A stretch of DNA of 64,000 nucleotides, from assembly GCA_934621605.1 (NCBI GenBank), contig CAKTUZ010000017.1, positions 1,572 to 65,571 of the forward strand. The letters are read 5' to 3'. The notes below the pieces were generated by a model, which ran no database searches, was not told the origin of the DNA, and saw only the letters and a list, made by a program, of their open reading frames with translations. Each line of letters starts with the position of its first letter. The first letter of the stretch is position 1. The translations under genes and the position numbers were made by a program. Shown here piece after piece: positions 1-64,000 of this stretch. The stretch is from an uncultured bacterium (lineage in GTDB: Bacteria > Vulcanimicrobiota > Xenobia > Xenobiales > Xenobiaceae).

Positions 1-809
1 AAGACCACAATAGTCATTTGCCAATCGCGCCAGAACATCCAGACAAAGCAACCAACTACCATTAAAAAGTTTTTAGTAAACTCGGAAAGTAAACTAAAAA
101 CACCCGAAGCGGTAATAACATCGGTAGTAGAGCGAGAGAGCACTTCACCGGAGCGCATTTTGTCAAAAAATTTGATAGGCAAACGCTGCAGCGAACAAAA
201 AACGTTGTTGCGGAAATCACGTATAGCCAATTGACCGCACTGATCGGTACAATATTTCTGGAAATAGGTGCAAACGCCCATTACTGCCATAACAATCAAG
301 AATAGCAAACAGACATAATTGAGCGTCATAAAAGGATCGCGCCCGTCGTCGTAGCTAAAGAACTGATTGAAGGCAGCTTCCTGAGCACTGACTTTAGTGC
401 TTTCGTCAGAATGACCGCCGTCAACAGGTCCAGATCCAGCCTCTACTAGTTTATCTATTGATCTATCGATATCAGCTTTCGAGGCCCCAGACTCAGCGCC
501 ATTTTCGGCTGAACTGGTGGTGCTTGCTACAAGCTGTCCCTGACCTTGTTTAGCTTTTTCGCCGTAAGGTGTAATACCAGCTTGTTTGAGCTTTTGTTCT
601 TCCGGATGAGGCGATTGGTCTAAAACGGCAGCTATAGCCGGACTGCCTTTGGACATAAGCTCCATAATCCAACCCACAAATTTAGCTTGACACAGACGAG
701 TACCTGTAGCTAACAAATTAAAAAGCAGCGCTATAACGACAATTTTCCAATAAGGCAAGAGATATTTGAGAACTCGTCCCAAAGTCTTAGCTAAATTCTT
801 AAAGCTCAC
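1..809 (-). CDS. ABC exporter (transmembrane domain part), 5' portion; gene continues beyond window start
   Basis: Own translation of the minus strand gives ...SFKNLAKTLGRVLKYLLPYWKIVVIALLFNLLATG (TM1), a ~110-aa hydrophilic loop, then MTLNYVCLLFLIVMAVMGV (TM2) and ...LQRLPIKFFDKMRSGEVLSRSTTDV, which matches the MsbA-type motif (LP..FFD...G.L.SR.T.D). No ATG precedes TM1. A GTG at 809 is the likely start but is unverified. Confidence 0.45.
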   Translation of the reverse strand, partial: MSFKNLAKTLGRVLKYLLPYWKIVVIALLFNLLATGTRLCQAKFVGWIMELMSKGSPAIAAVLDQSPHPEEQKLKQAGITPYGEKAKQGQGQLVASTTSSAENGAESGASKADIDRSIDKLVEAGSGPVDGGHSDESTKVSAQEAAFNQFFSYDDGRDPFMTLNYVCLLFLIVMAVMGVCTYFQKYCTDQCGQLAIRDFRNNVFCSLQRLPIKFFDKMRSGEVLSRSTTDVITASGVFSLLSEFTKNFLMVVGCFVWMFWRDWQMTIVV

Positions 810-944
810 AATAAATACGCTTTCTGATATTTTTGCAGTCCGCAGAAGACAAACGCCTCAAAAGTCTACAACATAGCCGCCCTTTGTCAAGAAGAAGTCA
901 GCCGTTAGCAGGTATTTTTAAGTTCAGTTTGCTAATAAGCGGCC

Positions 945-1898
945 ATGTTTCGCTTTAAGTTGACCAGAGCCGTTTTGCTGGCTGCCGTCGTGTTTGTGGC
1001 TGTGCAGCTTTACTTTATCTTTACGAGCAAAATTGGAGAAATAGGGCCACTCTCTCAAGCGGACAAAAACTTGGTCTTTCAAGGCCACGATAACAAAAAC
1101 TCTTCGGCTGCTTTTTTGTCAGAAATTGAGCCTGAAATAAACGAAACCAACCAAGATAAAAGCCAACCTTTACAACTTCAGCCTACTCCGGGCCAAGATC
1201 CTAAAGGCCAATTTGCCGAATCTACCAAGCAATCTAATACCGGAAATGTAGCTGTCGGTTTTGGTGAAAATGCTCCGCAAAATGTACCTACCCGCGTCGG
1301 TATGCCTCAAGTAAAAAATAATAGCTCAATTTTTGTAGGTTCAATTCCTCAAGCAGCCGACTCAGTAGCAGAAAAAAAAGGCTCTCCTGCCAGCAATTTG
1401 CAACTAAAATCGGCTTTAGGTAATAACTCCAAAGATGCAAAACATGAATTAGACCAAGCCGATTCGGCTCAACTGACTATGCAAATGGCCCAAGCCCACT
1501 TAAAAAATTTACCTACCTCAGCTCAATCTGAAAAGATTAGGCCAGGCTATTCCGATGAGTATATGAAAATGCTGCAGACAAGCAACCGACAGCGTGTTAA
1601 TAACGATTACGAGCGCTGCCTGATTGCCATTATGCTTTTGGAAAAAGCAGGCGGAGAACTAGCTCTGAGTCCGGCCCAGGCCCGTTACATATTAAAGCTG
1701 ATTGAAGAAGCCGAAAATGACAAATATGCCGAAACCAGAGCCAATGAAAAAATAGCGCAACTTCTCAACAAAGAGCAAAAACTTTATATCGATAAAAGTA
1801 TCAGCCGCGAGCCTCTCTATGCCAACGGCCCAGTTGAAGAAGATCCTACCCAAGCCAGCTTGAAGAAAGCTATTGAGGCTCTGGAACAAAACAATTAG
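945..1898 (+). CDS. hypothetical protein with N-terminal TM/signal anchor and a low-complexity Q/N/S-rich middle
   Basis: Long ORF with a hydrophobic N-terminus (AVLLAAVVFVAVQLYFIF). No recognisable catalytic motifs. Confidence 0.5.
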   Translation: MFRFKLTRAVLLAAVVFVAVQLYFIFTSKIGEIGPLSQADKNLVFQGHDNKNSSAAFLSEIEPEINETNQDKSQPLQLQPTPGQDPKGQFAESTKQSNTGNVAVGFGENAPQNVPTRVGMPQVKNNSSIFVGSIPQAADSVAEKKGSPASNLQLKSALGNNSKDAKHELDQADSAQLTMQMAQAHLKNLPTSAQSEKIRPGYSDEYMKMLQTSNRQRVNNDYERCLIAIMLLEKAGGELALSPAQARYILKLIEEAENDKYAETRANEKIAQLLNKEQKLYIDKSISREPLYANGPVEEDPTQASLKKAIEALEQNN

Positions 1899-2874
1899 AC
1901 TGACGGTTTGCCGCTTGTGGATTCAAGCGGACATTTTTCATACCTTGTAAAAATTCTTCTTCGCTGATAATAGCCAGAAGATAACCTTGCTTAATCATTT
2001 GTCTGGCCTTTTGCTCTTTGACGGAAATACTAGCTTTAGCGTGAAGCTTATTACCCAATACCAAATAATCTGTATCTAAATGTATAGAACAATGTACTAT
2101 ACCACCGGTTTTTTCCGCCATTTCAGCTACTAAAGAGCGCGACCCGCAGGAAAATTTGCCGGTAAAACAATATCTAACCCCATTTTGACCGATCTTGGGT
2201 AAAGTACGCGGCCCAGCTTTCCCAGCAGCCACAAGAGCTGAAGCCAATCCATTGGAAGCCGGATGACGAAATTCATGAATATCAGCATTTATCAGTTCTC
2301 CGCAACTGAGCAATTTTTGCAGTAGGCAACGGCAAGCCAATACATCAGAAAAAGCATCATGATGTTTGAGCATATCTATATGGTAATAATTGCATAAAGC
2401 AGCTAGACCAAAACCGTAATTGACTCGCTCTTCATCAGAAAGCTCTTTTTTGGGAGATTTAGCGGAGCGCTGAGGCAAGAGACGTTTAGCCAAAAGCATA
2501 GTGCATAAATAAGGTAAATTATCATCCAGCAAAATGTGATATTTTTCTAAAGAAGCGTTCAAAGCCGAAACATCAAAAATAGCATTATGGGCAACCAAAA
2601 CAGTATTTAAACAATGATCCTTTATAATCGGCCAATATTGAGCAAAAGTAGGCGCATTTTTTACATCCGGATCTTCAATACCATGTATATCTATGCAAAT
2701 AGGAGAAAATCGTTCCTTGGGATTAATCAATGATGAAGCTTCAAAAATGACTTGATCATTACGCACCTCTTGAATAGCAATCTGACAAATGGAGCTAGGC
2801 TGTAAATTAGCCAACTCGACATCAATAACCGTATAGTGATTAAGTTCCATACTATATTTAACCTCAGAAATCAA
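1870..2874 (-). CDS. DnaQ-like 3'-5' exonuclease (DEDDh) fused to a C-terminal BRCT domain
   Basis: N-terminal YTVIDVELANL (Exo I Asp/Glu) ...VLVAHNAIFDVSAL (Exo II) ...H..AFSDV (Exo III). C-terminal FTGKFS..SR..VAEMAEKTGG.V...I...TDYLVLGN is typical of a BRCT domain. Confidence 0.75.
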   Translation of the reverse strand: MISEVKYSMELNHYTVIDVELANLQPSSICQIAIQEVRNDQVIFEASSLINPKERFSPICIDIHGIEDPDVKNAPTFAQYWPIIKDHCLNTVLVAHNAIFDVSALNASLEKYHILLDDNLPYLCTMLLAKRLLPQRSAKSPKKELSDEERVNYGFGLAALCNYYHIDMLKHHDAFSDVLACRCLLQKLLSCGELINADIHEFRHPASNGLASALVAAGKAGPRTLPKIGQNGVRYCFTGKFSCGSRSLVAEMAEKTGGIVHCSIHLDTDYLVLGNKLHAKASISVKEQKARQMIKQGYLLAIISEEEFLQGMKNVRLNPQAANRQSNCFVPEPQ

Positions 2875-2883
2875 ACAAATTGT

Positions 2884-3540
2884 TTAGCTATTGATAGAAT
2901 CTAGTAGATCATTCAGATTACGCATAACTTTTTCCATGCCCGTAGATTGATTGGAAACGACACAACGACGCATAGTATTACCTTTTTTGAAATCGCTGAT
3001 AGTACGCTCAACTTCTTCGAGCGGTTCAATAAATTTTATACTTAAATTATGCAAAAAGAGTAAACCGGCCACAAAATTCATGGCAGCCATAAATACAATC
3101 CCCCAAGCTCCGGTGCGTCCCATATGTTCAGCTTGTTTAATGGAATCATGCATAGCCTTTTGATTTAGCCTTTCCAGCTGAACTACAGCATCAACTACAA
3201 TATTAAATTCCAATTTTTTACTGTCGAAAGCGGCCTTATAATTTTGCTTGATAATATCGATATAGTTTTGCTCGCCTTCCTCGCTGACGCAGCTTTCTGC
3301 TTCCCATAAAAAATGTTCAAACTGGGGTTGAGCTTTTACCCTAGTAATAAGTCCACTATTCTCTTGGGTAAGCATAGCCATCATGCCCATAGAAGCATGG
3401 ATAGTCGTCTCATTATTAGCCATTACCGCTTCTATAGAAGGCAGCATACGGGCAAAAATCCAAATACAGCAGTAAGCAACGGCCAAATTGAAAAGTATAA
3501 AGCACCAAATGCTTATTTTGATTGATTTTGCGATTTTCAT
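2884..3540 (-). CDS. small membrane protein with two TM helices flanking a periplasmic sensor-like domain (no output domain)
   Basis: Topology inferred from hydrophobic segments (IWCFILFNLAVAYCCIWIF and AWGIVFMAAMNFVAGLLFL). No kinase or MCP signalling domain is present. Confidence 0.4.
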   Translation of the reverse strand: MKIAKSIKISIWCFILFNLAVAYCCIWIFARMLPSIEAVMANNETTIHASMGMMAMLTQENSGLITRVKAQPQFEHFLWEAESCVSEEGEQNYIDIIKQNYKAAFDSKKLEFNIVVDAVVQLERLNQKAMHDSIKQAEHMGRTGAWGIVFMAAMNFVAGLLFLHNLSIKFIEPLEEVERTISDFKKGNTMRRCVVSNQSTGMEKVMRNLNDLLDSINS

Positions 3541-3571
3541 TTTTCAACCTCAGCAGCTATCCGTTACAAAA

Positions 3572-5605
3572 TTATGTCAAAGGAATACGCTCTTGGGGAT
3601 AACCTACTTCATGTTTTACCGATTTCTCGTCAGCCATAACGGCAAAAATGGAAATGGGCCCGATTCTACCACAAAACATCGTAAACATAATGATAATTTT
3701 GCCAATTTCGTCCAACTGTGAAGTGGCTCCCAAACTCATACCCACAGTACCCAAAGCGGAAACGGCTTCAAAAATTAACAGCCTAGGAGCTATTGTTTGA
3801 GTCATAAAAAGCAAGGTTAAAACAGTGGCTAAAGTGAGCATAAAGGCCATCAAAATGGTAATTGTACGTCTAACTACATCGTACGGTATCAAACGACGGC
3901 GACAGACAACTTCTTTTTCTTGATTCAAATCAGTCCAAAAAGCCAAAAACATAATAGCTACCGTAACTGTTTTCATGCCGCCTGCAGTACCTCCAGGGCA
4001 ACCACCTATAAGCATGAAAACAAGTGTCATAATTGTACTCAACGGGCCTAAAGTGCTGACATCAACAGCATTAAAACCGGCTGTTCGACCTACGGCTGCC
4101 ATAAAAAAAGCGTTATTCAACTTATCCAGCGGCGTCAGCTGGGCAAAAATGCCGTTCCATTCCCAAGATAAATAAGCTACAGTGCCTAAAAGCAGTAAAA
4201 AAGCTGTGGTCACTAAAGCTAAAAAACTTGCCAAAGAGATATGACGACGCCTAAACCATAAAGGTAAAGCCAAAAAAGTTAAAGGTGACATACCACCAAA
4301 AATAACCAACAAAGCCACAGTATACAATATACCGGGCACATGCACATAATTGACCAAATTGCCACTTTCCGGAGCCATGCCAGCGTTGCAAAAAGCAGAA
4401 ACGGCCAAAAAGACTGCTTTTCCCAAAGCATCCGGGAAGGGCACCCCCTGCCCCATAAGACAAGCAGTCATAACCGCCGCCCCAATACTTTCCAGTACAA
4501 AAACGTAAATAACGATAATATAAAGGGAACGTATAAGGTTGGGGCCACTTTCAGTTTCAGAAAAATAGGCCAACAGACGCTCATGACGTAAGCTGAGCCT
4601 GCGTCCCATGGCATGCATAGCCAAAGAGGCTGTACCCATCATGCCTAAACCACCCAGTTGCACCAATATGACAAAAAATATTTTGCCGTAAACAGTAAAA
4701 TCATGTTCTAAGTCCAAACAAGTTAAACCGGTGACACAAGAAGCGCTTACAGCCATAAAAGCCGCGTCAATATAATTCAAGTTGTGAGCAGAGGCAATGG
4801 GCAAATAAAGTAGAATGGAACCAACTGTACAAAGAAGCACGAAAGTCAAAAGTAAAAAACGAGCGGGGCGATTGAGAAAAAAGTCCAAACCGAAATCTTC
4901 GCGCAACTTCAAATTGCCATAACTGTTGACAAAAAAAACATCCAAAAAAATAGTCAACGCCAGACAAGTAACGGTCAGCCAAGTACCCTGGGCGATAAAG
5001 CTTAAGCAAATGGAGAAAAAGCACACTAAAACGACAGTTTTAGGAAAACGCGACTTTAATTTCAATGACCATTTATAAAAAATCAGCTGACAGATTAAGC
5101 CTCCGCAAGCACATAAAGACAATCCCAATCGATTTTCTAAACCGCACAAAAACCAAGTAATAAAAAATAAGCCTACAAAGCCGCCTACAGCACCGCCTAT
5201 CGATTCTATGCCGGTTTGCTTGGAAAGCTGAGCCTGCAACTTGCTTTTGCCTCGGTAGTGAATTACGCCATTAACCAAAACAGAAACAGCCACAAAAACT
5301 GTTAAAGCCGAAAAGGGATCACTAAAAAGATAGCGCCAAGCAGCGCCTACACAAGCCAAAGCGTCAGCTAAGGCCAAATATTTACCTAAGCGTGGCTGTT
5401 TATCCCAAAATAGGCCAATCAGAACTGTAAATACAAGCGTAAGGATAGCGCAAGTGGTTCTGAACAGAGAGATAGCACCGTCATCTAAGTCAAGCCCCAA
5501 AAATATAAAAGCTAACGGAGCCAAAACCATAGCCGCACTGCTAAAAGCCGAGCCGTTGGCTGCTTCGCCAAAACGAGTGTATATGGCCGTAAGTTTTTTT
5601 AGCAT
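3572..5605 (-). CDS. trkH: TrkH/KtrB-family K+ transporter membrane subunit
   Basis: Multi-pass membrane protein with repeated selectivity-filter-like GLGMMG and CNAG/GGTAGG segments. Immediately followed by a TrkA-type NAD-binding gene. Confidence 0.75.
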   Translation of the reverse strand: MLKKLTAIYTRFGEAANGSAFSSAAMVLAPLAFIFLGLDLDDGAISLFRTTCAILTLVFTVLIGLFWDKQPRLGKYLALADALACVGAAWRYLFSDPFSALTVFVAVSVLVNGVIHYRGKSKLQAQLSKQTGIESIGGAVGGFVGLFFITWFLCGLENRLGLSLCACGGLICQLIFYKWSLKLKSRFPKTVVLVCFFSICLSFIAQGTWLTVTCLALTIFLDVFFVNSYGNLKLREDFGLDFFLNRPARFLLLTFVLLCTVGSILLYLPIASAHNLNYIDAAFMAVSASCVTGLTCLDLEHDFTVYGKIFFVILVQLGGLGMMGTASLAMHAMGRRLSLRHERLLAYFSETESGPNLIRSLYIIVIYVFVLESIGAAVMTACLMGQGVPFPDALGKAVFLAVSAFCNAGMAPESGNLVNYVHVPGILYTVALLVIFGGMSPLTFLALPLWFRRRHISLASFLALVTTAFLLLLGTVAYLSWEWNGIFAQLTPLDKLNNAFFMAAVGRTAGFNAVDVSTLGPLSTIMTLVFMLIGGCPGGTAGGMKTVTVAIMFLAFWTDLNQEKEVVCRRRLIPYDVVRRTITILMAFMLTLATVLTLLFMTQTIAPRLLIFEAVSALGTVGMSLGATSQLDEIGKIIIMFTMFCGRIGPISIFAVMADEKSVKHEVGYPQERIPLT

Positions 5606-5617
5606 AACTCAGTAATT

Positions 5618-6283
5618 TTAACGGAAATTTTTTTGCAATTCAGCGATAGCCCGTTCATTAGAAACGATGATCAACCTATCGTCAGCTCTTAAGGGAATGC
5701 TAGGATTGGGATGAATAATTTTAGAAGGATCTTCGTAGCTGCGAATGCCGGCTACCATAACTTCAAAACGCTTAGGCAATTCTAGTTCAATTAAATTTTT
5801 ACCTACCATACCAGGCTGTACTCTAATTTCAGTTAGCAAACAATCGTCTCCGAGATCAGTATCAACTACCATATTACGGTTAATTAAACGAGTGGCAAAA
5901 CGACGACCGAATTCTCGCTCGGGGTTAATTACCAAATGGGCTCCCACAGCTTTAAGGATACGCTTATGTACTGAGTCACGCGCCCGAGCAACAATAAAAG
6001 GCGCCCCTAACTGGCTCAATAAAGCTGTACAAATAATCGAATCTTCTTTAGAGCCTTCGCCAATAGCACAAACAGCAGCATCGCGCTTGGAGGGCTCGAG
6101 CCTAGACATGTCGGTTTCGTCAATTACCCTAATTTGCATAGCGTCGGCTACGAAAAGGGAAGCTTCTTCCACTAAAGCTAAATCCTGGTCTACAGCCAAA
6201 ACCTCCACTCCCTTTTCGGAAAGCGTTCTGGCCAAGGACATGCCGAATTGGCCTAAGCCTATAATAAGAATCTGCTGGCTCAT
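5618..6283 (-). CDS. trkA: TrkA/KtrA K+ uptake regulatory subunit (RCK_N NAD-binding + RCK_C)
   Basis: ILIIGLGQFGMSLARTL Rossmann GxGxxG motif. The start was moved to the internal MSQQILIIG; the ORF-track start at 6337 adds 18 unlikely residues. Confidence 0.75.
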   Translation of the reverse strand: MSQQILIIGLGQFGMSLARTLSEKGVEVLAVDQDLALVEEASLFVADAMQIRVIDETDMSRLEPSKRDAAVCAIGEGSKEDSIICTALLSQLGAPFIVARARDSVHKRILKAVGAHLVINPEREFGRRFATRLINRNMVVDTDLGDDCLLTEIRVQPGMVGKNLIELELPKRFEVMVAGIRSYEDPSKIIHPNPSIPLRADDRLIIVSNERAIAELQKNFR

Positions 6284-6462
6284 AGAAATGTTCCCTTCAC
6301 CGCTGCCGCTAAAAAATAAAACCTGGCTCAAATCCAAACCGAGCCAAGATTACGATTTATTACAACCTTACAATCGACGTCGAGGAGCTTCTGCTGTTTG
6401 AGGCACTAAACCTCTCTAAAGAAAGTATCCGTTTTGAGCAGGCTAAGAATTGAAAGAGACGG

Positions 6463-8568
6463 GTGGCAGGAAAAGAAACGCAACTAATGGGAAATATCGA
6501 TACTATGATGAATTTTAAGTTTTCCGCTTTACTACTTAGTGTAGCCGTTGCTTTAGCTCTACCTTCTTTGAGCCATGCCGACGAAGGTATGTTCCCTTTC
6601 AACGCTCCTCCCAAAACCCAATTAGCTCAGAAATATCATTTTAACCTGAGTGATCAATGGCTTAATCAAGCTATGCATGCCGCTGTGCGCTTTAATAACG
6701 GCGGATCCGGAGGTTTTATTTCTCCTGAAGGCTTAGTTATTACCAATCATCATATAGCTGATGAAACTCTTTCCGAACTGAGCACTCCTGAGCGCAATTT
6801 AATTGCTACAGGTTTTTTGGCTCGAACCAGAGCCCAAGAGCTGAAAGCCCCCAACTTAGAGATAAATTGCTTGCAATCTATTACCGATGTTACCGAGCAA
6901 GTAAATGCTTCCATTACCCCTAAGATGAGCGCCGAAGAAGCTGCCTCAGTTCGCAAAGCCAATATTGCCCGAATAGAGCAAGAAGCCAATCGACGCACTA
7001 AACTGCGCTGCGATGTGGTAACGCTCTATCAAGGCGGACAATATTGTCTTTATATCTATAAAAAATACACTGATGTGCGTTTAGTGTGGGCTCCCGAACA
7101 AGACGTAGCTTTCTTCGGCGGCGATGCGGACAATTTCGAGTATCCGCGCACTTGCCTAGATGCTACCATTTTCCGCGTCTATGAAAACGGCCAACCGGTA
7201 AAACCGCAACATTATTTTGCTATCAATCCTCAGGGGGCGACCGAAAACGACTTGGTCTTTGTGATAGGCCATCCTGGTACTACCAATCGTCTGGAAACTT
7301 ACGCTCAGACCGTACACACACGCAACTTCAGTCTGCCTTATCGTTTGGCCAGAGCCAGAGCTATGGAAGCGGCTTATTTACAATTTGCCGAACGTTCTCC
7401 AGAAAATGCCAGGCGCATAAATAACGATATACGCTCTATTGCCAATTCGCGCAAAGCCTATACTGGCATGTATCAAGGGCTGTGTCAAACTTCCATTATG
7501 GAGCGCAAAAAGGCTCAGGAAGACAAGTTACGCAGTTTAGTAAAAGATCAGACTCCCTGGCAAGAGATAGAAGAAGCTTGCCAAAAAGCTTGCTTAATCG
7601 AAGAACCTTACAATCTTTTGGAGCGAGCTGACGCCTACCCCAGTCCCTTATTCTCCATAGCCAGACATATTGTCCGTTTGGCTCGCGAAAAAGATAACGC
7701 GAAGCTCCACTTGCCAGAATATAATTCGACTAAGCTCGATTCGCTCAGACAGAAACTTTTTTCACCTGCCCCTATTTACGCCGATGTAGAAAAAGCTCGT
7801 CTCAACGCCAGCTTCTCCTTCTTGGCCGAGCGTTTGGGAGCTGATAACGCTCAAGTACAAACTGTATTGCAAGGTCAAAGTCCGGCCGATCGAGCTGGCT
7901 ACTTAGTAGACAATTGCCGTTTGGCTGATGTACAAGAGAGGCAACGTTTAGCCAAGCTCAGTTTGTCGGAATTAGAAAAATCAGACGACGCCATGATCCA
8001 GCTGGCTCTAGCTGTAGATAATGAAGCTCGCCAAGTGCGCCAAGCTTATGAGAAAATTTTTAAAGCTCCCTCAGTTCAAGCTTATGCCAAAATAGCTTCC
8101 GAGCGTTTTAATCTTGACCAAGGAGCCACTCCTCCGGATGCCACCTTTACTTTACGACTCTCTTACGGTATGGTGAAGGGTTATCAAGATGGTAGCCAAG
8201 CAGTAAATTGGCGTACTACTTTGGGCGATCTATACGAACGCGCCGATTCACATCAGAATACGATTCCTTTCCAAGTGCCTCAATCTTGGCGCACTCATCA
8301 GGCAGAAGTCGATCCCAATACCAATATGGTTTTTGTGGCTACTTCTGATACTATCGGCGGCAACTCCGGCAGTCCGGTGCTCAATACCCAAGGCGAATTG
8401 ATCGGTCTTAATTTTGATCGCAACCAATTTGGTATGGTGCGCAACTTTGTCTATGACGAAGTAAAAGCCCGCCATATTTCGGTAGCTTCTCCGGCTATTT
8501 TAGAAGCTCTGCGTCACGTTTACCATGCTGACGAATTACTTAAAGAGCTTATTCCTAACTCCAAATAA
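6463..8568 (+). CDS. S46 family dipeptidyl-peptidase (DPP7/DPP11-like), secreted
   Basis: Signal peptide (FSALLLSVAVALALPSLSHA). Chymotrypsin-fold catalytic triad regions ITNHHI ... GGNSGSPVLNTQGELIGLNFDRNQFGM are typical of S46. The start is possibly at the internal MMNFKF (~6508). Confidence 0.75.
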   Translation: MAGKETQLMGNIDTMMNFKFSALLLSVAVALALPSLSHADEGMFPFNAPPKTQLAQKYHFNLSDQWLNQAMHAAVRFNNGGSGGFISPEGLVITNHHIADETLSELSTPERNLIATGFLARTRAQELKAPNLEINCLQSITDVTEQVNASITPKMSAEEAASVRKANIARIEQEANRRTKLRCDVVTLYQGGQYCLYIYKKYTDVRLVWAPEQDVAFFGGDADNFEYPRTCLDATIFRVYENGQPVKPQHYFAINPQGATENDLVFVIGHPGTTNRLETYAQTVHTRNFSLPYRLARARAMEAAYLQFAERSPENARRINNDIRSIANSRKAYTGMYQGLCQTSIMERKKAQEDKLRSLVKDQTPWQEIEEACQKACLIEEPYNLLERADAYPSPLFSIARHIVRLAREKDNAKLHLPEYNSTKLDSLRQKLFSPAPIYADVEKARLNASFSFLAERLGADNAQVQTVLQGQSPADRAGYLVDNCRLADVQERQRLAKLSLSELEKSDDAMIQLALAVDNEARQVRQAYEKIFKAPSVQAYAKIASERFNLDQGATPPDATFTLRLSYGMVKGYQDGSQAVNWRTTLGDLYERADSHQNTIPFQVPQSWRTHQAEVDPNTNMVFVATSDTIGGNSGSPVLNTQGELIGLNFDRNQFGMVRNFVYDEVKARHISVASPAILEALRHVYHADELLKELIPNSK

Positions 8569-8596
8569 CCCTAATTGACTTTTATCGACAAAATGG

Positions 8597-8658
8597 ATAC
8601 AGCCGTTTTTTCTGAGTGCTCCGCTAAACGAAAACTACTCCCTAAAAACGGCTGTATT
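8597..8658. terminator. candidate bidirectional terminator between convergent S46 peptidase and ruvB
   Basis: ATACAGCCGTTTTT (8597-8610) is perfectly complementary to AAAAACGGCTGTAT (8645-8658) and flanked by T/A runs. The loop is long (34 nt), so this is tentative. Confidence 0.35.
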
Positions 8659-8677
8659 TTCTGTGTGAAAGCACCAC

Positions 8678-9706
8678 TTAATCTAAAGCTCCGTCAGCAG
8701 CTGGAAACGGTTCCAGTCCTAAATGCTCGTAAGCTTTAGGGCCAGCCACTCGACCACGCGGAGTCTTTAACAAGAAACCGGAGGCCAAAAGATAAGGTTC
8801 ATAAACATCTTCCAAATTGTCCGGTTCTTCGCCTATAGCTGCCGCCAAAGTTGTTAATCCCACCGGCTGCCCTTTATAAGTGTTGATAAGAATATCTAAA
8901 ATGCGCCTATCGATAGAATCGAGACCACAGGAATCAATAGACATACGCTCCAGAGCGTAAGCAGCAATTTCAGCCGTAATTTGCTTTTCTCCCTCAACTT
9001 GAGCAAAATCACGCACACGCTTAATTAAACGATTGGCAATACGCGGAGTTCCCCGACAGCGGCGAGCAATTTCCAAGCTACCTCCCTTATCGATACTTAT
9101 ATCCAGTAAAGAAGCGGAACGACGTACAATCTTGGCCAATTCGTCAAGAGTATAAAAATTTAGTTGCATTAAAATGCCGAAACGGGAGCGCAGAGGAGCA
9201 GACAGAGCTCCGGAACGAGTGGTAGCTCCCACCAAAGTAAAGGGAGCTACTCGATGCTGAATAGCGCCTTTGGAATTGCCTTTGCTAATAATGCGGTCAA
9301 ACGAGAGATCTTCCATAACTGGATAAAGTATTTCTTCGACTACATGGGAAAGGCGATGTATCTCATCTATAAATAGTACTTGGCGAGGCCTAAGTCCGTG
9401 CAAAAGTACCAAAAGATCGATAGGCCGGGAAATAGCCGGACCGGAGGTAGCCCGCATTTCCACCCCCATCTCTGAAGCGACTAATTGAGCTAAAGTAGTT
9501 TTACCCAAACCGGGCGGGCCAGAAAGCAAAATATGATCCAAAGGTTCCCGACGCTGGGAGGCCGCTTTAATAAAAACGCGCAAATTTTCCACAATGTCAG
9601 TTTGGCCCACATATTCGGCTATATTGTGGGGGCGTAAACTCTTTTCATTTTCGCTCTCTTCGACAGAGGTTTGACGAGGCGAAAGCTGACGAGGCAAATT
9701 AAACAT
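8678..9706 (-). CDS. ruvB: Holliday junction branch migration ATPase RuvB
   Basis: LLSGPPGLGKTTLAQ Walker A and VLFIDEIHRL Walker B. Overall collinearity with RuvB. Confidence 0.9.
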   Translation of the reverse strand: MFNLPRQLSPRQTSVEESENEKSLRPHNIAEYVGQTDIVENLRVFIKAASQRREPLDHILLSGPPGLGKTTLAQLVASEMGVEMRATSGPAISRPIDLLVLLHGLRPRQVLFIDEIHRLSHVVEEILYPVMEDLSFDRIISKGNSKGAIQHRVAPFTLVGATTRSGALSAPLRSRFGILMQLNFYTLDELAKIVRRSASLLDISIDKGGSLEIARRCRGTPRIANRLIKRVRDFAQVEGEKQITAEIAAYALERMSIDSCGLDSIDRRILDILINTYKGQPVGLTTLAAAIGEEPDNLEDVYEPYLLASGFLLKTPRGRVAGPKAYEHLGLEPFPAADGALD

Positions 9707-9712
9707 AAACCT

Positions 9713-10348
9713 TTAATTCTTTCCCAACTCACTGACGGCGGCCATAACTAAATCAGAAGAATCAGCAGAAGTACCAGCTTCCAAAGCAGCTTTGACGGCA
9801 TTCTCCGCTTCTTCATCAGTACAACCCAAACCGATCAATACAGCCACAGCTTCCAAAGCGGCAGGCGGCAAGGAACTTTCCGGCTTGACAGCCTTTTGCG
9901 ATTGGCGCTCTCTCAAAGTATCTGTATCCAAAGACATATTTTCAGAGATGGCCCCAATCTTTTCATTGAGCTCCAAAATCAGCCTTTTAGCCGTTTTGGG
10001 GCCCACACCAGGCACTTTTTTCAGGGAGTCGACATCGTTAGCCAAAATACAGGCAGCCAAATCGGCAGGAGCGTATTTATTAAGAATTTTTAGAGCGGCT
10101 TTGGGGCCTATACCAGATATAGTTGTCAATAACTTGCAAAATTCACGTTCCAAGGGCGTAGCAAAACCGACTAAAAATATTTCATTTTCACGCACTATCA
10201 TAAGCGTTTGCAAACGATAGTGTCTGTCAATAACACAGCGAGCTGCAAAAGACTCGGTCACAAAAATTTCGTAGCCTATTCCGTTAAGTTCCAGTACAAC
10301 CCGATCTTGGCCGCCGTAAACACATAATCCCTCAATAGAAGCAATCAT
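9713..10348 (-). CDS. ruvA: Holliday junction DNA-binding protein RuvA
   Basis: MIASIEGL...GIGYEI OB domain and tandem HhH motifs (GIGPKAALKIL, VPGVGPKTAKRLI). The start is set at the internal MIASIEG; the upstream 25 codons of the ORF overlap the next gene. Confidence 0.85.
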   Translation of the reverse strand: MIASIEGLCVYGGQDRVVLELNGIGYEIFVTESFAARCVIDRHYRLQTLMIVRENEIFLVGFATPLEREFCKLLTTISGIGPKAALKILNKYAPADLAACILANDVDSLKKVPGVGPKTAKRLILELNEKIGAISENMSLDTDTLRERQSQKAVKPESSLPPAALEAVAVLIGLGCTDEEAENAVKAALEAGTSADSSDLVMAAVSELGKN

Positions 10349-10373
10349 AACTTTATACTCTAGACAAGTTTTC

Positions 10374-11084
10374 TTAGAAAAGACAGCGCAATTTTTCTTG
10401 CCAAACAGCCAAAATTTCCGCACTAAGCACCTTTACATGCCCCCAACCGACCGGCCAAGACAAGCACTTAGACTTACCACCGATACGATTTCCCTCTATA
10501 GTAGGAATTTCTACTATGCGCAGCTTATTTTTCATAGCTCTAATACTCATCTGGTATTCGATAGGAAAACTACATTCATCCAAATTCAATACTTCGAAAG
10601 AGCAACGTCTGACCGCACGGAAACCATTAATAGTATCGGTAATGTAAGGCCCTTTATTAAATAAAATATTGGCTATAAAAGTAAAAGCTCGATTTACCCA
10701 AGCTCGAAAGCGGAAGAATTGTTCATCTTCTTCATTGCGACTATTCTTCATAAAACGCGAAGCAATAGCCACATCAGCTTCGTTATTTTCCAAACGCTCG
10801 CACAGCTTCACAATATCGTCAGGATCTTCATTACCGTCCGGAGAATAAAAGACCAGAATCGAAGAGCGGGTATTTTTTACGCCAACTCTGAAAGCTTCGC
10901 CTCTACCGGGGATATCTTGACCGACGACTTTTAATCCGTGCTCACGATAGAATTCAACCGTTCCGTCGGAAGAGCCTCCGTCTACAACTAAGACCTCGTC
11001 GAAGCTATCCAAGGGTAACCGATTCCATAGAGCTCGAGATCCGGCAATCTCATCGTAAGTTAAAATAATAAGCGCTCTGCTCAT
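10374..11084 (-). CDS. GT2 family glycosyltransferase, DPM1/ArnC-like polyprenyl-phosphate sugar synthase (soluble, short form)
   Basis: ILTYDE...VLVVDGGSSDGT ... YSPDGNEDP (DxD-type) ... IASRF. No C-terminal TM helices. Confidence 0.7.
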   Translation of the reverse strand: MSRALIILTYDEIAGSRALWNRLPLDSFDEVLVVDGGSSDGTVEFYREHGLKVVGQDIPGRGEAFRVGVKNTRSSILVFYSPDGNEDPDDIVKLCERLENNEADVAIASRFMKNSRNEEDEQFFRFRAWVNRAFTFIANILFNKGPYITDTINGFRAVRRCSFEVLNLDECSFPIEYQMSIRAMKNKLRIVEIPTIEGNRIGGKSKCLSWPVGWGHVKVLSAEILAVWQEKLRCLF

Positions 11085-11171
11085 TTTTACTAATACTGCT
11101 TTCCTAATCTGCGTAGAGTCTCTAGTTACGCGACCGATACCTACAGCCCCTGCCCCGACTTTGTCCGAAAG

Positions 11172-13151
11172 CTAAGGCAACTTAAGCTCATCTATTCTAA
11201 AAACAGCAATTCTATACTGATTCGGAGAGCTACCGTATTGCTCCAATACCTCCTCAATATCTTGCTCCTGCGGCTGACCGAAGAGCGTCATAAGCGTAGT
11301 ACAATAACTGTCATAAAAATACTTGCCGTTCTGAGGATCTATATTCCAGCAACTGCGTTCATGTACAATAATATAACGCAACCCCTCTTCAATTAGCTTT
11401 TGATAATCCAAATAATCAAATTCAATATCGGAATTGGGATCGACATTCAATTGCTCAATAAATTGCAAAAAAGTATTTTCTTCCAAATCAGGAATAGTTT
11501 TGGTCAGTTTCTGCAAATCAGACTCAGGATAATTTGGTGGAGTAGCGCCGTCAGCCCAGCCCAAAAGTAAACGTTTACCGTGCGTAATTTGATAATATTG
11601 CAAATAATCACCGGTACGTATGGGCACTTCAGCTACCATAAACACCCCCGGTTGAGCCGCTAAGCGAGAGTAACATTGAGGAGTTTCAATATTAAAACCT
11701 GTAATAGGAGCAGCTTGACAATAAAAATTGTTGGCTCCAATCAGAAAAGCGAACATCAAAGCCAAAATCCAACTGAGTGAGAGACGATGATGCCATTTTT
11801 GTAAAACATAAATAACCGATCCGCTTAAAACAGAGGCAGAAATAATCAGCATGGCGCTCATGCGCACCGGAGAAAAAAGGCGAGCAAAGGCCGGCCAATA
11901 TTTGAAAAACAGCACATAAGGAGTAGCTAAGCCGCCATGCAGTTTGTTAATATAATCACCAGTATTTATATCTTGCAAATAAGGGCCCAAAGTCAGCGAA
12001 TAAAACAGCAACAAACTTAAGAGCCAAGGGCCGGCCTGAGCACAAGTAAAAAACATCTCCGTTTTCGGCTCAGTTTGTTCAACGCTACTCGAAATTAAAG
12101 TTTCTTCTTGAGCAGAACAAGAGCCGATTTTTTGCTTCAACCACAGCAAAGGAACGGCCCATAAACTCAACAAAGTCACCAGAAGGGGTAAATTGCGGTT
12201 ATATTTTATCGAAAAAGGATATTGCCAAGGCAAAGAATCGAAACGAAAACGTTGGAAAGAAGTAAGCAAGGGATCATTCTGCTGCAAAATTCTCTCCGGC
12301 TCGGGCGAAAGCAACACATCTAAAGAAGGGAAGTTGCTAAATAGTACCAGTTCTGGCAAATCGTTACCACGAAAGATCATGGCCAGATAAGCCAATCCGG
12401 AAGGCAAAGCTACAGCTACAGTCACAATACCAGCGGCCAGTAAATACAGCGCTTTAGACTTAGTGAATGGGCCATAACTGCCGAACAAACCGTTCCAAAG
12501 CAAAAAAATTATTGTAAAGATGAGCAAAGATTGGCCGTAAAAAAGATAAATTACCGTTGACAAACCGCCCCAAAATCCTACAATTGCCACCAGCAACAAA
12601 CTAGGCCGACAGTAAAGCTTTATTAAAGCCAAGCAGTAAAAGATCATAGGAAAAATGATACCTTGGCGTATACGGCCACTATCCAACTCTGTTAAGCAAT
12701 AAGGCGAAAAAACCATCACCGCTCCGCTAAGCCAGCCAGCTGCTCTGTTTTTAAATAAATAACAACCAAGACAATAACCGCTGAAACCGTTTAAAGCAAA
12801 AACCAGCCAAGTTTTGATATTAAAATAAAGCGGAGCACCAAAAATAGTCTCCAAAGGCCAAGAAAAAAGCCATAAATCGGCCAAATTGCCAGTTTCGGGA
12901 TAAGATCCGGCTACAGATATAAGCCAGAGCATATATTGTAGCGAAGCGCCGCTGAACCAAGCTGTGGAAATAAGCTTTTTTGTCCACCAATAACGCCACA
13001 GCCAACCGTCAAGTTCTCCTCCAGGGCGACCAGCATAAACTGAAGTGTAAGGAAAATTCACACCGCCAAACAGCACAAAAACCAAGATTATAAAACTAAG
13101 CAGAGCCGCCGTCCCCCACAGCCAATTCTTGTTATTTTTGAACCAATTCAC
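11172..13151 (-). CDS. polytopic membrane protein (>=10 TM) with C-terminal soluble domain; GT-C-like/YfhO-like candidate glycosyltransferase
   Basis: Hydropathy pattern only. Adjacency to the GT2 gene and an ATGA overlap with the upstream ORF (13148-13151) indicate an operon. The family assignment is an inference. Confidence 0.4.
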   Translation of the reverse strand: MNWFKNNKNWLWGTAALLSFIILVFVLFGGVNFPYTSVYAGRPGGELDGWLWRYWWTKKLISTAWFSGASLQYMLWLISVAGSYPETGNLADLWLFSWPLETIFGAPLYFNIKTWLVFALNGFSGYCLGCYLFKNRAAGWLSGAVMVFSPYCLTELDSGRIRQGIIFPMIFYCLALIKLYCRPSLLLVAIVGFWGGLSTVIYLFYGQSLLIFTIIFLLWNGLFGSYGPFTKSKALYLLAAGIVTVAVALPSGLAYLAMIFRGNDLPELVLFSNFPSLDVLLSPEPERILQQNDPLLTSFQRFRFDSLPWQYPFSIKYNRNLPLLVTLLSLWAVPLLWLKQKIGSCSAQEETLISSSVEQTEPKTEMFFTCAQAGPWLLSLLLFYSLTLGPYLQDINTGDYINKLHGGLATPYVLFFKYWPAFARLFSPVRMSAMLIISASVLSGSVIYVLQKWHHRLSLSWILALMFAFLIGANNFYCQAAPITGFNIETPQCYSRLAAQPGVFMVAEVPIRTGDYLQYYQITHGKRLLLGWADGATPPNYPESDLQKLTKTIPDLEENTFLQFIEQLNVDPNSDIEFDYLDYQKLIEEGLRYIIVHERSCWNIDPQNGKYFYDSYCTTLMTLFGQPQEQDIEEVLEQYGSSPNQYRIAVFRIDELKLP

Positions 13152-14218
13152 AGCGAGATCCTCTCACCCAAAGTGCTGCAGTATACATTATCACCGAAAA
13201 TACTGCGCAAAAATTCATATTCGGAAAAACCAACTCCACCACAAGCGACAATTTTTAATCGCGGATATTTGGCAACCAGTTGCTTCATATATTTGAGGTT
13301 GGAGTCATTCCACATTAAATAACTGTCTCTAAAATTACTTACTATTAAAGAGGGCACTTCATGAAGAGAATTGTCAATCAGAGAAAATTTGTGCGCAAAA
13401 TCTCCATGACCGGAACCGCAGAAAAGAACTAAATTTCCATCATGGCGACGCACCAATAAATCCAGGGCAAATTGATTCTTTCCTATGGGCACAACCAAGG
13501 TCCAAACCCCTTCAAAAAGCGGACAAATTCCTGGCGGAGCAGCAATAACTTGTACATCTTTGGCTATATCCGGAGAAGTAATTTCCGCAAAATCACACGG
13601 GGTAATATTAGGACAAAGGAAGATCGTATTTCTGTTTAGATTATTGATAAAATCGAAACCGTCATCACAATCGAGCGCAGACATAACTACAAGATCTAAT
13701 TTTTTTTGCCAAGGCATAAACGGAGAGCGATTGAGAGTTTCCACTACAAAACCGCTCCAAGAATCCCCCATAGAGAATTTAGAGCCAGTATCGTAAATAA
13801 AATTGAGAACCCCATCCTGAATATTGCGGCTAAACTCTTGCCAAACTTTACCTTTAACATAAATACGTTTTTTAGGCCAGTTCAATACAGGAATCTCTGA
13901 GTCATTGGAACGCTCCAGCATAAACCACATCATGTTATGACCAGAATAGTTAATATTAAAACTTAAAGGGTTACTTTCATTGCGCCCGGTAAATTGGCTG
14001 CCACTGAGGATAGCAACCGTGTCCAAAAGTTCTTGCTTAGAAAAAGCCAAATTGTCAGAATTCTGAACAGGCACTCCGGCCTCAAGATTTATTTTGGACT
14101 CATTGGAAAAAATTGTAAAATAAGCCAATATATAACCCAACAAAAAAAACTGACTCAGAGCGACGAGACCGATAATATACAGACGATATTTTTCTGACTT
14201 CAAATCCGGTTCAGCCAC
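13148..14218 (-). CDS. hypothetical protein, N-terminal TM anchor
   Basis: Long ORF coupled by a 4-nt overlap to the downstream membrane protein gene. No confident motif. Confidence 0.5.
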   Translation of the reverse strand: MAEPDLKSEKYRLYIIGLVALSQFFLLGYILAYFTIFSNESKINLEAGVPVQNSDNLAFSKQELLDTVAILSGSQFTGRNESNPLSFNINYSGHNMMWFMLERSNDSEIPVLNWPKKRIYVKGKVWQEFSRNIQDGVLNFIYDTGSKFSMGDSWSGFVVETLNRSPFMPWQKKLDLVVMSALDCDDGFDFINNLNRNTIFLCPNITPCDFAEITSPDIAKDVQVIAAPPGICPLFEGVWTLVVPIGKNQFALDLLVRRHDGNLVLFCGSGHGDFAHKFSLIDNSLHEVPSLIVSNFRDSYLMWNDSNLKYMKQLVAKYPRLKIVACGGVGFSEYEFLRSIFGDNVYCSTLGERISL

Positions 14219-14224
14219 TTTTTA

Positions 14225-15334
14225 CTACCTCAAAGCGCCGCTTTCAGGATCATATTCCCAACAATGCTCAATAGCTACTCGCGAACCGTCATAATTCGTC
14301 CACTGTCCTTGAGCCTTATAGCGCACCTTAGGCTCGGAAGTTAGTTCTACCTCTGCCCAATTTTCGGCCCAAAGCCCACGCTGTTGCCAAGCTTGACTAT
14401 CGGTATTAAGCAATAAAATAATGCCCGCATGACCTCTTTCAGCTAAAACTGACAGTTTTTGAGCTACCCCTTGCCACAATTCTTGCAGTTCTTCTGTGCT
14501 GCACTCCTCTTCGTTGATTTTATCTGATTGCAAAAAATCCCAACCGTCAAGAAGCAAGGTAAATTCTAAATCTTTTTCGGCAAAATTGCTCAACAGACGA
14601 TGCAATTCAGCAAATGAAGTAGAATAACCGGAAAAGCAATATAAGCTCTCTTCCCAATCGTCCAAATCGACTTGTTGCCACACCTCCGCTTTTTCTGTGT
14701 CGCTAAGTTTATTAAAATCGGTTCGAGCTGCCAGAGACAACAATCCCCAACCGATTTGGCGCACTCCCAAACGTCGTGAAAAAACAAACAATTTTTGGGT
14801 TGGTTCGCTGAGCACAGTGAAAGCACAATTCAACAGAAGATTTAAACGCGGATTACGAGCAAATTCCGTACGCGGCGGCACCTCTTCAGCTCCGGGACAA
14901 CCCAGCACTAAAAGACGCGGCCTGTCAAAACTCAGTCCCGGCAAAATTGGCAGTCCCTCTTCGACGGAACGGAAAAGTTCATCCCATTTCAAACGCTCAT
15001 ATTTGGCGCCATGCAATCCAAGTTCGGGACTGGCCAATTGAGCTTCCAAGCACTTGAAACGGCGTTCGTATTTTACATAGCGCACAGCGACGTAGACAGC
15101 TAATGCAATTACAGCCAATAAAATTACGAGCATTTGCTGGCGCGTAGCCAATACGCTCAAATCGGCAGTAGCCAAACTGTCCTGAACGAAACCGGCCGGA
15201 GGAGCAAAATTTTGCTGCCCCGGATCGCTTTCCTGAGCCCCGACAAAATGTGGCAACATTACCACTCCCAGAGCCCAAAGACCGCCCACTATTACTCTCA
15301 ATTTACTGCCAAAATTTGCCAATCTGTTGACCAC
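14225..15334 (-). CDS. hypothetical protein with N-terminal signal/TM and a second TM
   Basis: Long ORF, first gene of the minus-strand cluster 15334->10374. No confident motif. Confidence 0.45.
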   Translation of the reverse strand: MVNRLANFGSKLRVIVGGLWALGVVMLPHFVGAQESDPGQQNFAPPAGFVQDSLATADLSVLATRQQMLVILLAVIALAVYVAVRYVKYERRFKCLEAQLASPELGLHGAKYERLKWDELFRSVEEGLPILPGLSFDRPRLLVLGCPGAEEVPPRTEFARNPRLNLLLNCAFTVLSEPTQKLFVFSRRLGVRQIGWGLLSLAARTDFNKLSDTEKAEVWQQVDLDDWEESLYCFSGYSTSFAELHRLLSNFAEKDLEFTLLLDGWDFLQSDKINEEECSTEELQELWQGVAQKLSVLAERGHAGIILLLNTDSQAWQQRGLWAENWAEVELTSEPKVRYKAQGQWTNYDGSRVAIEHCWEYDPESGALR

Positions 15335-15453
15335 AACCGTTGATCTTACTCCGCTAAATTAGAAAAAAAATACTCCGACTACAAATGCCAGCTCAGCCCG
15401 ATTGGGCCAAGTAAACTTTTCAGCCGGAGCACAAACAATTCCAAAATATAGGG

Positions 15454-16125
15454 CTAACCCTCAATCTTTTCTACAATCAATTTTTGCATATCTTTGAGAG
15501 TCTTTTCCACATTGGGAGCTTTAAAATCTTCAGCACTGCCTTTATCAAATTCCATAAAAAGATCGGAACGGGAAATATTGATGGAAAGTATACCTTTGCG
15601 AAGCAAACTGGCTACAATTTCACGACGTCCCTCTTGATCTAAATAATGATTTACATCTCTGGGAGTGGCAGAAACAACTTTAAACTCATCTTTACCGGAA
15701 ACTTCCTCATCGTCTCCGCGAGTTTTACGGCGTTCTTCAATAATACGCCGTTCCTCTTGGGTTAAGTTGGGATTCCAAACTTTTTTAGAGGACTCTTCTT
15801 TAGCCAAACGCTGCTTTTCTTGAAGTTCTTTAGCTCCGAATCCCTCTCCTACGGAAATAGTGGCATTAAAATTGGAACGCTGTTGCATAGTGTAAATAAT
15901 CTTGTTGCTTTTGGCTTTCCAGGGAGTAAAGTTGAGGAAGCCTCGGATAGTAGTAAATACGCCGCGATAAATTCCGCTTACGATTACGCTGCTGCCCGCA
16001 AATTGAGTTTTGGCTTTAGTCATACCCAAAGTATGTTCTAAATCACCTACATAACTGTAAGTGGTAATGGCAACATAACAGTAATAAGCAATGACAAAGA
16101 AAGCGAGCAATATCAATATAATCAT
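15454..16125 (-). CDS. hypothetical membrane-anchored protein with charged coiled C-terminal half
   Basis: N-terminal TM (IILILLAFFVIAYYCYVAI). K/E/R-rich C-terminus. Confidence 0.45.
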   Translation of the reverse strand: MIILILLAFFVIAYYCYVAITTYSYVGDLEHTLGMTKAKTQFAGSSVIVSGIYRGVFTTIRGFLNFTPWKAKSNKIIYTMQQRSNFNATISVGEGFGAKELQEKQRLAKEESSKKVWNPNLTQEERRIIEERRKTRGDDEEVSGKDEFKVVSATPRDVNHYLDQEGRREIVASLLRKGILSINISRSDLFMEFDKGSAEDFKAPNVEKTLKDMQKLIVEKIEG

Positions 16126-16208
16126 AATATAACAAAAGCTCCTGGTTATCAGTTTCTGCCTAACGCAGCATTTTTAACGAGCCAACCGCAACAAATACAT
16201 TACAACAA

Positions 16209-17282
16209 CTAAACGGCCGACAACTCGCAAACCTCATTGAAATTAATTCCGGAAGAACAACTGCGCACAAAAGCTTCCGCCAAGTCTACAGTTGCTTCTA
16301 AATCGGACCATTCCATTACTTCGTTGGGCGTGTGCATATAGCGTATGGGTACAGAAATGATGCCTACCGCTATTCCACTGTTAGCAACTTGAATAACTCC
16401 GGCATCAGTGGAAGTTACTGCCGAAGAAGGTTGAATTTGATATTTTATGCCGAAACCTTCGGCAGTATCAACTAAACGCTTAAAGACAAAAGGACTGGTA
16501 TTGGGACCGCGTACAATAACCGGTCCCCGCCCCAAAGAGACATCGCCCAAGAGGCGCTTGTCCAATCCCGGAGTATCCATAGTATGACAAACGTCAATAA
16601 TTAAAGCTATCTGAGGGTTAATTTTAGCTATGGCCGCCTCAGCTCCGCGCATACCAACCTCTTCTTGCACAGAAGACAAAGCAGTCAACTCAACTTTAGC
16701 TAAGCTGCCGCTCAAGCGAGAAAAAGTTTCAGCTGCAACATACATACCGGCTCGATTGTCTAAAGCCGGAGAAGAGACGCGACGTCCCCCCAATTCAGTC
16801 AACTCAGAGACATAGCTGACAGGATCGCCCAAACGAACCATTTGCTTGGCTTCTACATCATTTCTGGCTCCGATATCGACCCAAATTCCAGTAATAGGCG
16901 GAGCTGCGGCACGTTCGCTGTCACTTTGCATATGATGTGGCTTGGTACCAATAACGCCATAGATATCGCGTCCTTCGGTTTTTACAACCACACGCTGAGA
17001 AATAGCTGTCTTGACACTATGGCTGCCTACCGGTTGCAAATAAAGCAAACCGTCCTCGGAGATATAGCGAATTAAAAAACCTATTTCATCAGCGTGACAA
17101 TCTATCAACACCTTATTGGGAGCACCCGGATTAAGTATTCCCCATACAGACCCCATAACATCCGAACAAAGCTTATCAGCATGGTGACGAATATGACTTA
17201 AAAAGACTGATTGTACGTCTTTTTCGCAACCGGAGACACCGCGCACAGCGGTAAGTTGTTTAAAAAAATCTTTGTCCAGCAT
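16209..17282 (-). CDS. M42 family metallo-aminopeptidase (FrvX/CelM-like)
   Basis: N-terminal GVSGCE and HADEIGF motifs. Length ~355 aa is typical of M42. Confidence 0.7.
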   Translation of the reverse strand: MLDKDFFKQLTAVRGVSGCEKDVQSVFLSHIRHHADKLCSDVMGSVWGILNPGAPNKVLIDCHADEIGFLIRYISEDGLLYLQPVGSHSVKTAISQRVVVKTEGRDIYGVIGTKPHHMQSDSERAAAPPITGIWVDIGARNDVEAKQMVRLGDPVSYVSELTELGGRRVSSPALDNRAGMYVAAETFSRLSGSLAKVELTALSSVQEEVGMRGAEAAIAKINPQIALIIDVCHTMDTPGLDKRLLGDVSLGRGPVIVRGPNTSPFVFKRLVDTAEGFGIKYQIQPSSAVTSTDAGVIQVANSGIAVGIISVPIRYMHTPNEVMEWSDLEATVDLAEAFVRSCSSGINFNEVCELSAV

Positions 17283-17509
17283 ATTTTAAGTGACAACTTC
17301 CGTTTCTAAAAAAGTTCAAGAGCCCGAAGAGCGGTCATTTTACCCTACAACTGGGCTTCACTCCTTCGCTTTCTAATCCTGCCGCCGTCAAGGGGCATAA
17401 GCAGGTTTCACTTTGAAAATACCAGAAAAATACTTACATGCAAATTTATCTTGCTGAAGATTATTAATATCAAAGTTTCTTCTGCCCAGCATTCCGGAGG
17501 TCTGCCACG

Positions 17510-19054
17510 TTGTCAACTCAATGGGACGATTGCCAAAGAAAAATTCTCCGAGGAGAAAAAATACCAGACAATTCCGGAGATATTTATGTTGTCAGAGAAA
17601 ACTTAGCCGGTAGCTTAAAAGCTCCGGTATCGGTAGGTCGGGCTATAGCTGTTCTCAACTCGCTCTTTAAGGAGAGTCAAATTCTTTACTTTTGTATAAT
17701 CGGAGAACTGAGTAGACTTACTGTCCACAGCAGCGGCCACCTTTATTTTGAGATGCGCGACCAAAACAATCAGGGCGTTATCAGCTGCAAAATGTGGAGA
17801 AATCGTCTGCTCAAAAATAAAATTAAGCCAGAAAAACTTAAACCGGGACAAAATCTGATCTTAACGGGCCGCTTTAGTCTGTATGATAGAAACGGTAAAC
17901 TCGATTTTGAAGCTGACAATATTATCCCCTGCGATCAGGGCAAATTGCTAGAAGAGCTGGAAGAATTGCGCCGTAAATTACAAGCTGAAGGGCTGTTCGC
18001 TCCAGAGCGCAAAAGGGCCCTGCCGGTTTTTCCCAAGGTTGTAGGCGTAGCCACCTCTCAAAGCGGACAAGCCATTCAAGATATACTCCGCACCTTAAAA
18101 AATCGCTGCCCACACATAAAAGTCGTGCTAGCTCCCTGCTTATGTCAAGGCGAAGGCGCCGAACGTTCTATCATAAGAGCGCTTAAAGCTTTGGAGCGAA
18201 GATCAGATATAGACTGCGTTATTGTAGGTCGCGGCGGCGGTTCACAAAGTGATTTACATGTTTATAACAATGAGGAATTGGTAAGATTTGTGGCAACTTA
18301 TGGTAAACCTATTATTTCGGCCGTAGGCCACGAAGGCGACCACTTACTGACTGACGACGCCGCCGACAGGCGTGCTTCCACTCCCACGCAAGCGGCCGAA
18401 CTCATTTCCATTACTCGCCAAGAGCGGTTGAGCGAATTGGATCTTAAGCGCAGCCGTATTACAGAAGCTGTCTATCGTTATTTATCTCATCGAGAAGAAG
18501 GTTTGCAATTGTTCTTTTCCCGCTTGCCACAACTTCTGCGCCACAAGCTGGAGATAGGCGCCAATTCTCTGAACGGTTTGCGACACAGGCTCAATCTTTG
18601 TAATCCCAGTCGCTATTTGCCTCAACGCCGCCAAGATTTAGCCAAAAGAACTGAGCAATTGCACAAATTGGGACGACGCCTATGGCAGCAAAAATACGAG
18701 CAATTACAAAGCTTGCAAATCAGGTTGCAAACTTACTTGCAAAGCTATTTGCCGCGTCAGAAAGAAAAACTCGACAGTTTATGCTCTCAATTAAAATCGC
18801 TCTCTCCGGAACGTGTTTTGGATCGCGGATATGCCATCGTTGCCTCCAATCAGGGACACATTCTGCAAGCAGAAGATGTCAAACGCGGAGCTAATATACG
18901 CATAGCCCTAAAGTTCGGTTATCTGGAAGCCAAAATTAACAAATTTATTAAGGGCGATCCTTTGGAAGCGTTGTGTGAGAATCGATACGCTCAACCTCAA
19001 AAAGATGATGATACGCTTAATGTCTCTTTGGAACAAAGCGCCCTTTTCGACTAG
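17510..19054 (+). CDS. xseA: exodeoxyribonuclease VII large subunit
   Basis: OB-fold N-terminus (SGHLYFEMRD) and catalytic core VVGVATSQSGQAIQDIL...RGGGS. Followed by xseB. Confidence 0.85.
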   Translation: MSTQWDDCQRKILRGEKIPDNSGDIYVVRENLAGSLKAPVSVGRAIAVLNSLFKESQILYFCIIGELSRLTVHSSGHLYFEMRDQNNQGVISCKMWRNRLLKNKIKPEKLKPGQNLILTGRFSLYDRNGKLDFEADNIIPCDQGKLLEELEELRRKLQAEGLFAPERKRALPVFPKVVGVATSQSGQAIQDILRTLKNRCPHIKVVLAPCLCQGEGAERSIIRALKALERRSDIDCVIVGRGGGSQSDLHVYNNEELVRFVATYGKPIISAVGHEGDHLLTDDAADRRASTPTQAAELISITRQERLSELDLKRSRITEAVYRYLSHREEGLQLFFSRLPQLLRHKLEIGANSLNGLRHRLNLCNPSRYLPQRRQDLAKRTEQLHKLGRRLWQQKYEQLQSLQIRLQTYLQSYLPRQKEKLDSLCSQLKSLSPERVLDRGYAIVASNQGHILQAEDVKRGANIRIALKFGYLEAKINKFIKGDPLEALCENRYAQPQKDDDTLNVSLEQSALFD

Positions 19055-19065
19055 AAATCGCCATT

Positions 19066-19308
19066 TTGGAAATTTACCACAGGAGTTATTTTATATTTAT
19101 GAATGAAGTTTCCCGAGCCCAAACCTATGAAGAAAGTTATCAAGAACTCAACGTTATTATCGATACTCTGGAAAGAGGCGATCAGAGTTTGGAGAAGACT
19201 TTACAATTGGTAGCCAGAGCGAAAGTTCTTTTGGACTACTGCGGCAACCAGCTCAAAGAAGCACAGAAACAACTGGAGATTTTGCAAGCTGATTCGGAGA
19301 TATGCTAA
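19066..19308 (+). CDS. xseB: exodeoxyribonuclease VII small subunit
   Basis: YEESYQELNVIIDTLERGDQSLEKTLQLVARAKVLLDYC is typical of XseB. The start is possibly at the internal MNEV. Confidence 0.85.
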   Translation: MEIYHRSYFIFMNEVSRAQTYEESYQELNVIIDTLERGDQSLEKTLQLVARAKVLLDYCGNQLKEAQKQLEILQADSEIC

Positions 19309-19383
19309 TTTTTTTCGGAAGGATCGGCCTTCATCTTTTCTGAAAGCCGCCGCACAGATTTTTACCAAGAAGGGTACTAAAAA

Positions 19384-20247
19384 TTGATCGATACTTCTAA
19401 TTTTGACTTAAAATCTTATCTCAAAGAGCAAGCTGAGGTCGTCAACCGGGCTTTAGAATCTTATCTTCCTGCTCATGCCACTTATATCGGCAACTTGGGT
19501 GAGGTAATGCGTTACAGTCTTTTCCCCGGCGGTAAACGTTTTCGCCCAATTCTGACCTTAGCCGTAGCCGAAGCTTTAGACTTAGACCCTCAGCTGGCCC
19601 TACCCGCTGCCTGTTCCTTCGAGTTAGTTCACTGTTTCTCTTTGGTACATGACGATCTACCTTGCATGGATAATGACGATATGCGACGCGGTAAACCTAC
19701 TGTACATAAAGCCTACGGCGAAGATACCGCTTTGCTGGCCGGTGACGCTTTGGTTATCGAAGCTTTTAATGTAGCTGCTAAAACGGCTATTCCCAATCAT
19801 CCTGAATTGACTATCGCCATAGTAAAAGAACTGGCCGAAGCTTCCGGACACTTAGGTATGGTTGGCGGTCAAATTTTAGATATGGAAGCTCAACATCACG
19901 GAGCCGATCAAGAAAAGCTTTTAGCAGTACACAAAGGTAAAACTGGCGCTTTAATTCGCGGTGCTGCCCGTGTGGGTGCCATTGCCGCTCAGGCCGACCC
20001 CGCTATGTTGGAAGCTATTACCGAATACAGCGAAATTTTAGGTTTGGTCTTCCAAATTACCGACGATATTTTGGATAGCGCCGACGATCCCGATCCTATT
20101 AGTTTTCCCACTCTCTTTGGCATGGAAGAATCAAAACGTATAGCTAAAGAAAAAACAGCCCGAGCCTTAGAGCTTATTGAACCGTTGGGAGAAAAGGCCA
20201 TTCCTTTGGCAGCTTTAGCCAATTACTTGTTAGTACGCACTATTTAA
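19384..20247 (+). CDS. ispA: (2E,6E)-farnesyl/geranylgeranyl diphosphate synthase
   Basis: First DDxxD motif VHDDLPCMDNDDMRRGKPT and second motif ITDDILD. Confidence 0.85.
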   Translation: MIDTSNFDLKSYLKEQAEVVNRALESYLPAHATYIGNLGEVMRYSLFPGGKRFRPILTLAVAEALDLDPQLALPAACSFELVHCFSLVHDDLPCMDNDDMRRGKPTVHKAYGEDTALLAGDALVIEAFNVAAKTAIPNHPELTIAIVKELAEASGHLGMVGGQILDMEAQHHGADQEKLLAVHKGKTGALIRGAARVGAIAAQADPAMLEAITEYSEILGLVFQITDDILDSADDPDPISFPTLFGMEESKRIAKEKTARALELIEPLGEKAIPLAALANYLLVRTI

Positions 20248-20270
20248 GCTGCAGTTGGGACTTTAAGATC

Positions 20271-21839
20271 GTGACCTCAGAAAGCGTTTACCTGAAAGTG
20301 CATGCTGTCGTTGCCACAGTTCTGCAAGAACTGGCTCTACGCAGCGTAGCCTGGCGCGGTACCGGCGGCAAAGCTTATTATCAGACCAACCTTAATCACA
20401 GTCGAAGTTTGGCTGCTTTGGCTTCTCTAGCTGATGATGATGTGTCTTTATGCCATTTAGCTGCAGGTTGGTACAGAGCTCATGCCGTCATGCCCCAAGA
20501 AATATCCATGACGCAAAGTCAGCCTTTGATAATTATTTGCCACGATCTTTCCCCTAAACTACTAGATACTTTAGAAAAGTTGCAGCAAAGTCGTTTAGAA
20601 ATCATAATCCTTTTTTTGGATTACTTCGAACGTTATATAAAAAAATATCCCGGCAAAGGCAGTGAGTCATGCTTCTACACTTATCCAGGAGTTTTTGCTA
20701 CAGCTCGAGGCTTACTGTACGCTCCTCCCGTCGATTGCGACAACTTTAACGGACTGAGTAGGGCTTTACTTTCGTTGGCATCCCAAAAAGGAGTAAAGAT
20801 TTTACATATCTTAGGCTTGGAGCAGCCATCTGACGCCGAGGCCACCAGCCAAGTTACTCTCAGTCCTATAACATCTGTATCTGAGAAAGCCAACAAAAGC
20901 GACACCGCAAAAGTAAACTCAGATTTAGCTCCTACTTTTGAGGAAGTGGCTCTAAAATATATTGCTGCCGACTTAAAAGAACAGAATTTAGTATCTTGCC
21001 TATGGACTTGTCGCAAAGATCCGGGCCCTTTCAGAGCGTTATGCGGTAGACTACAGCTCGCTTCCACGGACGGAGTGATATTACAAGCTATAGGTATAGC
21101 CGTTTGCGGGATCCATCCTTTAATAGTTATTTCAGCCACCGATCTTCCCAAAGTGCTCAACGAACTTTTTAATACATCTTCTTTTCCTATCACGATGTTA
21201 CTGGTCGACGCCGGTTTAGTTAGTAATCAGGAAAAACCGCTTTCCATTGCCAATTTTCACGATTTGGCTATGCTGCGTAATTTTGAAAATATCCATATCG
21301 GCGTACCCAGCGATGAGGAAGAGGTCCGCAGTATGTTGCTGACCTTATTATCCGGCCCCGAACCCGGTTTGCTGCGCCTAAGCAGTTCCTCTGCGGTCGG
21401 TCTACCCAAGGCCGATAAAGTTATGCCCAAAGAGAGGTTGTGCGGCCGCTGTTTAATTGAAGGCTCTGATTTAGCCTTTGTCTGTTTGGGCAGTGTAGCC
21501 TATCATGCTATTTTGGCAGCTCATAATTTAAAAACTTGGGGTTTTAAAGCGGCCGTTTACGATATGGCTTGGTTAAATCCATTCGATACAACTCTATTGC
21601 AAGAAGCAATTCAAATAGGAAGAATAATTACAGTCGAAGAGCACTCGGATATTGGCGGTTTGGCTTCGGTTGTATCTGAATATTTGGCCCAAAATGATTT
21701 GGAAGATCATGTGCAATTGCGCACTGTGGGCCTCAAACATACTACTTACAGCCCTAATTTAGAAGAGCACGGCCTTTCCATGGAAGCTCTTACTCAACAG
21801 GCAAAGATGATTTTGGGCTTTCGAGAAGATGAGATCTAA
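20271..21839 (+). CDS. Dxs/transketolase-like protein, degenerate (pyrimidine-binding and C-terminal domains recognisable; TPP-binding N-domain and catalytic residues not conserved)
   Basis: The C-terminal ~230 aa align with the Dxs Transket_pyr and Transketolase_C domains (PSDEEEVRSMLL vs PSDENEC..ML; ...GSDLAFVCLGS...NPFD). The N-terminal 300 aa lack GDG/TPP motifs. Sits in the conserved ispA-dxs position. Confidence 0.5.
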   Translation: MTSESVYLKVHAVVATVLQELALRSVAWRGTGGKAYYQTNLNHSRSLAALASLADDDVSLCHLAAGWYRAHAVMPQEISMTQSQPLIIICHDLSPKLLDTLEKLQQSRLEIIILFLDYFERYIKKYPGKGSESCFYTYPGVFATARGLLYAPPVDCDNFNGLSRALLSLASQKGVKILHILGLEQPSDAEATSQVTLSPITSVSEKANKSDTAKVNSDLAPTFEEVALKYIAADLKEQNLVSCLWTCRKDPGPFRALCGRLQLASTDGVILQAIGIAVCGIHPLIVISATDLPKVLNELFNTSSFPITMLLVDAGLVSNQEKPLSIANFHDLAMLRNFENIHIGVPSDEEEVRSMLLTLLSGPEPGLLRLSSSSAVGLPKADKVMPKERLCGRCLIEGSDLAFVCLGSVAYHAILAAHNLKTWGFKAAVYDMAWLNPFDTTLLQEAIQIGRIITVEEHSDIGGLASVVSEYLAQNDLEDHVQLRTVGLKHTTYSPNLEEHGLSMEALTQQAKMILGFREDEI

Positions 21840-21914
21840 AAAAGGCACTCACTCCCTACAAGCGTAAGGATAAGTGCCTTTTCTAACGCATCGGTAGCAG
21901 AATTTAAGTTATTG

Positions 21915-22409
21915 CTAAATTCCGCCATTAAAGCTGCTCCAGAATAAATGGGTTATGGCTATTGCCACTGCATCGGCAGTATCATCTGGAGTGGGAGGCT
22001 TTTCCAATCCCAAAGTAAGCACAACCGCCGCTCCAATATCCTTTTTTTTAGCTTTGCCATCACCAGTCATCGTCTCTTTTATTTCCGACGGTGCATACTC
22101 AAAGACAGGCACTCCCGCCTCTTGCGCAGCTAAAAGGATAACTCCTCTGGCCTCGGCCACAGCCATACCGCTGGTAATATTACGATTGAAAAACAACTTT
22201 TCTATGGCCAGTTGCTCAGGCTGATACTTAGTCAAGACCGCTTTTATTCCAGTATATACAGCCGCTAAACGCTCACCGGCGATTTTGTCTTTGCCTGTTT
22301 CGATACAACCACAATCCAACATGGAAAGCTGTCCATCATCGGAGACAAATACTATCCCCCAACCGCAGCGAGCGTTACCGGGATCGATACCTAAAACAAG
22401 TTGAGACAA
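21915..22409 (-). CDS. ruvC: crossover junction endodeoxyribonuclease RuvC
   Basis: LGIDPGNARCGWGIV N-terminal motif. RNase H-like fold length. Confidence 0.85.
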   Translation of the reverse strand: MSQLVLGIDPGNARCGWGIVFVSDDGQLSMLDCGCIETGKDKIAGERLAAVYTGIKAVLTKYQPEQLAIEKLFFNRNITSGMAVAEARGVILLAAQEAGVPVFEYAPSEIKETMTGDGKAKKKDIGAAVVLTLGLEKPPTPDDTADAVAIAITHLFWSSFNGGI

Positions 22410-22411
22410 AA

Positions 22412-23152
22412 CTAGTCTTCCATAGCCTCATCAGGAATATCGGCATTGGAATAGACATTCTGTACATCATCAAAATCTTCCAATGTTTCAATTAAACGTA
22501 CTACGCCTCTAGCCTGTTCTACGCTCAACTCCACAGTATCTTTAGCTACCTGAGAGAAGCTGGCATCTTCGATAGTGTAACCGGCAGCTTCTAAAGCGTC
22601 TTTAACTATATGAAGTTTGTTGGGCTCGGTAAGTACGTTAAAATATTCTTCATCGGAATTCATATCTTCGGCGCCAGCGTCAAGAGCAGCCATAAGAAGC
22701 TCTTCTTCATCTACACCTTCGGCGGGAATTTGCAATACACCATAACGGGTGAAGTTCCAACTTACACAACCAGTTTCGCCTAAGTTTCCGCCTAACTTGG
22801 AGAAAGTAGAACGCACGTCGGCGGCAGTACGGTTGCGGTTATTGGTAGCAGCTTCTACTATAATAGCCACACCATGAGGACCGTAACCTTCATAGCTGAC
22901 TTCTACATAATCTTCACCATCACCAGAACCGCTAGCTTTTTCGATAACGCGCTTAATATTGTCAGCAGGCATATTGACAGCACGAGCTCTTTGAATGGCG
23001 ATCTTTAAAATAAAGTTGGTTTCAGGGTCCGGTCCACCTTTACGAACAGCCATATAAATATCTTTAGAAAGCTTAGTAAACAGTTTGCCGCGCTGAGCGT
23101 CAACTTTACCTTTTTTCAAACGAATGTTATGCCATTTTGAGTGACCAGACAC
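22412..23152 (-). CDS. yebC: YebC/PmpR family DNA-binding transcriptional regulator
   Basis: SGHSKWHNIRLKKGKVDAQRGKLFTKL hallmark. The start is set to the GTG preceded by GGAGG (atGGAGGttcctGTG) instead of the ORF-track ATG 4 codons upstream. Confidence 0.85.
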   Translation of the reverse strand: MSGHSKWHNIRLKKGKVDAQRGKLFTKLSKDIYMAVRKGGPDPETNFILKIAIQRARAVNMPADNIKRVIEKASGSGDGEDYVEVSYEGYGPHGVAIIVEAATNNRNRTAADVRSTFSKLGGNLGETGCVSWNFTRYGVLQIPAEGVDEEELLMAALDAGAEDMNSDEEYFNVLTEPNKLHIVKDALEAAGYTIEDASFSQVAKDTVELSVEQARGVVRLIETLEDFDDVQNVYSNADIPDEAMED

Positions 23153-23308
23153 AGGAACCTCCAAATTTATCGCCTTTGCAGACGAACAAGAATGCGGATG
23201 ACTCCGCCGGTTAAACCGACCTACCTAACTAAGTTCTTCAGTTTACCGGACAAAAACCCCAGGTGAGAAGATCGGCTCAACCGAATAGAACTAATTTCTT
23301 AACAAAAA

Positions 23309-24667
23309 TTAAGGATGGATACGACTCATAGTGCGAGCATAAGGAATAGCCTCGCGCACATGCTCAATACCGCAAATCCAAGCTACAGCCCTTTCAACAC
23401 CTAAGCCGAAACCAGAGTGAGGCACCGAACCGTAACGGCGCAAGTCTAAGTACCACTGATAAGCTTCCAAAGGCAAACCGTTCTCTTTAATACGAGCTTC
23501 TAAAAGATTGAAGTCGTCGATTCTCTGACTGCCGCCGACGATTTCACCATAACCTTCAGGAGCTAAAGTATCAACACTGCGGCAGACTTCAGGACGTCCG
23601 GGCTCAGGTTTCATATAGAAAGCTTTGCAACTGCAAGGATAGTGGTGTACAAAGACGGGCTTATCGTAACGCTGACCGATAATAGTCTCGTCAGGAGCAC
23701 CGAAATCATCGCCCCACTTAAAGTCTACGCCCTGGCTTTGCAAATACTCCACAGCCTCATCGTAGGATAAACGCGGGAATGGAGCCTTAATAGCTTCCAA
23801 CTTACTTAAATCACGCTCCAAAATCTTAAGCTCAGGCAAACGATTGCGCAAAACACTGGCTACTACGTAGCTAATCATTTGTTCTTGCACTTCCATGCTC
23901 TGATCCAAGTCGGTGAAAGCCATTTCCGGCTCGACCATCCAGAATTCAGTAAGGTGGCGGCGAGTCTTGGATTTCTCGGCACGGAAAGTAGGACCAAAGC
24001 AATAAACCTTGCCAAAGGCCATAGCCGCAGCCTCTCCATAAAGCTGACCGCTCTGAGTAAGATAAGCTTTAGTATCGAAATAATCTGTTTCGAAGAGAGT
24101 CGAAGTACCTTCGCAAGCGCTGGGAGTTAAGATAGGACTATCAACACGCAAGAAACCGTTATTATCTAACCACTCGCAAATCGAGCGCATAATCTCAGCA
24201 CGAATGCGTAAAATGGCATGTTGACGAGAAGAACGGATCCAAAGATGACGATGATCCATTAAGAATTCAGTACCGTGCTCTTTAGGAGTAATAGGATAAT
24301 CGACAGAAGCGGAGATAAGACGCACATTGAAAGCCTGAATTTCGTAACCGCAGGCCGAGCGTTTATCCTCACGAACTACGCCGACAATTTCGAAGGAAGA
24401 TTCTTGAGTTAAACTCTTAGCGACCTGGAATTCTTCAGGAGAGCACTCCGACTTAACAACTACCACTTGAATGGTGGCCGTACCGTCACGCATTTGCAAG
24501 AAAAGAATCTTGCCGCTAGAACGCAACTTACGTAACCACCCCTTAATAACGACCTTTTGACCGACATATTTACCGATATTTTCTAAGGTAACATAAGGGT
24601 AATTCCAATCGCCTTGACACTCGTTCTGGACGGTGCCTCCACTTATAACTTGCTCTTCCATATCCAA
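23309..24667 (-). CDS. asnS: asparagine--tRNA ligase
   Basis: Class IIb motifs: [24 protein letters not shown] and C-terminal [12 protein letters not shown]-terminal OB anticodon-binding domain. Confidence 0.8.
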
Positions 24668-24816
24668 CCTCCGAAGGAGAACTTTTTACGCGACTCGGCT
24701 TAGGCCCTTCTGCCCCCGGCGTAATTAGACCGAATTGCAAAAGTTCTGAATACAACGAATCGCATCATTAAGATTTTTGTGCAAAAGCCAAATTTATCTG
24801 CACTCGGAACTGCCCG

Positions 24817-27219
24817 CTATTCTGCTGGAGCTTCAGCAGAACCTCCAGCCGCTTCTGAAGCTCCTCCTACGGGAACAGCTTGCGGCTCCGGAGGAACAGC
24901 TGCAGGCGCCTCGGCAGCCGGAGCACTTACTGGCGGCGGAGCAGCCGTGTCAGGAGCATACACCGTATCGGGAACAGGTATATTTTCCGGCGTCAAATCA
25001 GGAGTTACCGACTCAGAATGTTCCAAAGAAGTGTCCGGCGTCACTTCACTCCAAGTTTGGGGAGCATCAGCAGGTATAGGTGTAGGTTCAACTTCGGTCC
25101 GAGACGGAGCACTACTCTGCACCTCTTTTTTAGTACCATAGCCATCATCTTTAGGAGCGGCAATACTAAGTACCGAAGTTCCCCCACCGTGAACAGGACA
25201 GAACTTAGTGGGCACTTCGCCAGGACGGAAATACTCCTTATAAGTATTCATGCACTTGGCACCGGCACGACACTTTGACTCGCTGCACATAAGCACAGAT
25301 ACCAAACCGGACTTAGGCTTTTCAAATTGCTTATTGGGAAGATCTTTTACGGCATAGCTCATAATAGCTTTCCAAATAGGAGCAGCTACATCACCTCCAT
25401 AACCGTACCACATAGAAGAACAGTCATCATTACCTGTCCAAACGGCACAAGTATATTGAGGAGTGAAACCTACAAACCAACCATCACGATAATTGTCAGT
25501 AGTACCAGTTTTACCTCCGACAGCACGTCCGGGAATTTGAGCTGCATACCCGGTACCGCCTTCGACGGCACTTTGCAACATAGAACACATAGTATAGGCA
25601 GTAGACTCAGAGAGAACTTCCTCTTGACGAGGGAAAGTATTGTCTTCAATTACATTGCCGTTATTGTCATAAATTAACTTGATACCGCTAGGTTGAACTT
25701 TAATACCCCCGTTGGGGAAGCAAGTAAAAGCACAAGCCATTTCCAAAGGCGTTACCACAGCCGACCCCAAGGCCAAAGAAAGGTTCGGCTCTAAACGTTC
25801 TTTAATGCCCATACGATAAGCATATTCAATGACTCGCTCAGGACCAACCATAGTCAGCAACTTTACGGCTGCCACGTTACGCGATCCCATAAGAGCACGC
25901 AACATGGGAATATTACCCAAGAACTTACCGTCGGAATTTTTGGGAGACCAAGTCTCGGTATCGCTAATTTTATAGGTAGTCGGACTATCGGAAATAATAG
26001 TATCGGGGCCATAACCAGATTCTACAGCTGTGGTATAGACAAATACTTTAAAACAGGAACCGGGCTGGCGTCGAGCCTGCCAAGCGCGATTAAACTGGTT
26101 GTTTTTACTCCAACCACCACCACCTACCATAGCGCGGATATAACCAGTAGAGTTTTCCAAAACTACGGCAGCCGCCGTACTGGCGTTGTACCACTCTTTA
26201 TTTTTAGCGATCTTCTCAGTCACAATCTTCTCAGCTTTTTCCTGAAGTTTAAGATCGACAGTGGTATAAATTTTCAAACCGCCGCGATAGAGCATATCCT
26301 CACTATAACGGCTGTTGAGCTCTTTCAAGACGTAAGTAGTAAAATAAGGAACCTTAAGTACCTGAAACTCGGTACGTCCCTTATTGGCATACTTTATACC
26401 CTTACGCAAAGTATTAACCGCTTCGCGATACTGCTTCTGAGTAATCATATCCAATTGGCGCATACGACCCAAAACTTCTAAGGCACGCGAAGTGGCAGCA
26501 CGTTCGTCCACCAAAGGAGAATAATAGCTGGGCGAAGCAGGCAATCCAGCAATAATAGCCGCTTGTACCGGAGTAAGTTTATCAGGAGTAGTTAAAAAAT
26601 AGACATTGGCAGCAGCGTGGACGCCGTAAGCACCGGCGCCCAAGTAAACATGATTAAGGTAAAGCTCCAGAATTTCATCCTTGCTGAAGCTTTTTTCAAT
26701 TTGTAAGGCCAAAAGAGCTTCGCGGATCTTGCGATGGAAACTCAAGTCATCATTAAGGAAGAAGGCACGAGCCAATTGCATGGTAATAGTGGAAGCGCCC
26801 TGATGAACCTGACCGCCGGAGCGGTAAAGATCGACGGCAGCACGCATTACACCAACAGGATCCACGCCGTGGTGTTCGTAAAAGCGCGAGTCTTCAATAG
26901 CTAAAATAGCATTGCGCATATTGGGCGAGATCTTTTTCAAGGGAACCCAAGTGCGATTCTCTCGGAAAAGCGTAGCAATAACTTGACCGTCGGAAGAATA
27001 TATGCGCGTAGTTTCAGCTGGATCGTATTGATGCAACTTACTGACGTCGGGCAATCCCTTAGCATAGTTGTTGATAATAACGTAACCGGCTACACCTGCA
27101 GCCAAAATTATCAACAGGACAGAGAAACTAACCCAATAGAGAATCTTACCTAAACGAGCCAAACATCCAAAGTTACTCTTAGGCTTTTGGGGGGAAGCGC
27201 CGTTCTCGCCTTTACTCAT
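24817..27219 (-). CDS. class A penicillin-binding protein (PBP1A-type transglycosylase/transpeptidase) with P/A/E-rich C-terminal tail
   Basis: GT51 motifs (AILAIEDSRFYEHHGVD, RQ..GGSTITMQ), transpeptidase SxxK/SxN/KTG-like (GGKTGTT), N-terminal TM. Confidence 0.85.
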   Translation of the reverse strand: MSKGENGASPQKPKSNFGCLARLGKILYWVSFSVLLIILAAGVAGYVIINNYAKGLPDVSKLHQYDPAETTRIYSSDGQVIATLFRENRTWVPLKKISPNMRNAILAIEDSRFYEHHGVDPVGVMRAAVDLYRSGGQVHQGASTITMQLARAFFLNDDLSFHRKIREALLALQIEKSFSKDEILELYLNHVYLGAGAYGVHAAANVYFLTTPDKLTPVQAAIIAGLPASPSYYSPLVDERAATSRALEVLGRMRQLDMITQKQYREAVNTLRKGIKYANKGRTEFQVLKVPYFTTYVLKELNSRYSEDMLYRGGLKIYTTVDLKLQEKAEKIVTEKIAKNKEWYNASTAAAVVLENSTGYIRAMVGGGGWSKNNQFNRAWQARRQPGSCFKVFVYTTAVESGYGPDTIISDSPTTYKISDTETWSPKNSDGKFLGNIPMLRALMGSRNVAAVKLLTMVGPERVIEYAYRMGIKERLEPNLSLALGSAVVTPLEMACAFTCFPNGGIKVQPSGIKLIYDNNGNVIEDNTFPRQEEVLSESTAYTMCSMLQSAVEGGTGYAAQIPGRAVGGKTGTTDNYRDGWFVGFTPQYTCAVWTGNDDCSSMWYGYGGDVAAPIWKAIMSYAVKDLPNKQFEKPKSGLVSVLMCSESKCRAGAKCMNTYKEYFRPGEVPTKFCPVHGGGTSVLSIAAPKDDGYGTKKEVQSSAPSRTEVEPTPIPADAPQTWSEVTPDTSLEHSESVTPDLTPENIPVPDTVYAPDTAAPPPVSAPAAEAPAAVPPEPQAVPVGGASEAAGGSAEAPAE

Positions 27220-27322
27220 ATCAGAATTTACTTACCTATTACTAAAAAAATTGACAGCTAAAGCGGTCTGCGACTCTAAGCAATGTCCGAAGAGAGAATT
27301 TTCGACCCGAAGGACGGTTCCT

Positions 27323-28015
27323 CTACGCTTCTTGCTGAGCCTCTTTGTGAGTTTCCTCAATTTCGGGTGCTTCTTCTTCGGTCGATTCAACCTTTTTACC
27401 GCGGTTTTTATCCTTACTCACTTCACTTAAAACACCGAAAACAAAGTTTTTGGAACGCTCGGTAGAATACTCCTCGGAAAGATCAGAGCAACAATTGATA
27501 ATAGCTTTTTCGGAAATATTGCGAGCAGCTTCCTCATCAAACAAAAGACCGAAAATACCGATACGCAATAAATTACGCTCAACAACAGCCAAACGTTCTA
27601 CTTGCCAATTGCAAGTAATATGCTTTTGCAAAAGGGTATCAATTTCGACCAAATGGCGATTGACACCATCAAAAATGCGAGCGGTGAGATCTTTTATATA
27701 GCGATCTGATTCATAATAAAGAACATCGGAAAGAACAAGGTGGCGCACTTGAGAGCTTCCCTCACCGTCGGGCACAAAATCGGTGAAATTAAGCTCGCGC
27801 TGATAAAGAGCTTGCATAGCAAAAATAACAGCACGCTTAACGGGATCGGATAATTCATTGCGATAACGAACAGCGTCATCTGCCCAAACCGATGAAGTAA
27901 AGCCGCCCTCCTTCTCATACTCGTCACGCATTTTAGAGGCTTCGATGTATTCTTCTCCCAATCTGCTGCGACCAACAAGTCTAACATTACTCATGATAAT
28001 ATTTACCAATCCCAA
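27323..28015 (-). CDS. nusB: transcription antitermination factor NusB (with N-terminal extension and K/E-rich C-tail)
   Basis: R.AIFAMQALYQ ... WQVERLAVVERNLLRIGIFGLLF ... FVFGVLSEV matches the NusB helices. Confidence 0.65.
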   Translation of the reverse strand: MGLVNIIMSNVRLVGRSRLGEEYIEASKMRDEYEKEGGFTSSVWADDAVRYRNELSDPVKRAVIFAMQALYQRELNFTDFVPDGEGSSQVRHLVLSDVLYYESDRYIKDLTARIFDGVNRHLVEIDTLLQKHITCNWQVERLAVVERNLLRIGIFGLLFDEEAARNISEKAIINCCSDLSEEYSTERSKNFVFGVLSEVSKDKNRGKKVESTEEEAPEIEETHKEAQQEA

Positions 28016-28068
28016 ACATCAGATTAATATACTTCACCGAACCGAATTTGTTGAGGGGAAGACTAAGC

Positions 28069-29004
28069 TCAAAGCTGCCAACGTCCGCACACAACTCTGT
28101 CCAGATTATTCAAATCTTGTAAGACTTTTATATTTTCAAAACCAACCGCTTGCATAAGCGAGCTTACCGCTTCGCCCTGCGTACAGCCTATTTCCAAAGC
28201 CAAACCGCCACCGGGCTCCAAATATTGAGGCGCCCGACCGACCAGCTTTTTAATTAAATCCAAACCGTCTCGACCGCTAAAAAGTGCCAAATCAGGCTCA
28301 TACTTAGCCACATCTTTATCAGCAGCAGGCCCTTCCAACGTACCGATATAAGGTGGATTAGCCGAAATAAAGTTAAAACGACCTTTAATTTCGGCAAAAA
28401 GATCACCACCATACCATTTGATGTCATTCGCCAGGCCCAGCTTGTCTCTGTTTGCCGAAAAATAAGGGAAAGTTTCAGCCGAAAGATCTTGGGCCTCAGC
28501 TTTAATTTCGGGACGCATAGCTTTTATGGCCAAAATGACGCAACCGCTACCGGTGCAAAGATCCAACACCCTGGGTTGCACTCGTTTAATGCCTACACTA
28601 CCGCCGACGCTTTGACAATTTACGACTTTACTTTCATCTATCCAGCCTAAAATCGTATCTACTAAAAGCTCGGTCTCGGGCCGAGGTATCAATACTCCAG
28701 GACCGACCTTAAAAGTAAAGCCATAAAAGCCGCGCTCTTGTAAAATATAAGCCGTAGGCTCGCCGCGAAAACGCCTCAGCAGCCCCTCTTTTACTTTTTT
28801 GGCAATCTCCTCGGTCAGCGTCTGTTCCGCCTGAGTAAAAAGCTGAACTTCCGTCAAACCAGCCAAGCCTTGCACAACGATCTCCGATTCACGGCGAGCT
28901 TCACTGCCGCTAAAAGATCCGCTGCTTTTAAGCAGAGCCTGCCCCCAACGCAAAACACTTTGGAGAATGGGCGGCCTAGGAAAATTGTCTTTAATTTCTG
29001 GCAC
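28069..29004 (-). CDS. prmC: release factor glutamine N5-methyltransferase PrmC (HemK)
   Basis: FISANPPYIG (NPPY) and SAM-binding DLCTGSGCV. Located next to prfA. Confidence 0.85.
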   Translation of the reverse strand: MPEIKDNFPRPPILQSVLRWGQALLKSSGSFSGSEARRESEIVVQGLAGLTEVQLFTQAEQTLTEEIAKKVKEGLLRRFRGEPTAYILQERGFYGFTFKVGPGVLIPRPETELLVDTILGWIDESKVVNCQSVGGSVGIKRVQPRVLDLCTGSGCVILAIKAMRPEIKAEAQDLSAETFPYFSANRDKLGLANDIKWYGGDLFAEIKGRFNFISANPPYIGTLEGPAADKDVAKYEPDLALFSGRDGLDLIKKLVGRAPQYLEPGGGLALEIGCTQGEAVSSLMQAVGFENIKVLQDLNNLDRVVCGRWQL

Positions 29005-29066
29005 TCCCCTAAACCTCTGCTCAATTTTATCGTGACAGTAAAAGCAAATCCCCCTCTGACAAAAAG

Positions 29067-30149
29067 CTAGTCTTGACCCAATTTATCCATCAACTCTTTT
29101 TGTTCATTTTCGCAAAGAGCCTTAACTATGTCTTCTAAATCGCCGCCCATAACAGCATTGATATTATGCACAGTAAAACCTATGCGATGATCGGTAACAC
29201 GGCTCTGCGGGAAATTATAAGTGCGGATCTTTTCCGATCTGTCCCCCTGACCTACCTGAGAGCGGCGGTTAGAGGTAAGCTCGTCTTCAGCTTTTTGTCT
29301 TTCAATTTCCAACAAACGAGCTTGCAAAATGCGCATGGCCTTTTCGCGGTTTTGACGCTGAGAACGTTCGTCCTGACAAGTAACTACCAAACCAGTGGGC
29401 AAGTGGGTGATACGAATAGCCGATTCAGTCTTATTTACGTGCTGACCGCCAGCACCGGAAGAGCGATAAGTGTCGATACGCAAATCTTTTTCGTTGACAG
29501 GTACTTCATCTACACTGTCCACTTCCGGCAAAACTGCTACAGTGACAGTGGAAGTATGGATACGGCCGGAAGCTTCAGTAGCAGGCACGCGCTGAACGCG
29601 ATGAACACCGCTCTCAAACTTCATATGTTGATAAACATCATGACCGGTGATAGAGAAAGTAACTTCCTTCATGCCGCCCAAATCGGTATCTTGACGAGCC
29701 AAAACTTCAGTCTTCCAGCCCATACGGTCGGCGTAATATAAATACATGCGGAACAATTCCTGAGCGAATAAGGACGATTCTTCACCGCCGGCAGCAGGAC
29801 GAATTTCCACAATAACATCGCGTCCGGCATAAGGATCGCGAGGTAAAAGCAAGCGAGTAAGTTCATCTTCCAGTTGAACGCGACGCTGCTCGAGTTCCTC
29901 AATTTCACTGCGGTAAAGATCGCGCATCTCCGGATCGCTCTCGCTAGTTAAAGCATGACGACTCTCATTGATATGCTCGACTACATTGCCTAAATCCCTA
30001 GAACGTAAAGCCACCTCTTCGATAGACTTGCGCTCTTTAGAAAGCTTCTGATACTCGGCAGGATTGCTCAATACCTCGGGATTGCACAAACTGTGTTCGA
30101 GCTCTTCAAAGCGACGCTCCATTTCCTTAAGTTTGGATAAATCGAGCAT
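29067..30149 (-). CDS. prfA: peptide chain release factor 1
   Basis: [20 protein letters not shown] (GGQ motif region) and the RF1 PxT-type domain. Confidence 0.9.
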
Positions 30150-30305
30150 AATTCGTACCTCAAAAAAAAACTAAAAAACAACGAAATGCCCAGACAGAAC
30201 ATTCGCTGCATTTTCCCCCTAATAACGCAGAAAGCGTTCCCGAGGATACTTCTGACCCTAGAAACGCTACTCCGCAAAACCGGCCTAAAACCGGCCCTAT
30301 AGCAA

Positions 30306-30509
30306 CTAATCTTTAATTTTATAACGCTGACGGAACTTCTCTACCTGTCCCTCGCGAGCGACAGCACGCTTCTTACCGGTGTAGAAAGGATGGCAAGCGC
30401 TGCAAATTTCAACGCGCATGTCTTCCAAGGTAGCCAGGGTCTCAAAAGTGTTGCCGCAGGAACAACGAATGGTTGTTTTGTGCAACTTCGGATGAGTGTT
30501 TGCTTTCAC
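30306..30509 (-). CDS. rpmE: 50S ribosomal protein L31
   Basis: MKANTHPKL....C.CG..F......C..CHPFYTGK with zinc-ribbon cysteines. Confidence 0.9.
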   Translation of the reverse strand: MKANTHPKLHKTTIRCSCGNTFETLATLEDMRVEICSACHPFYTGKKRAVAREGQVEKFRQRYKIKD

Positions 30510-30764
30510 GTTTTTACCCTCTTTGTACCCTTAACACCGCGCCTTTTTGTCGGTTTCAGGGTTGCTAGATTTCTAGGTTTTTAATGAACCCAGCATGAAC
30601 GGCGCTAATTATATCATAAAGGCTATGAAAATGGAAGGCCCCTTACTGCACATTCCTTCGATTTACCCGTGTAAAAACTTTGCCTTATTCAAAAGGAGCA
30701 GGGAATTTGCTGACAGTTGAGCTAAAAACAAGCCCCATCTTCAATAGCCGAAAGTTTTGCTTCT

Positions 30765-31844
30765 ATGCTAAAAAAAATTTGCGCCATTTTAGTTACTTTT
30801 CTGCTGCTACTATTGAGCAGTGAAGCTTATCTAACTTTTAAAGGCTATGCTCTTCCCGATCCGAATAACTTGGAAGCAGCCCATTTTGATGATGCAGAGT
30901 GCGGTTGGTTACCTACTCCTGGCCATTCTTACTCTAGAGAGGATCCGCAAGCTGCAACTACTGTTGGTACTAACTTTTGCCGCCTTTCCTGCCCTCCGGA
31001 AGAAGCTGCTTGGCTAGCTAAGCAGCGCCAGAAAGCCCTTTTATTGGGCTGCTCCTACACTTTTGGCATGGGCGTAAAAGACGAAGAAACTTTCGGCTGG
31101 TTACTCAATCAAAAGCAACAGCGCTTCTATTTCACTAACGGAGGAGTTATCGGCTATAGCACTTATCAATGCCTAAAGCGCTTAGAAAAATTCTTCCGCC
31201 AAGGAGCCAAGCCGCGCCTAGTCATTTATGCTTTTATAAACGATCATTTAATGCGCAATGTGTCTTGTCGAATTTTTGGCAAAGCGGCCGAAAGTTTCGA
31301 CTTTATCGAAACGCCATACTTTGAAGTGCGCCCCTCTGGTCAGACCATTTTTCACCCGCTGCGCCATTTGGCTTGGCCAGGCGAAAAATATTTACGCACG
31401 GTCAATTTTGCCAATCGCCTTTATGTAAATCGTTTAACTGAACAAACACGCCAAGTAGGCTTTGATAAAGAAGCTTCTCATCAAGTGTATCGCCACTTAG
31501 TGAGCCAAATGGCCGATTTGTGCCATAAAAACGGAGCAGTCTTGGCAATAGTCAGCCTAGATACTTCCAGCAATTGGCTATTTCCCGCACTTTCTTCCGT
31601 CTCTACCGCTTCCAATTCAGCCGCTGTTTCTTCTACCCCAAACTTAACCGACGTTTCCACCTTTACAGCCACTGATAATAATCCGACCGCTACACCGATA
31701 TTGTACTTGGATGCCAACTGTGAAGATCTTTATAAGCCAGAATATCACGTTAAAAACCGACTCGATTTTCACCCTGCTGCCATTGCCCATAACTTTTGGG
31801 CTCAAAAGATAGCTACTTTTATACAAAGTATCGAGCTTCCCTAA
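30765..31844 (+). CDS. secreted SGNH/GDSL-family hydrolase-like protein with S/T-rich insertion
   Basis: Signal peptide. Block I GCSYTFG (catalytic Ser) and C-terminal DFHPAAIAH (DxxH block V). Confidence 0.45.
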   Translation: MLKKICAILVTFLLLLLSSEAYLTFKGYALPDPNNLEAAHFDDAECGWLPTPGHSYSREDPQAATTVGTNFCRLSCPPEEAAWLAKQRQKALLLGCSYTFGMGVKDEETFGWLLNQKQQRFYFTNGGVIGYSTYQCLKRLEKFFRQGAKPRLVIYAFINDHLMRNVSCRIFGKAAESFDFIETPYFEVRPSGQTIFHPLRHLAWPGEKYLRTVNFANRLYVNRLTEQTRQVGFDKEASHQVYRHLVSQMADLCHKNGAVLAIVSLDTSSNWLFPALSSVSTASNSAAVSSTPNLTDVSTFTATDNNPTATPILYLDANCEDLYKPEYHVKNRLDFHPAAIAHNFWAQKIATFIQSIELP

Positions 31845-31947
31845 AACCTTAAAGAGAAAACGGCCCGCCAAGCTCATTTTTACTTAGCAACTTTTGCTAA
31901 GAAACTTGCCCAGTTGGCCGTATCTCTTTAACGATATAAAGCCATCG

Positions 31948-33900
31948 CTATTTAGTATTATCTTTCTTGGGATCTACATTAACAGGAATACTATTCTTTT
32001 TAATTTCGGCTACGCCACTCATAACGCACCCGTCTTCTTGCAAAGATACAACCGAATAGCCATAGCCCATAGTACGCCCCATATCTTCTAAAGCTTGGCA
32101 GAAAATTTCCAACATTTTTTTATCACCCAAAACAGCAGAAGAAAGGCGACTCTTAATACCAGCAGCAGCATCATTCCTGTTGGCTTTAATATCTTCGCAA
32201 CTAAAAACTAAGCCACAAAGTTTACCCTCTTGGGCAGCTTGTTTAATTAAAGGTACATCAGCCCAAGTTTTTGCATATTTGCCAGACAACATATCATCAA
32301 AAGTTGTCTGACTTTCCATATTGAAAGCCGCTACCAACTGATCGTTGGTAATAGTTAAGAAAGTGTTACGGCCAAAAGGAATCTTATAGACGCGACAATT
32401 ATTTATGTCGTAAGAAGGGCACATGGCGGCAAATAAAGGTACGCTAGGCAAACTAAGCAGGAAGCCTTCAAAATCTCCGCCGTTTTTCAGTCCTAAAGTA
32501 ACTACCACCGGCATACTGGCAGCCTTATGTGGATTGCTGGTAGCTACATTGACAAATTGCTCTCCTTGAAGTCGGCTCAAACCATCGATAGATACGGTAA
32601 ATTCTCCGGTAAGCATACTTAAAAGCTTATCCATGCTACTGCCGACGCGGCGCAGCATTTCATCAGGTATTTGACGTCGTTCTCTACCTTCAGGAGTCAA
32701 CCCCATAATGTCGTAGACTATTTTCCAAACTGTTTGGATATTGACGGAAATTAAACTGCTGTTAGCATTAGGATGATATTTTAAGGACTGAAAATCTATA
32801 TTGTTGGCTTTATTCAGAAAACGCTTGCCGTATCTACCGATATCCTGAGAGTCGCAGACAAATTGAGCTGAAAAATTGATTTGCTTACCCGTTTTAGTTC
32901 TCCCTATTTTACTTTTGAAGGAGACACATTGGATGGCTTCAACAAATTTTATCAAATCTGTATCAGCATGGTCGGTTTCGAGAATCTGCACCAAACCAGA
33001 ACTTTTGATAAAATGTTGACAATTTATAAAACCTACACCAAGCGTATCACCGTCTATTTTACCAACATATTTTTGGAAATTCGGCTCCGCAAGCAGAGAA
33101 TCTCTTTCTTCACGAGTAGCCAAAATAGTATTTAAATCCTGACCGGAAGTACCGACAAAAAGCGTGTTACCTTGGATAATCCAAGAAAAGCCCCTCTGAT
33201 TATCGCCAGGGCAGGAGATAAAGCCGTCAAAAGTGGGAACAGTGACATACTTCAAGCCGGGGTTCTTCTTAACAGACAAATCTTGAAAACTTTTCATCAT
33301 CTGCTCAATAGGAGCTTTGGGCTTAAATTTTTGCATATAAACGCATAAGCCGGGAGTATCTTCTCCGGGAAGGCAGGCAATCAGGGCTCCGGCCCCTTCG
33401 GCATGTATAGCTAAATCTTGAATAAAACTGAAATTGATTTCGGCAGGCAACACTTGACTGAGCTGCGCTTTAAGTACCGTATTACCAGCCAAACCTTGCA
33501 ACAAACCGCCAAAGAGATTATTTAAATTCTTTTCCTCGCGCAAGTCCAGAGCTATAACGGCCACACTGCCACGCGGAGCCATACGGGCTGCTTCGTAAAC
33601 GATATTTTTTCGATAAACTCCAAAAAATGTTTTTAGCAAGCAAATTATCAGTGAAACCACCACAATTATGCATATGATAACCTTTGCGGAGAGACGAACT
33701 CTGGAACCAGTTTTGATTTCTTTGTCATTTTGGGGAACAACAGACTCAGAAGCAGAAGGCTGACAAGCGGAAGAATCATTGCTAACTTCCCCACTATTAT
33801 TGTCATTTAGAGAATCTGAAGCTGAATTTTGGCTATTGATAGGAGAATAATCGAAATCTTCATCTTGACGAAAGCCAGAATTATAAAATTCTTCACTCAT
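31948..33900 (-). CDS. hypothetical membrane-anchored protein (acidic S/D-rich N-terminus, one TM, large extracytoplasmic domain)
   Basis: ORF length and hydropathy. No recognisable motif. Confidence 0.45.
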   Translation of the reverse strand: MSEEFYNSGFRQDEDFDYSPINSQNSASDSLNDNNSGEVSNDSSACQPSASESVVPQNDKEIKTGSRVRLSAKVIICIIVVVSLIICLLKTFFGVYRKNIVYEAARMAPRGSVAVIALDLREEKNLNNLFGGLLQGLAGNTVLKAQLSQVLPAEINFSFIQDLAIHAEGAGALIACLPGEDTPGLCVYMQKFKPKAPIEQMMKSFQDLSVKKNPGLKYVTVPTFDGFISCPGDNQRGFSWIIQGNTLFVGTSGQDLNTILATREERDSLLAEPNFQKYVGKIDGDTLGVGFINCQHFIKSSGLVQILETDHADTDLIKFVEAIQCVSFKSKIGRTKTGKQINFSAQFVCDSQDIGRYGKRFLNKANNIDFQSLKYHPNANSSLISVNIQTVWKIVYDIMGLTPEGRERRQIPDEMLRRVGSSMDKLLSMLTGEFTVSIDGLSRLQGEQFVNVATSNPHKAASMPVVVTLGLKNGGDFEGFLLSLPSVPLFAAMCPSYDINNCRVYKIPFGRNTFLTITNDQLVAAFNMESQTTFDDMLSGKYAKTWADVPLIKQAAQEGKLCGLVFSCEDIKANRNDAAAGIKSRLSSAVLGDKKMLEIFCQALEDMGRTMGYGYSVVSLQEDGCVMSGVAEIKKNSIPVNVDPKKDNTK

Positions 33901-34121
33901 AGTAGACAGCAGCTCCGTTTCTTATTGTTTTTCAATCGTAAAGCTTATTTTTTCGTTTTCGCAACGAATAAACCTAGTATTTTTTCTTTTTTGCTTGCTT
34001 AGCAAAGCTTGCTCTAAAGCTTCAACCTGTTCGAGATGTAGCCTACAAGTGTGTGAAGGCTTAGCCATAACCAAGAGCGAAGGGCTGGTATATTTTAATA
34101 TTCGGCAGGCAGGATAAAAAT

Positions 34122-34988
34122 ATGGCAAAGTTTTGTAATAAGTGTGGCGCACAGGTAAGAGAGAATGCCCGTTTCTGCAATATTTGCGGCAATCAGCTTC
34201 GCGTAACGCCAGCGACGCCTTCTCCAGCAGCGCTCCCTCCAACTTCGCCTTCAACACCTCCAACAGCCGCAGCCTCTTCAGCCGTTCCCCCGGTTCCTCA
34301 AACGCCACAATTTTTTCAATCCTACGATTTTGAACCCGGGGGGTCAGCTGCCGGTCGGCCAACAACTGCTTCATCTTATACACCGTCTCCCTCTGCTCCC
34401 CTGCGCGATTCTTCGCGGCCGTTGCCTCCCTTAAGCGATTTCTTCGGTTCCGAAGATAATGAAGAGAGTAACAAACGCGAGTTGGCCGAAGATACTATTA
34501 TGAACTTTTCCCTTTGGGCCGCTGCCATAGTATTGGTACCTATTCCCTTCTGTGACTTAGTTTTGCTCATGCCTATCCAGTCGGCTATGGTAATTGCTGT
34601 AGGCAAAGTTTATGGAGTAAACGAAACTCCAGAGCGCATTTTGGCTATTATCGCCGGTTCTTGCGGTGCCAGCGTCTTCGGCCAACTGACGGCCGTATTT
34701 TTGAGCAATTTGATCCCCATTATCGGGTCCTTAGTCAGTGCTCCCTTTATTTTTGGTTGGACTTACGGCTTGGGCAAAGTAGCTATGCGTTATTTTGAAT
34801 CTAAAGGCCAAGCCAGCGAAAGCGAATTAAAGTCTATTTTCAAACAGGCCAGCAAAGAAGCCAACGGCAAGTACGATCCTACTAAAGTAGGCTCGGCTCA
34901 AGCTTCCTTAGATAATTTGCGTCAATACATGTCGGAAGAAGATTACATAAAGATCAAAGATCGCTTTGGCCCCGAAGCCAAGCGCTAA
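34122..34988 (+). CDS. zinc-ribbon protein with Pro-rich linker and C-terminal DUF697/YcjF-like membrane domain
   Basis: N-terminal CNKCGAQ...CNICGNQ zinc ribbon, P/A/S-rich linker, and hydrophobic C-domain resembling the YcjF/DUF697 family. Confidence 0.5.
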   Translation: MAKFCNKCGAQVRENARFCNICGNQLRVTPATPSPAALPPTSPSTPPTAAASSAVPPVPQTPQFFQSYDFEPGGSAAGRPTTASSYTPSPSAPLRDSSRPLPPLSDFFGSEDNEESNKRELAEDTIMNFSLWAAAIVLVPIPFCDLVLLMPIQSAMVIAVGKVYGVNETPERILAIIAGSCGASVFGQLTAVFLSNLIPIIGSLVSAPFIFGWTYGLGKVAMRYFESKGQASESELKSIFKQASKEANGKYDPTKVGSAQASLDNLRQYMSEEDYIKIKDRFGPEAKR

Positions 34989-35018
34989 TTTGGCAGTTTA
35001 AGTTTAATAACCGCTATT

Positions 35019-35918
35019 TCAAAATTGATTTAAACTCCAATTTGATAAACCTAACTGATAGGCTCCCACCGCGCCGCTGAATTCGCCGCGCTCCAAAATT
35101 ACGGCTCTGTGGTTAAGCAAAACTCCAGCTCGCACCAAAACAGCCCGCAAAACGGGATTGTTACGCAATGTCGAACCGGCATACACTATAGTGTGAGTGC
35201 GACACTGGTTCATAATACCGGCCGCAATTAGAGCGATATTCTCGCCCACCATCCCCATAATACCAGCCATAATATCGGCATCACTAGGTCGCTCGATTTC
35301 ACGGTCTCCGGCCAAACGCCCAAAATTGGAAGCAGTAATATTATCGGCAATACCTACTTGGCCTGGTGGATAAATATCTTTAAGCAACAGGTCAACTCCG
35401 GCTCGTTTGCCTTTTTGAGCCAAAAGGCAAACGTCTTCAAAACTGCTACCAGGAATAAGGGCGCGCCCCAAGCCTAAAATAGTGCCGCCTCCCAAAGCTG
35501 AGCCTCCCACTCGACTGATAGAGAAGCCGTTCACCAGCAGCAGCGAAGTGCCGGTGCCCACCGACCCCAAAAGATAGGGCAACTCTACTCCGCTGGAGCC
35601 AGGCAACAACTTGGAAGCGCCCGCTCCCCAAGCCACAAATTCATTTACACCGAATACTTGCGGAACGTGCGCCTCTGTAGACTCATTGCGTCGACAGCGA
35701 GTACAGTGACGAAACTCAGAAGCACCGCGGCCGGTGACACCGCAAAATTGTACGCCCAAGTTAGTAACATAATCCAACACTTCGTCACAAGTATAATTTT
35801 TTAAAAAAGTAAGCACTAGCTCTTCGCCCGGACGAGCAACGGCTATTTTGGTAAGAGTTCCACCTATATCGAGACCGCAACCGCAAAGATGTTCTAAATC
35901 GTCGGAATATTTGTACAT
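35019..35918 (-). CDS. type II (eukaryotic/Fumble-like) pantothenate kinase
   Basis: GLDIGGTLTKIAV matches the Fumble GLDIGGTLVKL P-loop. ASKHA fold. The start is at the internal ATG preceded by GAGGAA. Confidence 0.55.
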   Translation of the reverse strand: MYKYSDDLEHLCGCGLDIGGTLTKIAVARPGEELVLTFLKNYTCDEVLDYVTNLGVQFCGVTGRGASEFRHCTRCRRNESTEAHVPQVFGVNEFVAWGAGASKLLPGSSGVELPYLLGSVGTGTSLLLVNGFSISRVGGSALGGGTILGLGRALIPGSSFEDVCLLAQKGKRAGVDLLLKDIYPPGQVGIADNITASNFGRLAGDREIERPSDADIMAGIMGMVGENIALIAAGIMNQCRTHTIVYAGSTLRNNPVLRAVLVRAGVLLNHRAVILERGEFSGAVGAYQLGLSNWSLNQF

Positions 35919-36059
35919 TTTTCCTCTATTATTGTAGGAGCCTGAGTGGCAAAAAAAAGCAGCTGCCCGCCCCGACCTTTCCCTCAACCAAGCGAAGAAA
36001 AGACTAAACGCAGCTGCCGTACAACACCGCTAAATCATCTCTAAAACCGGAAATAACGA

Positions 36060-36683
36060 CTAGCGCTGATCTTTTGTCAAAATAGAGTCGATAATGCCGT
36101 AATCGAGAGCTTCCTGACTAGACATGTAATGGTCGCGCTCAGTATCTTCGCAAATTTTTTCATAAGTTTGGCCAGTATGGTTAGCTAAAATACGATTGAG
36201 GTTTTCACGCGTTTTCAAAATTTGTTTAGCGTGAATATCAATATCGGTGGCCTGACCGCCGATCTCCCCAATCCAAGGCTGGTGGATCATAATACGCGAA
36301 TAAGGCAAGGCAAAGCGCTTACCTTTGCAACCGCCAGCTAAAAGCACAGCCGCAGCACTGGCAGCCATACCCATGCAAATGCAAGAAACATCCGGCTTGA
36401 TAAGTTGCATACAATCATACATACCGAGGCCAGCTGTTACCGAACCGCCGGGGCTGTTAATGTAAATATCGATATCTTTATCGGGATCTTCCTGCTCGAG
36501 ATAAAGCAATTGAGCGATAACCAAATTGGCCAGTTCATCGTCAATAGCGTCGCCCACAAAAATAATGCGGTTTTTGAGCAAGCGAGAGTAAATATCGTAA
36601 GCCCGTTCACCGCGAGCGGTTTGCTCAATCACCATAGGAATAAGCTGGGCTCTCTCAATGCCAGGGTATCTGCCAAACATCAT
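36060..36683 (-). CDS. clpP: ATP-dependent Clp protease proteolytic subunit
   Basis: [35 protein letters not shown] (active-site Ser) and MIHQP (His). The start is moved to the internal MMFG. Confidence 0.9.
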
Positions 36684-36853
36684 ATAAACGGAACTCCTTA
36701 AAGAAGGGGGCATAATGGGATTCAGCCTTTCTTAGACCCCTCAAAACAAATATCGCTTGCCAATTCTCGCCAAGCGTAGAACTCCCTCCCCTAGTACAAT
36801 TAACTAGCGCAATTAAACTTTGACGGCTAAAAAAATAATTTACGTATACATAT

Positions 36854-37540
36854 TTAAAGTGTGCTACAACTTGCAAGCGACTCAAGCTTTGAGAGCCATA
36901 AGTTAAATAATGGGCATTGGTTGCGCATTTTATCTATTCCAATAGCTTTAGCGATAACAATTCCTGATGTTGTTTTTCCGTAGCGACCACGAGCCCAACG
37001 CTCCAACCTTTTTGATGGAGCAGTCTGTGGACTATTATTTATTTTTTCAGGAGAACCACATTCTTCAATAACCTTGTCTACTTCTGATTTGTAAATACTC
37101 AAATAACTAGACAAAATTTCACTATCACTAAAAAGCAGTGCCTCAAATTCATGTACTGCCATGAATGGAATAAAGCGTCCCCGTACATTTTTATTTTCAC
37201 ACGCTTCAGCTATGGCTTTTTGCGCAGCGCTATTTAATGTATGGGCTATTTGTTCCGGAGTATCGTGAACTTTTATTTTATCTTTGTCAGGCCACTCGCT
37301 TAAACCGTAATAATCAACAAATGTAGATATAATGGTATTGTTGCGCTGCTTCAAATGGTTGCATATATCCGTCTTAACGCGTTGAAACTTAACATCTCCA
37401 CCCTTTTGCCCTTTCTTAGAAATAATGATAGGGGTCATGTATATACCTTTGACTGCCATATAAGGGGCCAGCACATCATTTATAAACTTTTGCTCGGTCT
37501 GGCCTTCAACTAAAACGACAACTTCCAGAAAGTTACTCAT
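36854..37540 (-). CDS. DUF4276-family protein (Toprim-like), partner of the upstream AAA ATPase
   Basis: MSNFLEVVVLVEGQTEQKFI, an hhhhVEGxTE pattern as in OLD/Toprim. Its ATG overlaps the ATPase stop (ATGAGTAA). Confidence 0.6.
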   Translation of the reverse strand: MSNFLEVVVLVEGQTEQKFINDVLAPYMAVKGIYMTPIIISKKGQKGGDVKFQRVKTDICNHLKQRNNTIISTFVDYYGLSEWPDKDKIKVHDTPEQIAHTLNSAAQKAIAEACENKNVRGRFIPFMAVHEFEALLFSDSEILSSYLSIYKSEVDKVIEECGSPEKINNSPQTAPSKRLERWARGRYGKTTSGIVIAKAIGIDKMRNQCPLFNLWLSKLESLASCSTL

Positions 37541-38618
37541 TGGCGCTGCCTCCCTGAATAACATTTTTAATCCATAATTCACCAACAGAGTAATCTTCAA
37601 GCCAAGCAGTATAATCTCGCTCATTTAGTCTAGCAAACGTAGAAGCTCCATTTTTACGTTTAGCTACAATAATATCTTTTATTGAAAACTGATCTAATAA
37701 AAGTGGAGACTGTGTAGCTAGAATAACCTGCGTATGTGCGGAAGCCAATTTTATAAGTTCTGCCAATATGCCAATAGCTTCTGGATGCAGTCCCAACTCA
37801 GGTTCATCAATAATAATAGTAGCTGGCGGCTGCGGTTGAAGTAAAGCAGTAGCTAAGCAAATAAATCTCATAGAACCGTCAGAAAGTTGGCTTGGCCGCA
37901 TAGGATAATCATTGAGTCCTACTTGTTGCCAGTTTAATCTTATCATTTCATTGAAATTAGGCTTTAAAATGAAATCATAAAAAAACGGCACAACTAGCTG
38001 AACAGCATTAACAATTTGGCTATATTCTACAGGAAACTCGCTTTTCAATCTATACAAAAAAGCAGCGATATTTCCAGCGTCAGCAGCTAGGACTTCGCCA
38101 TGATTTACATCACACTCTCGACGCATAGGAGCGAATTTACTAGTATCGTGGAAGTGATAAATCTTCCAGTTTTTTATAGAATTATAAGTATATTCTGTAG
38201 CCTTTGAACTTAACTCATTCGGTAGCTGAGCGTCATAACTCGGAACAGGAAAATCACGCGTAAAATTCCAGTAACCGTTATTGAAATGCCTTTGTTCTTT
38301 AGTTATAAAAAGATCACCATTTTCACTCGGTATAAAATTGAAATCATAGCCGTTTTTTCCCAACCTGAGTTGAATTTCAATTTTACGTGTCAATTTAGGG
38401 CCGCCGAAGAAGTAAGCGTCAGCAGCTCCAGCCACATATTCAGACAGTCCTTCCGGTTTCATCATAGCCGAAAGAATTTCGAATATTTCCAGGAAGTTGC
38501 TCTTTCCGGCTCCATTGGCTCCAACAATAACGTTAATGTTGCGCAATTCGAAATCGACGAGTTCTCTTATCGACTTAAATCCTCTAACTGTTATTTTATC
38601 CAATTTAGACGGCTTCAT
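37533..38618 (-). CDS. AAA_21/ABC-type ATPase (SMC/RecF-like), first gene of the ATPase+DUF4276 pair
   Basis: Walker A IVGANGAGKSNFLE, signature LSDGSMRF, Walker B IIIDEPELGLHP, H-loop ILATQSP. The start is set at MKPSKLDKI (GGAAGGA RBS 7 nt upstream); the ORF-track start at 38879 runs into the IS end. Confidence 0.7.
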   Translation of the reverse strand: MKPSKLDKITVRGFKSIRELVDFELRNINVIVGANGAGKSNFLEIFEILSAMMKPEGLSEYVAGAADAYFFGGPKLTRKIEIQLRLGKNGYDFNFIPSENGDLFITKEQRHFNNGYWNFTRDFPVPSYDAQLPNELSSKATEYTYNSIKNWKIYHFHDTSKFAPMRRECDVNHGEVLAADAGNIAAFLYRLKSEFPVEYSQIVNAVQLVVPFFYDFILKPNFNEMIRLNWQQVGLNDYPMRPSQLSDGSMRFICLATALLQPQPPATIIIDEPELGLHPEAIGILAELIKLASAHTQVILATQSPLLLDQFSIKDIIVAKRKNGASTFARLNERDYTAWLEDYSVGELWIKNVIQGGSANE

Positions 38619-38698
38619 AAATATAAATCCTTCCAATTGTAGTAGGCGGAAACCCACTGCCTTTAGGCGGTGGGAGGAGCCTTGTAAATTTTTGGACA

Positions 38699-39103
38699 TT
38701 AACCTTGGTTTTCTATGTGTTTTTGTATAGTAACTGATGATACCTCGCCTATACTGCGCATGAAATAACCGTATGACCAAAAGGTTTTCTTTTTCCAATA
38801 TTGTTTGGACAATAAGTTCGGATATTTTTGCCATAAGTAATATGTAGTTTCTTGCTGAATTACTTTTACAATATCGCAAACTCTGTCTACTGCATTATAA
38901 CTTATTAAACAGTGTATATGGTCTTTATCAGCCTCCATTGCTATAACATCATAGCCTCTAAAAGCACAGATGTCATAAAATTTTCGTTTTACGTCGTCAA
39001 CTATAGAACCTGTAAGAAGTTGTTTACGATATTTAGTGACAAGAACTATATGAATTTTTAGGTTATATTTTCGTCTGTTATGACGATTATATTTGTTATC
39101 CAT
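38699..39103 (-). CDS. tnpA: IS200/IS605 Y1 (HUH) transposase TnpA
   Basis: HuH motif HIHCLISY and C-terminal catalytic Tyr region. 134 aa. Confidence 0.85.
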   Translation of the reverse strand: MDNKYNRHNRRKYNLKIHIVLVTKYRKQLLTGSIVDDVKRKFYDICAFRGYDVIAMEADKDHIHCLISYNAVDRVCDIVKVIQQETTYYLWQKYPNLLSKQYWKKKTFWSYGYFMRSIGEVSSVTIQKHIENQG

Positions 39104-39187
39104 GTATTTTCCCTTTAAAGTATTGATTTTAATTAATATATATTATTAAAATATACTTAGTAATATATAAGTGAAAGGAGTACATAT

Positions 39188-40327
39188 ATGAAGCAGATGG
39201 TTGCCACAGCTAAAATCCAAATATCTGTAGATATGGATAGTAAAATTTTGCTTGACGAAACCATGTCTGCCTATTCTGCTGCCTGCAACTATGTTTCTGA
39301 CTATGTATTCCGCACTCACGACTTAAAACAGTTTTCTCTTAACAAAGCTCTATATTCAATACTTCGAGAAAAGTTTAGTCTTAAATCACAAATGGCTCAA
39401 TCTGTTTTAAAAACTGTAATTGCCAGATATAAGACCATTTTGGAAAATCAGAAAAAGTGGATTAAACCGTGTTTCAAGAGGCCACAATATGATCTTGTAT
39501 GGAATAGAGACTATTCTCTTGCTAGGAACTGTTTCTCAGTAAATACACTGAAAGGTCGTATTAAACTGCCATATTTTGCTAAAGGTATGTATAAATATTT
39601 TGACCATACTATTTATAAATTTGGTACTGCCAAGCTTGTAAATAAGTGCGGTAAGTATTTTTTACATATCGCTGTTACTTATGATATTGAAGAAGTTAGA
39701 CTCTATGATATCTGCAACATTGTTGGCATTGATAGAGGTATTAACTTTGTTGTTGCTACTTACGACAGTAAGCACAGATCTGATTTTGTCAATGGCAGAA
39801 TTATAAAACAAAAACGTGCTAACTATTCAAAACTTCGTAAAGAATTACAAATGCGTCAAACTCCGTCGGCAAGACGTAGACTTAAAGCTATTGGTTCACG
39901 AGAAAACCGTTGGATGCAAGATGTTAACCACTGTGTATCAAAGGCACTCGTGAAAGCCAATCCCAAGCATACGTTATTTGTCCTTGAAGACTTGTCAGGC
40001 GTTCGAAATGCCACAGAGCGCGTTAAAACAAAAGATCGCTATGTATCTGTATCGTGGTCATTCTATGACCTTGAACAGAAGCTTATCTACAAAGCTAAAC
40101 AAAATCAATCTATAGTAATTAAGGTTGACCCTCGTTATACAAGCCAGCGTTGTCCGGTGTGTGGGCACATTGAAAAAGCCAATCGCAACAAAAAGACACA
40201 TCTGTTTAGCTGTAAAAGCTGTGGCTACAAATCAAATGATGATCGTGTTGGAGCGATGAATCTGTATCACATGGGGGTAAACTATCTTAGAGATAGTCAA
40301 GTACCTGATACAGTTACAGTAGAGTAA
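39188..40327 (+). CDS. tnpB: IS605-family TnpB (RuvC-like RNA-guided endonuclease)
   Basis: RuvC-I IGIDRG, RuvC-II VLEDLSG, zinc finger CPVCGH...CKSCGY, RuvC-III NDDRVGAMNL. Confidence 0.85.
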   Translation: MKQMVATAKIQISVDMDSKILLDETMSAYSAACNYVSDYVFRTHDLKQFSLNKALYSILREKFSLKSQMAQSVLKTVIARYKTILENQKKWIKPCFKRPQYDLVWNRDYSLARNCFSVNTLKGRIKLPYFAKGMYKYFDHTIYKFGTAKLVNKCGKYFLHIAVTYDIEEVRLYDICNIVGIDRGINFVVATYDSKHRSDFVNGRIIKQKRANYSKLRKELQMRQTPSARRRLKAIGSRENRWMQDVNHCVSKALVKANPKHTLFVLEDLSGVRNATERVKTKDRYVSVSWSFYDLEQKLIYKAKQNQSIVIKVDPRYTSQRCPVCGHIEKANRNKKTHLFSCKSCGYKSNDDRVGAMNLYHMGVNYLRDSQVPDTVTVE

Positions 40328-40480
40328 ATCTCTGCTGTAAAGGGTGTTGTCAACCACCCTACGATGTAACGCCACCTTAGATAGCGATACTTAAGGAATA
40401 AAAGTCGGAGGGGTAACCCGTTACCACGACTGGGCAGTTACAAGCCCATTACCTTTAGGTGATGGGTAGTTGACATCAAC
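40328..40480 (+). ncRNA. candidate TnpB omega-RNA (right-end element RNA) scaffold
   Basis: Structured region between the tnpB stop and the right-end hairpin. The position is expected for an omega-RNA. No covariance test was possible. Confidence 0.3.
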
Positions 40481-40694
40481 AGACACAGCACTAGCAGCTC
40501 CCACATAAATCAGCGCTAGAAATTCTCTTATTCATAGTTTTTTTCCCGCCAAGTTAGTTAGCTACACGTATAGCTAAGCAGCGCTATTAGCACAAATAGC
40601 ACCAAACTAGACATTTTTGGGGCAGGGTAAAAATGATAAGCTGCGGAAAGTGCTCTGCGCCATTTTTCATACAATTGGGAGAGCACTTTTTCTT

Positions 40695-42572
40695 ATGGAT
40701 AGCCAGATTCACAACCAGATCGTAAGTTTTATTTGGAGCGTGGCCGACGATTGTTTGCGCGACGTTTATGTGCGCGGCAAATACCGCGATGTGATTCTGC
40801 CTATGACCGTTATCCGCCGTTTAGATGCTGTTTTGGAAAAGACTAAAGAAGCGATATTAAAAACTAAAAAGCAACTAGACGAGAGACATATAGCCGGACA
40901 GGAACGGGTATTATGTAAAATTGCCGGGCAAGCTTTTTGTAACAGTTCCCCTTTTTGCTTAAAAGATTTAACTTCACGCGCCAAGTCTCAGCAACTTAAA
41001 GCCGACTTTATCGCCTACTTGGACGGCTTCTCTGAAAACGTACAAGAAATACTTAATAAATTTAAGTTCCGCAACCAAATTGACACTATGGTAGAAGCCG
41101 ATATTTTGGGCGCCGTTATTGAAAAGTTTGTTTCCCCTACTATAAATTTAAGTCCCGAGCCGGTTTTAGATGACCTTGGACTGGTAAAAATTCCCGGCCT
41201 AGACAATCACGCTATGGGCACTATTTTTGAAGAGCTGGTGCGCCGTTTTAATGAAGAAAACAACGAAGAAGCCGGCGAACACTGGACTCCTCGCGATGTG
41301 GTGTACCTTATGGCCGATTTGGCCGTTTTGCCGGTAGCCGATAAAATTAAAGATAGTACCTATACTTGTTACGATGGCGCTATGGGTACTGGCGGTATGC
41401 TCACTGTGGCTCAGGAAAGGCTCAGCCAAATTGCTAAGCAAAAGGGCAAGCAAGTGTCTATCCATCTTTATGGCCAAGAAATTAACCCCGAAACTTACGC
41501 TATTGCTATAGCTGATATGATCTTAAAAGGTAAAGGTGAAACTTCACAGGACAACTTTATTTATGGCTCTACCCTTTCCTCTGACGGTTTAGCTGACAAA
41601 ACTTTTGATTTTATGTTATCTAATCCGCCCTATGGCAAATCTTGGAAGACCGACGCCGAAAAGATGGGCGGCAAAAGTGGCATAAAAGATCCGCGTTTTG
41701 TTATTGGCGCCAATGAAGATGAACAACAAGAAGAAGCTGTTGCCAAAAAGAAAAAAGCTAAAAATTCTAATGAATTTAGTATGCTTTCTGCTACTGGCGA
41801 CGGTCAGTTGCTTTTCTTGCTCAACAATATTTCCAAAATGAAAGAAAGTACCGATTTAGGCTCGCGCATTGTGGAAGTTCACAACGGCTCTTCCCTCTTT
41901 ACTGGAGATGCTGGCCAAGGCGAAAGCAACGCTCGCCGCCATATGATTGAGCGCGACTTGGTGGAAGCTATTATCGCTTTACCTGAAGGTATGTTTTACA
42001 ATACTGGTATAGCTACTTTTATTTGGGTACTTTCCAACCGCAAAGAAGAGCGCCGTCGCGGCAAAATTCAGTTAATTGACGCTACCTCTATGAAAGCGCC
42101 GCTGCGTAAGAATTTGGGTAAGAAAAACTGTGAATTTACTCCCGAAATTCGCCAGCAGATTCTCGATTTATATTTCAATATGGAAGAGAACGAGTATTCT
42201 AAGATCTTCCCTAATAGCGAATTTGGCTTTTATAAAGTAGAAGTGCTGCAACCCAAGCTTGATGAACAAGGCCAGCCCTTGCGCGACAAAAAAGGCAACT
42301 TTATTGAAGATAAAGATAAAAAAGATAGCGAAATAATTCCTCTTCGCTATGAAGGCGGCATAGAAGCTTTCTTAGATAAAGAGGTGCGCCCCTTCGCTCC
42401 CTATGCTTACGTAAATGAAGCGGCTACCAAAATTGGCTATAAGCTTAGCTTTACTAAATATTTTTACAAGCCCATTCAGTTGCGCCCCTTAGCGGAAATT
42501 GTAGCCGACATTCGCGCCCTAGAAGCCGAAACGGCCGGCTTATTAGAAGAAATTATCGGCGAGGAGGCTTAA
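40695..42572 (+). CDS. hsdM: type I R-M N6-adenine DNA methyltransferase subunit HsdM
   Basis: HsdM_N-like N-terminus (IWSVADDCLRDV), SAM motif, catalytic LSNPPYG. The start is placed at MDSQIHNQ; the ORF track begins 26 codons earlier. Confidence 0.85.
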   Translation: MDSQIHNQIVSFIWSVADDCLRDVYVRGKYRDVILPMTVIRRLDAVLEKTKEAILKTKKQLDERHIAGQERVLCKIAGQAFCNSSPFCLKDLTSRAKSQQLKADFIAYLDGFSENVQEILNKFKFRNQIDTMVEADILGAVIEKFVSPTINLSPEPVLDDLGLVKIPGLDNHAMGTIFEELVRRFNEENNEEAGEHWTPRDVVYLMADLAVLPVADKIKDSTYTCYDGAMGTGGMLTVAQERLSQIAKQKGKQVSIHLYGQEINPETYAIAIADMILKGKGETSQDNFIYGSTLSSDGLADKTFDFMLSNPPYGKSWKTDAEKMGGKSGIKDPRFVIGANEDEQQEEAVAKKKKAKNSNEFSMLSATGDGQLLFLLNNISKMKESTDLGSRIVEVHNGSSLFTGDAGQGESNARRHMIERDLVEAIIALPEGMFYNTGIATFIWVLSNRKEERRRGKIQLIDATSMKAPLRKNLGKKNCEFTPEIRQQILDLYFNMEENEYSKIFPNSEFGFYKVEVLQPKLDEQGQPLRDKKGNFIEDKDKKDSEIIPLRYEGGIEAFLDKEVRPFAPYAYVNEAATKIGYKLSFTKYFYKPIQLRPLAEIVADIRALEAETAGLLEEIIGEEA

Positions 42573-42576
42573 GCTA

Positions 42577-43992
42577 ATGGCGATGAAGGCTTATAAAAGT
42601 TACAAAAACGTAGATTTACCCTGGCTTAAACGTGTGCCGGAGCATTGGGAAGTAAACAAAATAAATCGCCTTTTTAATCTAATTAGCAGCGGCACAACTC
42701 CCAATTCTGGAAAGATCAACTTTTACGAAAACGGAAATATTCCGTGGCTTAATTCTGGCGATTTATACGGGGATAAACCTTTAATAGAGAAAACAGCAAA
42801 ACATGTAACACAATCAGCACTAAATAGTTTTTCAACATTAAAACTCTACAGTGCTAACTCAATTGCTATAGCAATGTATGGAGCCTCAGTCGGCAATATA
42901 TCTATAGTTCCATTTGAATTTTGTTGCAACCAAGCTTGTTGCGTTTTTTCTAAGCCAATTAAAAATTTAAATTTAAAATATGTATATTATAGTGTTATTG
43001 CAGGCAAGAAAGACCTCATTGAACAAGCTAGAGGAGGCGGGCAACCTAATATAAACCAGGACATACTGAAGCAATTTCGTTTGCCTTTTCCTCCTTTTCA
43101 CGAACAAGAGCAAATTGTGCGCTATTTGGATTGGCAAAATTCACGCTTAAACAAGCTGATCAACGCCAAGAAAAAAGAAATTGCCTTACTGGAAGAGCAA
43201 AAGCAAGCTTTAATTAGCCAAGCCGTAACTAAAGGCTTAGATCCCCACGCCCCCCTAAAAGACAGCGCCATAGACTGGATCGGCCAAATACCTGAGCATT
43301 GGCAAATCAACAAAATGAATCGCCTCTTTAATTTAATTGGCAGCGGCACAACTCCCAGTTCTGGTAGCATTGATTTTTATAATAACGGAAACATTCCGTG
43401 GCTTAATTCTGGCGATTTATACGGTGACAAACCTGTAATAAAAAAGACAGCAAAACATATTACAGAACTAGCATTAAATAGTTTTTCAACATTAAAACTT
43501 TACAATGCTGACTCAATTGCTATAGCAATGTATGGAGCCTCAGTCGGCAATATATCTATAGTTCCATTTGAATTTTGTTGCAACCAAGCATGCTGTGTTT
43601 TTTCTAAGCCAATTAAGAATTTAAGTTTGAAGTATGTATATTACAACGTTATTGCAGGTAAAAAAGACCTTATTGAGCAAGCTAAGGGAGGTGGACAACC
43701 TAACATAAATCAAGACATACTCAGACAGTTTCGCCTGCCTTTCCCTCCTCTTCACGAGCAAGAACACATTGTTGACTATTTAACTGATCAATGTGCCATT
43801 ATTGATGATTTAATTGCAAATATAAATAAAACAATATCCTTCCTTCAAGAATACCGCACCCGCCTAGTGGCCGATGTTGTCACCGGCCAAATCGACGTGC
43901 GCAACATTGCTATTCCCAACTACGAAACCGTAACCGAAACCATCGACCAACCCGAAACCACCGAAGACGAAACCAACACCACGGAGGAGTAA
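42577..43992 (+). CDS. hsdS: type I R-M specificity subunit HsdS with two near-identical TRDs
   Basis: Two ~165-aa blocks (VPEHWEVNKINRLFNLISSGTTP... and IPEHWQINKMNRLFNLIGSGTTP...) are ~90% identical and separated by a coiled-coil spacer. It follows hsdM by 4 nt. Confidence 0.85.
   Translation: MAMKAYKSYKNVDLPWLKRVPEHWEVNKINRLFNLISSGTTPNSGKINFYENGNIPWLNSGDLYGDKPLIEKTAKHVTQSALNSFSTLKLYSANSIAIAMYGASVGNISIVPFEFCCNQACCVFSKPIKNLNLKYVYYSVIAGKKDLIEQARGGGQPNINQDILKQFRLPFPPFHEQEQIVRYLDWQNSRLNKLINAKKKEIALLEEQKQALISQAVTKGLDPHAPLKDSAIDWIGQIPEHWQINKMNRLFNLIGSGTTPSSGSIDFYNNGNIPWLNSGDLYGDKPVIKKTAKHITELALNSFSTLKLYNADSIAIAMYGASVGNISIVPFEFCCNQACCVFSKPIKNLSLKYVYYNVIAGKKDLIEQAKGGGQPNINQDILRQFRLPFPPLHEQEHIVDYLTDQCAIIDDLIANINKTISFLQEYRTRLVADVVTGQIDVRNIAIPNYETVTETIDQPETTEDETNTTEE
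42630..43780 (+). repeat. internal tandem duplication (about 42633-43120 and 43289-43777) = duplicated TRD of hsdS
   Basis: Direct nucleotide-level repeat of ~490 bp. It is visible as a near-identical protein repeat in the ORF translation. Confidence 0.8.
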
Positions 43993-43995
43993 CCA

Positions 43996-45729
43996 ATGAC
44001 AGATAATCAACCAACTTCTACTGAAGAAAAGCCAGGCGGCTACATTGAAAGTATCACTTTTAACAATGGACAGGAACTTAAGTTAAATAAAAATGATATA
44101 GTTGTGCTAGTTGGGCCAAACAATGCCGGTAAAAGTCAAGTCATAAGGGATATTTATATTTTGGCCAAGAGTGATAAAAATGATATTCAAACAAGCAATA
44201 TTGTAGTGTCAAATATATTTGTACATAAAAATAATGTGTCAATAGAACCTATTATTAATAGAACTTTTTCTAAAGACAAGTATGGAAATCAGATACGATC
44301 TGATTTCAAAGGTAATACAGAATCATTTGGAATGTACATTAGCGATTCATTTTATCGTAATAATTTTCCGGAAAGTTTCGGAATATTTGGAGATACATTT
44401 GTTATAAATTTAGATACTTGGCATAGATTACAAACATGTCATCCAGCAGAGAATACGACGAAAGATGAAGTAAAAACCCACCCGATACAATATATAACTT
44501 TCGATTCCTCTTCCAGATCTAAATTGTCGGAGATTTTTAAACGTGCATTTAAAACTGGTCTGATACCGTATCCCCAATATGGCTCACGTATTCCTTTATG
44601 CATAGGTGAACCTATAAAACTTTCTGACGAATATAACGATGAGCAAGAACGTCTAGAAGCGTATGCCAGTAAATTAGCAACATATCCTCAAGTCCAAAAT
44701 CAGGGAGATGGTATAAAAAGTTTTGTCAGCATACTATTATACTTAATACTTGATCATTATTGCGTATACTTAATTGATGAACCAGAAGCTTTTCTTCATC
44801 CACCACAAGCTCATATTATGGGGCAAATTATTGGAGATACATTGTCAGAGCAACAACAAGCTTTTATAGCCACCCATAGTGAAGAAGTAATTAAAGGACT
44901 TTTAGAAAAATGTCCAAGGCGTGTAAAAGTTATACGCATAACTAGGGAAAATAATAGCAATCATTTTGCAATACTTAACAATGAAGATTTACAAAAAGTT
45001 TGGAATGACCCACTTTTAAAATATTCAAACATAATGTCCAGTCTGTTTTATCAACAAATCGTGCTTTGTGAGAGTGAATCAGATTGCAAGATGTATTCAA
45101 TCATAGACGGACATCTAAAGGAACAGCAAGGCAAGTATTCAGAGACTTTGTTTATACACTGTAACGGAAAGAATAAACTTCCAGATATAGCCAAAGCTTT
45201 ATGCGCTCTAGGCGTAAAATTATACGTTATAGCTGATATAGATATACTTAAGAATGAAAATTTGATTAAAAAGCTTGTCAGTAACTTTAAAGCCGACTGG
45301 GAACAAATCAGTAAATCTTACAAAGTTTTTTCTTCCAGTATAGAAAGCCAAAAAAAAGATTTAAACAGAACAATTCTTCAACAGCAGATAGAAAAGATAT
45401 TACGTTCTTCAAATAGTGCAACTATAAACAATCAAGATGTACAAAAACTCCAAAAACTTCTAAAAATTTCATCTGGATGGGACGAATTAAAGGAAAATGG
45501 CGAACAATCTATTCCTCGTGGTGATGCAACTTCAAGCTACAGAAACCTAATAAAATTCCTACAAGCAGCGGGTATCTTTATAGTTCCAGTTGGTGAACTT
45601 GAAAATTTTGTAAAAGAAGTAGGCGGACATGGCCCCAGTTGGGTCGACACAGTTTTACATGACTATCCAGATTTAACTGATCCAGTTTACAACACAATAA
45701 AGGATTTCATTCAAAGCATGAACTTATAA
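43996..45729 (+). CDS. OLD/PARIS-like ATP-dependent nuclease: N-terminal ABC/AAA_21 ATPase fused to C-terminal Toprim-like domain, embedded between hsdS and hsdR
   Basis: Walker A VVLVGPNNAGKSQV, Walker B/D-loop YLIDEPEAFLHPP, H-loop IATHSEE. C-terminal QQIVLCESESDCKMY and KLYVIADIDIL fit Toprim E...DxD. It starts 4 nt after the hsdS stop and ends 18 nt before hsdR. Confidence 0.7.
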   Translation: MTDNQPTSTEEKPGGYIESITFNNGQELKLNKNDIVVLVGPNNAGKSQVIRDIYILAKSDKNDIQTSNIVVSNIFVHKNNVSIEPIINRTFSKDKYGNQIRSDFKGNTESFGMYISDSFYRNNFPESFGIFGDTFVINLDTWHRLQTCHPAENTTKDEVKTHPIQYITFDSSSRSKLSEIFKRAFKTGLIPYPQYGSRIPLCIGEPIKLSDEYNDEQERLEAYASKLATYPQVQNQGDGIKSFVSILLYLILDHYCVYLIDEPEAFLHPPQAHIMGQIIGDTLSEQQQAFIATHSEEVIKGLLEKCPRRVKVIRITRENNSNHFAILNNEDLQKVWNDPLLKYSNIMSSLFYQQIVLCESESDCKMYSIIDGHLKEQQGKYSETLFIHCNGKNKLPDIAKALCALGVKLYVIADIDILKNENLIKKLVSNFKADWEQISKSYKVFSSSIESQKKDLNRTILQQQIEKILRSSNSATINNQDVQKLQKLLKISSGWDELKENGEQSIPRGDATSSYRNLIKFLQAAGIFIVPVGELENFVKEVGGHGPSWVDTVLHDYPDLTDPVYNTIKDFIQSMNL

Positions 45730-45747
45730 AGGATATCAATAAAAGCT

Positions 45748-48678
45748 ATGCCAACCAATGTGACGGAAAAAAGTTTAGAAGACATTATTGTTAATTACTT
45801 AGTGCAAAATAATGGCTATGAACAAGGCGTTAATGCCGATTATAATCGGGAATACGCTATAGACGAAAAGCGCCTTTTTCGTTTTTTGCAAGCAACTCAG
45901 CCTAAGGAAATGCTAAAACTGGGGCTGCCTGGTAATGATTTGCGGCGCACTAAATTTTTTAACCGTTTGCAAAGTGAAATTATTAAACGCGGCATTGTGG
46001 ACGTTTTGCGTAAAGGCATAAAAGACGGCCCTACCCATTTGGATTTATTCTACCTTACGCCTTCAGAAAAAAATATTCAGGCCCAGGAACATTTTCAGCA
46101 AAATATTTTTAGCGTTATTCGCCAGCTACAATACTCGCCGACGGCTGCCCGCTGTGCTTTAGATTTGGCTCTTTTTATTAACGGTTTGCCTATTCTCACT
46201 TGTGAATTAAGAAATACTCTTTCCGGCCAAAATGTAGAAGACGCTGTTGAGCAATATAAAACCGATCGCAACCCTCGGGAAGCTATCTTCCAATTTAAAC
46301 GCTGCCTCGTCCATTTTGCTATTGACGATCAGCAAGTAAAATTCTGCACTAAACTAAACGACAAAAAGTCTTGGTTCCTCCCCTTCAATAAAGGCTTTAA
46401 TGACGGCGCAGGCAATCCGCCTAATCCTAGCGGTATCAAAACTGATTACATGTGGAAAGATATTTTCACTAAAAATCAGCTTACCAATATTATCGAAAAT
46501 TATGCTCAAGTTGTCGATAAAGGCAGTAAACAAATCTTCCCCCGCTACCACCAATTGGCGGTAGTAAATGCTTTACTTAAAGACGTCCAAGAAAAAGGCG
46601 TCGGCCAGCGCTATCTAATTCAACATAGCGCCGGTAGCGGCAAATCTAATTCTATTGCTTGGTTGGCCCATCAATTGATCGGACTAGAAAAAGACGGCCA
46701 AAATATCATCGATTCGGTAGTTGTGGTTACCGATAGGCGCAACTTAGATGATCAAATAAAAAATACCATTAAACAATTTACCGAAGTACGCAGCACCGTA
46801 GTTCACGCCGATCATTCCAACGATTTGCGCCAAGCTATCGACTCTGGCAAAAAAATTATTATTACTACTATCCAAAAATTTCCTTACATTTTGGAAAGCT
46901 TGGGCACCGAACACAAAGGGCGCAAGTTTGCCATTATTATCGACGAAGCCCACTCCAGCCAAAGCGGTCGCACTGCGGCCAAAATGAATACTGCCCTTTC
47001 CGGCCAGTACGATCCTGACGACGCTAAAAGTACCGAAGACTTAATCAATGAAGCCATCGAAGGGCGCAAAATGCTCACTAACGCCAGCTATTTCGCCTTT
47101 ACAGCTACGCCCAAAAACAAAACTTTAGAAATGTTCGGTAAAGCTGCTATTGAGCCCGACGGCAGCGTGCGCCATTTTCCTTTCCACAACTACCCCATGA
47201 AGCAAGCCATTCAAGAAGGCTTTATTATGGACGTTTTGCAATACTATACGCCCATTTCCAGCTACTACAAATTGGCCAAAATTGTAGAAAACGATCCCCT
47301 TTTTGACAAAAAGAAAGCTCAAGCCAAATTGCGCAGTTTTGTGGAAAGCAACCATTTTGCCATTAGCCAAAAGGCAGCCATGATGATAGAACACTTCCAC
47401 ACTCAAGTAATTGGCCAAAATAAAATTGGCGGTCAAGCTCGAGCTATGGTAGTTACTGGCAGCATTTTGCGAGCTATCGACTACTTCTACGCCTTCCAAA
47501 AGTGCTTGGCCGAAAGGAAAAGCCCTTATAAAGCTATCGTCGCTTTTTCTGGTGAAAAAGAATATGACGGCCAAATTTGCACGGAAGCCAGCCTCAACGG
47601 TTTTCCCAGCAGCCAAATTCCCGATAAATTTAAGGAAGATCCCTATCGCTTTTTAATTGTGGCTAATAAATTCCAAACTGGTTTTGACGAGCCGCTTTTG
47701 CATACTATGTATGTAGACAAACAACTAAGCGACATAAAAGCCGTACAAACGCTTTCCCGCTTAAATAGAGCTCATCCGCAAAAATTTGATACTTTTGTGC
47801 TCGATTTTGCTAACGATGCCAAAACCATAGAAGAAGCTTTTTCCGCTTACTATCGCACGACCATTCTTTCCGGAGAAACCGATCCTAATAAGCTTAACGA
47901 CTTGGTCTGCGAAATGGAAAATCACCAAGTTTACACCCAAAGCCAAATAAATTTGCTGGTAGACTTGTATTTACATAAAGCCAACCGCAACCAGCTTGAT
48001 CCTATTTTGGATAATTGTGCCGCCAACTACAAAGACTTAGACAGAGAAGATCAAGTAAAATTTAAGAGTGCCGCCAAATCATTTGTCAGGACTTACAGTT
48101 TTTTAGGAGCTATTATGCCATACGGCAGCCCTGAGTGGGAAAAGCTCTCTATTTTCTTAACTTTACTTTTACCCAAGTTGCCAGCGCCTTTAGAAGACGA
48201 TCTTACTGCCGGTATTTTGCAAGCTATAGACTTAGATAGTTACAGGATCCAGGCCCAAAGCATGATGTCTATCCGCCTAGAAGACGCCAACGCCGAAATA
48301 AATCCAGTTCCAGTAGGCCAAGCCATGCAACCTAAAGAAGCTGAACTAGATCCTTTAACAGCCATTTTAGACGAATTTAACAGCTTTTTTGGCAATATCG
48401 ATTGGCAAGACAAAGACAACATAAAGCAACAGATCTCCACTTTGCCTCAAGCTGTAGCTCAAAACCAAAACTACAAAAATGCGGCCAAAAATTCCGATAA
48501 AGAAAATGCCAAAATGGAAAGTGACAAAGCCTTAGATGAAGCTATATTGGCTAGGTTTAGCGACTGGTACGAACTATTTGACCAGTTCCAAAGCAATGCC
48601 AGCTTCAAAGAATGGCTCAGCAACATGGTATTTAAAGCTACCTACGGCAAACTAAGAGGCAACCGCCCATATTGCTAA
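45748..48678 (+). CDS. hsdR: type I restriction endonuclease subunit HsdR
   Basis: N-terminal nuclease domain, helicase motifs I QHSAGSGKSNSI and II IIIDEAHSSQ (DEAH), plus motifs III-VI. 976 aa. Confidence 0.85.
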   Translation: MPTNVTEKSLEDIIVNYLVQNNGYEQGVNADYNREYAIDEKRLFRFLQATQPKEMLKLGLPGNDLRRTKFFNRLQSEIIKRGIVDVLRKGIKDGPTHLDLFYLTPSEKNIQAQEHFQQNIFSVIRQLQYSPTAARCALDLALFINGLPILTCELRNTLSGQNVEDAVEQYKTDRNPREAIFQFKRCLVHFAIDDQQVKFCTKLNDKKSWFLPFNKGFNDGAGNPPNPSGIKTDYMWKDIFTKNQLTNIIENYAQVVDKGSKQIFPRYHQLAVVNALLKDVQEKGVGQRYLIQHSAGSGKSNSIAWLAHQLIGLEKDGQNIIDSVVVVTDRRNLDDQIKNTIKQFTEVRSTVVHADHSNDLRQAIDSGKKIIITTIQKFPYILESLGTEHKGRKFAIIIDEAHSSQSGRTAAKMNTALSGQYDPDDAKSTEDLINEAIEGRKMLTNASYFAFTATPKNKTLEMFGKAAIEPDGSVRHFPFHNYPMKQAIQEGFIMDVLQYYTPISSYYKLAKIVENDPLFDKKKAQAKLRSFVESNHFAISQKAAMMIEHFHTQVIGQNKIGGQARAMVVTGSILRAIDYFYAFQKCLAERKSPYKAIVAFSGEKEYDGQICTEASLNGFPSSQIPDKFKEDPYRFLIVANKFQTGFDEPLLHTMYVDKQLSDIKAVQTLSRLNRAHPQKFDTFVLDFANDAKTIEEAFSAYYRTTILSGETDPNKLNDLVCEMENHQVYTQSQINLLVDLYLHKANRNQLDPILDNCAANYKDLDREDQVKFKSAAKSFVRTYSFLGAIMPYGSPEWEKLSIFLTLLLPKLPAPLEDDLTAGILQAIDLDSYRIQAQSMMSIRLEDANAEINPVPVGQAMQPKEAELDPLTAILDEFNSFFGNIDWQDKDNIKQQISTLPQAVAQNQNYKNAAKNSDKENAKMESDKALDEAILARFSDWYELFDQFQSNASFKEWLSNMVFKATYGKLRGNRPYC

Positions 48679-48791
48679 GTGCCATACTGCCGCCAAACGT
48701 TACTAACGTAGCGCCAACAATACTGCCGCCGCAGCTATGCTTTAAGGCTGCTAAGCGCTACACAACTTTTTTAATTACACCATCCCCTATT

Positions 48792-48828
48792 TTAATTTAG
48801 TCATTTTAGCTTTAAATGACTAAATTAA
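48792..48828. promoter_or_regulatory. perfect 15-bp inverted repeat (7-nt spacer) operator-like site upstream of fic, plus a third half-site at 48838-48848
   Basis: TTAATTTAGTCATTT-tagcttt-AAATGACTAAATTAA. It lies 50-90 nt upstream of the fic start. Confidence 0.5.
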
Positions 48829-48880
48829 AACTATTGATGACTAAATTGAAATGGTATACTGAAGCCCAACCAAAATAAGA

Positions 48881-49945
48881 ATGCGGTGCGAAAGTATGCC
48901 TAATTATAACTTTGAAAATAACTATAAAGCCTTGTTGCAACCGGATATTGTCTCTTTATTGCTAACTATTCGCGAATACAAGGGAGAGCAAAATCTATTT
49001 ATTGAGGCTCAAAGCGATACTTTAGCTAAATTGGTCGAAGTTGCCAAAATTCAAAGTACGGAAGCTTCCAATAAAATTGAGGGCATTTACACTGCCAACG
49101 AGCGTTTGCAAGAGCTTATGGCCGAAAAAACTGCTCCTAAAACGCGCAGCGAACAAGAGATCGCCGGCTATCGAGACGTGCTTAACACTATCCACGAAAG
49201 TCACGATTATATACCAATTAAACCTTCTATCTTGCTGCAATTGCACCGCGACTTATACAAATTTTCCGCTAGTATTGGCGGAACTTTTAAAGCTGTCGAT
49301 AACCAAATCGCTGAAATAGACAGCCAAGGCAATAAAAAACCACGCTTCCAACCGGTGGCCGCTTGGGAAACTGCTGAAAATATAGAAACTCTGTGCGCTT
49401 CTTTCAATAGCGCTTTGCAAAATAGCCAGCTCGATCCCTTGCTTTTAATTCCTATGTTTATTTTGGATTTTCTTTGCATCCATCCTTTCCAAGATGGCAA
49501 TGGACGTATGAGCCGCTTGCTGACGCTGCTTTTATTGTACCGCGCCGGTTATATTGTGGGAAAATATATAAGTATTGAAAAACTGATTGAGCAAAGCAAA
49601 GAAACCTACTACGAAAGCTTAAAAGCCAGCTCTGTCGGTTGGCATGATGGCCAAAATGATTATGCTCCTTTTGTGCGCTATATGCTGGGAGTTATAGTAG
49701 CAGCTTATAAAGAATTCGCTTCGCGAGTGAAAATTTTAACTGTTAGCAACTTAACTAAAGTCGAACGTCTGGAAGCAGTTATTAAAGCTCACCTCGGCCC
49801 CATAACTAAAGCTGAGCTAGTGAAAAAATGTCCAGATATAAGCCAAACTACCATTCAGCGCACTTTGGCTGAATTGCTTAAAGCCAACAAAATACACAAA
49901 CTTGGCGGCGGCCGTTATACTGCTTATGTGTGGTGTCATAACTAA
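48881..49945 (+). CDS. fic: class II Fic-domain protein (AMPylase-type) with N-terminal inhibitory helix and C-terminal winged-helix domain
   Basis: Fic motif HPFQDGNGRMSRLL. Inhibitory motif SNKIEG ((S/T)xxxE(G/N)) upstream. HTH-like C-terminus. Confidence 0.8.
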   Translation: MRCESMPNYNFENNYKALLQPDIVSLLLTIREYKGEQNLFIEAQSDTLAKLVEVAKIQSTEASNKIEGIYTANERLQELMAEKTAPKTRSEQEIAGYRDVLNTIHESHDYIPIKPSILLQLHRDLYKFSASIGGTFKAVDNQIAEIDSQGNKKPRFQPVAAWETAENIETLCASFNSALQNSQLDPLLLIPMFILDFLCIHPFQDGNGRMSRLLTLLLLYRAGYIVGKYISIEKLIEQSKETYYESLKASSVGWHDGQNDYAPFVRYMLGVIVAAYKEFASRVKILTVSNLTKVERLEAVIKAHLGPITKAELVKKCPDISQTTIQRTLAELLKANKIHKLGGGRYTAYVWCHN

Positions 49946-50012
49946 TTTGTCTATTTTCGCTTCTTTCGTTGACTGACTAAACAGTTAATGATAATCTACC
50001 CCCAGGAAAGAT

Positions 50013-51293
50013 TTGTTCATTATGTTTAGTCAGTATTCATTATCACATAAATGTCTATTCACTGCGGCAGTGTTGGCTTGCTTGTTGAGTCCAAGTGCAG
50101 CGATGGCTGAAAAAAAGCCTAGCAGCGCGGCGGTACCGGAAGTAATTAAAGCTGCCCAAAAAAAATATGGCATACCTAGCGCTACTAAGCCTACTCCAGC
50201 TGCCGTGCCGCAAGTTACTTCTTTAAGCGATCTAGTTAATTTGCAACGCCAATCTTGTTCTTGGGCTTGCGTCACTAGCACTTTTTACGATTATCGCTCT
50301 GTCTCTATGTATCGTCGCCGCGCCGGTTTGCATTTAGGCTACGATATTGCTATGCAAGCTGGTACCGCTGCCCGCGCCGGTTGGCCAGGCACGGTTGTTT
50401 CTATCGCGCCTTGGGCCGACGGTGAATGGGGCGTCACTGTAGCTTCTTCCAACGGTATAGAAGTTACTTATGGCCATATAGTGCCAGTGGCTAGATTAGG
50501 CCAAGTGATCAATGTGGGCGATACTGTAGGCACTATCGCAGTCAACCATGTAGACGTAAAAATGCGCGGCGCCGACGGAGCTTATATTCCTTTTGGCGAA
50601 AAAGATAAACAAGCGGTTATGGCCGGAGCCTTGCAAGTACAGCCTATTACCAGCCGCGAACAACTTATGGTCGCTTGGTTAAGTGCCAACAATAATGAAG
50701 AAACGGTTAAAGAAGAAATTGAAGCCCGTGCCAGAGAAAACAAGCTCAACCAAATTGAAAGGCAAAAACTGGAAGAGCGCTATACAGAAAAACGCCTGGC
50801 TTTGCGCAATATGGAAAAATATTTTGAAGACGGCTTGGTCTCACGTCGAGAAGTAGAACAAACGCGCCGCAACCTGGAAAATACCCGTCTCGATTTACTC
50901 AAAGTGAAAACTTCACAAAAAGAAACACCAGATAAGCTCAAAAAGTTACAAAAACAGCTCGATCTTTGCCACAAGCGCACAGTTAAGGCTCAACAAGAGG
51001 CTCAAAAGCGAGGCCTCAACTGGCAAGATGTGCAAGATTTTATCAATAATTTGGTGGCTCAAGACAAAAATTTAAGTAAAACGGTTAAAGAATATAAAAA
51101 AGACAAGCAAGATGCCTACATTCAAGAGCTTTTACAAGTAAAGAGTGAGCTTAGTCAATGTGAAAGAACATTAAAAAGCCAAGAAGAACTCTTTGAAGTT
51201 GGCGGTTTGCCTCAAAAAGAGCTTGAAGCTACCCGACAAAGACAAAAAGTATTGCAACAACGCCTACAAGAATTAAAAGGCAAAAAGAAATAA
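50013..51293 (+). CDS. M23 family (LytM-type) peptidase, secreted, with long C-terminal coiled-coil
   Basis: Signal peptide. M23 core YRRRAGLHLGYDIAMQAGT...GHI. The C-terminal 200 aa are K/E/Q-rich heptad-like. Confidence 0.7.
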   Translation: MFIMFSQYSLSHKCLFTAAVLACLLSPSAAMAEKKPSSAAVPEVIKAAQKKYGIPSATKPTPAAVPQVTSLSDLVNLQRQSCSWACVTSTFYDYRSVSMYRRRAGLHLGYDIAMQAGTAARAGWPGTVVSIAPWADGEWGVTVASSNGIEVTYGHIVPVARLGQVINVGDTVGTIAVNHVDVKMRGADGAYIPFGEKDKQAVMAGALQVQPITSREQLMVAWLSANNNEETVKEEIEARARENKLNQIERQKLEERYTEKRLALRNMEKYFEDGLVSRREVEQTRRNLENTRLDLLKVKTSQKETPDKLKKLQKQLDLCHKRTVKAQQEAQKRGLNWQDVQDFINNLVAQDKNLSKTVKEYKKDKQDAYIQELLQVKSELSQCERTLKSQEELFEVGGLPQKELEATRQRQKVLQQRLQELKGKKK

Positions 51294-51561
51294 CTCATAA
51301 AAAATGAAAAGAGCCAAGCAAAGACACTTTTGCATGGCCCTCTTTTTGTCTGAAAATCTAAATTTCCACAGCCTCGGAAGCTTTTTAGCAAACTGCAGAA
51401 CTCAAGCGCCGACAAATGTTTGCCGCGGACAGCCTAAAATCTGCCTCATTTATCGGACGTTTTTACCTTGACATTCAAACAAACCCTCGCTAGGAGCGAC
51501 CGCACACTCGATCTAACTGTTGCTCCAAGCGGTTATTCTTAGCAATTTTATAGGTAAAATT

Positions 51562-51888
51562 CTATTCTATTACTACTAAGGAGTTACTATTTCCGCTGGC
51601 ATCAGTCACCCAATCATCAGGTCGCTCATCATTTTCCCAACGGCAATCGGCCTCACCGGGATTGACCACATACTTAAATTGGTAACTCTTACCGGCGTCT
51701 AAAGTGATAGTAGTACTGAAAGATCCGTCTTTCAAAAGAGACATCTCTTTGCCTTGTTCTACTTTCCAATCGCAAAAATCGCCCACCACTATAACACGAC
51801 GGGCGTTAAAATCGCCAGCCTTCTCGCTATTTAACTTAAAAGTAACTCTGCTCTTCATGCCGGTTTTGGTGGCATTCTTATTTATCAT
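51562..51888 (-). CDS. stand-alone CBM48/AMPK-beta glycogen-binding-domain-like protein
   Basis: VTFKL....A..V.VVGDFCDW.......M......F...I.L..G.YQFKYVV, the pattern of the isoamylase N-domain / AMPK beta GBD. Confidence 0.55.
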   Translation of the reverse strand: MINKNATKTGMKSRVTFKLNSEKAGDFNARRVIVVGDFCDWKVEQGKEMSLLKDGSFSTTITLDAGKSYQFKYVVNPGEADCRWENDERPDDWVTDASGNSNSLVVIE

Positions 51889-52649
51889 TATCTACTTGCA
51901 CTCCGCTTTATCAAAAGCTGCCAACCCTTCCCCAAGACCGACAGCCCAATCGGCAACTCTACCTCGCAGCCTTGCAACTATGACAAGAATCGCCAATCTA
52001 AAAAAACTCTTACCAGCAAATTTTATTAGTTGCATCTTCATTTGCCCCTACCCATTTTTCTACAGCACAAGATACAAACAGCACACTTTGCCGGTTATAT
52101 TTTATAGATTCCTACGCAAACTGTCAATATTAAATGTATATACAAATACACTATTTTCATATCACTTTTTAATGGGACTTATATACAACTTAACACTCAA
52201 CCCAAATTAACGAGCCTTGCCTACTGAGAATCTGCAGGTCTTACGAGCTCTCTCTACAATGGACAATGCCCTGCCCATACACTTATGTACTAACTATGCG
52301 AAGAGAATACAGTTGCCTTCACGCTCTATATTTACTGAAGCATTTCTATCACGATTATGTCTGCTGCCACAATTAAGACTGGACGTGACTTATATTCCCA
52401 TGCCTGAAGGCAGGGGCTTTACGGCACTTGCGGTAACTCAAGTTGTCTTGCCAATGTTTAAATTTTAAATTAACTGAACCGTAATCGAGGCCCCTAAGCC
52501 GAAATTTTATAAGAAGGAAGACCAGTCCTCAAAAAGAAAGGAAATTAAGCCCCAATTAGCGGGTTCTGACTTTCTATTTTGAGCCTTTTCGACTTAGTCT
52601 AAGCAGCTTAAAATAACAAAGTCTGCAACATAGTATTTCGGAGTTTATC

Positions 52650-53909
52650 GTGCGTAGTTATCGCCTTCTGATATGGACGTTCGTCTTTGTACTATTTCTG
52701 GGCGGGGCAGCGGCCTTAATCTGGTATTATACCCAAAACGAACTTCCCCCCTCATTTGAAAGAACCATTGGTACAGGCTTTGCCGGTAAGGGAGCCGGTG
52801 AGTTACACGAACCAACCGGAGTTACTGTCGACGCCAGTGGCAATATTTACGCTTTAGATACCAGAAATTGTCGCATTCAGCGTTTTGATCCGCAAGGTAA
52901 ACTTATCGATGTTTGGGGTTCCCAGGGCTCCGGAGACGCTCAATTGCGAGAGCCTCTGCGCATAAAATTAGCTCCCGATAACACCATTTGGGTATCAGAT
53001 ACTGGCAATAACCGTCTGCTTCACTTTACAACTCAAGGTGAATATCTCGGTGAAGTCGGCTCCTTAGGTCAAGGCGAGGGCCAGTTTGCAGCTCCCATCG
53101 GTATAGCTTTCGATAGCGAAGGTTATATGTGGGTTACAGATGCTCGCAACAATCGTTTACAGCTTTTCAACCCTAAGGGTGAATTTGTTTCCGCTCTGGA
53201 AAACAACGGTTCCCTCAATTTAAATCAACCTTGGGGCCTGGACTTAAATGTCAATGACGAAATTTATGTGGCCAATACTAAGTCCAATCAGATTTTGAAA
53301 TTTAATGCCGACGGCGAACTTTTGCTTAAATGGGGACTTCCCGGCAAAGGCCCTGGTGAATTTGATAAGCCCACCGACGTTTTGGTTATGTATGACGGCA
53401 ATGTACTAGTTTCCGACACTGGTAACAATCGCATTCAAAAATTTACTGGCAATGGTGTTTTCATTACTGAATGGGGAGTTGGCGGAAGCGAAAATGCCGC
53501 TCTGCATTGTCCGCAGCAAATTTCTGAAGGCTTAGATCAGATGTTTTATGTAGCTGACACCGGCAGCAACCGCATTCAAATTATTCACCAGCGCGATCCT
53601 ATTCACTTATATGGTCCCAAACCTTCTCCTTACCCAACTGCCAAGCAACAAATAAAGAGCGAAGGTGGCGGCAATTCTATGCTTGACGAATTTAGTTCCG
53701 GAGGCAGCACTTCCAAGACCGAAGCTAAAAAAGACAAAGACAAGGTAGACGACCAGGACTCCAAGAACTTGCGCGACAGTGCTGCTGAGAGTTCTGATTC
53801 CAAAGCCTCAGACAGCAAAGAAAAAGCCAAACCTGACAAAACTTCTGCTGCCGACAAGCAGGACAAAGCCAAAAAGACGGAAGACAATTCTCTGACGGAC
53901 ACTTTATAG
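52650..53909 (+). CDS. NHL-repeat beta-propeller protein, N-terminal TM anchor, K/D/S-rich C-terminal tail
   Basis: Six repeats of the type VSDTGNNRIQKF / VTDARNNRLQLF. GTG start with GGAG 6 nt upstream. Confidence 0.75.
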   Translation: MRSYRLLIWTFVFVLFLGGAAALIWYYTQNELPPSFERTIGTGFAGKGAGELHEPTGVTVDASGNIYALDTRNCRIQRFDPQGKLIDVWGSQGSGDAQLREPLRIKLAPDNTIWVSDTGNNRLLHFTTQGEYLGEVGSLGQGEGQFAAPIGIAFDSEGYMWVTDARNNRLQLFNPKGEFVSALENNGSLNLNQPWGLDLNVNDEIYVANTKSNQILKFNADGELLLKWGLPGKGPGEFDKPTDVLVMYDGNVLVSDTGNNRIQKFTGNGVFITEWGVGGSENAALHCPQQISEGLDQMFYVADTGSNRIQIIHQRDPIHLYGPKPSPYPTAKQQIKSEGGGNSMLDEFSSGGSTSKTEAKKDKDKVDDQDSKNLRDSAAESSDSKASDSKEKAKPDKTSAADKQDKAKKTEDNSLTDTL

Positions 53910-53968
53910 CGAAAAAGACTCTGGTCAAAGCAAGACCTATCTGCTAGAATGGCCGTTAAGGTTAGGCA

Positions 53969-54024
53969 GCTCTTCTTCCCCCTCAAAGTTGTGCGCCTAA
54001 AGAGGAAGAGCTTGTTTTTGTTTT
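53969..54024 (+). terminator. rho-independent terminator of the NHL-repeat gene
   Basis: Stem GCTCTTCTTCC / GAGGAAGAGC followed by TTGTTTTTGTTTT. It lies inside the ORF-track N-terminal extension of metK. Confidence 0.65.
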
Positions 54025-54104
54025 ACCCCTCAGAAGCAGAAATGAGCGGCGTGTATGACAGCTTACAAGTTGAAGCTGTGAATCAATTAAGGAGCTTATT
54101 TATT

Positions 54105-55328
54105 TTGGCTAGTAATTACGAACTTTTCACCTCAGAATCTGTAACTGAGGGACATCCTGACAAGGTGGCCGATCAGATTTCTGATGCTATTTTGGACGCT
54201 TTTTTAACTGAGGATCCTCAGTCCCGCGTAGCCTGCGAGACTTTCCTCCACACCGGCTGCGCTCATATTGCCGGCCAGATCACTTCTTCCGCCTACATCG
54301 ATATTGCTGACATTGTACGTAAAACTTTGGTCGAGATTGGCTATGATTGCCCCGACTACGGTATTGACGGACGCAGCTGCGGTGTGCTCATATCTATCGA
54401 CGGTCAGTCTCCCGACATCGCTCAGGGCGTAGACTGCGCTTTGGAAGTACGTGACGAGAAAGAAAAAGCTGAGGAAGAAGACGCTGTAGGCGCCGGCGAC
54501 CAAGGCATGATGTTTGGCTATGCTTGCGATGAAACTCCCGAGCTTATGCCCTTGCCCATTCAGCTCTCTCACGCTTTGGCTATCCAGTTGGCTAAAGTTC
54601 GCAAAACCAACGTTTTGAGTTATCTCCGTCCCGACGGAAAGACTCAGGTCACTATCCGCTACGAAAACGGAAAGCCCATAGCTATCGACACTATCGTTAT
54701 TTCCACTCAACACGATCCCGATGTGTCCTTAGAGCAAATTCGCAAAGATATGATTGAGCACGTGATTCTGCCTATCGTACCCGCTCAGTTTATCAAAAAA
54801 GAAGGCGATAAGATCGTCTCTCCTCGCATTTTAGTCAATCCTACCGGTCGTTTCGTTATCGGCGGCCCTCAGGGTGACACCGGCTTGACCGGACGTAAAA
54901 TTATCGTCGATACTTACGGCGGCATGGCTGCTCACGGTGGCGGCGCTTTCTCCGGCAAGGATCCGACAAAGGTTGACCGTTCTGCCTGCTACGCTGCTCG
55001 TTATGTAGCGAAGAATATCGTAGCTGCTGGTTTGGCTTCCAGATGTGAAGTTGCTCTCGCTTACGCTATCGGCGTAGCTGAACCTGTAAGCGTATCTGTC
55101 GATACTTTCGGCACCGAGACTATTCCTGTAGCCGACATTATAGCTTTAGTACGTAAAAACTTCGATCTGCGTCCCGGCGCTATTATTCGTAAGCTTAAAT
55201 TGCGTCGTCCCATTTACAAAGCCTTGGCTGCTTATGGTCACTTTGGCCGTACTCTTCCCGGTGCCACCTGGGAAAAAACCGACAAAGCCGAGACTTTACG
55301 CGAACAGGCTGCCAAACTCAAAAAGTAG
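54105..55328 (+). CDS. metK: S-adenosylmethionine synthetase
   Basis: [42 protein letters not shown]. The start is assigned to the in-frame TTG at 54105 preceded by AAGGAG, which gives the canonical N-terminus [12 protein letters not shown]. Confidence 0.85.
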
Positions 55329-55359
55329 TTTTTGCAACTAATTCAGCCTAAAATAAATA

Positions 55360-55402
55360 AAGCCCCTCCTCCGTATTATAAAATAGAGGAAGGGCTTTTT
55401 TT
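55360..55402. terminator. bidirectional rho-independent terminator between convergent metK and TPR gene
   Basis: Stem GCCCCTCCTC / GAGGAAGGGC with an A-run upstream and T7 downstream. Confidence 0.65.
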
Positions 55403-55412
55403 ATAGCACTTT

Positions 55413-56252
55413 TTATGGCATGAACATATTTTTAACGAAATCAAAAAAGCCGCCATTAGCTTGTTTTTTTAAATGTTTAACTTCAGAAGCCAAATTTTCC
55501 ATAAAGGGCAAAGGACAATTTAAGCGAGCAGCTTTTTCTACCGAGCGTTCGGCTATATCAAAATTTTTATTGGCTGCCGCCGACATGGCATGTAAATACC
55601 ATAATCTAGCCCTGTTTACTCCTCGCTGTACAGCAATTTGTAGAAAGTCAAAAGCTTTGTTATAACGTTGCAGCATATAGAACATTTCTCCCATACGCTG
55701 ACACATATTTAAATCGCTACCAAAGCGACCTTTCCAATCTTCAGTAGCTTTTGTCGCCTCATTAAGCAAGTTTGCTTTGTAGAGAACAAAAATACGTTCC
55801 ATTAAATAAATAGGATCTTCATCATTCTGTAGCAACTTTTCGGGACTGTAAACTTTTTCTATTGCTTCCTTAAGTTTATTCTGATCATTTTTTTTCAAAT
55901 TAAAGGACAAAGCATAAAGCCAAGTGCTTTCTGCCTTAGCCAAATCGGGAAAAAGCTTCATGTAACTTTCACCGTAACGCACTGCTTTATCAGCATTGCC
56001 TTGAACTAAATTACAATGAATAAAACCGCGCAAACCTAATATTTTACTTTTTTCTTCTTCGTTCTGAGCGGCTTTATTATAAAAAGAGAGAGCTTGTTCA
56101 AAATTGCCTTCCAAAAGCATAAGATCAGCCGTAACCAAATCAGAGCCGCTCTCGGTAGCTTCTTCAGGACTGGTATAAGTGTAATGGTTATATAGTTTGC
56201 TTCCCTGCCAAGTGTCGGAATTGTTCTTTTTTTGAGTCGATTCAGCTACCAT
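55413..56252 (-). CDS. tetratricopeptide-repeat protein
   Basis: Repeated 34-residue TPR-like units (AxxxYxxA...AxxxxxxA patterns). Confidence 0.6.
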   Translation of the reverse strand: MVAESTQKKNNSDTWQGSKLYNHYTYTSPEEATESGSDLVTADLMLLEGNFEQALSFYNKAAQNEEEKSKILGLRGFIHCNLVQGNADKAVRYGESYMKLFPDLAKAESTWLYALSFNLKKNDQNKLKEAIEKVYSPEKLLQNDEDPIYLMERIFVLYKANLLNEATKATEDWKGRFGSDLNMCQRMGEMFYMLQRYNKAFDFLQIAVQRGVNRARLWYLHAMSAAANKNFDIAERSVEKAARLNCPLPFMENLASEVKHLKKQANGGFFDFVKNMFMP

Positions 56253-56424
56253 ATGATAAAATCCAAAACAAAAAAACTCGCATAATTCTAGGAATTGCGC
56301 TATTCCAGAGTTTCTTATTTATAAAAAAAAGCCTGCCTGGCAATTGGCCGAAACTGCAGCTTACACAAAAATCGACAACGGCGGGCCTGCGCAGCGTTCA
56401 TTAGTGTAGCGTAGCAAAACGCTT

Positions 56425-59400
56425 CTATTCTCGGGACTTTAATTCTGCAATTCCAAGCCCGAAGTATTTATCAAAAAAGGCTTTCAGCTTCTCGATTATA
56501 CCTTGCTTCTTCTTGTCTCTGCCGCTACCGCCGAAGCGTGAAATTGGGGGCATGAGCTTGCCGATTCCTGTTCCTATTGTTTTTAATTCTCCGTCAAGGA
56601 AGGCGCGGTCAATAAACTTTCTGGTTTCTTCCGGATTCAACTTTTCGTTCCTGATAATTTCCGTCAAATCATTTTCTTCTTGTTCCAGAACAAAACGCCG
56701 CCAATCCGTATTAACCTGCGTGTCAGTATTGACACGACCAATAAATGCTTCGATAAGCGCTTTTTTGCTGCGCAGCTGCGTACTTGCCTCAACTGTCTTG
56801 CGAATAGAAGTGAGGATTTCTTGATCTTCGCAGTTGCTGTCATGATATTTTTCAACCAACATCAATATATAGTCAATATTGATTTCCACTTGCTTGATCA
56901 GCTCGATTTCAAATTCAATATCATCAGTTATATCTTCTTTTTCGGCATCTTTTTTTCTGCGGTACTTGTCGTAGAGATCAAGGTAAGCACTTTGATAATC
57001 CTGCAAGTCTCTGGCCGAGATATTATCCTTTTCTGCAAACTGGTCAAAAGATGAAAGAATGTTTCTTATGCTGAGGATCGAGCCAAACAGTTTGATAAAG
57101 TCCTTCTCCGCCTGCTCTCCGACAATCTGAGCACCAAAAGGAAACTCTGTTTCCAGCTTTTCAAGCAAATCAATATAGCCAGGATGATATTTTCCTCGAC
57201 TGTCCTCGTAGCCGTTCCAATAATCGTTGAAGCTCTTGAGCAGCACAATACCGCTCGCGTTCTTATCGCCAAAGATGGCGATTGCATCATCTGTGGCTTG
57301 CTGCAAATCACGGAAGCAAACTATATTGCCATAGGTCTTTACAGAGTTCAAAATACGGTTAGTCCGGGAATAAGCTTGAATCAGCCCATGCATCTTAAGT
57401 TTTTTGTCCACCCATAGAGTGTTCAGTGTGGTAGCATCGAAGCCCGTTAAGAACATATTCACAACAATTAGCAAATCAACTTCCCGATTCTTTACTCGCA
57501 TGGACAAGTCCTTATAATAGTTCTGGAACTTGTCAGAGGAGGTATCAAAGTTAGTTCTGAACGCAGCGTTGTATTTTTTTATGGCATTTTCAAGGAACCC
57601 GCGAGAATTCCGATCCAGGGCATCGGTATCAAAGCCCTCCTCTTGCAGAACATCTTCGGGATCATCCTCATTTGCAGAGTAGCTGAAAATAGTGGCAATT
57701 GTAAACTGACGGCGGCTTTCGGAAATCTGTCTCTGAAACTCATTGTAATACTTTATTGCCATGGGAATGGAACTGACAGCGAATATGGCGTTAAAACCAG
57801 CCATCCGTTTGCCTTTCAAAGAGTAAAAACTATTGCGCTTGGTTTTCTGATCGAAATGCTCCAGCGTGTATTTAACGATTTCCTGAATACGCTCCGGCGC
57901 CTCCATCGCCCGTTCACTGTCGATTGCAGCCACGCTCTTATCCTTGATGTTCTCTTTTTCCTTAACCGTATTCACATAGTCGACGCGGAACGGAAGCACA
58001 TTGCCGTCATTAATAGCATCCACGATGGTGTAATTGTGCAGCTGATCGCCAAAGGTCTGCGGCGTGGTCAGAAGTTCCGTGCGTTTGCCTTTTCCTGCAT
58101 TGGCGGCAAAAATGGGGGTGCCCGTAAAGCCGAACAGGTGATAATTTTTAAAGGACTTTACAATCTTAGCGTGCATATCGCCGAATTGGCTGCGATGGCA
58201 CTCGTCAAAGATGATCACGCAATGCTTGCCAAATACTTCGTGTCCCTTGTTCTTCGTTATAAAGTTGTTCAGCTTCTGGATGGTGGTGATAATGATTTTA
58301 TATTGATGGAACCCGCCTTTCTCATTCCTGTCCTCAAGCTGTCTCTGCAAAACTGTTGTAGAGGTATTGCTGTTGGCAGAGCCTTTTTCAAAGCGGTCAT
58401 ATTCCTTCATAGTTTGATAGTCAAGGTCTTTGCGATCAACAACGAACAAAACCTTATCTATATAAGGAAGTGCGGACGCAAGCTGTGCGGTCTTGAAGGA
58501 AGTTAGGGTTTTGCCGCTTCCTGTGGTATGCCAGATATAACCTCCGGCCTCAGTCGTTCCCATCTTTTTATAGTTGGTCGAAATTTCAATACGGTTTAAG
58601 ATACGCTCAGTCGCGGCAATCTGATAGGGGCGCATGACCATCAGAATTTCTTCTGTTGTGAAAACACAATATTTGAACAGCACATTCAGAATGGTATGCT
58701 TGGCAAAGAAGGTTTTCGTAAAATCGATCAGGTCGGCAATGACCTTATTGTTGCCGTCCGCCCAGAAGGAAGTAAACTCAAAACTATTGCTGGTTTTCTT
58801 CGATTTCCGTTTTGCAGATTCGCCCATCTCTTTGATGTGGCTGTTTCTGGTGGTGTTGGAATAATATTTGGTGTGTGTTCCGTTGGAAACAATGAAAATC
58901 TGCACATACTCATACAAGCCGCTAGCAGCCCAGAAGCTGTCTCTCTGGTAGCGTTTGATCTGATTAAAGGCTTCCCGTATGGCAACACCACGGCGTTTAA
59001 GTTCCACATGGACAAGAGGCAGACCGTTGACCAAAATAGTCACATCATAGCGTGTATCGTGATCGCCTTCGATTTCCTCATACTGGTTGATAACCTGCAA
59101 ACTGTTATTGTGAATATTCTTTTTATCTATAAGCCGAATATTCTTGGAAGTTCCGTTATCCCTGCGAAGTGTCTTTACATGGTCGATCTGGATGGTGCGA
59201 CTTTTCTCAACGATGCCCTCATTGGCATTAGCAAGATTTTCCACAAAGAACCGCTTCCACTCGCCGTCGGTAAAAGTATAATCGTTCAAACGCTCCAGCT
59301 GCTGTCTAAGGTTGACAATCAGACTTTCTTTATCATGGATGGAAAGATACGCATATCCTTGAGCAGTCAGCAGACGGATAAATTCCTTTTCCAAAGCCGC

Positions 59401-59496
59401 TTCGCTCTGAAAGCTGTCAGAACGTGAGCTTTCCGGCGTATATTCAGCAGCTACGGTGCTGTCATTACTTTCAATAATAATATTGTAATTACTCAC
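56425..59496 (-). CDS. hsdR: type I restriction endonuclease subunit HsdR (type IC/EcoR124-like size)
   Basis: Helicase motif I HTTGSGKTLTSF and motif II IIFDECHRSQ (DECH). N-terminal nuclease region VNGLPLVHVELKRRG. 1023 aa. Confidence 0.85.
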   Translation of the reverse strand: MSNYNIIIESNDSTVAAEYTPESSRSDSFQSEAALEKEFIRLLTAQGYAYLSIHDKESLIVNLRQQLERLNDYTFTDGEWKRFFVENLANANEGIVEKSRTIQIDHVKTLRRDNGTSKNIRLIDKKNIHNNSLQVINQYEEIEGDHDTRYDVTILVNGLPLVHVELKRRGVAIREAFNQIKRYQRDSFWAASGLYEYVQIFIVSNGTHTKYYSNTTRNSHIKEMGESAKRKSKKTSNSFEFTSFWADGNNKVIADLIDFTKTFFAKHTILNVLFKYCVFTTEEILMVMRPYQIAATERILNRIEISTNYKKMGTTEAGGYIWHTTGSGKTLTSFKTAQLASALPYIDKVLFVVDRKDLDYQTMKEYDRFEKGSANSNTSTTVLQRQLEDRNEKGGFHQYKIIITTIQKLNNFITKNKGHEVFGKHCVIIFDECHRSQFGDMHAKIVKSFKNYHLFGFTGTPIFAANAGKGKRTELLTTPQTFGDQLHNYTIVDAINDGNVLPFRVDYVNTVKEKENIKDKSVAAIDSERAMEAPERIQEIVKYTLEHFDQKTKRNSFYSLKGKRMAGFNAIFAVSSIPMAIKYYNEFQRQISESRRQFTIATIFSYSANEDDPEDVLQEEGFDTDALDRNSRGFLENAIKKYNAAFRTNFDTSSDKFQNYYKDLSMRVKNREVDLLIVVNMFLTGFDATTLNTLWVDKKLKMHGLIQAYSRTNRILNSVKTYGNIVCFRDLQQATDDAIAIFGDKNASGIVLLKSFNDYWNGYEDSRGKYHPGYIDLLEKLETEFPFGAQIVGEQAEKDFIKLFGSILSIRNILSSFDQFAEKDNISARDLQDYQSAYLDLYDKYRRKKDAEKEDITDDIEFEIELIKQVEINIDYILMLVEKYHDSNCEDQEILTSIRKTVEASTQLRSKKALIEAFIGRVNTDTQVNTDWRRFVLEQEENDLTEIIRNEKLNPEETRKFIDRAFLDGELKTIGTGIGKLMPPISRFGGSGRDKKKQGIIEKLKAFFDKYFGLGIAELKSRE

Positions 59497-59515
59497 GCGG
59501 CATCTTCCCCATTTT

Positions 59516-60163
59516 TTATTTTTGCTGGAAAGTCAGCAATTTATCCCGATAAAACTCATACTGTTTCTTTCTCGCTGTAAGCTCTGCTGTAAGCTCTGCT
59601 GTAAGCTCCGTGAAATTGTCCAGGATGCGGACAATTTCACTCTGCACTGGCAAAGGAGGAACGGGAATTCGGATTGCTTTTATTGCAGGTACACTCGAAT
59701 GAACAACTTTGCTTTTGACCTTCCCCGCACTTTTTTGCCGTCTTGCTTCTTCGGTTGCAAGCGCATAACTCAAAAACTTTGGATTCTCATTGTGTTTTAG
59801 AACAACAATATCCCCACCTGCCAAACAATCGTCATCGCCTACATATGCGCATGATTTTGCAATATCTTCAACGCTCTCTCCAGTGATGGCAAACAGAATG
59901 TCTCCATGGCTGAAATATTTGGGAGACTGCACATACTCAAGCCGTGTATGAGATACACATGAATCGAACCAAATGCCGTATGTTGTGTAGATTTCTCCGT
60001 AACGAACACAAGGAATTCCATCCTTGGTAACTTGGTCACGCTTTATTCCAGAGCCACGGAAAACATCGGTTGCTATTTCGCCAAGTGTTTTATACTCCAC
60101 CCCATCTGGGCAGTATTGCTGAATCAGTTCGTCCAGCTTGCTCTGTTTTCTCTCATTACTCAT
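59516..60163 (-). CDS. hsdS: half-size type I specificity subunit HsdS (single TRD) with C-terminal TAEL repeats
   Basis: A single TRD followed by the conserved helix ...[32 protein letters not shown]. The ATGA start overlaps the rhuM stop. Confidence 0.75.
59576..59611. repeat. 12-bp tandem repeat (GTAAGCTCTGCT x ~3) encoding (TAEL)n in hsdS
   Basis: Read directly: gtaagctctgct gtaagctctgct gtaagctccgtg. Confidence 0.85.
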
Positions 60164-61287
60164 TCGTCCTCACCGCCTTCCTCTATTTGAAGCGGATTGT
60201 GAACGCACGAGTGCACAATCTCAGTTTCAATCGATTCCGGGAACCTCGGAGCTGCTTCCTCCAACAGTATCCTGTCGAAGTCGCTTTGATACAGCCGATC
60301 CTGCACAATGCGATATTTTTCAAACTCGCTCAAGGCATGGCTTTTTGCCAGCTCTGCGGAGATTTTTCCGGCATCCTGCAACACATCTCTGTCCCAAACC
60401 TTCAAAAAACCATTCAGCCGTTCTTCCCAATCTGCCATTGTCATCGGAATGTGCCGCTCTGCCTGCGCTTCTGCCAGATCCAGATATGCCGAAACAATGC
60501 GTCCCAACTGGGAAAGCTCCTTTTCGGTCAAATAGTTTTTCGCTACCACAACATCATAGGCATGAATTTTACTTTTGGGCGAATCGTCCTATGTGGTAAG
60601 CCCCATGTGCTCCTTTTCCGCATTCGCCCGGTTATAGATAACCTCGGCTGCTGTTTGTCCATGAACACTATAATGCAATTTGTTTTGCACCGCTGCAAAA
60701 AAGCGTTTTGTAGCCGCTGCAGAAGGGTCGTAGTCCAAAGCTGTGGCATAAATATCGGTAATTTTCTGATAAAATTTTCTTTCTGAAAGACGAATCTCAC
60801 GGATTTTTTCCAGCTGCTTTTCAAAATATTCTTTTGTCAGCACCGTTCCGCTGTTTTTCAGACGGTCATCGTCCATAACCCAACCTTGAATGGTGTAATC
60901 TTTTACAATCTGGTTGGCCCATTTTCTAAACTGCACCGCTCGCTCGTTATTCACCTTGAAGCCAACTGAAATAATCGTTTGCAGATTATAATGATTTACT
61001 TCACGGGCAACCTGACGGGAACCTTCAGTTTGAACTATCCGATATTTTCGGATAGTTGCCGATTGCTCCAATTCTGAATCGGAATATATTTTTTTAATAT
61101 GGTAATTGATGGTTCGTACATCCACATCATACAAAGAAGCCATCATTTTTTGCGTCAGCCAGATATTTTCATCTTCGTAACGCATCTCTATGCTCTTTTC
61201 GTCTGCGCCTGTGGAGGCAACAAATGTCAGATACTCCGCAGCGGAGGAACGAACGATGCTGATTTCACGCTTGTCCTTCTTCATCAT
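60160..61287 (-). pseudogene. rhuM: rhuM-family gene interrupted by an in-frame TAG (60586-60588)
   Basis: The two ORFs 60589-61287 and 60160-60549 are in the same frame. The translation reads ...EHMGLTT-TAG-DDSPKSKIHAYDVVVAKNYLTEKEL. ATGA overlaps with both neighbours. Confidence 0.6.
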
Positions 61288-62853
61288 CCCACCTCAATTT
61301 CCGCAATAATTTTCGCAATTTCACTGCGCAGAATTTGTTGGCGGGCTACAATTTGTTCAATCTTGGCATTAAGCTCTGCAATGTCAATTTTTTCTCTGGT
61401 GTCCTTGGCTTCCACGTAGGTAGAGACGGAAAGATTATAATTGTTCTCCTCGATTTCTTCATAGTTTGCCAAATGGGAGAAGTGTGCTTCCTCAGTTCGC
61501 TTTGCAAAGGTATCGACGATTCTTTCTATATTCGCCCGGGTCAGCTTGTTATTATTCGTTACCTTAACGCACTCGGCGGAAGCATCAATAAACAGAGTCT
61601 TGTTATCGACTTTACTTTTCTTTAGCACCATAATGCAAGTAGCAATGGAAGTCCCGAAAAATAGGTTACTTGGCAGCTGAATGATACAGTCTACAAAATT
61701 GTTGTCAATCAGATACTTTCTTATTTTTTGTTCTGCACCGCCACGGTACATAATGCCGGGGAAGCAGACGATCGCCGCCGTGCCGTCTGTGGCCAGCCAC
61801 GAAAGGGAGTGCATGACAAAGGCAAGATCCGCTTTAGATTTCGGTGCAAGAACGCCAGCCGGAGAAAAACGGGGATCATTAATCAGTAAAGGATTATCAT
61901 CACCAGCCCACTTAATAGAATAAGGAGGATTGGAAACGATCAGTTCAAAGGGCTCATCATCCCAATGCTGCGGTGCGGTCAGTGTGTCCTCGCAAGCAAT
62001 GTTAAAATTATCAAACTCAATATCATGCAAGAACATATTGATACGACACAGGTTGTAAGTAGTAACATTTATTTCCTGTCCATAAAAGCCATTTCTGACC
62101 GCCTCTTTGCCGAGAACCTTTTCCGCTTTTAGAAGCAGAGAGCCGGATCCACAGGCAGGATCATAGACTTTATTGATTTCAGTTTTTCCCACCGTGCCAA
62201 GTCTGATCAGCAGCTCGGAAACGTCCGCAGGGGTAAAAAACTCGCCGCCGGATTTTCCTGCGCCGGATGCGTACATGGTCATTAGATATTCATAAGCATC
62301 GCCGAAGGCATCAATATCATGATCCTTCACATCGCCAAGGTTCATATTGGCTACGCCGTGCAAGAGCTTGACAAGGCGCTCATTTCTCTTTTCAACGGTA
62401 GAGCCGAGCTTGTTACTATTAACATCAAAATCATTGAAGAGTCCGGCAAAGTTGCTTTCGGAAGACGAGCCTCTTGCAGAGCTTTCGATATTGTTAAATA
62501 CACGCTCCAAGGTCTCGTTCAGATTTTCGTCATTATCAGATTGCTTGTTTCACATTACAGAAAAGCTCCGAAGGAAGAATAAAACAGCCTTTTTCTGTTA
62601 CCAAGTCCTCACGATTTTCTTCTCTTACCTCAGCATCGGATATTTTTGCATAGTCAAAGTCACAATTGCCACATTCACATTCATTAGCATTGATATAGTT
62701 AGTCAAATTTTCGGAGATATAGCGGTAAAACATAGTTCCAAGGACATAGTGCTTAAAATCCCAGCCGTCCACGGCGCCCCGAAGCTCATCAGCAATAGCC
62801 CATATCGCACGGTGAAGCTCATCACGCTCTTGCTCTTTCTTCGTATCAACCAT
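61284..62853 (-). pseudogene. hsdM: type I HsdM methyltransferase gene with +1 frameshift near 62535-62545 (HsdM_N ORF 62536-62853 and catalytic ORF 61284-62510)
   Basis: N-part ...[14 protein letters not shown]-stop. The adjacent frame continues [24 protein letters not shown]...NPPYSIKW. The two parts together equal a normal ~520-aa HsdM. Confidence 0.55.
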
Positions 62854-63071
62854 AACCCTCTATCTCCTTTTTTTGTTCCATATAAACTATCAATCACAAG
62901 ATAAACAGTCTCTTATGCCATACTGTCACAATATAGTTTTTCCTTCTTATTCTCAAAATAGTGCTTCACGCTAAGATAAAAATCAATTTTGGGCCTGCGC
63001 AACATTGTTGCACTTGCTGCGCCAACATACAGGCATAAACGAAAAAATATATCTTTTTTGCCTTTAGGGGC

Positions 63072-63100
63072 TTGACCAAAATAGAGGCTGGTGCTAGAAT
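63072..63100 (+). promoter_or_regulatory. sigma70-type promoter for the tRNA-Asn array
   Basis: TTGACC (63072-63077), a 17-nt spacer, and TAGAAT (63095-63100), located ~30 nt upstream of the first tRNA. Confidence 0.6.
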
Positions 63101-63132
63101 TCGCATGTTCCTTGAGAGAGGAGCATGGAGAT

Positions 63133-63207
63133 TCCGACATAGCTCAGCGGTAGAGCAATCGGCTGTTAACCGATCGGTCGTAGGTTCAAATCCTGCTGTC
63201 GGAGCCA
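63133..63207 (+). tRNA. tRNA-Asn (anticodon GTT), copy 1, CCA encoded
   Basis: Cloverleaf folded by hand: acceptor TCCGACA/TGTCGGA, D-arm GCTC-AGCGGTA-GAGC, anticodon stem ATCGG/CCGAT with loop CTGTTAA, T-arm GTAGG-TTCAAAT-CCTGC, discriminator G + CCA. Confidence 0.9.
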
Positions 63208-63216
63208 ACTTTATAT

Positions 63217-63291
63217 TCCGACATAGCTCAGCGGTAGAGCAATCGGCTGTTAACCGATCGGTCGTAGGTTCAAATCCTGCTGTCGGAGCCA
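63217..63291 (+). tRNA. tRNA-Asn (GTT), copy 2, identical
   Basis: Exact repeat of copy 1 with an 84-bp period. Confidence 0.9.
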
Positions 63292-63300
63292 ACTTTATAT

Positions 63301-63375
63301 TCCGACATAGCTCAGCGGTAGAGCAATCGGCTGTTAACCGATCGGTCGTAGGTTCAAATCCTGCTGTCGGAGCCA
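63301..63375 (+). tRNA. tRNA-Asn (GTT), copy 3, identical
   Basis: Exact repeat of copy 1 with an 84-bp period. Confidence 0.9.
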
Positions 63376-63405
63376 TTGCGTAAAAGAATAAATAAGGCAC
63401 AACGG

Positions 63406-63447
63406 GCATTCAATCTTTCGTAGGTTGGATGCTTTGTCTTTTTTTAT
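63406..63447 (+). terminator. rho-independent terminator after the tRNA array
   Basis: Stem GCATTCAATC / GGTTGGATGC (loop TTTCGTA) followed by TTTGTCTTTTTTT. Confidence 0.55.
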
Positions 63448-63577
63448 GTGTCATTTTTTATTCGTTTTTCACTTTGGTTGCTCCGGTATAAAAAGCCTCT
63501 CCTCTCAAGTAGCTTTCGGCAGGGATTGTGAGGCTATCAAAGAAATTTGCCTTTAAAATTTAGAGGTTTACGGTTTT

Positions 63578-63907
63578 TTGATTATGCTGAATAAAAAGTT
63601 TTTTCTCAGTTTGATATTAGCTGTAGCAGCTCTGTGTTTATGGGTTCTCCCCAGTCAGGCCGGTTTGCTCGACAGCATCACTTTGGAAAAGTTTACCGGA
63701 ACTTTGACAGAAGTTTCCAATATTTCGGTTAACGTAGTTAATTATGAACATCAAAAAGTGGTAACAGCTTTTGTTCCCGCCGAAGTAGGTTATAAGAACA
63801 AGCTTCAGCAAAGTTTCCGTCCCGGCGATAAAGTTCAAATTAAAGTTTCTCGCGATAAACAAAGTGGCCGCTATATCTTAGCTTCCATTAAGAAGTTAAG
63901 CAGATAA
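63578..63907 (+). CDS. small secreted hypothetical protein
   Basis: Signal peptide (FFLSLILAVAALCLWVLPSQA). 109 aa. Confidence 0.5.
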   Translation: MIMLNKKFFLSLILAVAALCLWVLPSQAGLLDSITLEKFTGTLTEVSNISVNVVNYEHQKVVTAFVPAEVGYKNKLQQSFRPGDKVQIKVSRDKQSGRYILASIKKLSR

Positions 63908-64000
63908 CCGAACATTGTTTTGCACATATCTTTAGCGAACGAAAGGTCTGAAGCTTGCCTCTCAGGCCTTTTTTCTTTTCACCAGTAGCAGTAGCTTTTT

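Follow-up and report, generated by a model that had tools for sequence, protein, structure and literature searches.

An intact HEC-01-type ATPase–DUF4276 gene pair beside an IS200/IS605 end in a variable island of an uncultured gut bacterium

The gene pair described here, which lies in a 64,000-nucleotide stretch of DNA (the window, taken at its full length), is by sequence comparison an ordinary, real, and intact member of HEC-01, a candidate defense system already listed in PADLOC, and is not new. Taken as a whole, the observations are probably best explained by a HEC-01-type module in an acquired island, consisting of an ATPase-controlled nuclease with a 5′ end derived from an insertion sequence (IS). 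The two genes are adjacent on a single strand, both open reading frames are intact, and clpP lies 140 nt downstream of the DUF4276 gene:

38618..37533, minus strand: ATPase gene (HEC-01A), ATG at 38618, TAA at 37535..37533
37540..36854, minus strand: DUF4276 gene (HEC-01B), ATG at 37540, stop at 36856..36854; 228 aa
36713..36060, minus strand, the same as the pair: clpP (CLP_protease, 1.2e-81)

The ATPase is 361 aa long; the 362 aa given by the first-pass annotation is the number of codons including the stop. In Pfam it matches AAA_21 (1.1e-31, profile 1-304/304), and the downstream protein matches DUF4276 as its sole family (1.3e-56, profile 1-192/192). A PADLOC search, which that annotation had proposed, matched the ATPase to HEC-01A (PDLC04175; 4.2e-132, 438.6 bits, residues 1-357 on profile 1-361 of 363) and the DUF4276 protein to HEC-01B (PDLC04188; 1.1e-74, residues 5-223 on profile 13-227 of 230), and these full-length matches make the pair an instance of a catalogued candidate defense system. 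HEC-01 stands for Hma-embedded candidate 1 in PADLOC-DB v2 (Payne et al., bioRxiv 10.1101/2024.01.29.577857), where it is defined as an ABC ATPase plus a TOPRIM protein with a conserved metal site. The published phage tests of HEC-01 disagree. No protection against the phages tested was seen in Escherichia coli MG1655 in the defining study (bioRxiv 10.1101/2024.01.29.577857). In a separate study, a HEC-01 representative was protective in E. coli B against one or more of T4, T5, and T7.

The GC content is 0.33–0.43 from about 36.8 to 49 kb, compared with about 0.47 in the flanks, and the same low-GC island holds a Type I restriction–modification (R-M) system:

40695..48678, plus strand: Type I R-M system, context outside the pair
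40695-42572, plus strand: hsdM (PADLOC MTase_I, 5.9e-228)
42577-43992, plus strand: hsdS (PADLOC Specificity_I, 3e-150)
43996-45729, plus strand: fused ABC ATPase–OLD Toprim gene, embedded in the R-M system (AAA_21/AAA_15)
45748-48678, plus strand: hsdR (PADLOC REase_I, 4.1e-46)
48881..49945, plus strand: Fic-domain gene (SoFic-like; Pfam Fic 9.5e-14, PADLOC SoFic 1.3e-37), which closes the low-GC island

The pair is divergent from the R-M genes, with an IS between them. It shares with HEC-01 the order of an ABC ATPase gene followed by a gene for a TOPRIM-like DUF4276 protein; however, the window copy lies outside any Hma or Type III-like locus and instead beside a Type I R-M system, with the IS intervening.

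The junction of the two genes is conserved across the family, and the proposal of translational coupling made in the first-pass annotation is borne out by it:

37533..37540, minus strand: 8-nt overlap ATGAGTAA, in which the final codons and stop of the ATPase gene contain the DUF4276 start
37554..37549, minus strand: GGGAGG, a Shine-Dalgarno-like site 8 nt ahead of the DUF4276 ATG, within the ATPase codons for the conserved C-terminal GG motif

The overlap is exact in the window sequence, and of 86 homologous pairs in other genomes, spread across phyla, 81 have the same 8-nt overlap, ATGA[G/A]T[AA/GA/AG], a frequency that places it beyond chance; GGxGG stands at the equivalent spot in the homologous junctions listed. 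Wherever sequence is available, the ATPase gene is directly upstream of the DUF4276 gene on the same strand, and one locus (L063) has an apparent in-frame ATPase–DUF4276 fusion. The family-wide overlap and internal Shine-Dalgarno (SD) site thus support translational coupling as read from sequence, and a coupled junction of this kind argues for a stoichiometric complex of the two products.

The upstream protein is a compact ABC ATPase that lacks a coiled coil and has a head of the SMC/Rad50-like kind. Its ABC motif set is complete, comprising Walker A (GANGAGKS, residues 33-40), the signature (LSDGSMRF, residues 245-252), and Walker B with the D-loop (IIIDEPELGLHP, residues 268-279), and the window copies of both proteins keep all family-invariant residues. 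The H-loop position is occupied by Gln303 and not by His, as it is in 74 of 75 homologs (ATQSP), and this replacement argues for a slow-hydrolyzing switch. The fused OLD-like protein of the window has a His at this position (ATHSEE). The first-pass annotation had likened the pair's ATPase to the head of that fused protein; the fused gene does encode an AAA_21/AAA_15 ATPase with an OLD-like Toprim domain (OLD-like_TOPRIM PF20469, 1e-05; best PADLOC match Old, 4.4e-24), but the likeness of the two ATPases (29% identity over 119 aa, pairwise E 4e-07) is only that of shared ABC motifs. Structurally, the pair's ATPase is closer to SMC/Rad50/PtuA heads and farther from OLD/AriA, and sequence searches for a close solved structure of either ATPase returned motif-level matches only.

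The DUF4276 protein begins with MSNFLEVVVLVEGQTEQKF. Its predicted fold is a three-layer α/β Toprim fold in which strand 1 is followed by a conserved Glu, and its nearest neighbor is the Toprim-plus-helical region of the OLD nucleases; a non-Toprim fold, which had been named as evidence against a nuclease, is not what the prediction gave. The invariant residues include E12, E16, D76, R122, E131, E133, E165, and K189, and in the predicted fold the invariant acidic residues are located at Toprim metal-binding positions. D76, invariant in 77 of 77 sequences, closes strand 69-76, the canonical DxD reading D-Y-Y in this clade, and E131 and E133, both invariant and located after strand 4, may supply the remaining metal ligands. 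We regard the protein as a putative metal-dependent nuclease effector. The placement of DUF4276 in the Toprim superfamily has been published (PMC12065111). In our data the link is structural, drawn from the predicted model, and has no counterpart at the sequence level: no tie to Toprim, OLD, or AriB by sequence emerged from a profile search of the PDB, which returned nothing relevant (only a nonsignificant RNase HII segment, E 0.25), or from hhalign against the C terminus of the window's OLD-like protein (probability 0.4%, both as a single sequence and as a 28-sequence profile). A Foldseek search of the PDB with the model likewise returned nothing below E 0.01, AriB being at E 0.034 and probability 0.2.

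These features set the pair apart from several better known systems, and by Pfam, PADLOC, and NCBIfam it belongs to none of PARIS, OLD, MADS, and AbiL. One of these is MADS, the methylation-associated defense system of Pseudomonas aeruginosa SMC4386, in which deletion of mad3 or of mad4 abolishes phage defense and mad5 can be deleted only when mad2 or mad3 is also removed (bioRxiv 10.1101/2023.03.30.534895). Mad3/Mad4, relatives of HEC-01, are also an ABC ATPase and DUF4276 pair, and the window ATPase matches PADLOC mad3 (4.1e-27) and has MAD3 as its top NCBIfam match. However, it scores 104.5 bits against NF047739 (MAD3), for which the equivalog cutoff is 420, and mad6-8 are absent near the pair, where only generic mad2/mad5 matches to hsdM/hsdS are found. 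The first-pass annotation had called the pair a split OLD/PARIS-like module. Its status as a candidate two-gene ABC-ATPase and nuclease defense module stands, the literature filing the pair in this way as HEC-01 with DUF4276 as a Toprim protein, whereas by sequence the pair belongs to neither PARIS nor the OLD family. In contrast to PARIS, the effector is DUF4276 and not DUF4435, the AriB model is in none of the 12 PADLOC matches of the DUF4276 protein, and the ATPase is shorter (361 aa; AriA has about 460); Ocr triggering and tRNA cleavage are traits of PARIS. In contrast to the OLD family (P2 Old, the Burkholderia pseudomallei and Thermus scotoductus OLD proteins, and Gabija GajA), the pair consists of two separate genes, DUF4276 lacks a PF20469 match and, in the profile-profile comparison that the annotation had proposed, similarity to the window's OLD Toprim domain, D-Y-Y replaces DxD, and the H-loop has Gln versus the His of the fused protein. 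The AbiLi model matches the ATPase (2.9e-22), but neither AbiLii nor RloB matches the DUF4276 protein. PrrC and RloC are also ABC-type ATPase-linked effectors genetically tied to R-M systems, and the window's fused OLD-like gene occupies the very position, between hsdS and hsdR, that prrC takes; the pair, in contrast, has no anticodon-nuclease domain and lies outside the R-M operon. The description of the pair as uncharacterized is outdated, given that PADLOC names it HEC-01, that HEC-01 has been phage-tested twice, and that Mad3/Mad4 are needed for MADS.

Across the family, roughly one in four of the pairs surveyed is found in or beside a Type I or Type III R-M locus: at least 10 have the pair between Type III-like mod and res, and two (L051 and L055) have it between hsdM and hsdS. 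The only recurrent neighbors are Type III-like methylases (10/67), Res helicase-nucleases (12-13/71), and Type I subunits. This linkage suggests an alternative in which the pair is a non-autonomous accessory nuclease module of the neighboring R-M system, like Mad3/Mad4 in MADS, and either cuts unmodified invader DNA with the R-M translocase or fires as a back-up when R-M is inhibited. The requirement for mad3 and mad4, the tolerance of mad5 loss only without mad2 or mad3, and published proposals that cast OLD-ABC modules as back-up effectors of BREX/R-M are consistent with it, as is the comparison with a sister strain (L002), which carries the same Type I R-M system (amino acid identity: hsdM, 99.4%; hsdR, 96.3%; Fic, 99.7%) and also keeps a HEC-01 pair next to it, as a different allele (72% and 77% amino acid identity) on the opposite side. 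We nevertheless consider an accessory role unlikely. The majority of pairs have unrelated, often housekeeping, neighbors (RuvC, aconitase, RecA, tRNA synthetase), and 48 of 67 upstream and 48 of 71 downstream neighbors are without a homolog among the neighbors at other loci; another Bruticola lineage (L093) has the window's allele without an adjacent Type I R-M system; the window pair is divergent from its R-M genes and separated from them by the IS; a small mobilizable Acinetobacter plasmid bears the pair next to VapBC and without R-M; and stand-alone HEC-01 is partly protective in E. coli B. Apart from the R-M genes, the neighbors are mutually unrelated. These comparisons suggest that the island is variable and horizontally acquired in its host, Candidatus Bruticola (Vulcanimicrobiota), an uncultured gut bacterium, and they reveal natural cassette turnover beside one Type I R-M system.

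The solo occurrence of the cassette in unrelated contexts, the copy beside VapBC, the fixed gene order and tight coupling typical of toxin–antitoxin (TA) pairs, the conflicting phage tests, and the Pfam label of AAA_21 (“putative AbiEii toxin, Type IV TA system”) would also fit a selfish addiction cassette, in which the ATPase neutralizes a toxic nuclease, loss of the cassette kills the cell, and there is no dedicated antiphage role. Plasmid copies are rare (13 of 72,556 records), however, and immunity is indicated both by the repeated occurrence of the pair within R-M operons and by the need for Mad3/Mad4 in phage defense, although one system can combine TA behavior with abortive-infection defense; we judge pure addiction to be distinctly improbable. 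No phage-borne pair was found in 50,697 phage records, so the pair is, unlike PARIS, not phage- or satellite-borne. Still further from the evidence is a housekeeping role in DNA repair or recombination analogous to that of RecF (ABC ATPase) with RecR (Toprim). The ATPase is entered as “recombinase RecF” in some database records, and the pair follows ruvC in three Planctomycetota loci, but the NCBIfam recF model gives 28.8 bits against a cutoff of 172, and the patchy distribution, variable context, embedding in R-M systems, GC content below that of the flanks, and differences between sister strains in presence, allele, and position make such a role very improbable indeed.

Upstream, the ATPase gene meets an IS200/IS605-family element:

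38619..40479, strand not assigned: IS200/IS605-family element (Pfam, direct-repeat family D6, IS-end consensus)
38699-39103, minus strand: tnpA (Y1 transposase; Pfam Y1_Tnp, 3.8e-30)
39188-40327, plus strand: tnpB (OrfB_IS605 and Cas12f1-like_TNB matches)
38650-38674 and 40442-40466: matching subterminal IS hairpins in the same orientation, bracketing only tnpA-tnpB
38614..38618, plus strand: TTCAT, conserved left-end IS motif (target or terminus)
38634..38628, minus strand: IS-borne SD, GGAAGGA, correctly spaced to the ATPase ATG

The IS had been placed 20 nt upstream of the pair in the first-pass annotation; its conserved end in fact abuts the ATPase ATG, the reverse complement of TTCAT (ATGAA) being the start codon plus two bases. 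When 122 hairpin-bearing loci are aligned, their flanking sequences diverge directly 5′ of TTCAT; a repeat boundary near 38613/4 follows from the points at which contigs break, 38642/3 (k=31) and 38667/8; and homology to L093 stops at 40476, at the far IS end. Members of the IS family are common in gut metagenomes, where their end coincides with ATGAA start codons, and at least 22 further genes, apparently intact, have the IS at their start codon. We infer that the native 5′ region of the pair has been replaced by an IS end that provides the SD. A promoter and terminator scan around the pair performed no better than on shuffled sequence, and no convincing promoter was found between tnpA and the ATPase gene, which share a strand and have between them only a hairpin without a T-run; with the SD supplied by the IS end, transcription of the ATPase gene is probably read-through from tnpA. 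We propose tentatively, as a possibility somewhat short of even, that the pair is now driven by the IS, through its SD and presumed read-through. The same abutting end and the same lack of a convincing promoter could instead mean that the pair is silenced or decaying in this strain, the IS having removed its promoter and native 5′UTR. The intact reading frames with every family-invariant residue, the correctly spaced SD, the apparently intact genes that carry the same IS family at their starts, and the shared strand with tnpA all speak against silencing, which seems improbable. So does the block formed by the IS and HEC-01, which is 97.4% identical between the two Bruticola lineages (window and L093), from the DUF4276 stop through the far IS end, versus 87.4% for the flanking core genes, and so appears to spread as a unit. 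This block suggested that HEC-01 might be IS cargo, which we rejected, since the hairpins bracket tnpA-tnpB only and the conserved end stops at TTCAT. An Rfam scan of the region for a TnpB guide RNA or other RNA returned only three tRNAs elsewhere in the window.

In the HEC-01 defense module that we favor, the ATPase and DUF4276 protein would be produced at a constant ratio and assemble into a complex in which the ATPase, acting as sensor or switch, keeps the DUF4276 nuclease in check; Gln at the H-loop suggests that the ATPase hydrolyzes ATP slowly and clamps in an ATP-dependent way. The cue that makes the ATPase license the nuclease would come from the phage, perhaps as an anti-restriction protein or a nucleoprotein structure, and the nuclease would then cut nucleic acid and either block the phage directly or arrest cell growth. 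In a second reading, HEC-01 guards R-M systems against anti-restriction proteins, which would explain why two different alleles flank one Type I R-M system in sister strains.

The discovery value of the pair is small, in that an automatic PADLOC run would call it HEC-01 and DUF4276 had already been published as a Toprim protein. The conservation of the 8-nt overlap, the H-loop Gln, the fraction of pairs linked to R-M, the allele of the sister strain, and the IS junction are new here. The defined set of invariant acidic residues offers mutation targets useful for work on the mechanism of HEC-01 or Mad3/Mad4. Furthermore, the IS observation may bear on the site choice of IS200/IS605 (TnpB) elements and on their effects on neighboring genes and, if it holds, a defense cassette of this uncultured gut bacterium stands under expression signals derived from an insertion sequence.

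The two genes constitute a system that is already known. Both proteins match the PADLOC library end to end, as the PADLOC check raised by the first-pass annotation makes clear, the ABC ATPase as HEC-01A (4.2e-132) and its DUF4276 partner as HEC-01B (1.1e-74), and both are full-length by Pfam (AAA_21, 1.1e-31; DUF4276, 1.3e-56).

ATG at 38618 to TAA at 37535..37533, minus strand: ATPase gene (HEC-01A), 361 aa
ATG at 37540 to 36854, minus strand: DUF4276 gene (HEC-01B), 228 aa

These minus-strand coordinates bear out the 8-nt overlap described earlier (ATGAGTAA), and every motif quoted from the two proteins was found: GANGAGKS (33–40), LSDGSMRF (245–252), and IIIDEPELGLHP (268–279) in the ATPase, and VVVLVEGQTEQKF at residues 7–19 of the DUF4276 protein. 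A GGGAGG site lies within the ATPase coding sequence, 8 nt 5′ of the DUF4276 ATG, and clpP starts on the same strand 140 nt downstream of the pair. In the related strain L093, DUF4276 and clpP are separated by two short genes (109 and 133 aa) that carry no annotation and are absent from the window.

Payne et al. (bioRxiv 10.1101/2024.01.29.577857) list HEC-01 among their nine "Hma-embedded candidates" and describe an ABC ATPase paired with a TOPRIM-like protein that has its metal site in common with Burkholderia pseudomallei OLD; in the E. coli assay of that study HEC-01 was protective against none of the phages tested. A later study reports protection of E. coli B by a cold-seep HEC-01, effective against one or more of the phages T4, T5, and T7. 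In MADS, deletion of either mad3 or mad4, which encode relatives of the ATPase and of DUF4276, leads to loss of defense (bioRxiv 10.1101/2023.03.30.534895). The Menshen paper treats DUF4276 as a Toprim-superfamily member, identifying it with Mad4 (PMC12065111), and the AAA15/21 tree of the PARIS Nature paper counts DUF4276 among the partners. The earlier proposal of an ATPase–nuclease defense module therefore agrees with the published view, but the pair is already catalogued as HEC-01.

A structure model of the DUF4276 protein built from 45 homologs (pLDDT 90.3) places invariant E12 and E16 after strand 1, D76 at the end of strand 3, and invariant E131 and E133 after strand 4, and the window's OLD-like family has a parallel pattern (E19/D23, D74xD76, and E194xE196). 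The canonical DxD position reads D-Y-Y in the pair's DUF4276 protein, and neither Foldseek nor a sequence profile run against the PDB linked DUF4276 to an OLD/Toprim family; the profile–profile comparison proposed in the first-pass annotation, performed with hhalign, connected no families either. The Toprim assignment is therefore a structural one, of moderate confidence. Within DUF4276 residues ~161–202 (window ~36935–37060), the conserved INNSPxTAPSKRL segment shows a weak, nonsignificant likeness (E 0.25) to RNase HII around its DSK motif.

Modeling gave the ATPase as a compact ABC head (pLDDT 93.6), nearer in structure to SMC/Rad50/PtuA heads than to AriA (16.7), GajA (16.2), and Thermus scotoductus OLD (15.0), which score lower. 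The H-loop His of ABC proteins is replaced by Gln (ATQSP) in 74 of 75 HEC-01A homologs (window Q303, codon 37710–37712) and is kept (ATHSEE) in the window's fused OLD-like protein. That AAA_21/AAA_15 plus OLD-like Toprim gene, at 43996–45729, is present as first reported; the resemblance of its ATPase to that of the pair comes down to shared ABC motifs (29%, 119 aa). Its best PADLOC match is "Old" (4.4e-24), and between hsdS and hsdR it occupies the position of prrC. By analogy with PARIS and OLD, to neither of which families the pair belongs, the most likely mechanism is one in which a coupled ABC-ATPase sensor and a Toprim-like nuclease effector would provide phage defense, a reading we favor with some reserve.

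Among 80 species-level genome loci plus metagenome loci, the ATPase gene was directly upstream of DUF4276 on the same strand wherever sequence was available, with the 8-nt overlap ATGA[G/A]T[AA/GA/AG] and an upstream GGxGG in 81 of 86 pairs. In Candidatus Electrothrix aarhusensis (8747–10687 of L063) the two form one continuous ORF because of a 1-nt difference at the usual junction, which may be a genuine fusion or an indel introduced in assembly. The recurrent neighbors are Type III-like methylases upstream (10/67) and Res-type helicase-nucleases downstream (12–13/71), the pair standing between mod and res; Type I subunits lie near it in seven loci, and in L051 and L055 it sits between hsdM and hsdS. 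An accessory role in restriction–modification (R–M) would fit such positions, and is unlikely; 48/67 upstream and 48/71 downstream neighbors have no homolog among those of other loci. Many of the remaining neighbors have housekeeping roles, and no one of these genes recurs consistently; a repair function seems very remote. In three Planctomycetota (L065, L082, and L089) the pair is directly 3′ of ruvC, a lineage-specific conserved position. A search of 50,697 phage records found no copy. Among 72,556 plasmid records the pair occurs in 13, one of them an 11-kb mobilizable Acinetobacter plasmid on which it adjoins VapBC; that the pair is itself an addiction cassette is improbable.

A pair of similar, like-oriented hairpins (38650–38674 and 40442–40466) brackets only tnpA and tnpB, which puts HEC-01 outside the IS200/IS605 element. 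The hairpin is present in more than 120 metagenome contigs, whose alignment gives a conserved IS end, TTCAT-AAATAAATCCTTTC..., with similarity among the flanks lost directly 5′ of TTCAT; the boundary is placed there by contig break points as well. TTCAT occupies window positions 38614–38618 and, read on the opposite strand, is the ATPase start codon followed by AA (ATGAA), so that the end of the element, earlier placed 20 nt upstream, abuts the start codon itself and no native 5′UTR is left. Silencing of the pair by this insertion is a minor possibility; the ATPase Shine–Dalgarno sequence GGAAGGA (38634..38628) is outward-facing IS sequence, and tnpA lies upstream on the same strand. When the element (38614–40479) was surveyed with related gut-metagenome copies (loci L102–L221), 22 of 39 distinct insertion flanks had an ORF of 100 or more codons beginning exactly at the ATG, compared with 19% of control ATGAA sites (p = 2.7e-07). 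Judged from these junctions, elements of this family appear to lie on start codons, replacing the 5′UTR.

The window's penicillin-binding protein clusters with proteins named Candidatus Bruticola/UBP9, and a Hadza gut MAG (L011) has the same locus. GC drops from ~0.47 to 0.33–0.43 over ~36.8–49 kb, a stretch that holds, in order, HEC-01, the IS200/IS605 element, a Type I R–M system with the embedded OLD-like gene, and a SoFic-like Fic gene. The hsdS halves (42637–42936 and 43291–43590) form a 300-nt direct repeat of 88% identical DNA, hence two near-identical target-recognition domains, and the recognition site is probably palindromic. The window also contains a second Type I system, adjoining a tRNA array.

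56425–62510, minus strand: second Type I R–M
61284–62510, minus strand: hsdM
60589–61287, minus strand: embedded RhuM-family gene
59516–60163, minus strand: half-size hsdS
56425–59496, minus strand: hsdR
63133–63375, plus strand: three tandem tRNA-Asn(GTT) genes, 84-nt period, units 1 and 2 identical

Across window positions 40545–50411, the sister strain L002 has the Type I R–M and Fic genes at 95–98% nucleotide identity (amino acid identity: hsdM, 99.4%; hsdR, 96.3%; Fic, 99.7%), with an hsdS only 42% identical. The R–M of L002, otherwise near-identical, is missing the OLD-like gene that in the window separates hsdS from hsdR. L002 also lacks the IS, and its HEC-01, a different allele (72%/77% amino acid identity), is 3′ of Fic, between it and an M23 peptidase gene. 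L093 carries the window's allele and the IS adjoining clpP, with an SLH-domain gene in place of R–M. The IS–HEC-01 block (window 36851–40476; L093 5201–8826) is 97.4% identical, whereas the flanking core genes (window 31704–36840; L093 10167–15317) are only 87.4% identical, which suggests recent exchange of the block between two Bruticola lineages. Thus, this locus is a hot spot with cassette turnover, at which HEC-01 has arrived next to this Type I R–M at least twice and can also persist without it.

Follow-up and report, generated by a model that had tools for sequence, protein, structure and literature searches.

[quoted passage not shown] The initial annotation of the window (the whole stretch of 64,000 nucleotides under study) had favored a guard, and read gene X as a positional analogue of PrrC that carries an OLD-type Toprim nuclease and fires when the type I enzyme is neutralized. 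To our knowledge, no branch of the OLD family, a major defense family, is less understood than the single-gene nucleases of class 1, with phenotypes only for P2 Old, Vc OLD and YbjD.

The ORF list of the window and its translation contain the 577-aa ORF with every motif that had been quoted for it, and Pfam domains identify the flanking genes as hsdM, hsdS and hsdR of a type I system (Table 1). Alignments of hsdM homologues start at residue 27, and the true start of hsdM is probably the ATG at 40695. The spacing is as tight as had been claimed: only the three nucleotides CCA separate the hsdS stop (43990-43992) from the ATG of gene X, and the hsdR ATG lies 18 nt beyond the gene X stop (45727-45729). 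In a promoter/terminator scan, whose counts were within shuffled expectation, no + strand terminator was found between hsdS, gene X and hsdR. Co-transcription of gene X with the hsd genes would be in keeping with this layout and is contradicted by no evidence. The hairpin downstream of hsdR is probably the 3' end of the operon or an operator. An IS200/IS605 element lies close to the locus, and a second type I operon of the window has PDC-S05 embedded in it.

Table 1. Features of the gene X locus, in coordinates of the window.
Feature	Position	Strand	Description
hsdM, type I methyltransferase	40617..42572	+	Pfam HsdM_N and N6_Mtase; PADLOC MTase_I, E 7e-228
hsdS, specificity subunit	42577..43992	+	Pfam Methylase_S, E 3e-55
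Inserted segment, relative to X-less L087/L088	43957..45734	+	~1.75-1.78 kb in place of ~31 nt; homology break in blastn
Shine-Dalgarno GGAGGAG for gene X	43983..43989	+	Within hsdS tail, 6 nt upstream of ATG
Gene X	43996..45729	+	577 aa; predicted OLD-family (class-1 architecture) ABC-ATPase and Toprim nuclease
Walker A GPNNAGKS, aa 40-47	44113..44136	+	K46 = P2 Old K37
Hypervariable module 1, aa ~50-240	44173..44715	+	ABC-ATPase insert; 30-60% identity to L001 allele
QGDGIKS, ABC-signature position	44701..44721	+	Q236, G237, D238, G239, K241, S242 invariant; I240 nearly
Walker B / D-loop LIDEPEAFLHPP, aa 259-270	44770..44805	+	D261 = P2 D299; H268 = P2 H306
H-loop ATHSEE, aa 292-297	44869..44886	+	H294 = P2 H332
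Toprim core	45043..45249	+	Pfam OLD-like_TOPRIM, alignments, family invariance, pLDDT 80-96
Hypervariable module 2, aa ~400-520	45193..45555	+	Helical insert between DxD strand and GELE strand
GELE	45592..45603	+	E534, E536 = P2 Old metal-B ligands D541/E543 (Ts S478/E480) by alignment; invariant
Imperfect 21-nt direct repeat	45697..45746	+	18/21 matches; straddles gene X stop; repeat search
Relic of original hsdS 3' end, AGGATATCAATAA	45730..45742	+	GAGGATCAATAA in X-less allele
hsdR, type I restriction/translocase subunit	45748..48678	+	Pfam HSDR_N, SWI2_SNF2, ResIII, T1R_D3-like; TIGR00348
Perfect 17-bp AT-rich hairpin	48790..48831	.	3' of hsdR; z -8.4; kept in X-less alleles

Pfam assigned AAA_21/AAA_15 (also SMC_N) and, at aa 350-416, OLD-like_TOPRIM (26.4 bits; cut-off 23.2 bits) to the gene X product, and its best PADLOC match was Old (4e-24), with weaker matches to GajA. 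A single-sequence phmmer search of the PDB returned generic ABC transporters only, and the Thermus scotoductus OLD (TsOLD) was reached by profile search, at only E 0.0045. P2 Old gave no tblastn match at E 1e-5 and was found solely by profile-profile comparison. Because the phmmer and profile searches were weak, structure prediction and hhalign were used. The best fold matches were class 1 OLD nucleases, Gabija GajA also being a good match, and Foldseek paired the ATPase with Rad50/SMC/OLD heads. When the C-terminal region was compared with the OLD Toprim, DUF4435 and the PrrC nuclease, its fold and profile were those of an OLD-type Toprim and of neither of the others.

The ABC-type ATPase head is complete, with Walker A, Walker B (including LIDEPE, D261/E262), D-loop and H-loop all aligned with P2 Old residues; in P2 Old, the K37A substitution in Walker A abolished killing (PMC7049728). 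Further downstream, VLCESESD (aa 356-363) and VIADIDIL (aa 411-418) contain the Toprim catalytic Glu and DxD. These residues, E359, D414 and D416, form the metal A triad (TsOLD E377/D431/D433, P2 Old E398/D453/D455) and are invariant in the family alignment; the core also has G391-K392. The metal B ligands D363 (TsOLD D381, P2 Old E402), E534 and E536 are assigned from the hhalign alignment rather than from inspection of coordinates. The catalytic lysine of P2 Old (K550; Bp K562) aligns in hhalign with G544; close by are H545, which is invariant, and K540, which is conserved in most sequences. Across relatives of about 50% identity, the catalytic residues do not vary. Sequence and structural model together support an OLD-type ABC-ATPase/Toprim nuclease, and the domain content proposed in the initial annotation is upheld. 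Given the more than 3,600 homologues and the invariant catalytic residues, chance is not a credible source of this assignment. Since the closest characterized relatives are distant, substrate and trigger are not confidently transferable to gene X.

Among known systems, class 1 OLD proteins (P2 Old, TsOLD with structure 6P74, and Vc OLD of Vibrio cholerae) are built in the same way: a single polypeptide of ~525-590 aa with an N-terminal ABC ATPase, which carries a helical insert, and a C-terminal OLD-type Toprim. Most members of the gene X family also appear to be solitary, as class 1 genes are. The copy in the window differs in that it is embedded in an operon, its sequence is very distant from TsOLD and P2 Old, and its DxD lies 120 aa from the second metal-B motif, versus 88 in P2 Old and 47 in TsOLD. 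Gabija GajA (class 2 OLD) is likewise an OLD-type ATPase-Toprim protein, but no UvrD-like GajB adjoins gene X, whose neighbors are HsdS and HsdR, and the downstream HsdR belongs to SF2. A class 3 (retron) OLD, which would have a reverse transcriptase and an msr/msd ncRNA beside it, was rejected on the same neighbors and on an Rfam scan of the window, which found three tRNA-Asn genes and nothing else.

Other comparisons concern systems linked to restriction. PrrC of the E. coli prr locus (hsdM-hsdS-prrC-hsdR) occupies the same slot and also fuses an ABC-type NTPase head to a nuclease, and by this analogy a PrrC-like abortive-infection logic is plausible. PrrC is, however, found almost only within type I R-M operons, whereas the gene X family is mostly not, and the gene X effector is a Toprim; PrrC and RloC were rejected, as the product has no C-terminal PrrC-type anticodon-nuclease domain. 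PARIS (AriA ABC ATPase plus AriB DUF4435 Toprim; class 4 OLD) pairs the same two kinds of domain, can occur fused and senses anti-restriction proteins. The gene X product contains no DUF4435 (AriB) domain and, beyond the generic ABC fold, has no sequence or fold link to the Ocr-binding features of AriA. HEC-04 likewise fuses an ABC ATPase to a Toprim and sits within a different restriction-like system, Hma, and its defense depends on ATPase and Toprim residues (bioRxiv 10.1101/2024.01.29.577857). The host of gene X is instead a type I system, and gene X and its relatives match PADLOC Old: HEC-04 was not among the 25 best PADLOC matches of the product (all E <= 5e-7), nor was it found at E <= 1e-12 in five homologues, Hma-adjacent ones among them, for which Old was always the best match. 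The hsdS-hsdR insertion site is shared with DarTG2 of the EPEC RRDM island (PMC12255303), but the cargo there is a toxin-antitoxin system, not an OLD nuclease, and the EPEC island has an RptR regulator.

Gene X is a true insertion in the hsdS-hsdR slot, the prrC position: the operons in L087/L088 are syntenic, have an HsdR of 97-98% identity and are without it. Homology to the empty allele in blastn ends at about 43956 and restarts at 45735, and the inserted segment amounts to little more than the gene X ORF, with a few extra bases. Both edges of the insert carry AGGA (43985-43988 and 45730-45733). At the junction, the final ~10 codons of hsdS are unlike the X-less allele, and the Shine-Dalgarno sequence of gene X is the counterpart, by comparison with L087/L088, of the GAGGA ahead of hsdR. 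The second copy of the 21-nt repeat consists of the relic hsdS end and the hsdR leader; the repeat could be due to chance or could be microhomology used in insertion, and we give it little weight, as chance alone would give about one equally good repeat in 2.2 kb. Gene X has a GC content of 0.332 and a GC3 of 0.242, versus a GC3 of 0.43 for hsdM/hsdR, and the same GC3 gap is seen in L015, L012 and L039. The X-less alleles suggest that the partnership of gene X with the hsd genes is facultative.

More than 3,600 homologues of gene X were found, and the subfamily comprises 1,162 clusters at 50% identity (E<=1e-30) with a constant length of ~560-580 aa. The relatives come from gut Clostridia/Oscillospiraceae MAGs, with one distant relative in the phage collection and seven in the plasmid collection. 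Every allele seen has an intact ORF, and the contexts are rich in defense genes. About 85-90% of family members do not adjoin type I genes; many stand alone, among them P0081, which is 51% identical to the gene X product and lies amid housekeeping genes. Most loci family-wide are solitary or variable, while the copy in the window sits in an hsdMSR operon. The enrichment near R-M genes and the recurrent synteny that the initial annotation had asked about are nevertheless present: HsdS is the immediate upstream neighbor in 5 of 71 loci, versus ~1 in 778 at other positions (odds ratio ~59), HsdR is the downstream neighbor in 2 of 76, and the order hsdS-X-hsdR is also found in L001, L108, L015 and L027.

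Embedded copies are polyphyletic, the nearest relative of each being in another context, and their host systems comprise type I families that are unrelated to one another (Hsd partners include families only ~24% identical), a type III R-M and Hma. A related operon has DUF4145 in the slot of gene X. A single ancestral insertion for all hsdS-X-hsdR operons was rejected, as the L015 and L027 copies are nearer to non-type-I copies than to that of the window, and the slot is empty in operons whose HsdR is at an intermediate distance.

Variation within gene X is concentrated in two modules. Outside module 1, it is 90-100% identical to the L001 allele. TsOLD has a dimerization domain inserted within its ATPase, and by analogy module 1 is probably a dimerization region; the ATPase insert has low pLDDT and is poorly modeled. 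In allele P0004, module 2 has only 20-57% identity, versus 93-100% elsewhere. Between the window and L001, the hsdS TRDs and module 1 are both swapped while hsdM and the gene X C-terminus are nearly identical, an anecdotal case. The two modules would be the likeliest determinants of the cue sensed or of the phage inhibitors evaded. These recombining modules are new here, as are natural alleles, with and without the gene, of one type I operon at one chromosomal site.

That defense genes lodge in R-M operons is already known. The hsdS-hsdR site is a recombination hotspot for defense systems and holds an ATPase-containing pair in four genomes (PMC12255303). Payne et al. surveyed genes embedded in type I R-M, found that such systems confer defense when cloned on their own, and proposed a backup-guard rationale, 'guilt-by-embedding' (bioRxiv 10.1101/2024.01.29.577857). 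The supplements of that study, as far as they were accessible, gave no 'Old' entry among type I-embedded systems. The initial annotation had considered the architecture undescribed. This stands for the specific case, as no OLD between hsdS and hsdR was found in the searchable literature, but not for the general pattern: both embedding of this kind and the idea that embedded ABC-ATPase systems act as guards have been published (bioRxiv 10.1101/2024.01.29.577857; PMC12255303).

Gene X is probably an autonomous Old-type defense cassette in this known hotspot, co-expressed with restriction. As part of that explanation, its product would probably be a catalytically intact, self-contained OLD nuclease with a two-metal site. 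The analysis shows the fold, the conservation of the catalytic residues, the insertion and that insertions of this kind recur; a role as an independent second anti-phage layer is our inference. A nearly ORF-only cassette probably entered by recombination at the hsdS-hsdR junction and re-used the Shine-Dalgarno sequence there, with the consequence that gene X would be transcribed and translated together with the restriction genes. P2 Old cleaves the anticodon stems of tRNAs and depends on its ATPase to do so (PMC12445682). Vc OLD nicks DNA and blocks the replication of phages by a route independent of RecBCD (PMC11741312), and both TsOLD and class 2 OLDs have 5'-3' exonuclease and nicking activity on DNA. 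If gene X acts as P2 Old, Vc OLD and TsOLD do, sensing of a phage cue would lead the ATP-hydrolysis-gated Toprim nuclease to cut nucleic acid, either at tRNA anticodon stems or by nicking DNA, and phage replication would be stopped or the infection aborted. Neither would the Hsd proteins be needed for gene X function, nor gene X by the R-M system.

Two observations are counterpoints to autonomy: the enrichment beside hsdS and restriction genes could reflect functional coupling and not only a permissive site, and tight translational coupling is also expected of a guard. The coupling, the prrC slot, the recurrence of the hsdS-X-hsdR order and the anecdotal co-swap of TRDs and module 1 would all fit a PrrC-like guard, bound and silenced by HsdM/S/R and released when the complex is inhibited. 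The comparative data nevertheless lean against such Hsd dependence, because most family members are not beside type I genes, the embedded copies are polyphyletic, and their hosts vary; a specific mask would not tolerate ~24%-identical Hsd families, type III systems and Hma as partners. Given also the Toprim in place of a PrrC-type nuclease, we regard a masked guard as distinctly improbable. In another rival reading, gene X would be a sensor of the PARIS type. Here, Ocr/ArdA-type DNA mimics or Stp-like peptides of phages or plasmids would trigger gene X directly and the Toprim would shut the cell down, and embedding in type I, type III or Hma would put a backup where it is needed. Repeated independent embedding in several restriction-type systems fits a trigger common to their inhibitors, and recombination drives the evolution of the ATPase insert and helical module, which would suit a surface that recognizes fast-evolving phage proteins. 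Precedents exist in the triggers of PARIS and Gabija (Ocr), PARIS and PrrC (Stp) and P2 Old (RecBCD inhibitors), and the logic is explicit in Payne et al. Set against this, most family members adjoin no R-M gene, the AriA link does not extend past the ABC fold, and the hypervariability could just as well reflect escape from phage inhibitors that act directly (Oad1 or Gad1 type). We hold this sensor to be unlikely, and about equally unlikely the more novel claim that gene X is a new kind of restriction guard, an Old-type nuclease fired when type I, type III or Hma is neutralized by phage anti-restriction proteins, with its two modules as exchangeable trigger-recognition surfaces.

Gene X might also help restriction enzymatically, its nuclease degrading or nicking HsdR-cut or translocated DNA in a RecBCD-like manner and sensing nothing. 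It appears co-expressed with a DNA-cutting translocase, and TsOLD, class 2 OLDs and Vc OLD (the last on phage replication) act on DNA. Yet the physiological target of P2 Old is tRNA, the family is mostly solitary, and the operon also persists in X-less form, which makes a helper improbable. Very improbable is a passenger, that is, a selfish or decaying cassette kept by a permissive, well-expressed slot and with no present role in defense. Its foreign composition, its presence/absence polymorphism and the nearby IS200/IS605 element would suit this origin, but the intact ORFs, the invariant catalytic residues at ~50% identity, and a large, diverse family of constant length in defense-rich contexts would not.

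Gene X defines a widespread Old-like subfamily whose members are labeled in the records only as "AAA family ATPase" or "ATP-binding protein". The locus is a natural experiment, in which the same type I operon occurs with and without the OLD cassette and alleles differ in one of two modules, and cloning could address whether the embedded OLD acts alone or as a backup, what triggers it and which module sets specificity. If the cassette is autonomous, it is another case of the published rule that defense genes lodge in R-M operons. If the reading as a new guard were true, an 'R-M-embedded' functional class would be added to the OLD family, and the principle of PrrC and PARIS would be generalized.

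The 577-aa ORF between hsdS and hsdR, here called X, was confirmed, and every motif that the initial annotation had quoted from it is present (aa 40-47, 259-270, 292-297, 356-363 and 411-418). Its assignment as an OLD-type ATPase-Toprim protein also holds, with domain, model, fold and residue comparisons in agreement. Pfam detects AAA_21/AAA_15 and, above gathering score, OLD-like_TOPRIM at aa 350-416; the top PADLOC model is Old (4e-24), followed by NsnB, GajA and AriA. The AlphaFold model of X (pLDDT 70.6) gives full-length fold matches to the retron-Eco8 OLD effector (6e-12), the class 1 OLD nuclease TsOLD (6P74, 5e-11) and GajA (2e-9), and matches AriA via the ATPase head only (6e-5). The X family profile can be aligned with TsOLD and with P2 Old, also of class 1 (hhalign probability 95.7%, E 9e-9 for the latter). 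By alignment, the ATPase residues K46, D261, H268 and H294 equal K37, D299, H306 and H332 of P2 Old, E359/D414/D416 form the metal-A triad and D363/E534/E536 are the metal-B ligands; all of them are invariant across the X family alignment. P2 K550 is paired with G544 of X, beside the invariant H545 and the mostly conserved K540, so that its counterpart is the one less clear assignment. When equivalent residues are mutated, TsOLD cleavage or P2 Old killing is lost (PMC7049728). On account of these domain, fold and catalytic-residue matches, X is apparently an active OLD-family nuclease. OLD proteins are classed by context as solitary (1), Gabija (2), retron (3) or PARIS (4) (PMC10568477). X is not PARIS, since DUF4435, the PARIS-defining domain, is absent; PrrC was also rejected, as was HEC-04 among the PADLOC matches listed.

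By their domains, the flanking genes are a bona fide type I R-M set (HsdM_N and N6_Mtase in HsdM, Methylase_S in HsdS, and HSDR_N, SWI2_SNF2 and T1R_D3-like in HsdR). The end of X and the hsdR ATG are 18 nt apart, as initially annotated, and the start of X follows the hsdS stop after a gap of 3 nt (previously given as a start 4 nt after the stop); its Shine-Dalgarno sequence, GGAGGAG, lies within the hsdS tail, 6 nt 5' of the ATG. Co-transcription with the hsd genes, earlier stated as a fact, is plausible because the spacing is tight, the scanned + strand has no terminator-like site between hsdS, X and hsdR, and hsdR is followed by a strong hairpin. Promoter-like matches across hsdS-X-hsdR showed no excess over the shuffled expectation. 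The hairpin is perfect, 17 bp long and AT-rich (z -8.4 versus shuffles), and is kept in the alleles without X, L087 and L088; as no T-run follows, its role may be that of an operator and not of a terminator.

X differs in composition from its neighbors (GC 0.332 and GC3 0.242, versus 0.43/0.43 for hsdM and 0.42/0.43 for hsdR). Using HsdR as a probe against metagenome contigs, we identified two empty alleles, L087 and L088, with HsdR 97-98% identical to that of the window (DNA 95.5%) and with hsdS leading directly into hsdR over a 5-nt gap. X was also absent from 13/13 more distant operons of the same Hsd family with a readable junction. DNA homology with the empty allele ends near 43956 and restarts at 45735, so that the insertion comprises about 1.75-1.78 kb, essentially the X ORF, in place of about 31 nt. 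Just 3' of the X stop, AGGATATCAATAA is a relic of the former hsdS end, which reads GAGGATCAATAA in the empty allele. Empty alleles, GC3 and relic together support the reading of X as an insertion in the prrC slot. In a related operon (L089, HsdR 67% identical), the slot holds different cargo, a 197-aa DUF4145 protein (6397-6990).

Synteny across the contigs runs clpP ... hsd operon - SoFic - M23 - NHL, and cassettes at this locus come and go. The window has HEC-01, an IS200/IS605 element and X; the otherwise syntenic L108 has HEC-01 and X without the IS; all three are missing from L088; L087 lacks X and stops short of the region upstream of hsdM. In the few related contigs, HEC-01 and X are thus both present (window, L108) or both absent (L088). 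With a complete HEC-01 just upstream of the operon, the island holds two different ABC-ATPase/Toprim systems, a split one and a fused one. No Rfam match was found in the ~150 nt 3' of tnpB. In L108, whose X is 92% identical, hsdM is called as two genes (4147-6024; HsdM_N 88 aa, N6_Mtase 494 aa), explained by a frameshift or else by misassembly. A SoFic-like gene also lies 5' of hsdS-X in an unrelated locus (L034, 4991-6265), and in L001 an inserted alcohol-dehydrogenase gene separates hsdR from the Fic gene.

Features of the window, with strand and supporting match or remark
Feature	Position	Strand	Remark
HEC-01, complete	36854-38879	-	
HEC-01B/DUF4276 Toprim-like protein	36854-37624	-	PADLOC 8e-75
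HEC-01A ABC ATPase	37533-38879	-	PADLOC 9e-132
IS200/IS605	38699-40327		between HEC-01 and hsdM
TnpA (Y1_Tnp)	38699-39103	-	IS200/IS605
TnpB	39188-40327	+	IS200/IS605
X	43996-45729	+	577 aa
Hypervariable blocks of X	44084-44830 and 45193-45555	+	allele comparison, P0003 (in L001) and P0004
Hairpin	48790-48831		between hsdR and Fic gene
SoFic-like Fic gene	48881-49945	+	PADLOC SoFic 1e-37; directly 3' of hsdR
Second type I R-M operon	56425-62510	-	different family
HsdR, EcoR124-type	56425-59496	-	second operon
hsdS, half-size	59516-60163	-	second operon
PDC-S05 defence candidate	60589-61287	-	PADLOC 8e-103; embedded between hsdM and hsdS
hsdM	61284-62510	-	second operon
tRNA-Asn(GTT) x3	63133-63375	+	tandem, apparently identical, 84 nt apart

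A census of species-representative genomes yielded 80 loci from many phyla, with homologues 31-53% identical. The immediate upstream neighbor was HsdS in 5/71 loci, the others including ResIII helicases (4), N6_N4 methylases (3), Eco57I/MmeI-type enzymes (2-3), TIR (2) and HmaA (2); HsdR was immediately downstream in only 2/76, and a homologue 51% identical to X is a lone gene amid housekeeping genes. HsdS adjacency is enriched over about 1/778 genes elsewhere (odds ratio ~59, p 2e-5), the non-adjacent genes having been screened less sensitively. Embedding of the family is not type I-specific, as homologues occur within a type III system (L022, 6073-14889: mod - X - AAA_21 ATPase - small ORF - res) and within Hma (L047, 4226-14025: HmaA-like helicase - X - DUF2806 - DUF1156 methylase). 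Two further operons, ordered hsdR-?-hsdM-hsdS-X-Shedu (L012) or with X downstream of hsdR (L039), have Hsd proteins only ~24% identical to those of the window. In the family tree, embedded copies are scattered, each with its nearest relative in a different context (X of L015 is 72% identical to that of L019 and 48% to that of the window), and GC3 of X is again far below that of its hsd neighbors in L012, L039 and L015 (0.34 versus 0.81/0.74 in the last), pointing to independent captures. Clustered at 50% identity (E <= 1e-30), the subfamily falls into 1,162 clusters, nearly all of 555-600 aa; it is rare among phages and plasmids, where it is labelled only AAA/ATP-binding protein. X is a mobile cassette that has repeatedly landed in restriction-type operons and here uses their expression signals.

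Alleles of X are mosaic. Between the window and L001, hsdM DNA is 99-100% identical and the 3' half of X 100%, above the 88-98% of the flanking hsdR, while over X codons ~30-280 identity drops to 53-67% in DNA and 30-60% in protein. P0004, another allele, has the reverse pattern, being 93-100% identical to the window X save for aa ~400-520 (20-57%). Block 1 is the ABC-ATPase insert, the poorly modelled part of the structure and, by analogy with TsOLD, probably the dimerisation region; block 2, also an insert, is helical and separates the Toprim DxD strand from the GELE strand. Both are also the least conserved parts across the family. These patterns indicate that the two blocks are swapped between otherwise (near-)identical alleles by recombinational module exchange, which we infer to be typical of surfaces facing fast-evolving phage proteins, triggers or inhibitors.

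Since known class 1 OLDs act alone, X would be an autonomous second defence layer. Their substrates differ, and the X sequence does not tell which applies: activated P2 Old cuts tRNA anticodon stems using ATP hydrolysis (PMC12445682), whereas Vc OLD is a DNA nickase whose block of phage replication does not depend on RecBCD (PMC11741312). The initial annotation had instead proposed a PrrC-like restriction guard with an OLD-type Toprim effector. The comparative evidence does not support a guard mechanism, which we regard as a minority possibility. Masking of X by the Hsd complex, as for PrrC, is unlikely because the family is mostly solitary, embedded copies have hosts of several kinds and the same operon also occurs without X. 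Activation of X by an anti-restriction protein, as in PARIS, would be less likely than autonomous defence but is the most interesting reading left; it would account for the many kinds of restriction systems hosting X.

The arrangement had also been considered undescribed. In the searchable literature, some of it accessible only in part, no Old-type nuclease in the hsdS-hsdR slot was found. Payne et al. (bioRxiv 10.1101/2024.01.29.577857) systematically surveyed genes that sit inside Hma, BREX, DISARM and type I R-M, validated HEC-04, an ATPase-Toprim fusion in Hma, and stated the backup-guard idea, including the rationale of an anti-restriction trigger for embedded ABC-ATPase systems. For defence systems, the hsdS-hsdR junction has been termed a recombination hotspot, where DarTG2 and an ATPase pair have been found as cargo (PMC12255303), and R-M 'guardian' systems have been reviewed (PMC12707154). 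X is therefore a new instance, not a new principle. With natural alleles that have or lack X, and two swappable modules, both the guard question and the question of what triggers class 1 OLDs are directly testable.

Follow-up and report, generated by a model that had tools for sequence, protein, structure and literature searches.

A putative half-size type IC specificity gene with a TAEL repeat of constant length in the available assemblies of a Vulcanimicrobiota lineage

Results

Gene order and features of the locus

The window analyzed here, a stretch of 64 kb of DNA from an uncultured member of the Vulcanimicrobiota, carries a four-gene operon-like block on its minus strand (56425-62853), with the order hsdM, rhuM, hsdS and hsdR. 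The hsdM gene (61284..62853) is split into two open reading frames of 105 aa and 408 aa, both of which match TIGR00497, and the rhuM-family gene (60160..61287, Pfam Virulence_RhuM) is split by an in-frame TAG at 60589-60591. The half-size specificity subunit HsdS is encoded by an open reading frame of 215 aa (59516..60163, stop codon included), and the reading frame together with its Pfam domains defines an intact hsdR gene (56425..59496) encoding 1023 aa from a GTG start. Neighboring genes are closely joined: the start of rhuM overlaps the stop of hsdM and the start of hsdS overlaps the stop of rhuM, both at ATGA junctions, and hsdR starts 19 nt past the hsdS stop. Scanning 55300-63200 for promoters and terminators yielded counts equal to the shuffle expectation and no usable signal, and by its GC profile the restriction-modification locus does not stand out in composition. 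Directly upstream of the locus (63133-63375, plus strand) are three tRNA-Asn(GTT) genes, near-identical and arranged in tandem with a period of 84 bp.

The locus encodes a type IC system

Pfam domains found in HsdR are HSDR_N, SWI2_SNF2/ResIII, a T1R_D3-like domain and EcoR124_C (PF12008, E=6e-65), and the protein aligns with HsdR of EcoR124I (2w00/7bst) over residues 6-834 with 873 bits (E=2.5e-261). An intact allele of HsdM (P0126) matches the EcoR124 HsdM (7bst_D) with 636 bits. Since HsdR and HsdM are close homologues of the EcoR124I subunits, the locus is, as judged by homology, a type IC (EcoR124-family) restriction-modification system. A conserved region in which repeats of four amino acids (such as TAEL or LEAT) stand in tandem ahead of RKKQYxYYRD is a feature of HsdS proteins of this type (PMC10030836; PMC3874165). 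Residues 167-214 of the window HsdS align without gaps over 48 residues to the central conserved region of EcoR124 HsdS (7bst_A, residues 151-198; 54 bits), with TAELTAEL and RKKQYxYYRD shared between both proteins. The similarity of the target recognition domain (TRD) to the solved EcoR124 TRDs is weak. An earlier note on this DNA, made from the letters alone, had described a half-size, single-TRD HsdS of type IC, and the matches of all three subunits bear this description out.

HsdS has one TRD and one helix

Pfam detects a single Methylase_S domain in HsdS (residues 19-195, E=1.2e-12). An AlphaFold2 model built with 35 homologues (mean pLDDT 89) shows a short N-terminal helix, a mixed alpha/beta TRD and one continuous helix of 41 residues (171-211). 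From the Pfam span and the mixed alpha/beta part of the model, the single TRD covers about residues 19-166 (59666..60109, minus strand). The conserved-region helix (59531..59653, minus strand), delimited by the model and the EcoR124 alignment, is predicted to form a dimerization coiled-coil arm. Foldseek matches of the model include the HsdS structures 1yf2, 7bst and 5ybb and the single-TRD protein Esub1 (8vsr). The gene ends three codons past LLTF, directly followed by hsdR. A second set of hsdS conserved-region motifs (KQYxxY, TAEL, LPAEI) was found nowhere else in the six frames of the 64-kb window, and neither a poly-G or tetranucleotide tract nor a second TRD, both of which are present in relatives, occurs in 59516-60163. 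As far as sequence can tell, hsdS is half-size, complete and the sole specificity gene of the locus within the window.

The repeat in the helix has two full TAEL units

Tandem Repeats Finder (TRF) reports a repeat with a period of 12, 2.9 copies, 100% matches and no indels at 59574-59608 (minus strand, residues 186-197). The tract is 35 bp long with breaks at 59573 and 59609, and its coding-strand units are GAGCTTACAGCA, GAGCTTACAGCA and GAGCTTACAGCG. It is in frame and encodes ELTA three times (E186-A197), which is the 12-residue peptide named in the title of the earlier note; the repeat that had been placed at 59576-59611 is real, its coordinates being a few bases off. The protein had also been described as ending in the repeat, but 18 further residues follow it. 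The count of (TAEL)3 given before is too high, since in the TAEL register there are two full TAEL (188-195) with TEL before and TA after them. The DNA repeat looks longer because these flanking residues match the unit by coincidence. From LDxF to RKKQY the linker measures 13 aa in the window HsdS and in 7bst_A. Since 7bst_A is a two-TAEL chain and the alignment to it is gapless, the helix is by this comparison in the EcoR124I state (two TAEL) and not in the three-repeat state of EcoR124II. The repeat is the spacer-setting tetra-amino-acid element of EcoR124I/II, as had been recognized earlier (PMC3874165).

Given the peptide and the codon usage of the window, the chance of identical codons across the units is about 1e-3. 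The identity of the units at the DNA level exceeds what the peptide requires and is meaningful. The codons used in the repeat, GAG, CTT, ACA and GCA, are minority codons in the long open reading frames of the window (where GAA makes up 72%, ACT 48% and GCT 50%), which is consistent with a foreign origin of the hsdS conserved region. A weaker tandem repeat of 12 bp x 2.0 (AATTTCCGCAAT, 91% matches) is present at the 3' end of hsdM (61296-61319).

hsdM is frameshifted in the window and rhuM is interrupted in all copies

Positions 1-95 and 112-515 of TIGR00497 fall on the 105-aa and the 408-aa reading frame of hsdM, respectively. The break is caused by one additional A (A2 to A3) at 62548-62550, which reads GTGAAACAAGC in the window and GTGAACAAGC in other assemblies. 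For comparison, five further assemblies of the lineage from different samples were available (L081-L085: Logan SRR31242514, three ENA assemblies and GCA_902478265.1), and all five contain an intact hsdM of 522 aa. The frameshift that had been noted before is present in this assembly and absent from the five others; the 8.66 kb compared with L081 contain no other indel. Being one surplus A in a very short run and missing from five near-identical assemblies, the frameshift could be a sequencing or assembly error, in which case the system would be fully active in the window's strain too. However, two contigs, one re-assembled by Logan from ERR7738587 (L090) and the other a scaffold of the ENA assembly ERZ28613844 (L091), have the same truncated products, and a run of three bases is an atypical site for indel errors. 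The frameshift is reproducible, although the two contigs may share one sample, and we regard an error as unlikely. If the frameshift is real, no M2S2 core would be made, and methylation and restriction would both be off in the window's strain. In the comparison of L081 with window positions 54500-63200, 13 of the 19 substitutions are a G in L081 and an A or T in the window; these G-rich substitutions may be a sequencing-chemistry artefact of the L081 contig.

In rhuM, positions 1-154 and 167-249 of Virulence_RhuM are distributed over the two reading frames. The TAG separating them takes the place of a Trp codon (HMGLTTW) in the homologues L080, L004 and L073, corresponding to a change from TGG to TAG, and this nonsense codon is common to all assemblies of the lineage.

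The half-size gene and its relatives with several TRDs

The nearest relatives of the TRD are found in an uncultured bin (L001, 99% aa identity) and in Alitiscatomonas aceti (L002, 97% aa identity), with 92-93% identity at the nucleotide level. In both, the matching domain is the first one (TRD1) of a longer hsdS with two or three TRDs. The TRD and first helix of the window align to TRD1 and the first conserved region of L002, L009 and L073, and, starting at 59593, the window then matches the last conserved region of the same three loci and their hsdR, with about 0.5-1.2 kb skipped. Compared with L002, the window from 59593 matches L002 from 7741, and the approximately 1.1 kb located between the two conserved regions of L002 is absent. 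At its 3' end the window gene reads TFQQK and a stop, with the hsdR start about 20 nt further on; this tail is similar to the one at the gene end of L002 (TFKKQ, stop) and unlike the L002 sequence continuing after the first conserved region. The half-size hsdS looks like the product of an exchange between two homologous conserved regions, which may have run in either direction.

Such an exchange could also have left behind a non-functional remnant. Recombination between the conserved regions would then have removed the distal TRD or TRDs from a decaying locus, and the longer genes of the two nearest relatives as well as the joining of a helix of the first-conserved-region type to a tail of the gene-end type just before hsdR fit this explanation. 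Decay is visible at the locus, as rhuM has a nonsense codon in every copy and hsdM is frameshifted here, and hsdS could be a leftover rather than a working gene. On the other hand, the hsdS reading frame is intact, its helix is complete and it has a proper stop; hsdM and hsdR are intact in five assemblies, and many half-size homologues have short natural tails. The same architecture is active in EcoR124I delta-50, EcoDXXI::Tn5 and NgoAV (PMC3874165). We consider it quite unlikely that hsdS is a remnant.

The nucleotide identity of the TRD (window 59528-60143) to L001 and L002 compares with only about 80% in the flanking hsdM and hsdR genes. Clusters of proteins at 90% identity place the host near Candidatus Bruticola (Vulcanimicrobiota, class Xenobia). 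Because the TRD is so much more similar than its flanks and resides in a Vulcanimicrobiota host, this suggests a recent cross-phylum exchange of the TRD between Lachnospiraceae (Alitiscatomonas aceti) and that host.

Several relatives carry simple sequence repeats next to their conserved regions. A (GACA)n tract encoding DRQTDRQT after the distal-type conserved region, followed by a further TRD, is present in L001 (about 7030-7200) and L002 (about 7048-7700), and further relatives are of the (GACA)n type (L005, L045, L048, L049, L053, L071 and L079; P0048, P0078, P0086 and P0101). By their arrangement, the (GACA)n relatives match the 'extended' three-TRD hsdS genes switched by simple sequence repeats (SSR) (PMC7383803). 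Tails of (AACG)n and (GA)n are also present among hsdS relatives. Poly-G follows directly after the TAEL helix in L014 (about 6620-6650), L002 (about 6610-6640) and L073 (about 2700) and in P0007, P0026, P0047, P0120 and others. These poly-G relatives look as if they switch, in the manner of NgoAV, between a truncated and a full-length form. Tails of GGG(G) end approximately 15 of the 47 'half-size' products from the database.

Repeat number is constant in the lineage and differs between related genes

The earlier note had proposed that slippage or unequal crossing-over at the repeat could phase-vary the recognition sequence and that repeat number should be compared among strains. Compared base by base, the hsdS genes of all five further assemblies match the window at 648/648 nt and have its repeat number, and the exact HsdS protein was found on 8 contigs. 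A scan of metagenomes with lineage-specific flanks, which allowed 1-6 units, yielded a single contig, which is that of L082 and carries 3 units. Exact look-up of protein variants with 1, 2, 4 or 5 units gave no match, in a collection that also lacks the actual protein with 3 units. These assemblies are 99.8-100% identical, so that very little evolutionary time is sampled, and they are consensus sequences, to which minority repeat lengths in a population are invisible. All available assemblies of the lineage have a repeat of one and the same length, and phase variation is unsupported. An invariant repeat number among strains, which the earlier note had named as a refutation of its proposal, is what these consensus assemblies show.

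Between related genes the number of units does differ, and this part of the earlier proposal stands. Among 75 central conserved regions from 80 genome loci, linkers from LDxF to RKKQY of 5, 9, 13, 14 and 17 aa occurred 1, 1, 44, 1 and 28 times, respectively. Half-size products of the same TRD family (68-89% TRD identity, n=47) have linkers of 9 aa (8 products), 13 aa (11) or 17 aa (28). ELTA-coding units are identical in 57.5% of the within-gene pairs compared with 16.5% of the between-gene pairs, and gene-specific synonymous or replacement variants have been copied through all units, such as GTA in L027, ACC in L053 and L077 and CTA in L010 and L068. Homogenization of the units within genes is, at the sequence level, a signature of repeated gain, loss and conversion over evolutionary time, from which we infer that copy number changes by slippage or unequal exchange on that time scale. 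Quantized linkers and homogenized units are not evidence of rapid phase variation in this lineage.

The possibility that the repeat is an active contingency locus has to be weighed against these data. Frequent, reversible slippage would then generate subpopulations with different spacers and thus a phase-variable specificity. At the DNA level the three units match perfectly, units are homogenized within genes and their number differs between related genes, and changes of this kind, with an effect on specificity, are documented by the variants of EcoR124I/II and of the NgoAV LEAT repeat (PMC3874165; PMC6789123). Yet the copy number is constant in the lineage as described above, three copies of a 12-bp unit are a short tract, and a unit divisible by three gives no ON/OFF switching. 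In addition, the switch-like relatives use poly-G or (GACA)n tracts, which are absent here. A contingency locus is therefore very unlikely in our view. Equally improbable appears a switch of specificity at low frequency, in which minority alleles with 2 or 4 units, invisible in a consensus, would combine with on/off mutation of hsdM to give methylome heterogeneity, with a TRD derived from Lachnospiraceae. Were it true, one slippage event would lengthen both coiled-coil arms of a homodimeric S subunit at once. An invertible or shufflon-type hsdS system was ruled out, since there is no second hsdS copy in the 64-kb window.

Discussion

Taken together, the locus is probably best explained as a type IC operon with a fixed half-size hsdS, the product of which would act as a homodimer on a palindromic target, with a ruler of EcoR124I length that is constant in the available assemblies of the lineage. 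By analogy with known systems, the helices of two HsdS copies would pair in the antiparallel coiled coil which, in a full-length S subunit, is formed inside a single chain, and the paired subunits would assemble into an M2S2 methyltransferase or an R2M2S2 nuclease. The target would then be an interrupted palindrome consisting of two inverted copies of one half-site. A homodimer and a symmetric target are expected because EcoR124I delta-50, EcoDXXI::Tn5 and NgoAV set precedents for both. The ELTA/TAEL repeat in the helix would serve as the ruler for the distance between the two TRDs. Since the helix is as long as that of EcoR124I (two TAEL), the predicted geometry is that of EcoR124I and of the delta-50 homodimer (GAA N7 TTC), in which 7 nt separate the methylated adenines. 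Each 12-bp unit added or removed over evolutionary time, when identical units slip or exchange unequally, would change the spacer by 1 bp.

In the Vulcanimicrobiota, a gut phylum that has received little study, the locus provides a clear-cut natural case of a type IC S subunit fixed at half size. For methylome annotation, the prediction is that strains with an intact hsdM show an interrupted palindrome with EcoR124I-like spacing and that the window's strain lacks the motif. The related genes add evidence, at the level of sequence, for a TAEL ruler that turns over by slippage in many gut bacteria, its lengths being quantized and its units evolving in concert. Beyond annotation, the importance of the locus is little.

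Comparison with known systems

EcoR124I has two TAEL and recognizes GAA N6 RTCG; EcoR124II has three TAEL, and the spacers of the two enzymes are N6 and N7, respectively (PMC3874165). The window HsdS shares with them the helix sequence (IVRILDx..., aligned without gaps) and the 12-bp repeat coding for a spacer-setting element of four residues, and the HsdR and HsdM proteins are close homologues. In contrast to EcoR124 HsdS, which has two TRDs per chain, the window protein has one, and the window locus has rhuM between hsdM and hsdS and an hsdR located 19 nt past hsdS. The helix is of the same length as in EcoR124I, yet the flanking residues in the window extend the DNA repeat to 2.9 units.

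Truncated S subunits are known to be active as homodimers: EcoR124I HsdS(delta-50) recognizes GAA N7 TTC and the truncated S of EcoDXXI::Tn5 recognizes TCA N8 TGA (PMC3874165). Like these two, the window HsdS has only the N-terminal TRD and the central conserved-region helix. Both are laboratory truncations which keep fragments of the second TRD, whereas the window gene ends cleanly, and all available assemblies of the lineage share this form of it.

NgoAV of Neisseria gonorrhoeae is, like the window gene, a natural half-size type IC S subunit with tetra-amino-acid repeats; its truncated form recognizes the palindrome GCA N8 TGC (PMC3874165). Strains with one or two LEAT methylate GAC N6 TGC or GAC N7 TGC, respectively (PMC6789123). 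In NgoAV a poly-G tract, downstream of which lies a second TRD, controls the truncation, and the number of LEAT varies from 0-3 among strains and changes the spacer (PMC6789123; PMC3874165). The window gene differs in having no poly-G and no second TRD, and no variation was seen in the assemblies of the lineage.

SSR-switched or 'extended' three-TRD hsdS genes (Atack et al., 2020, PMC7383803) are the form of the window's closest TRD relatives (L001, L002, L005, L045 and others). Those relatives carry (GACA)n or poly-G beside their conserved-region helices; the window gene is without such tracts, its only repeat having a unit divisible by three. Direct precedents are known for every element of the locus: for TAEL repeats, for half-size S subunits acting as homodimers and for repeat numbers that vary naturally.
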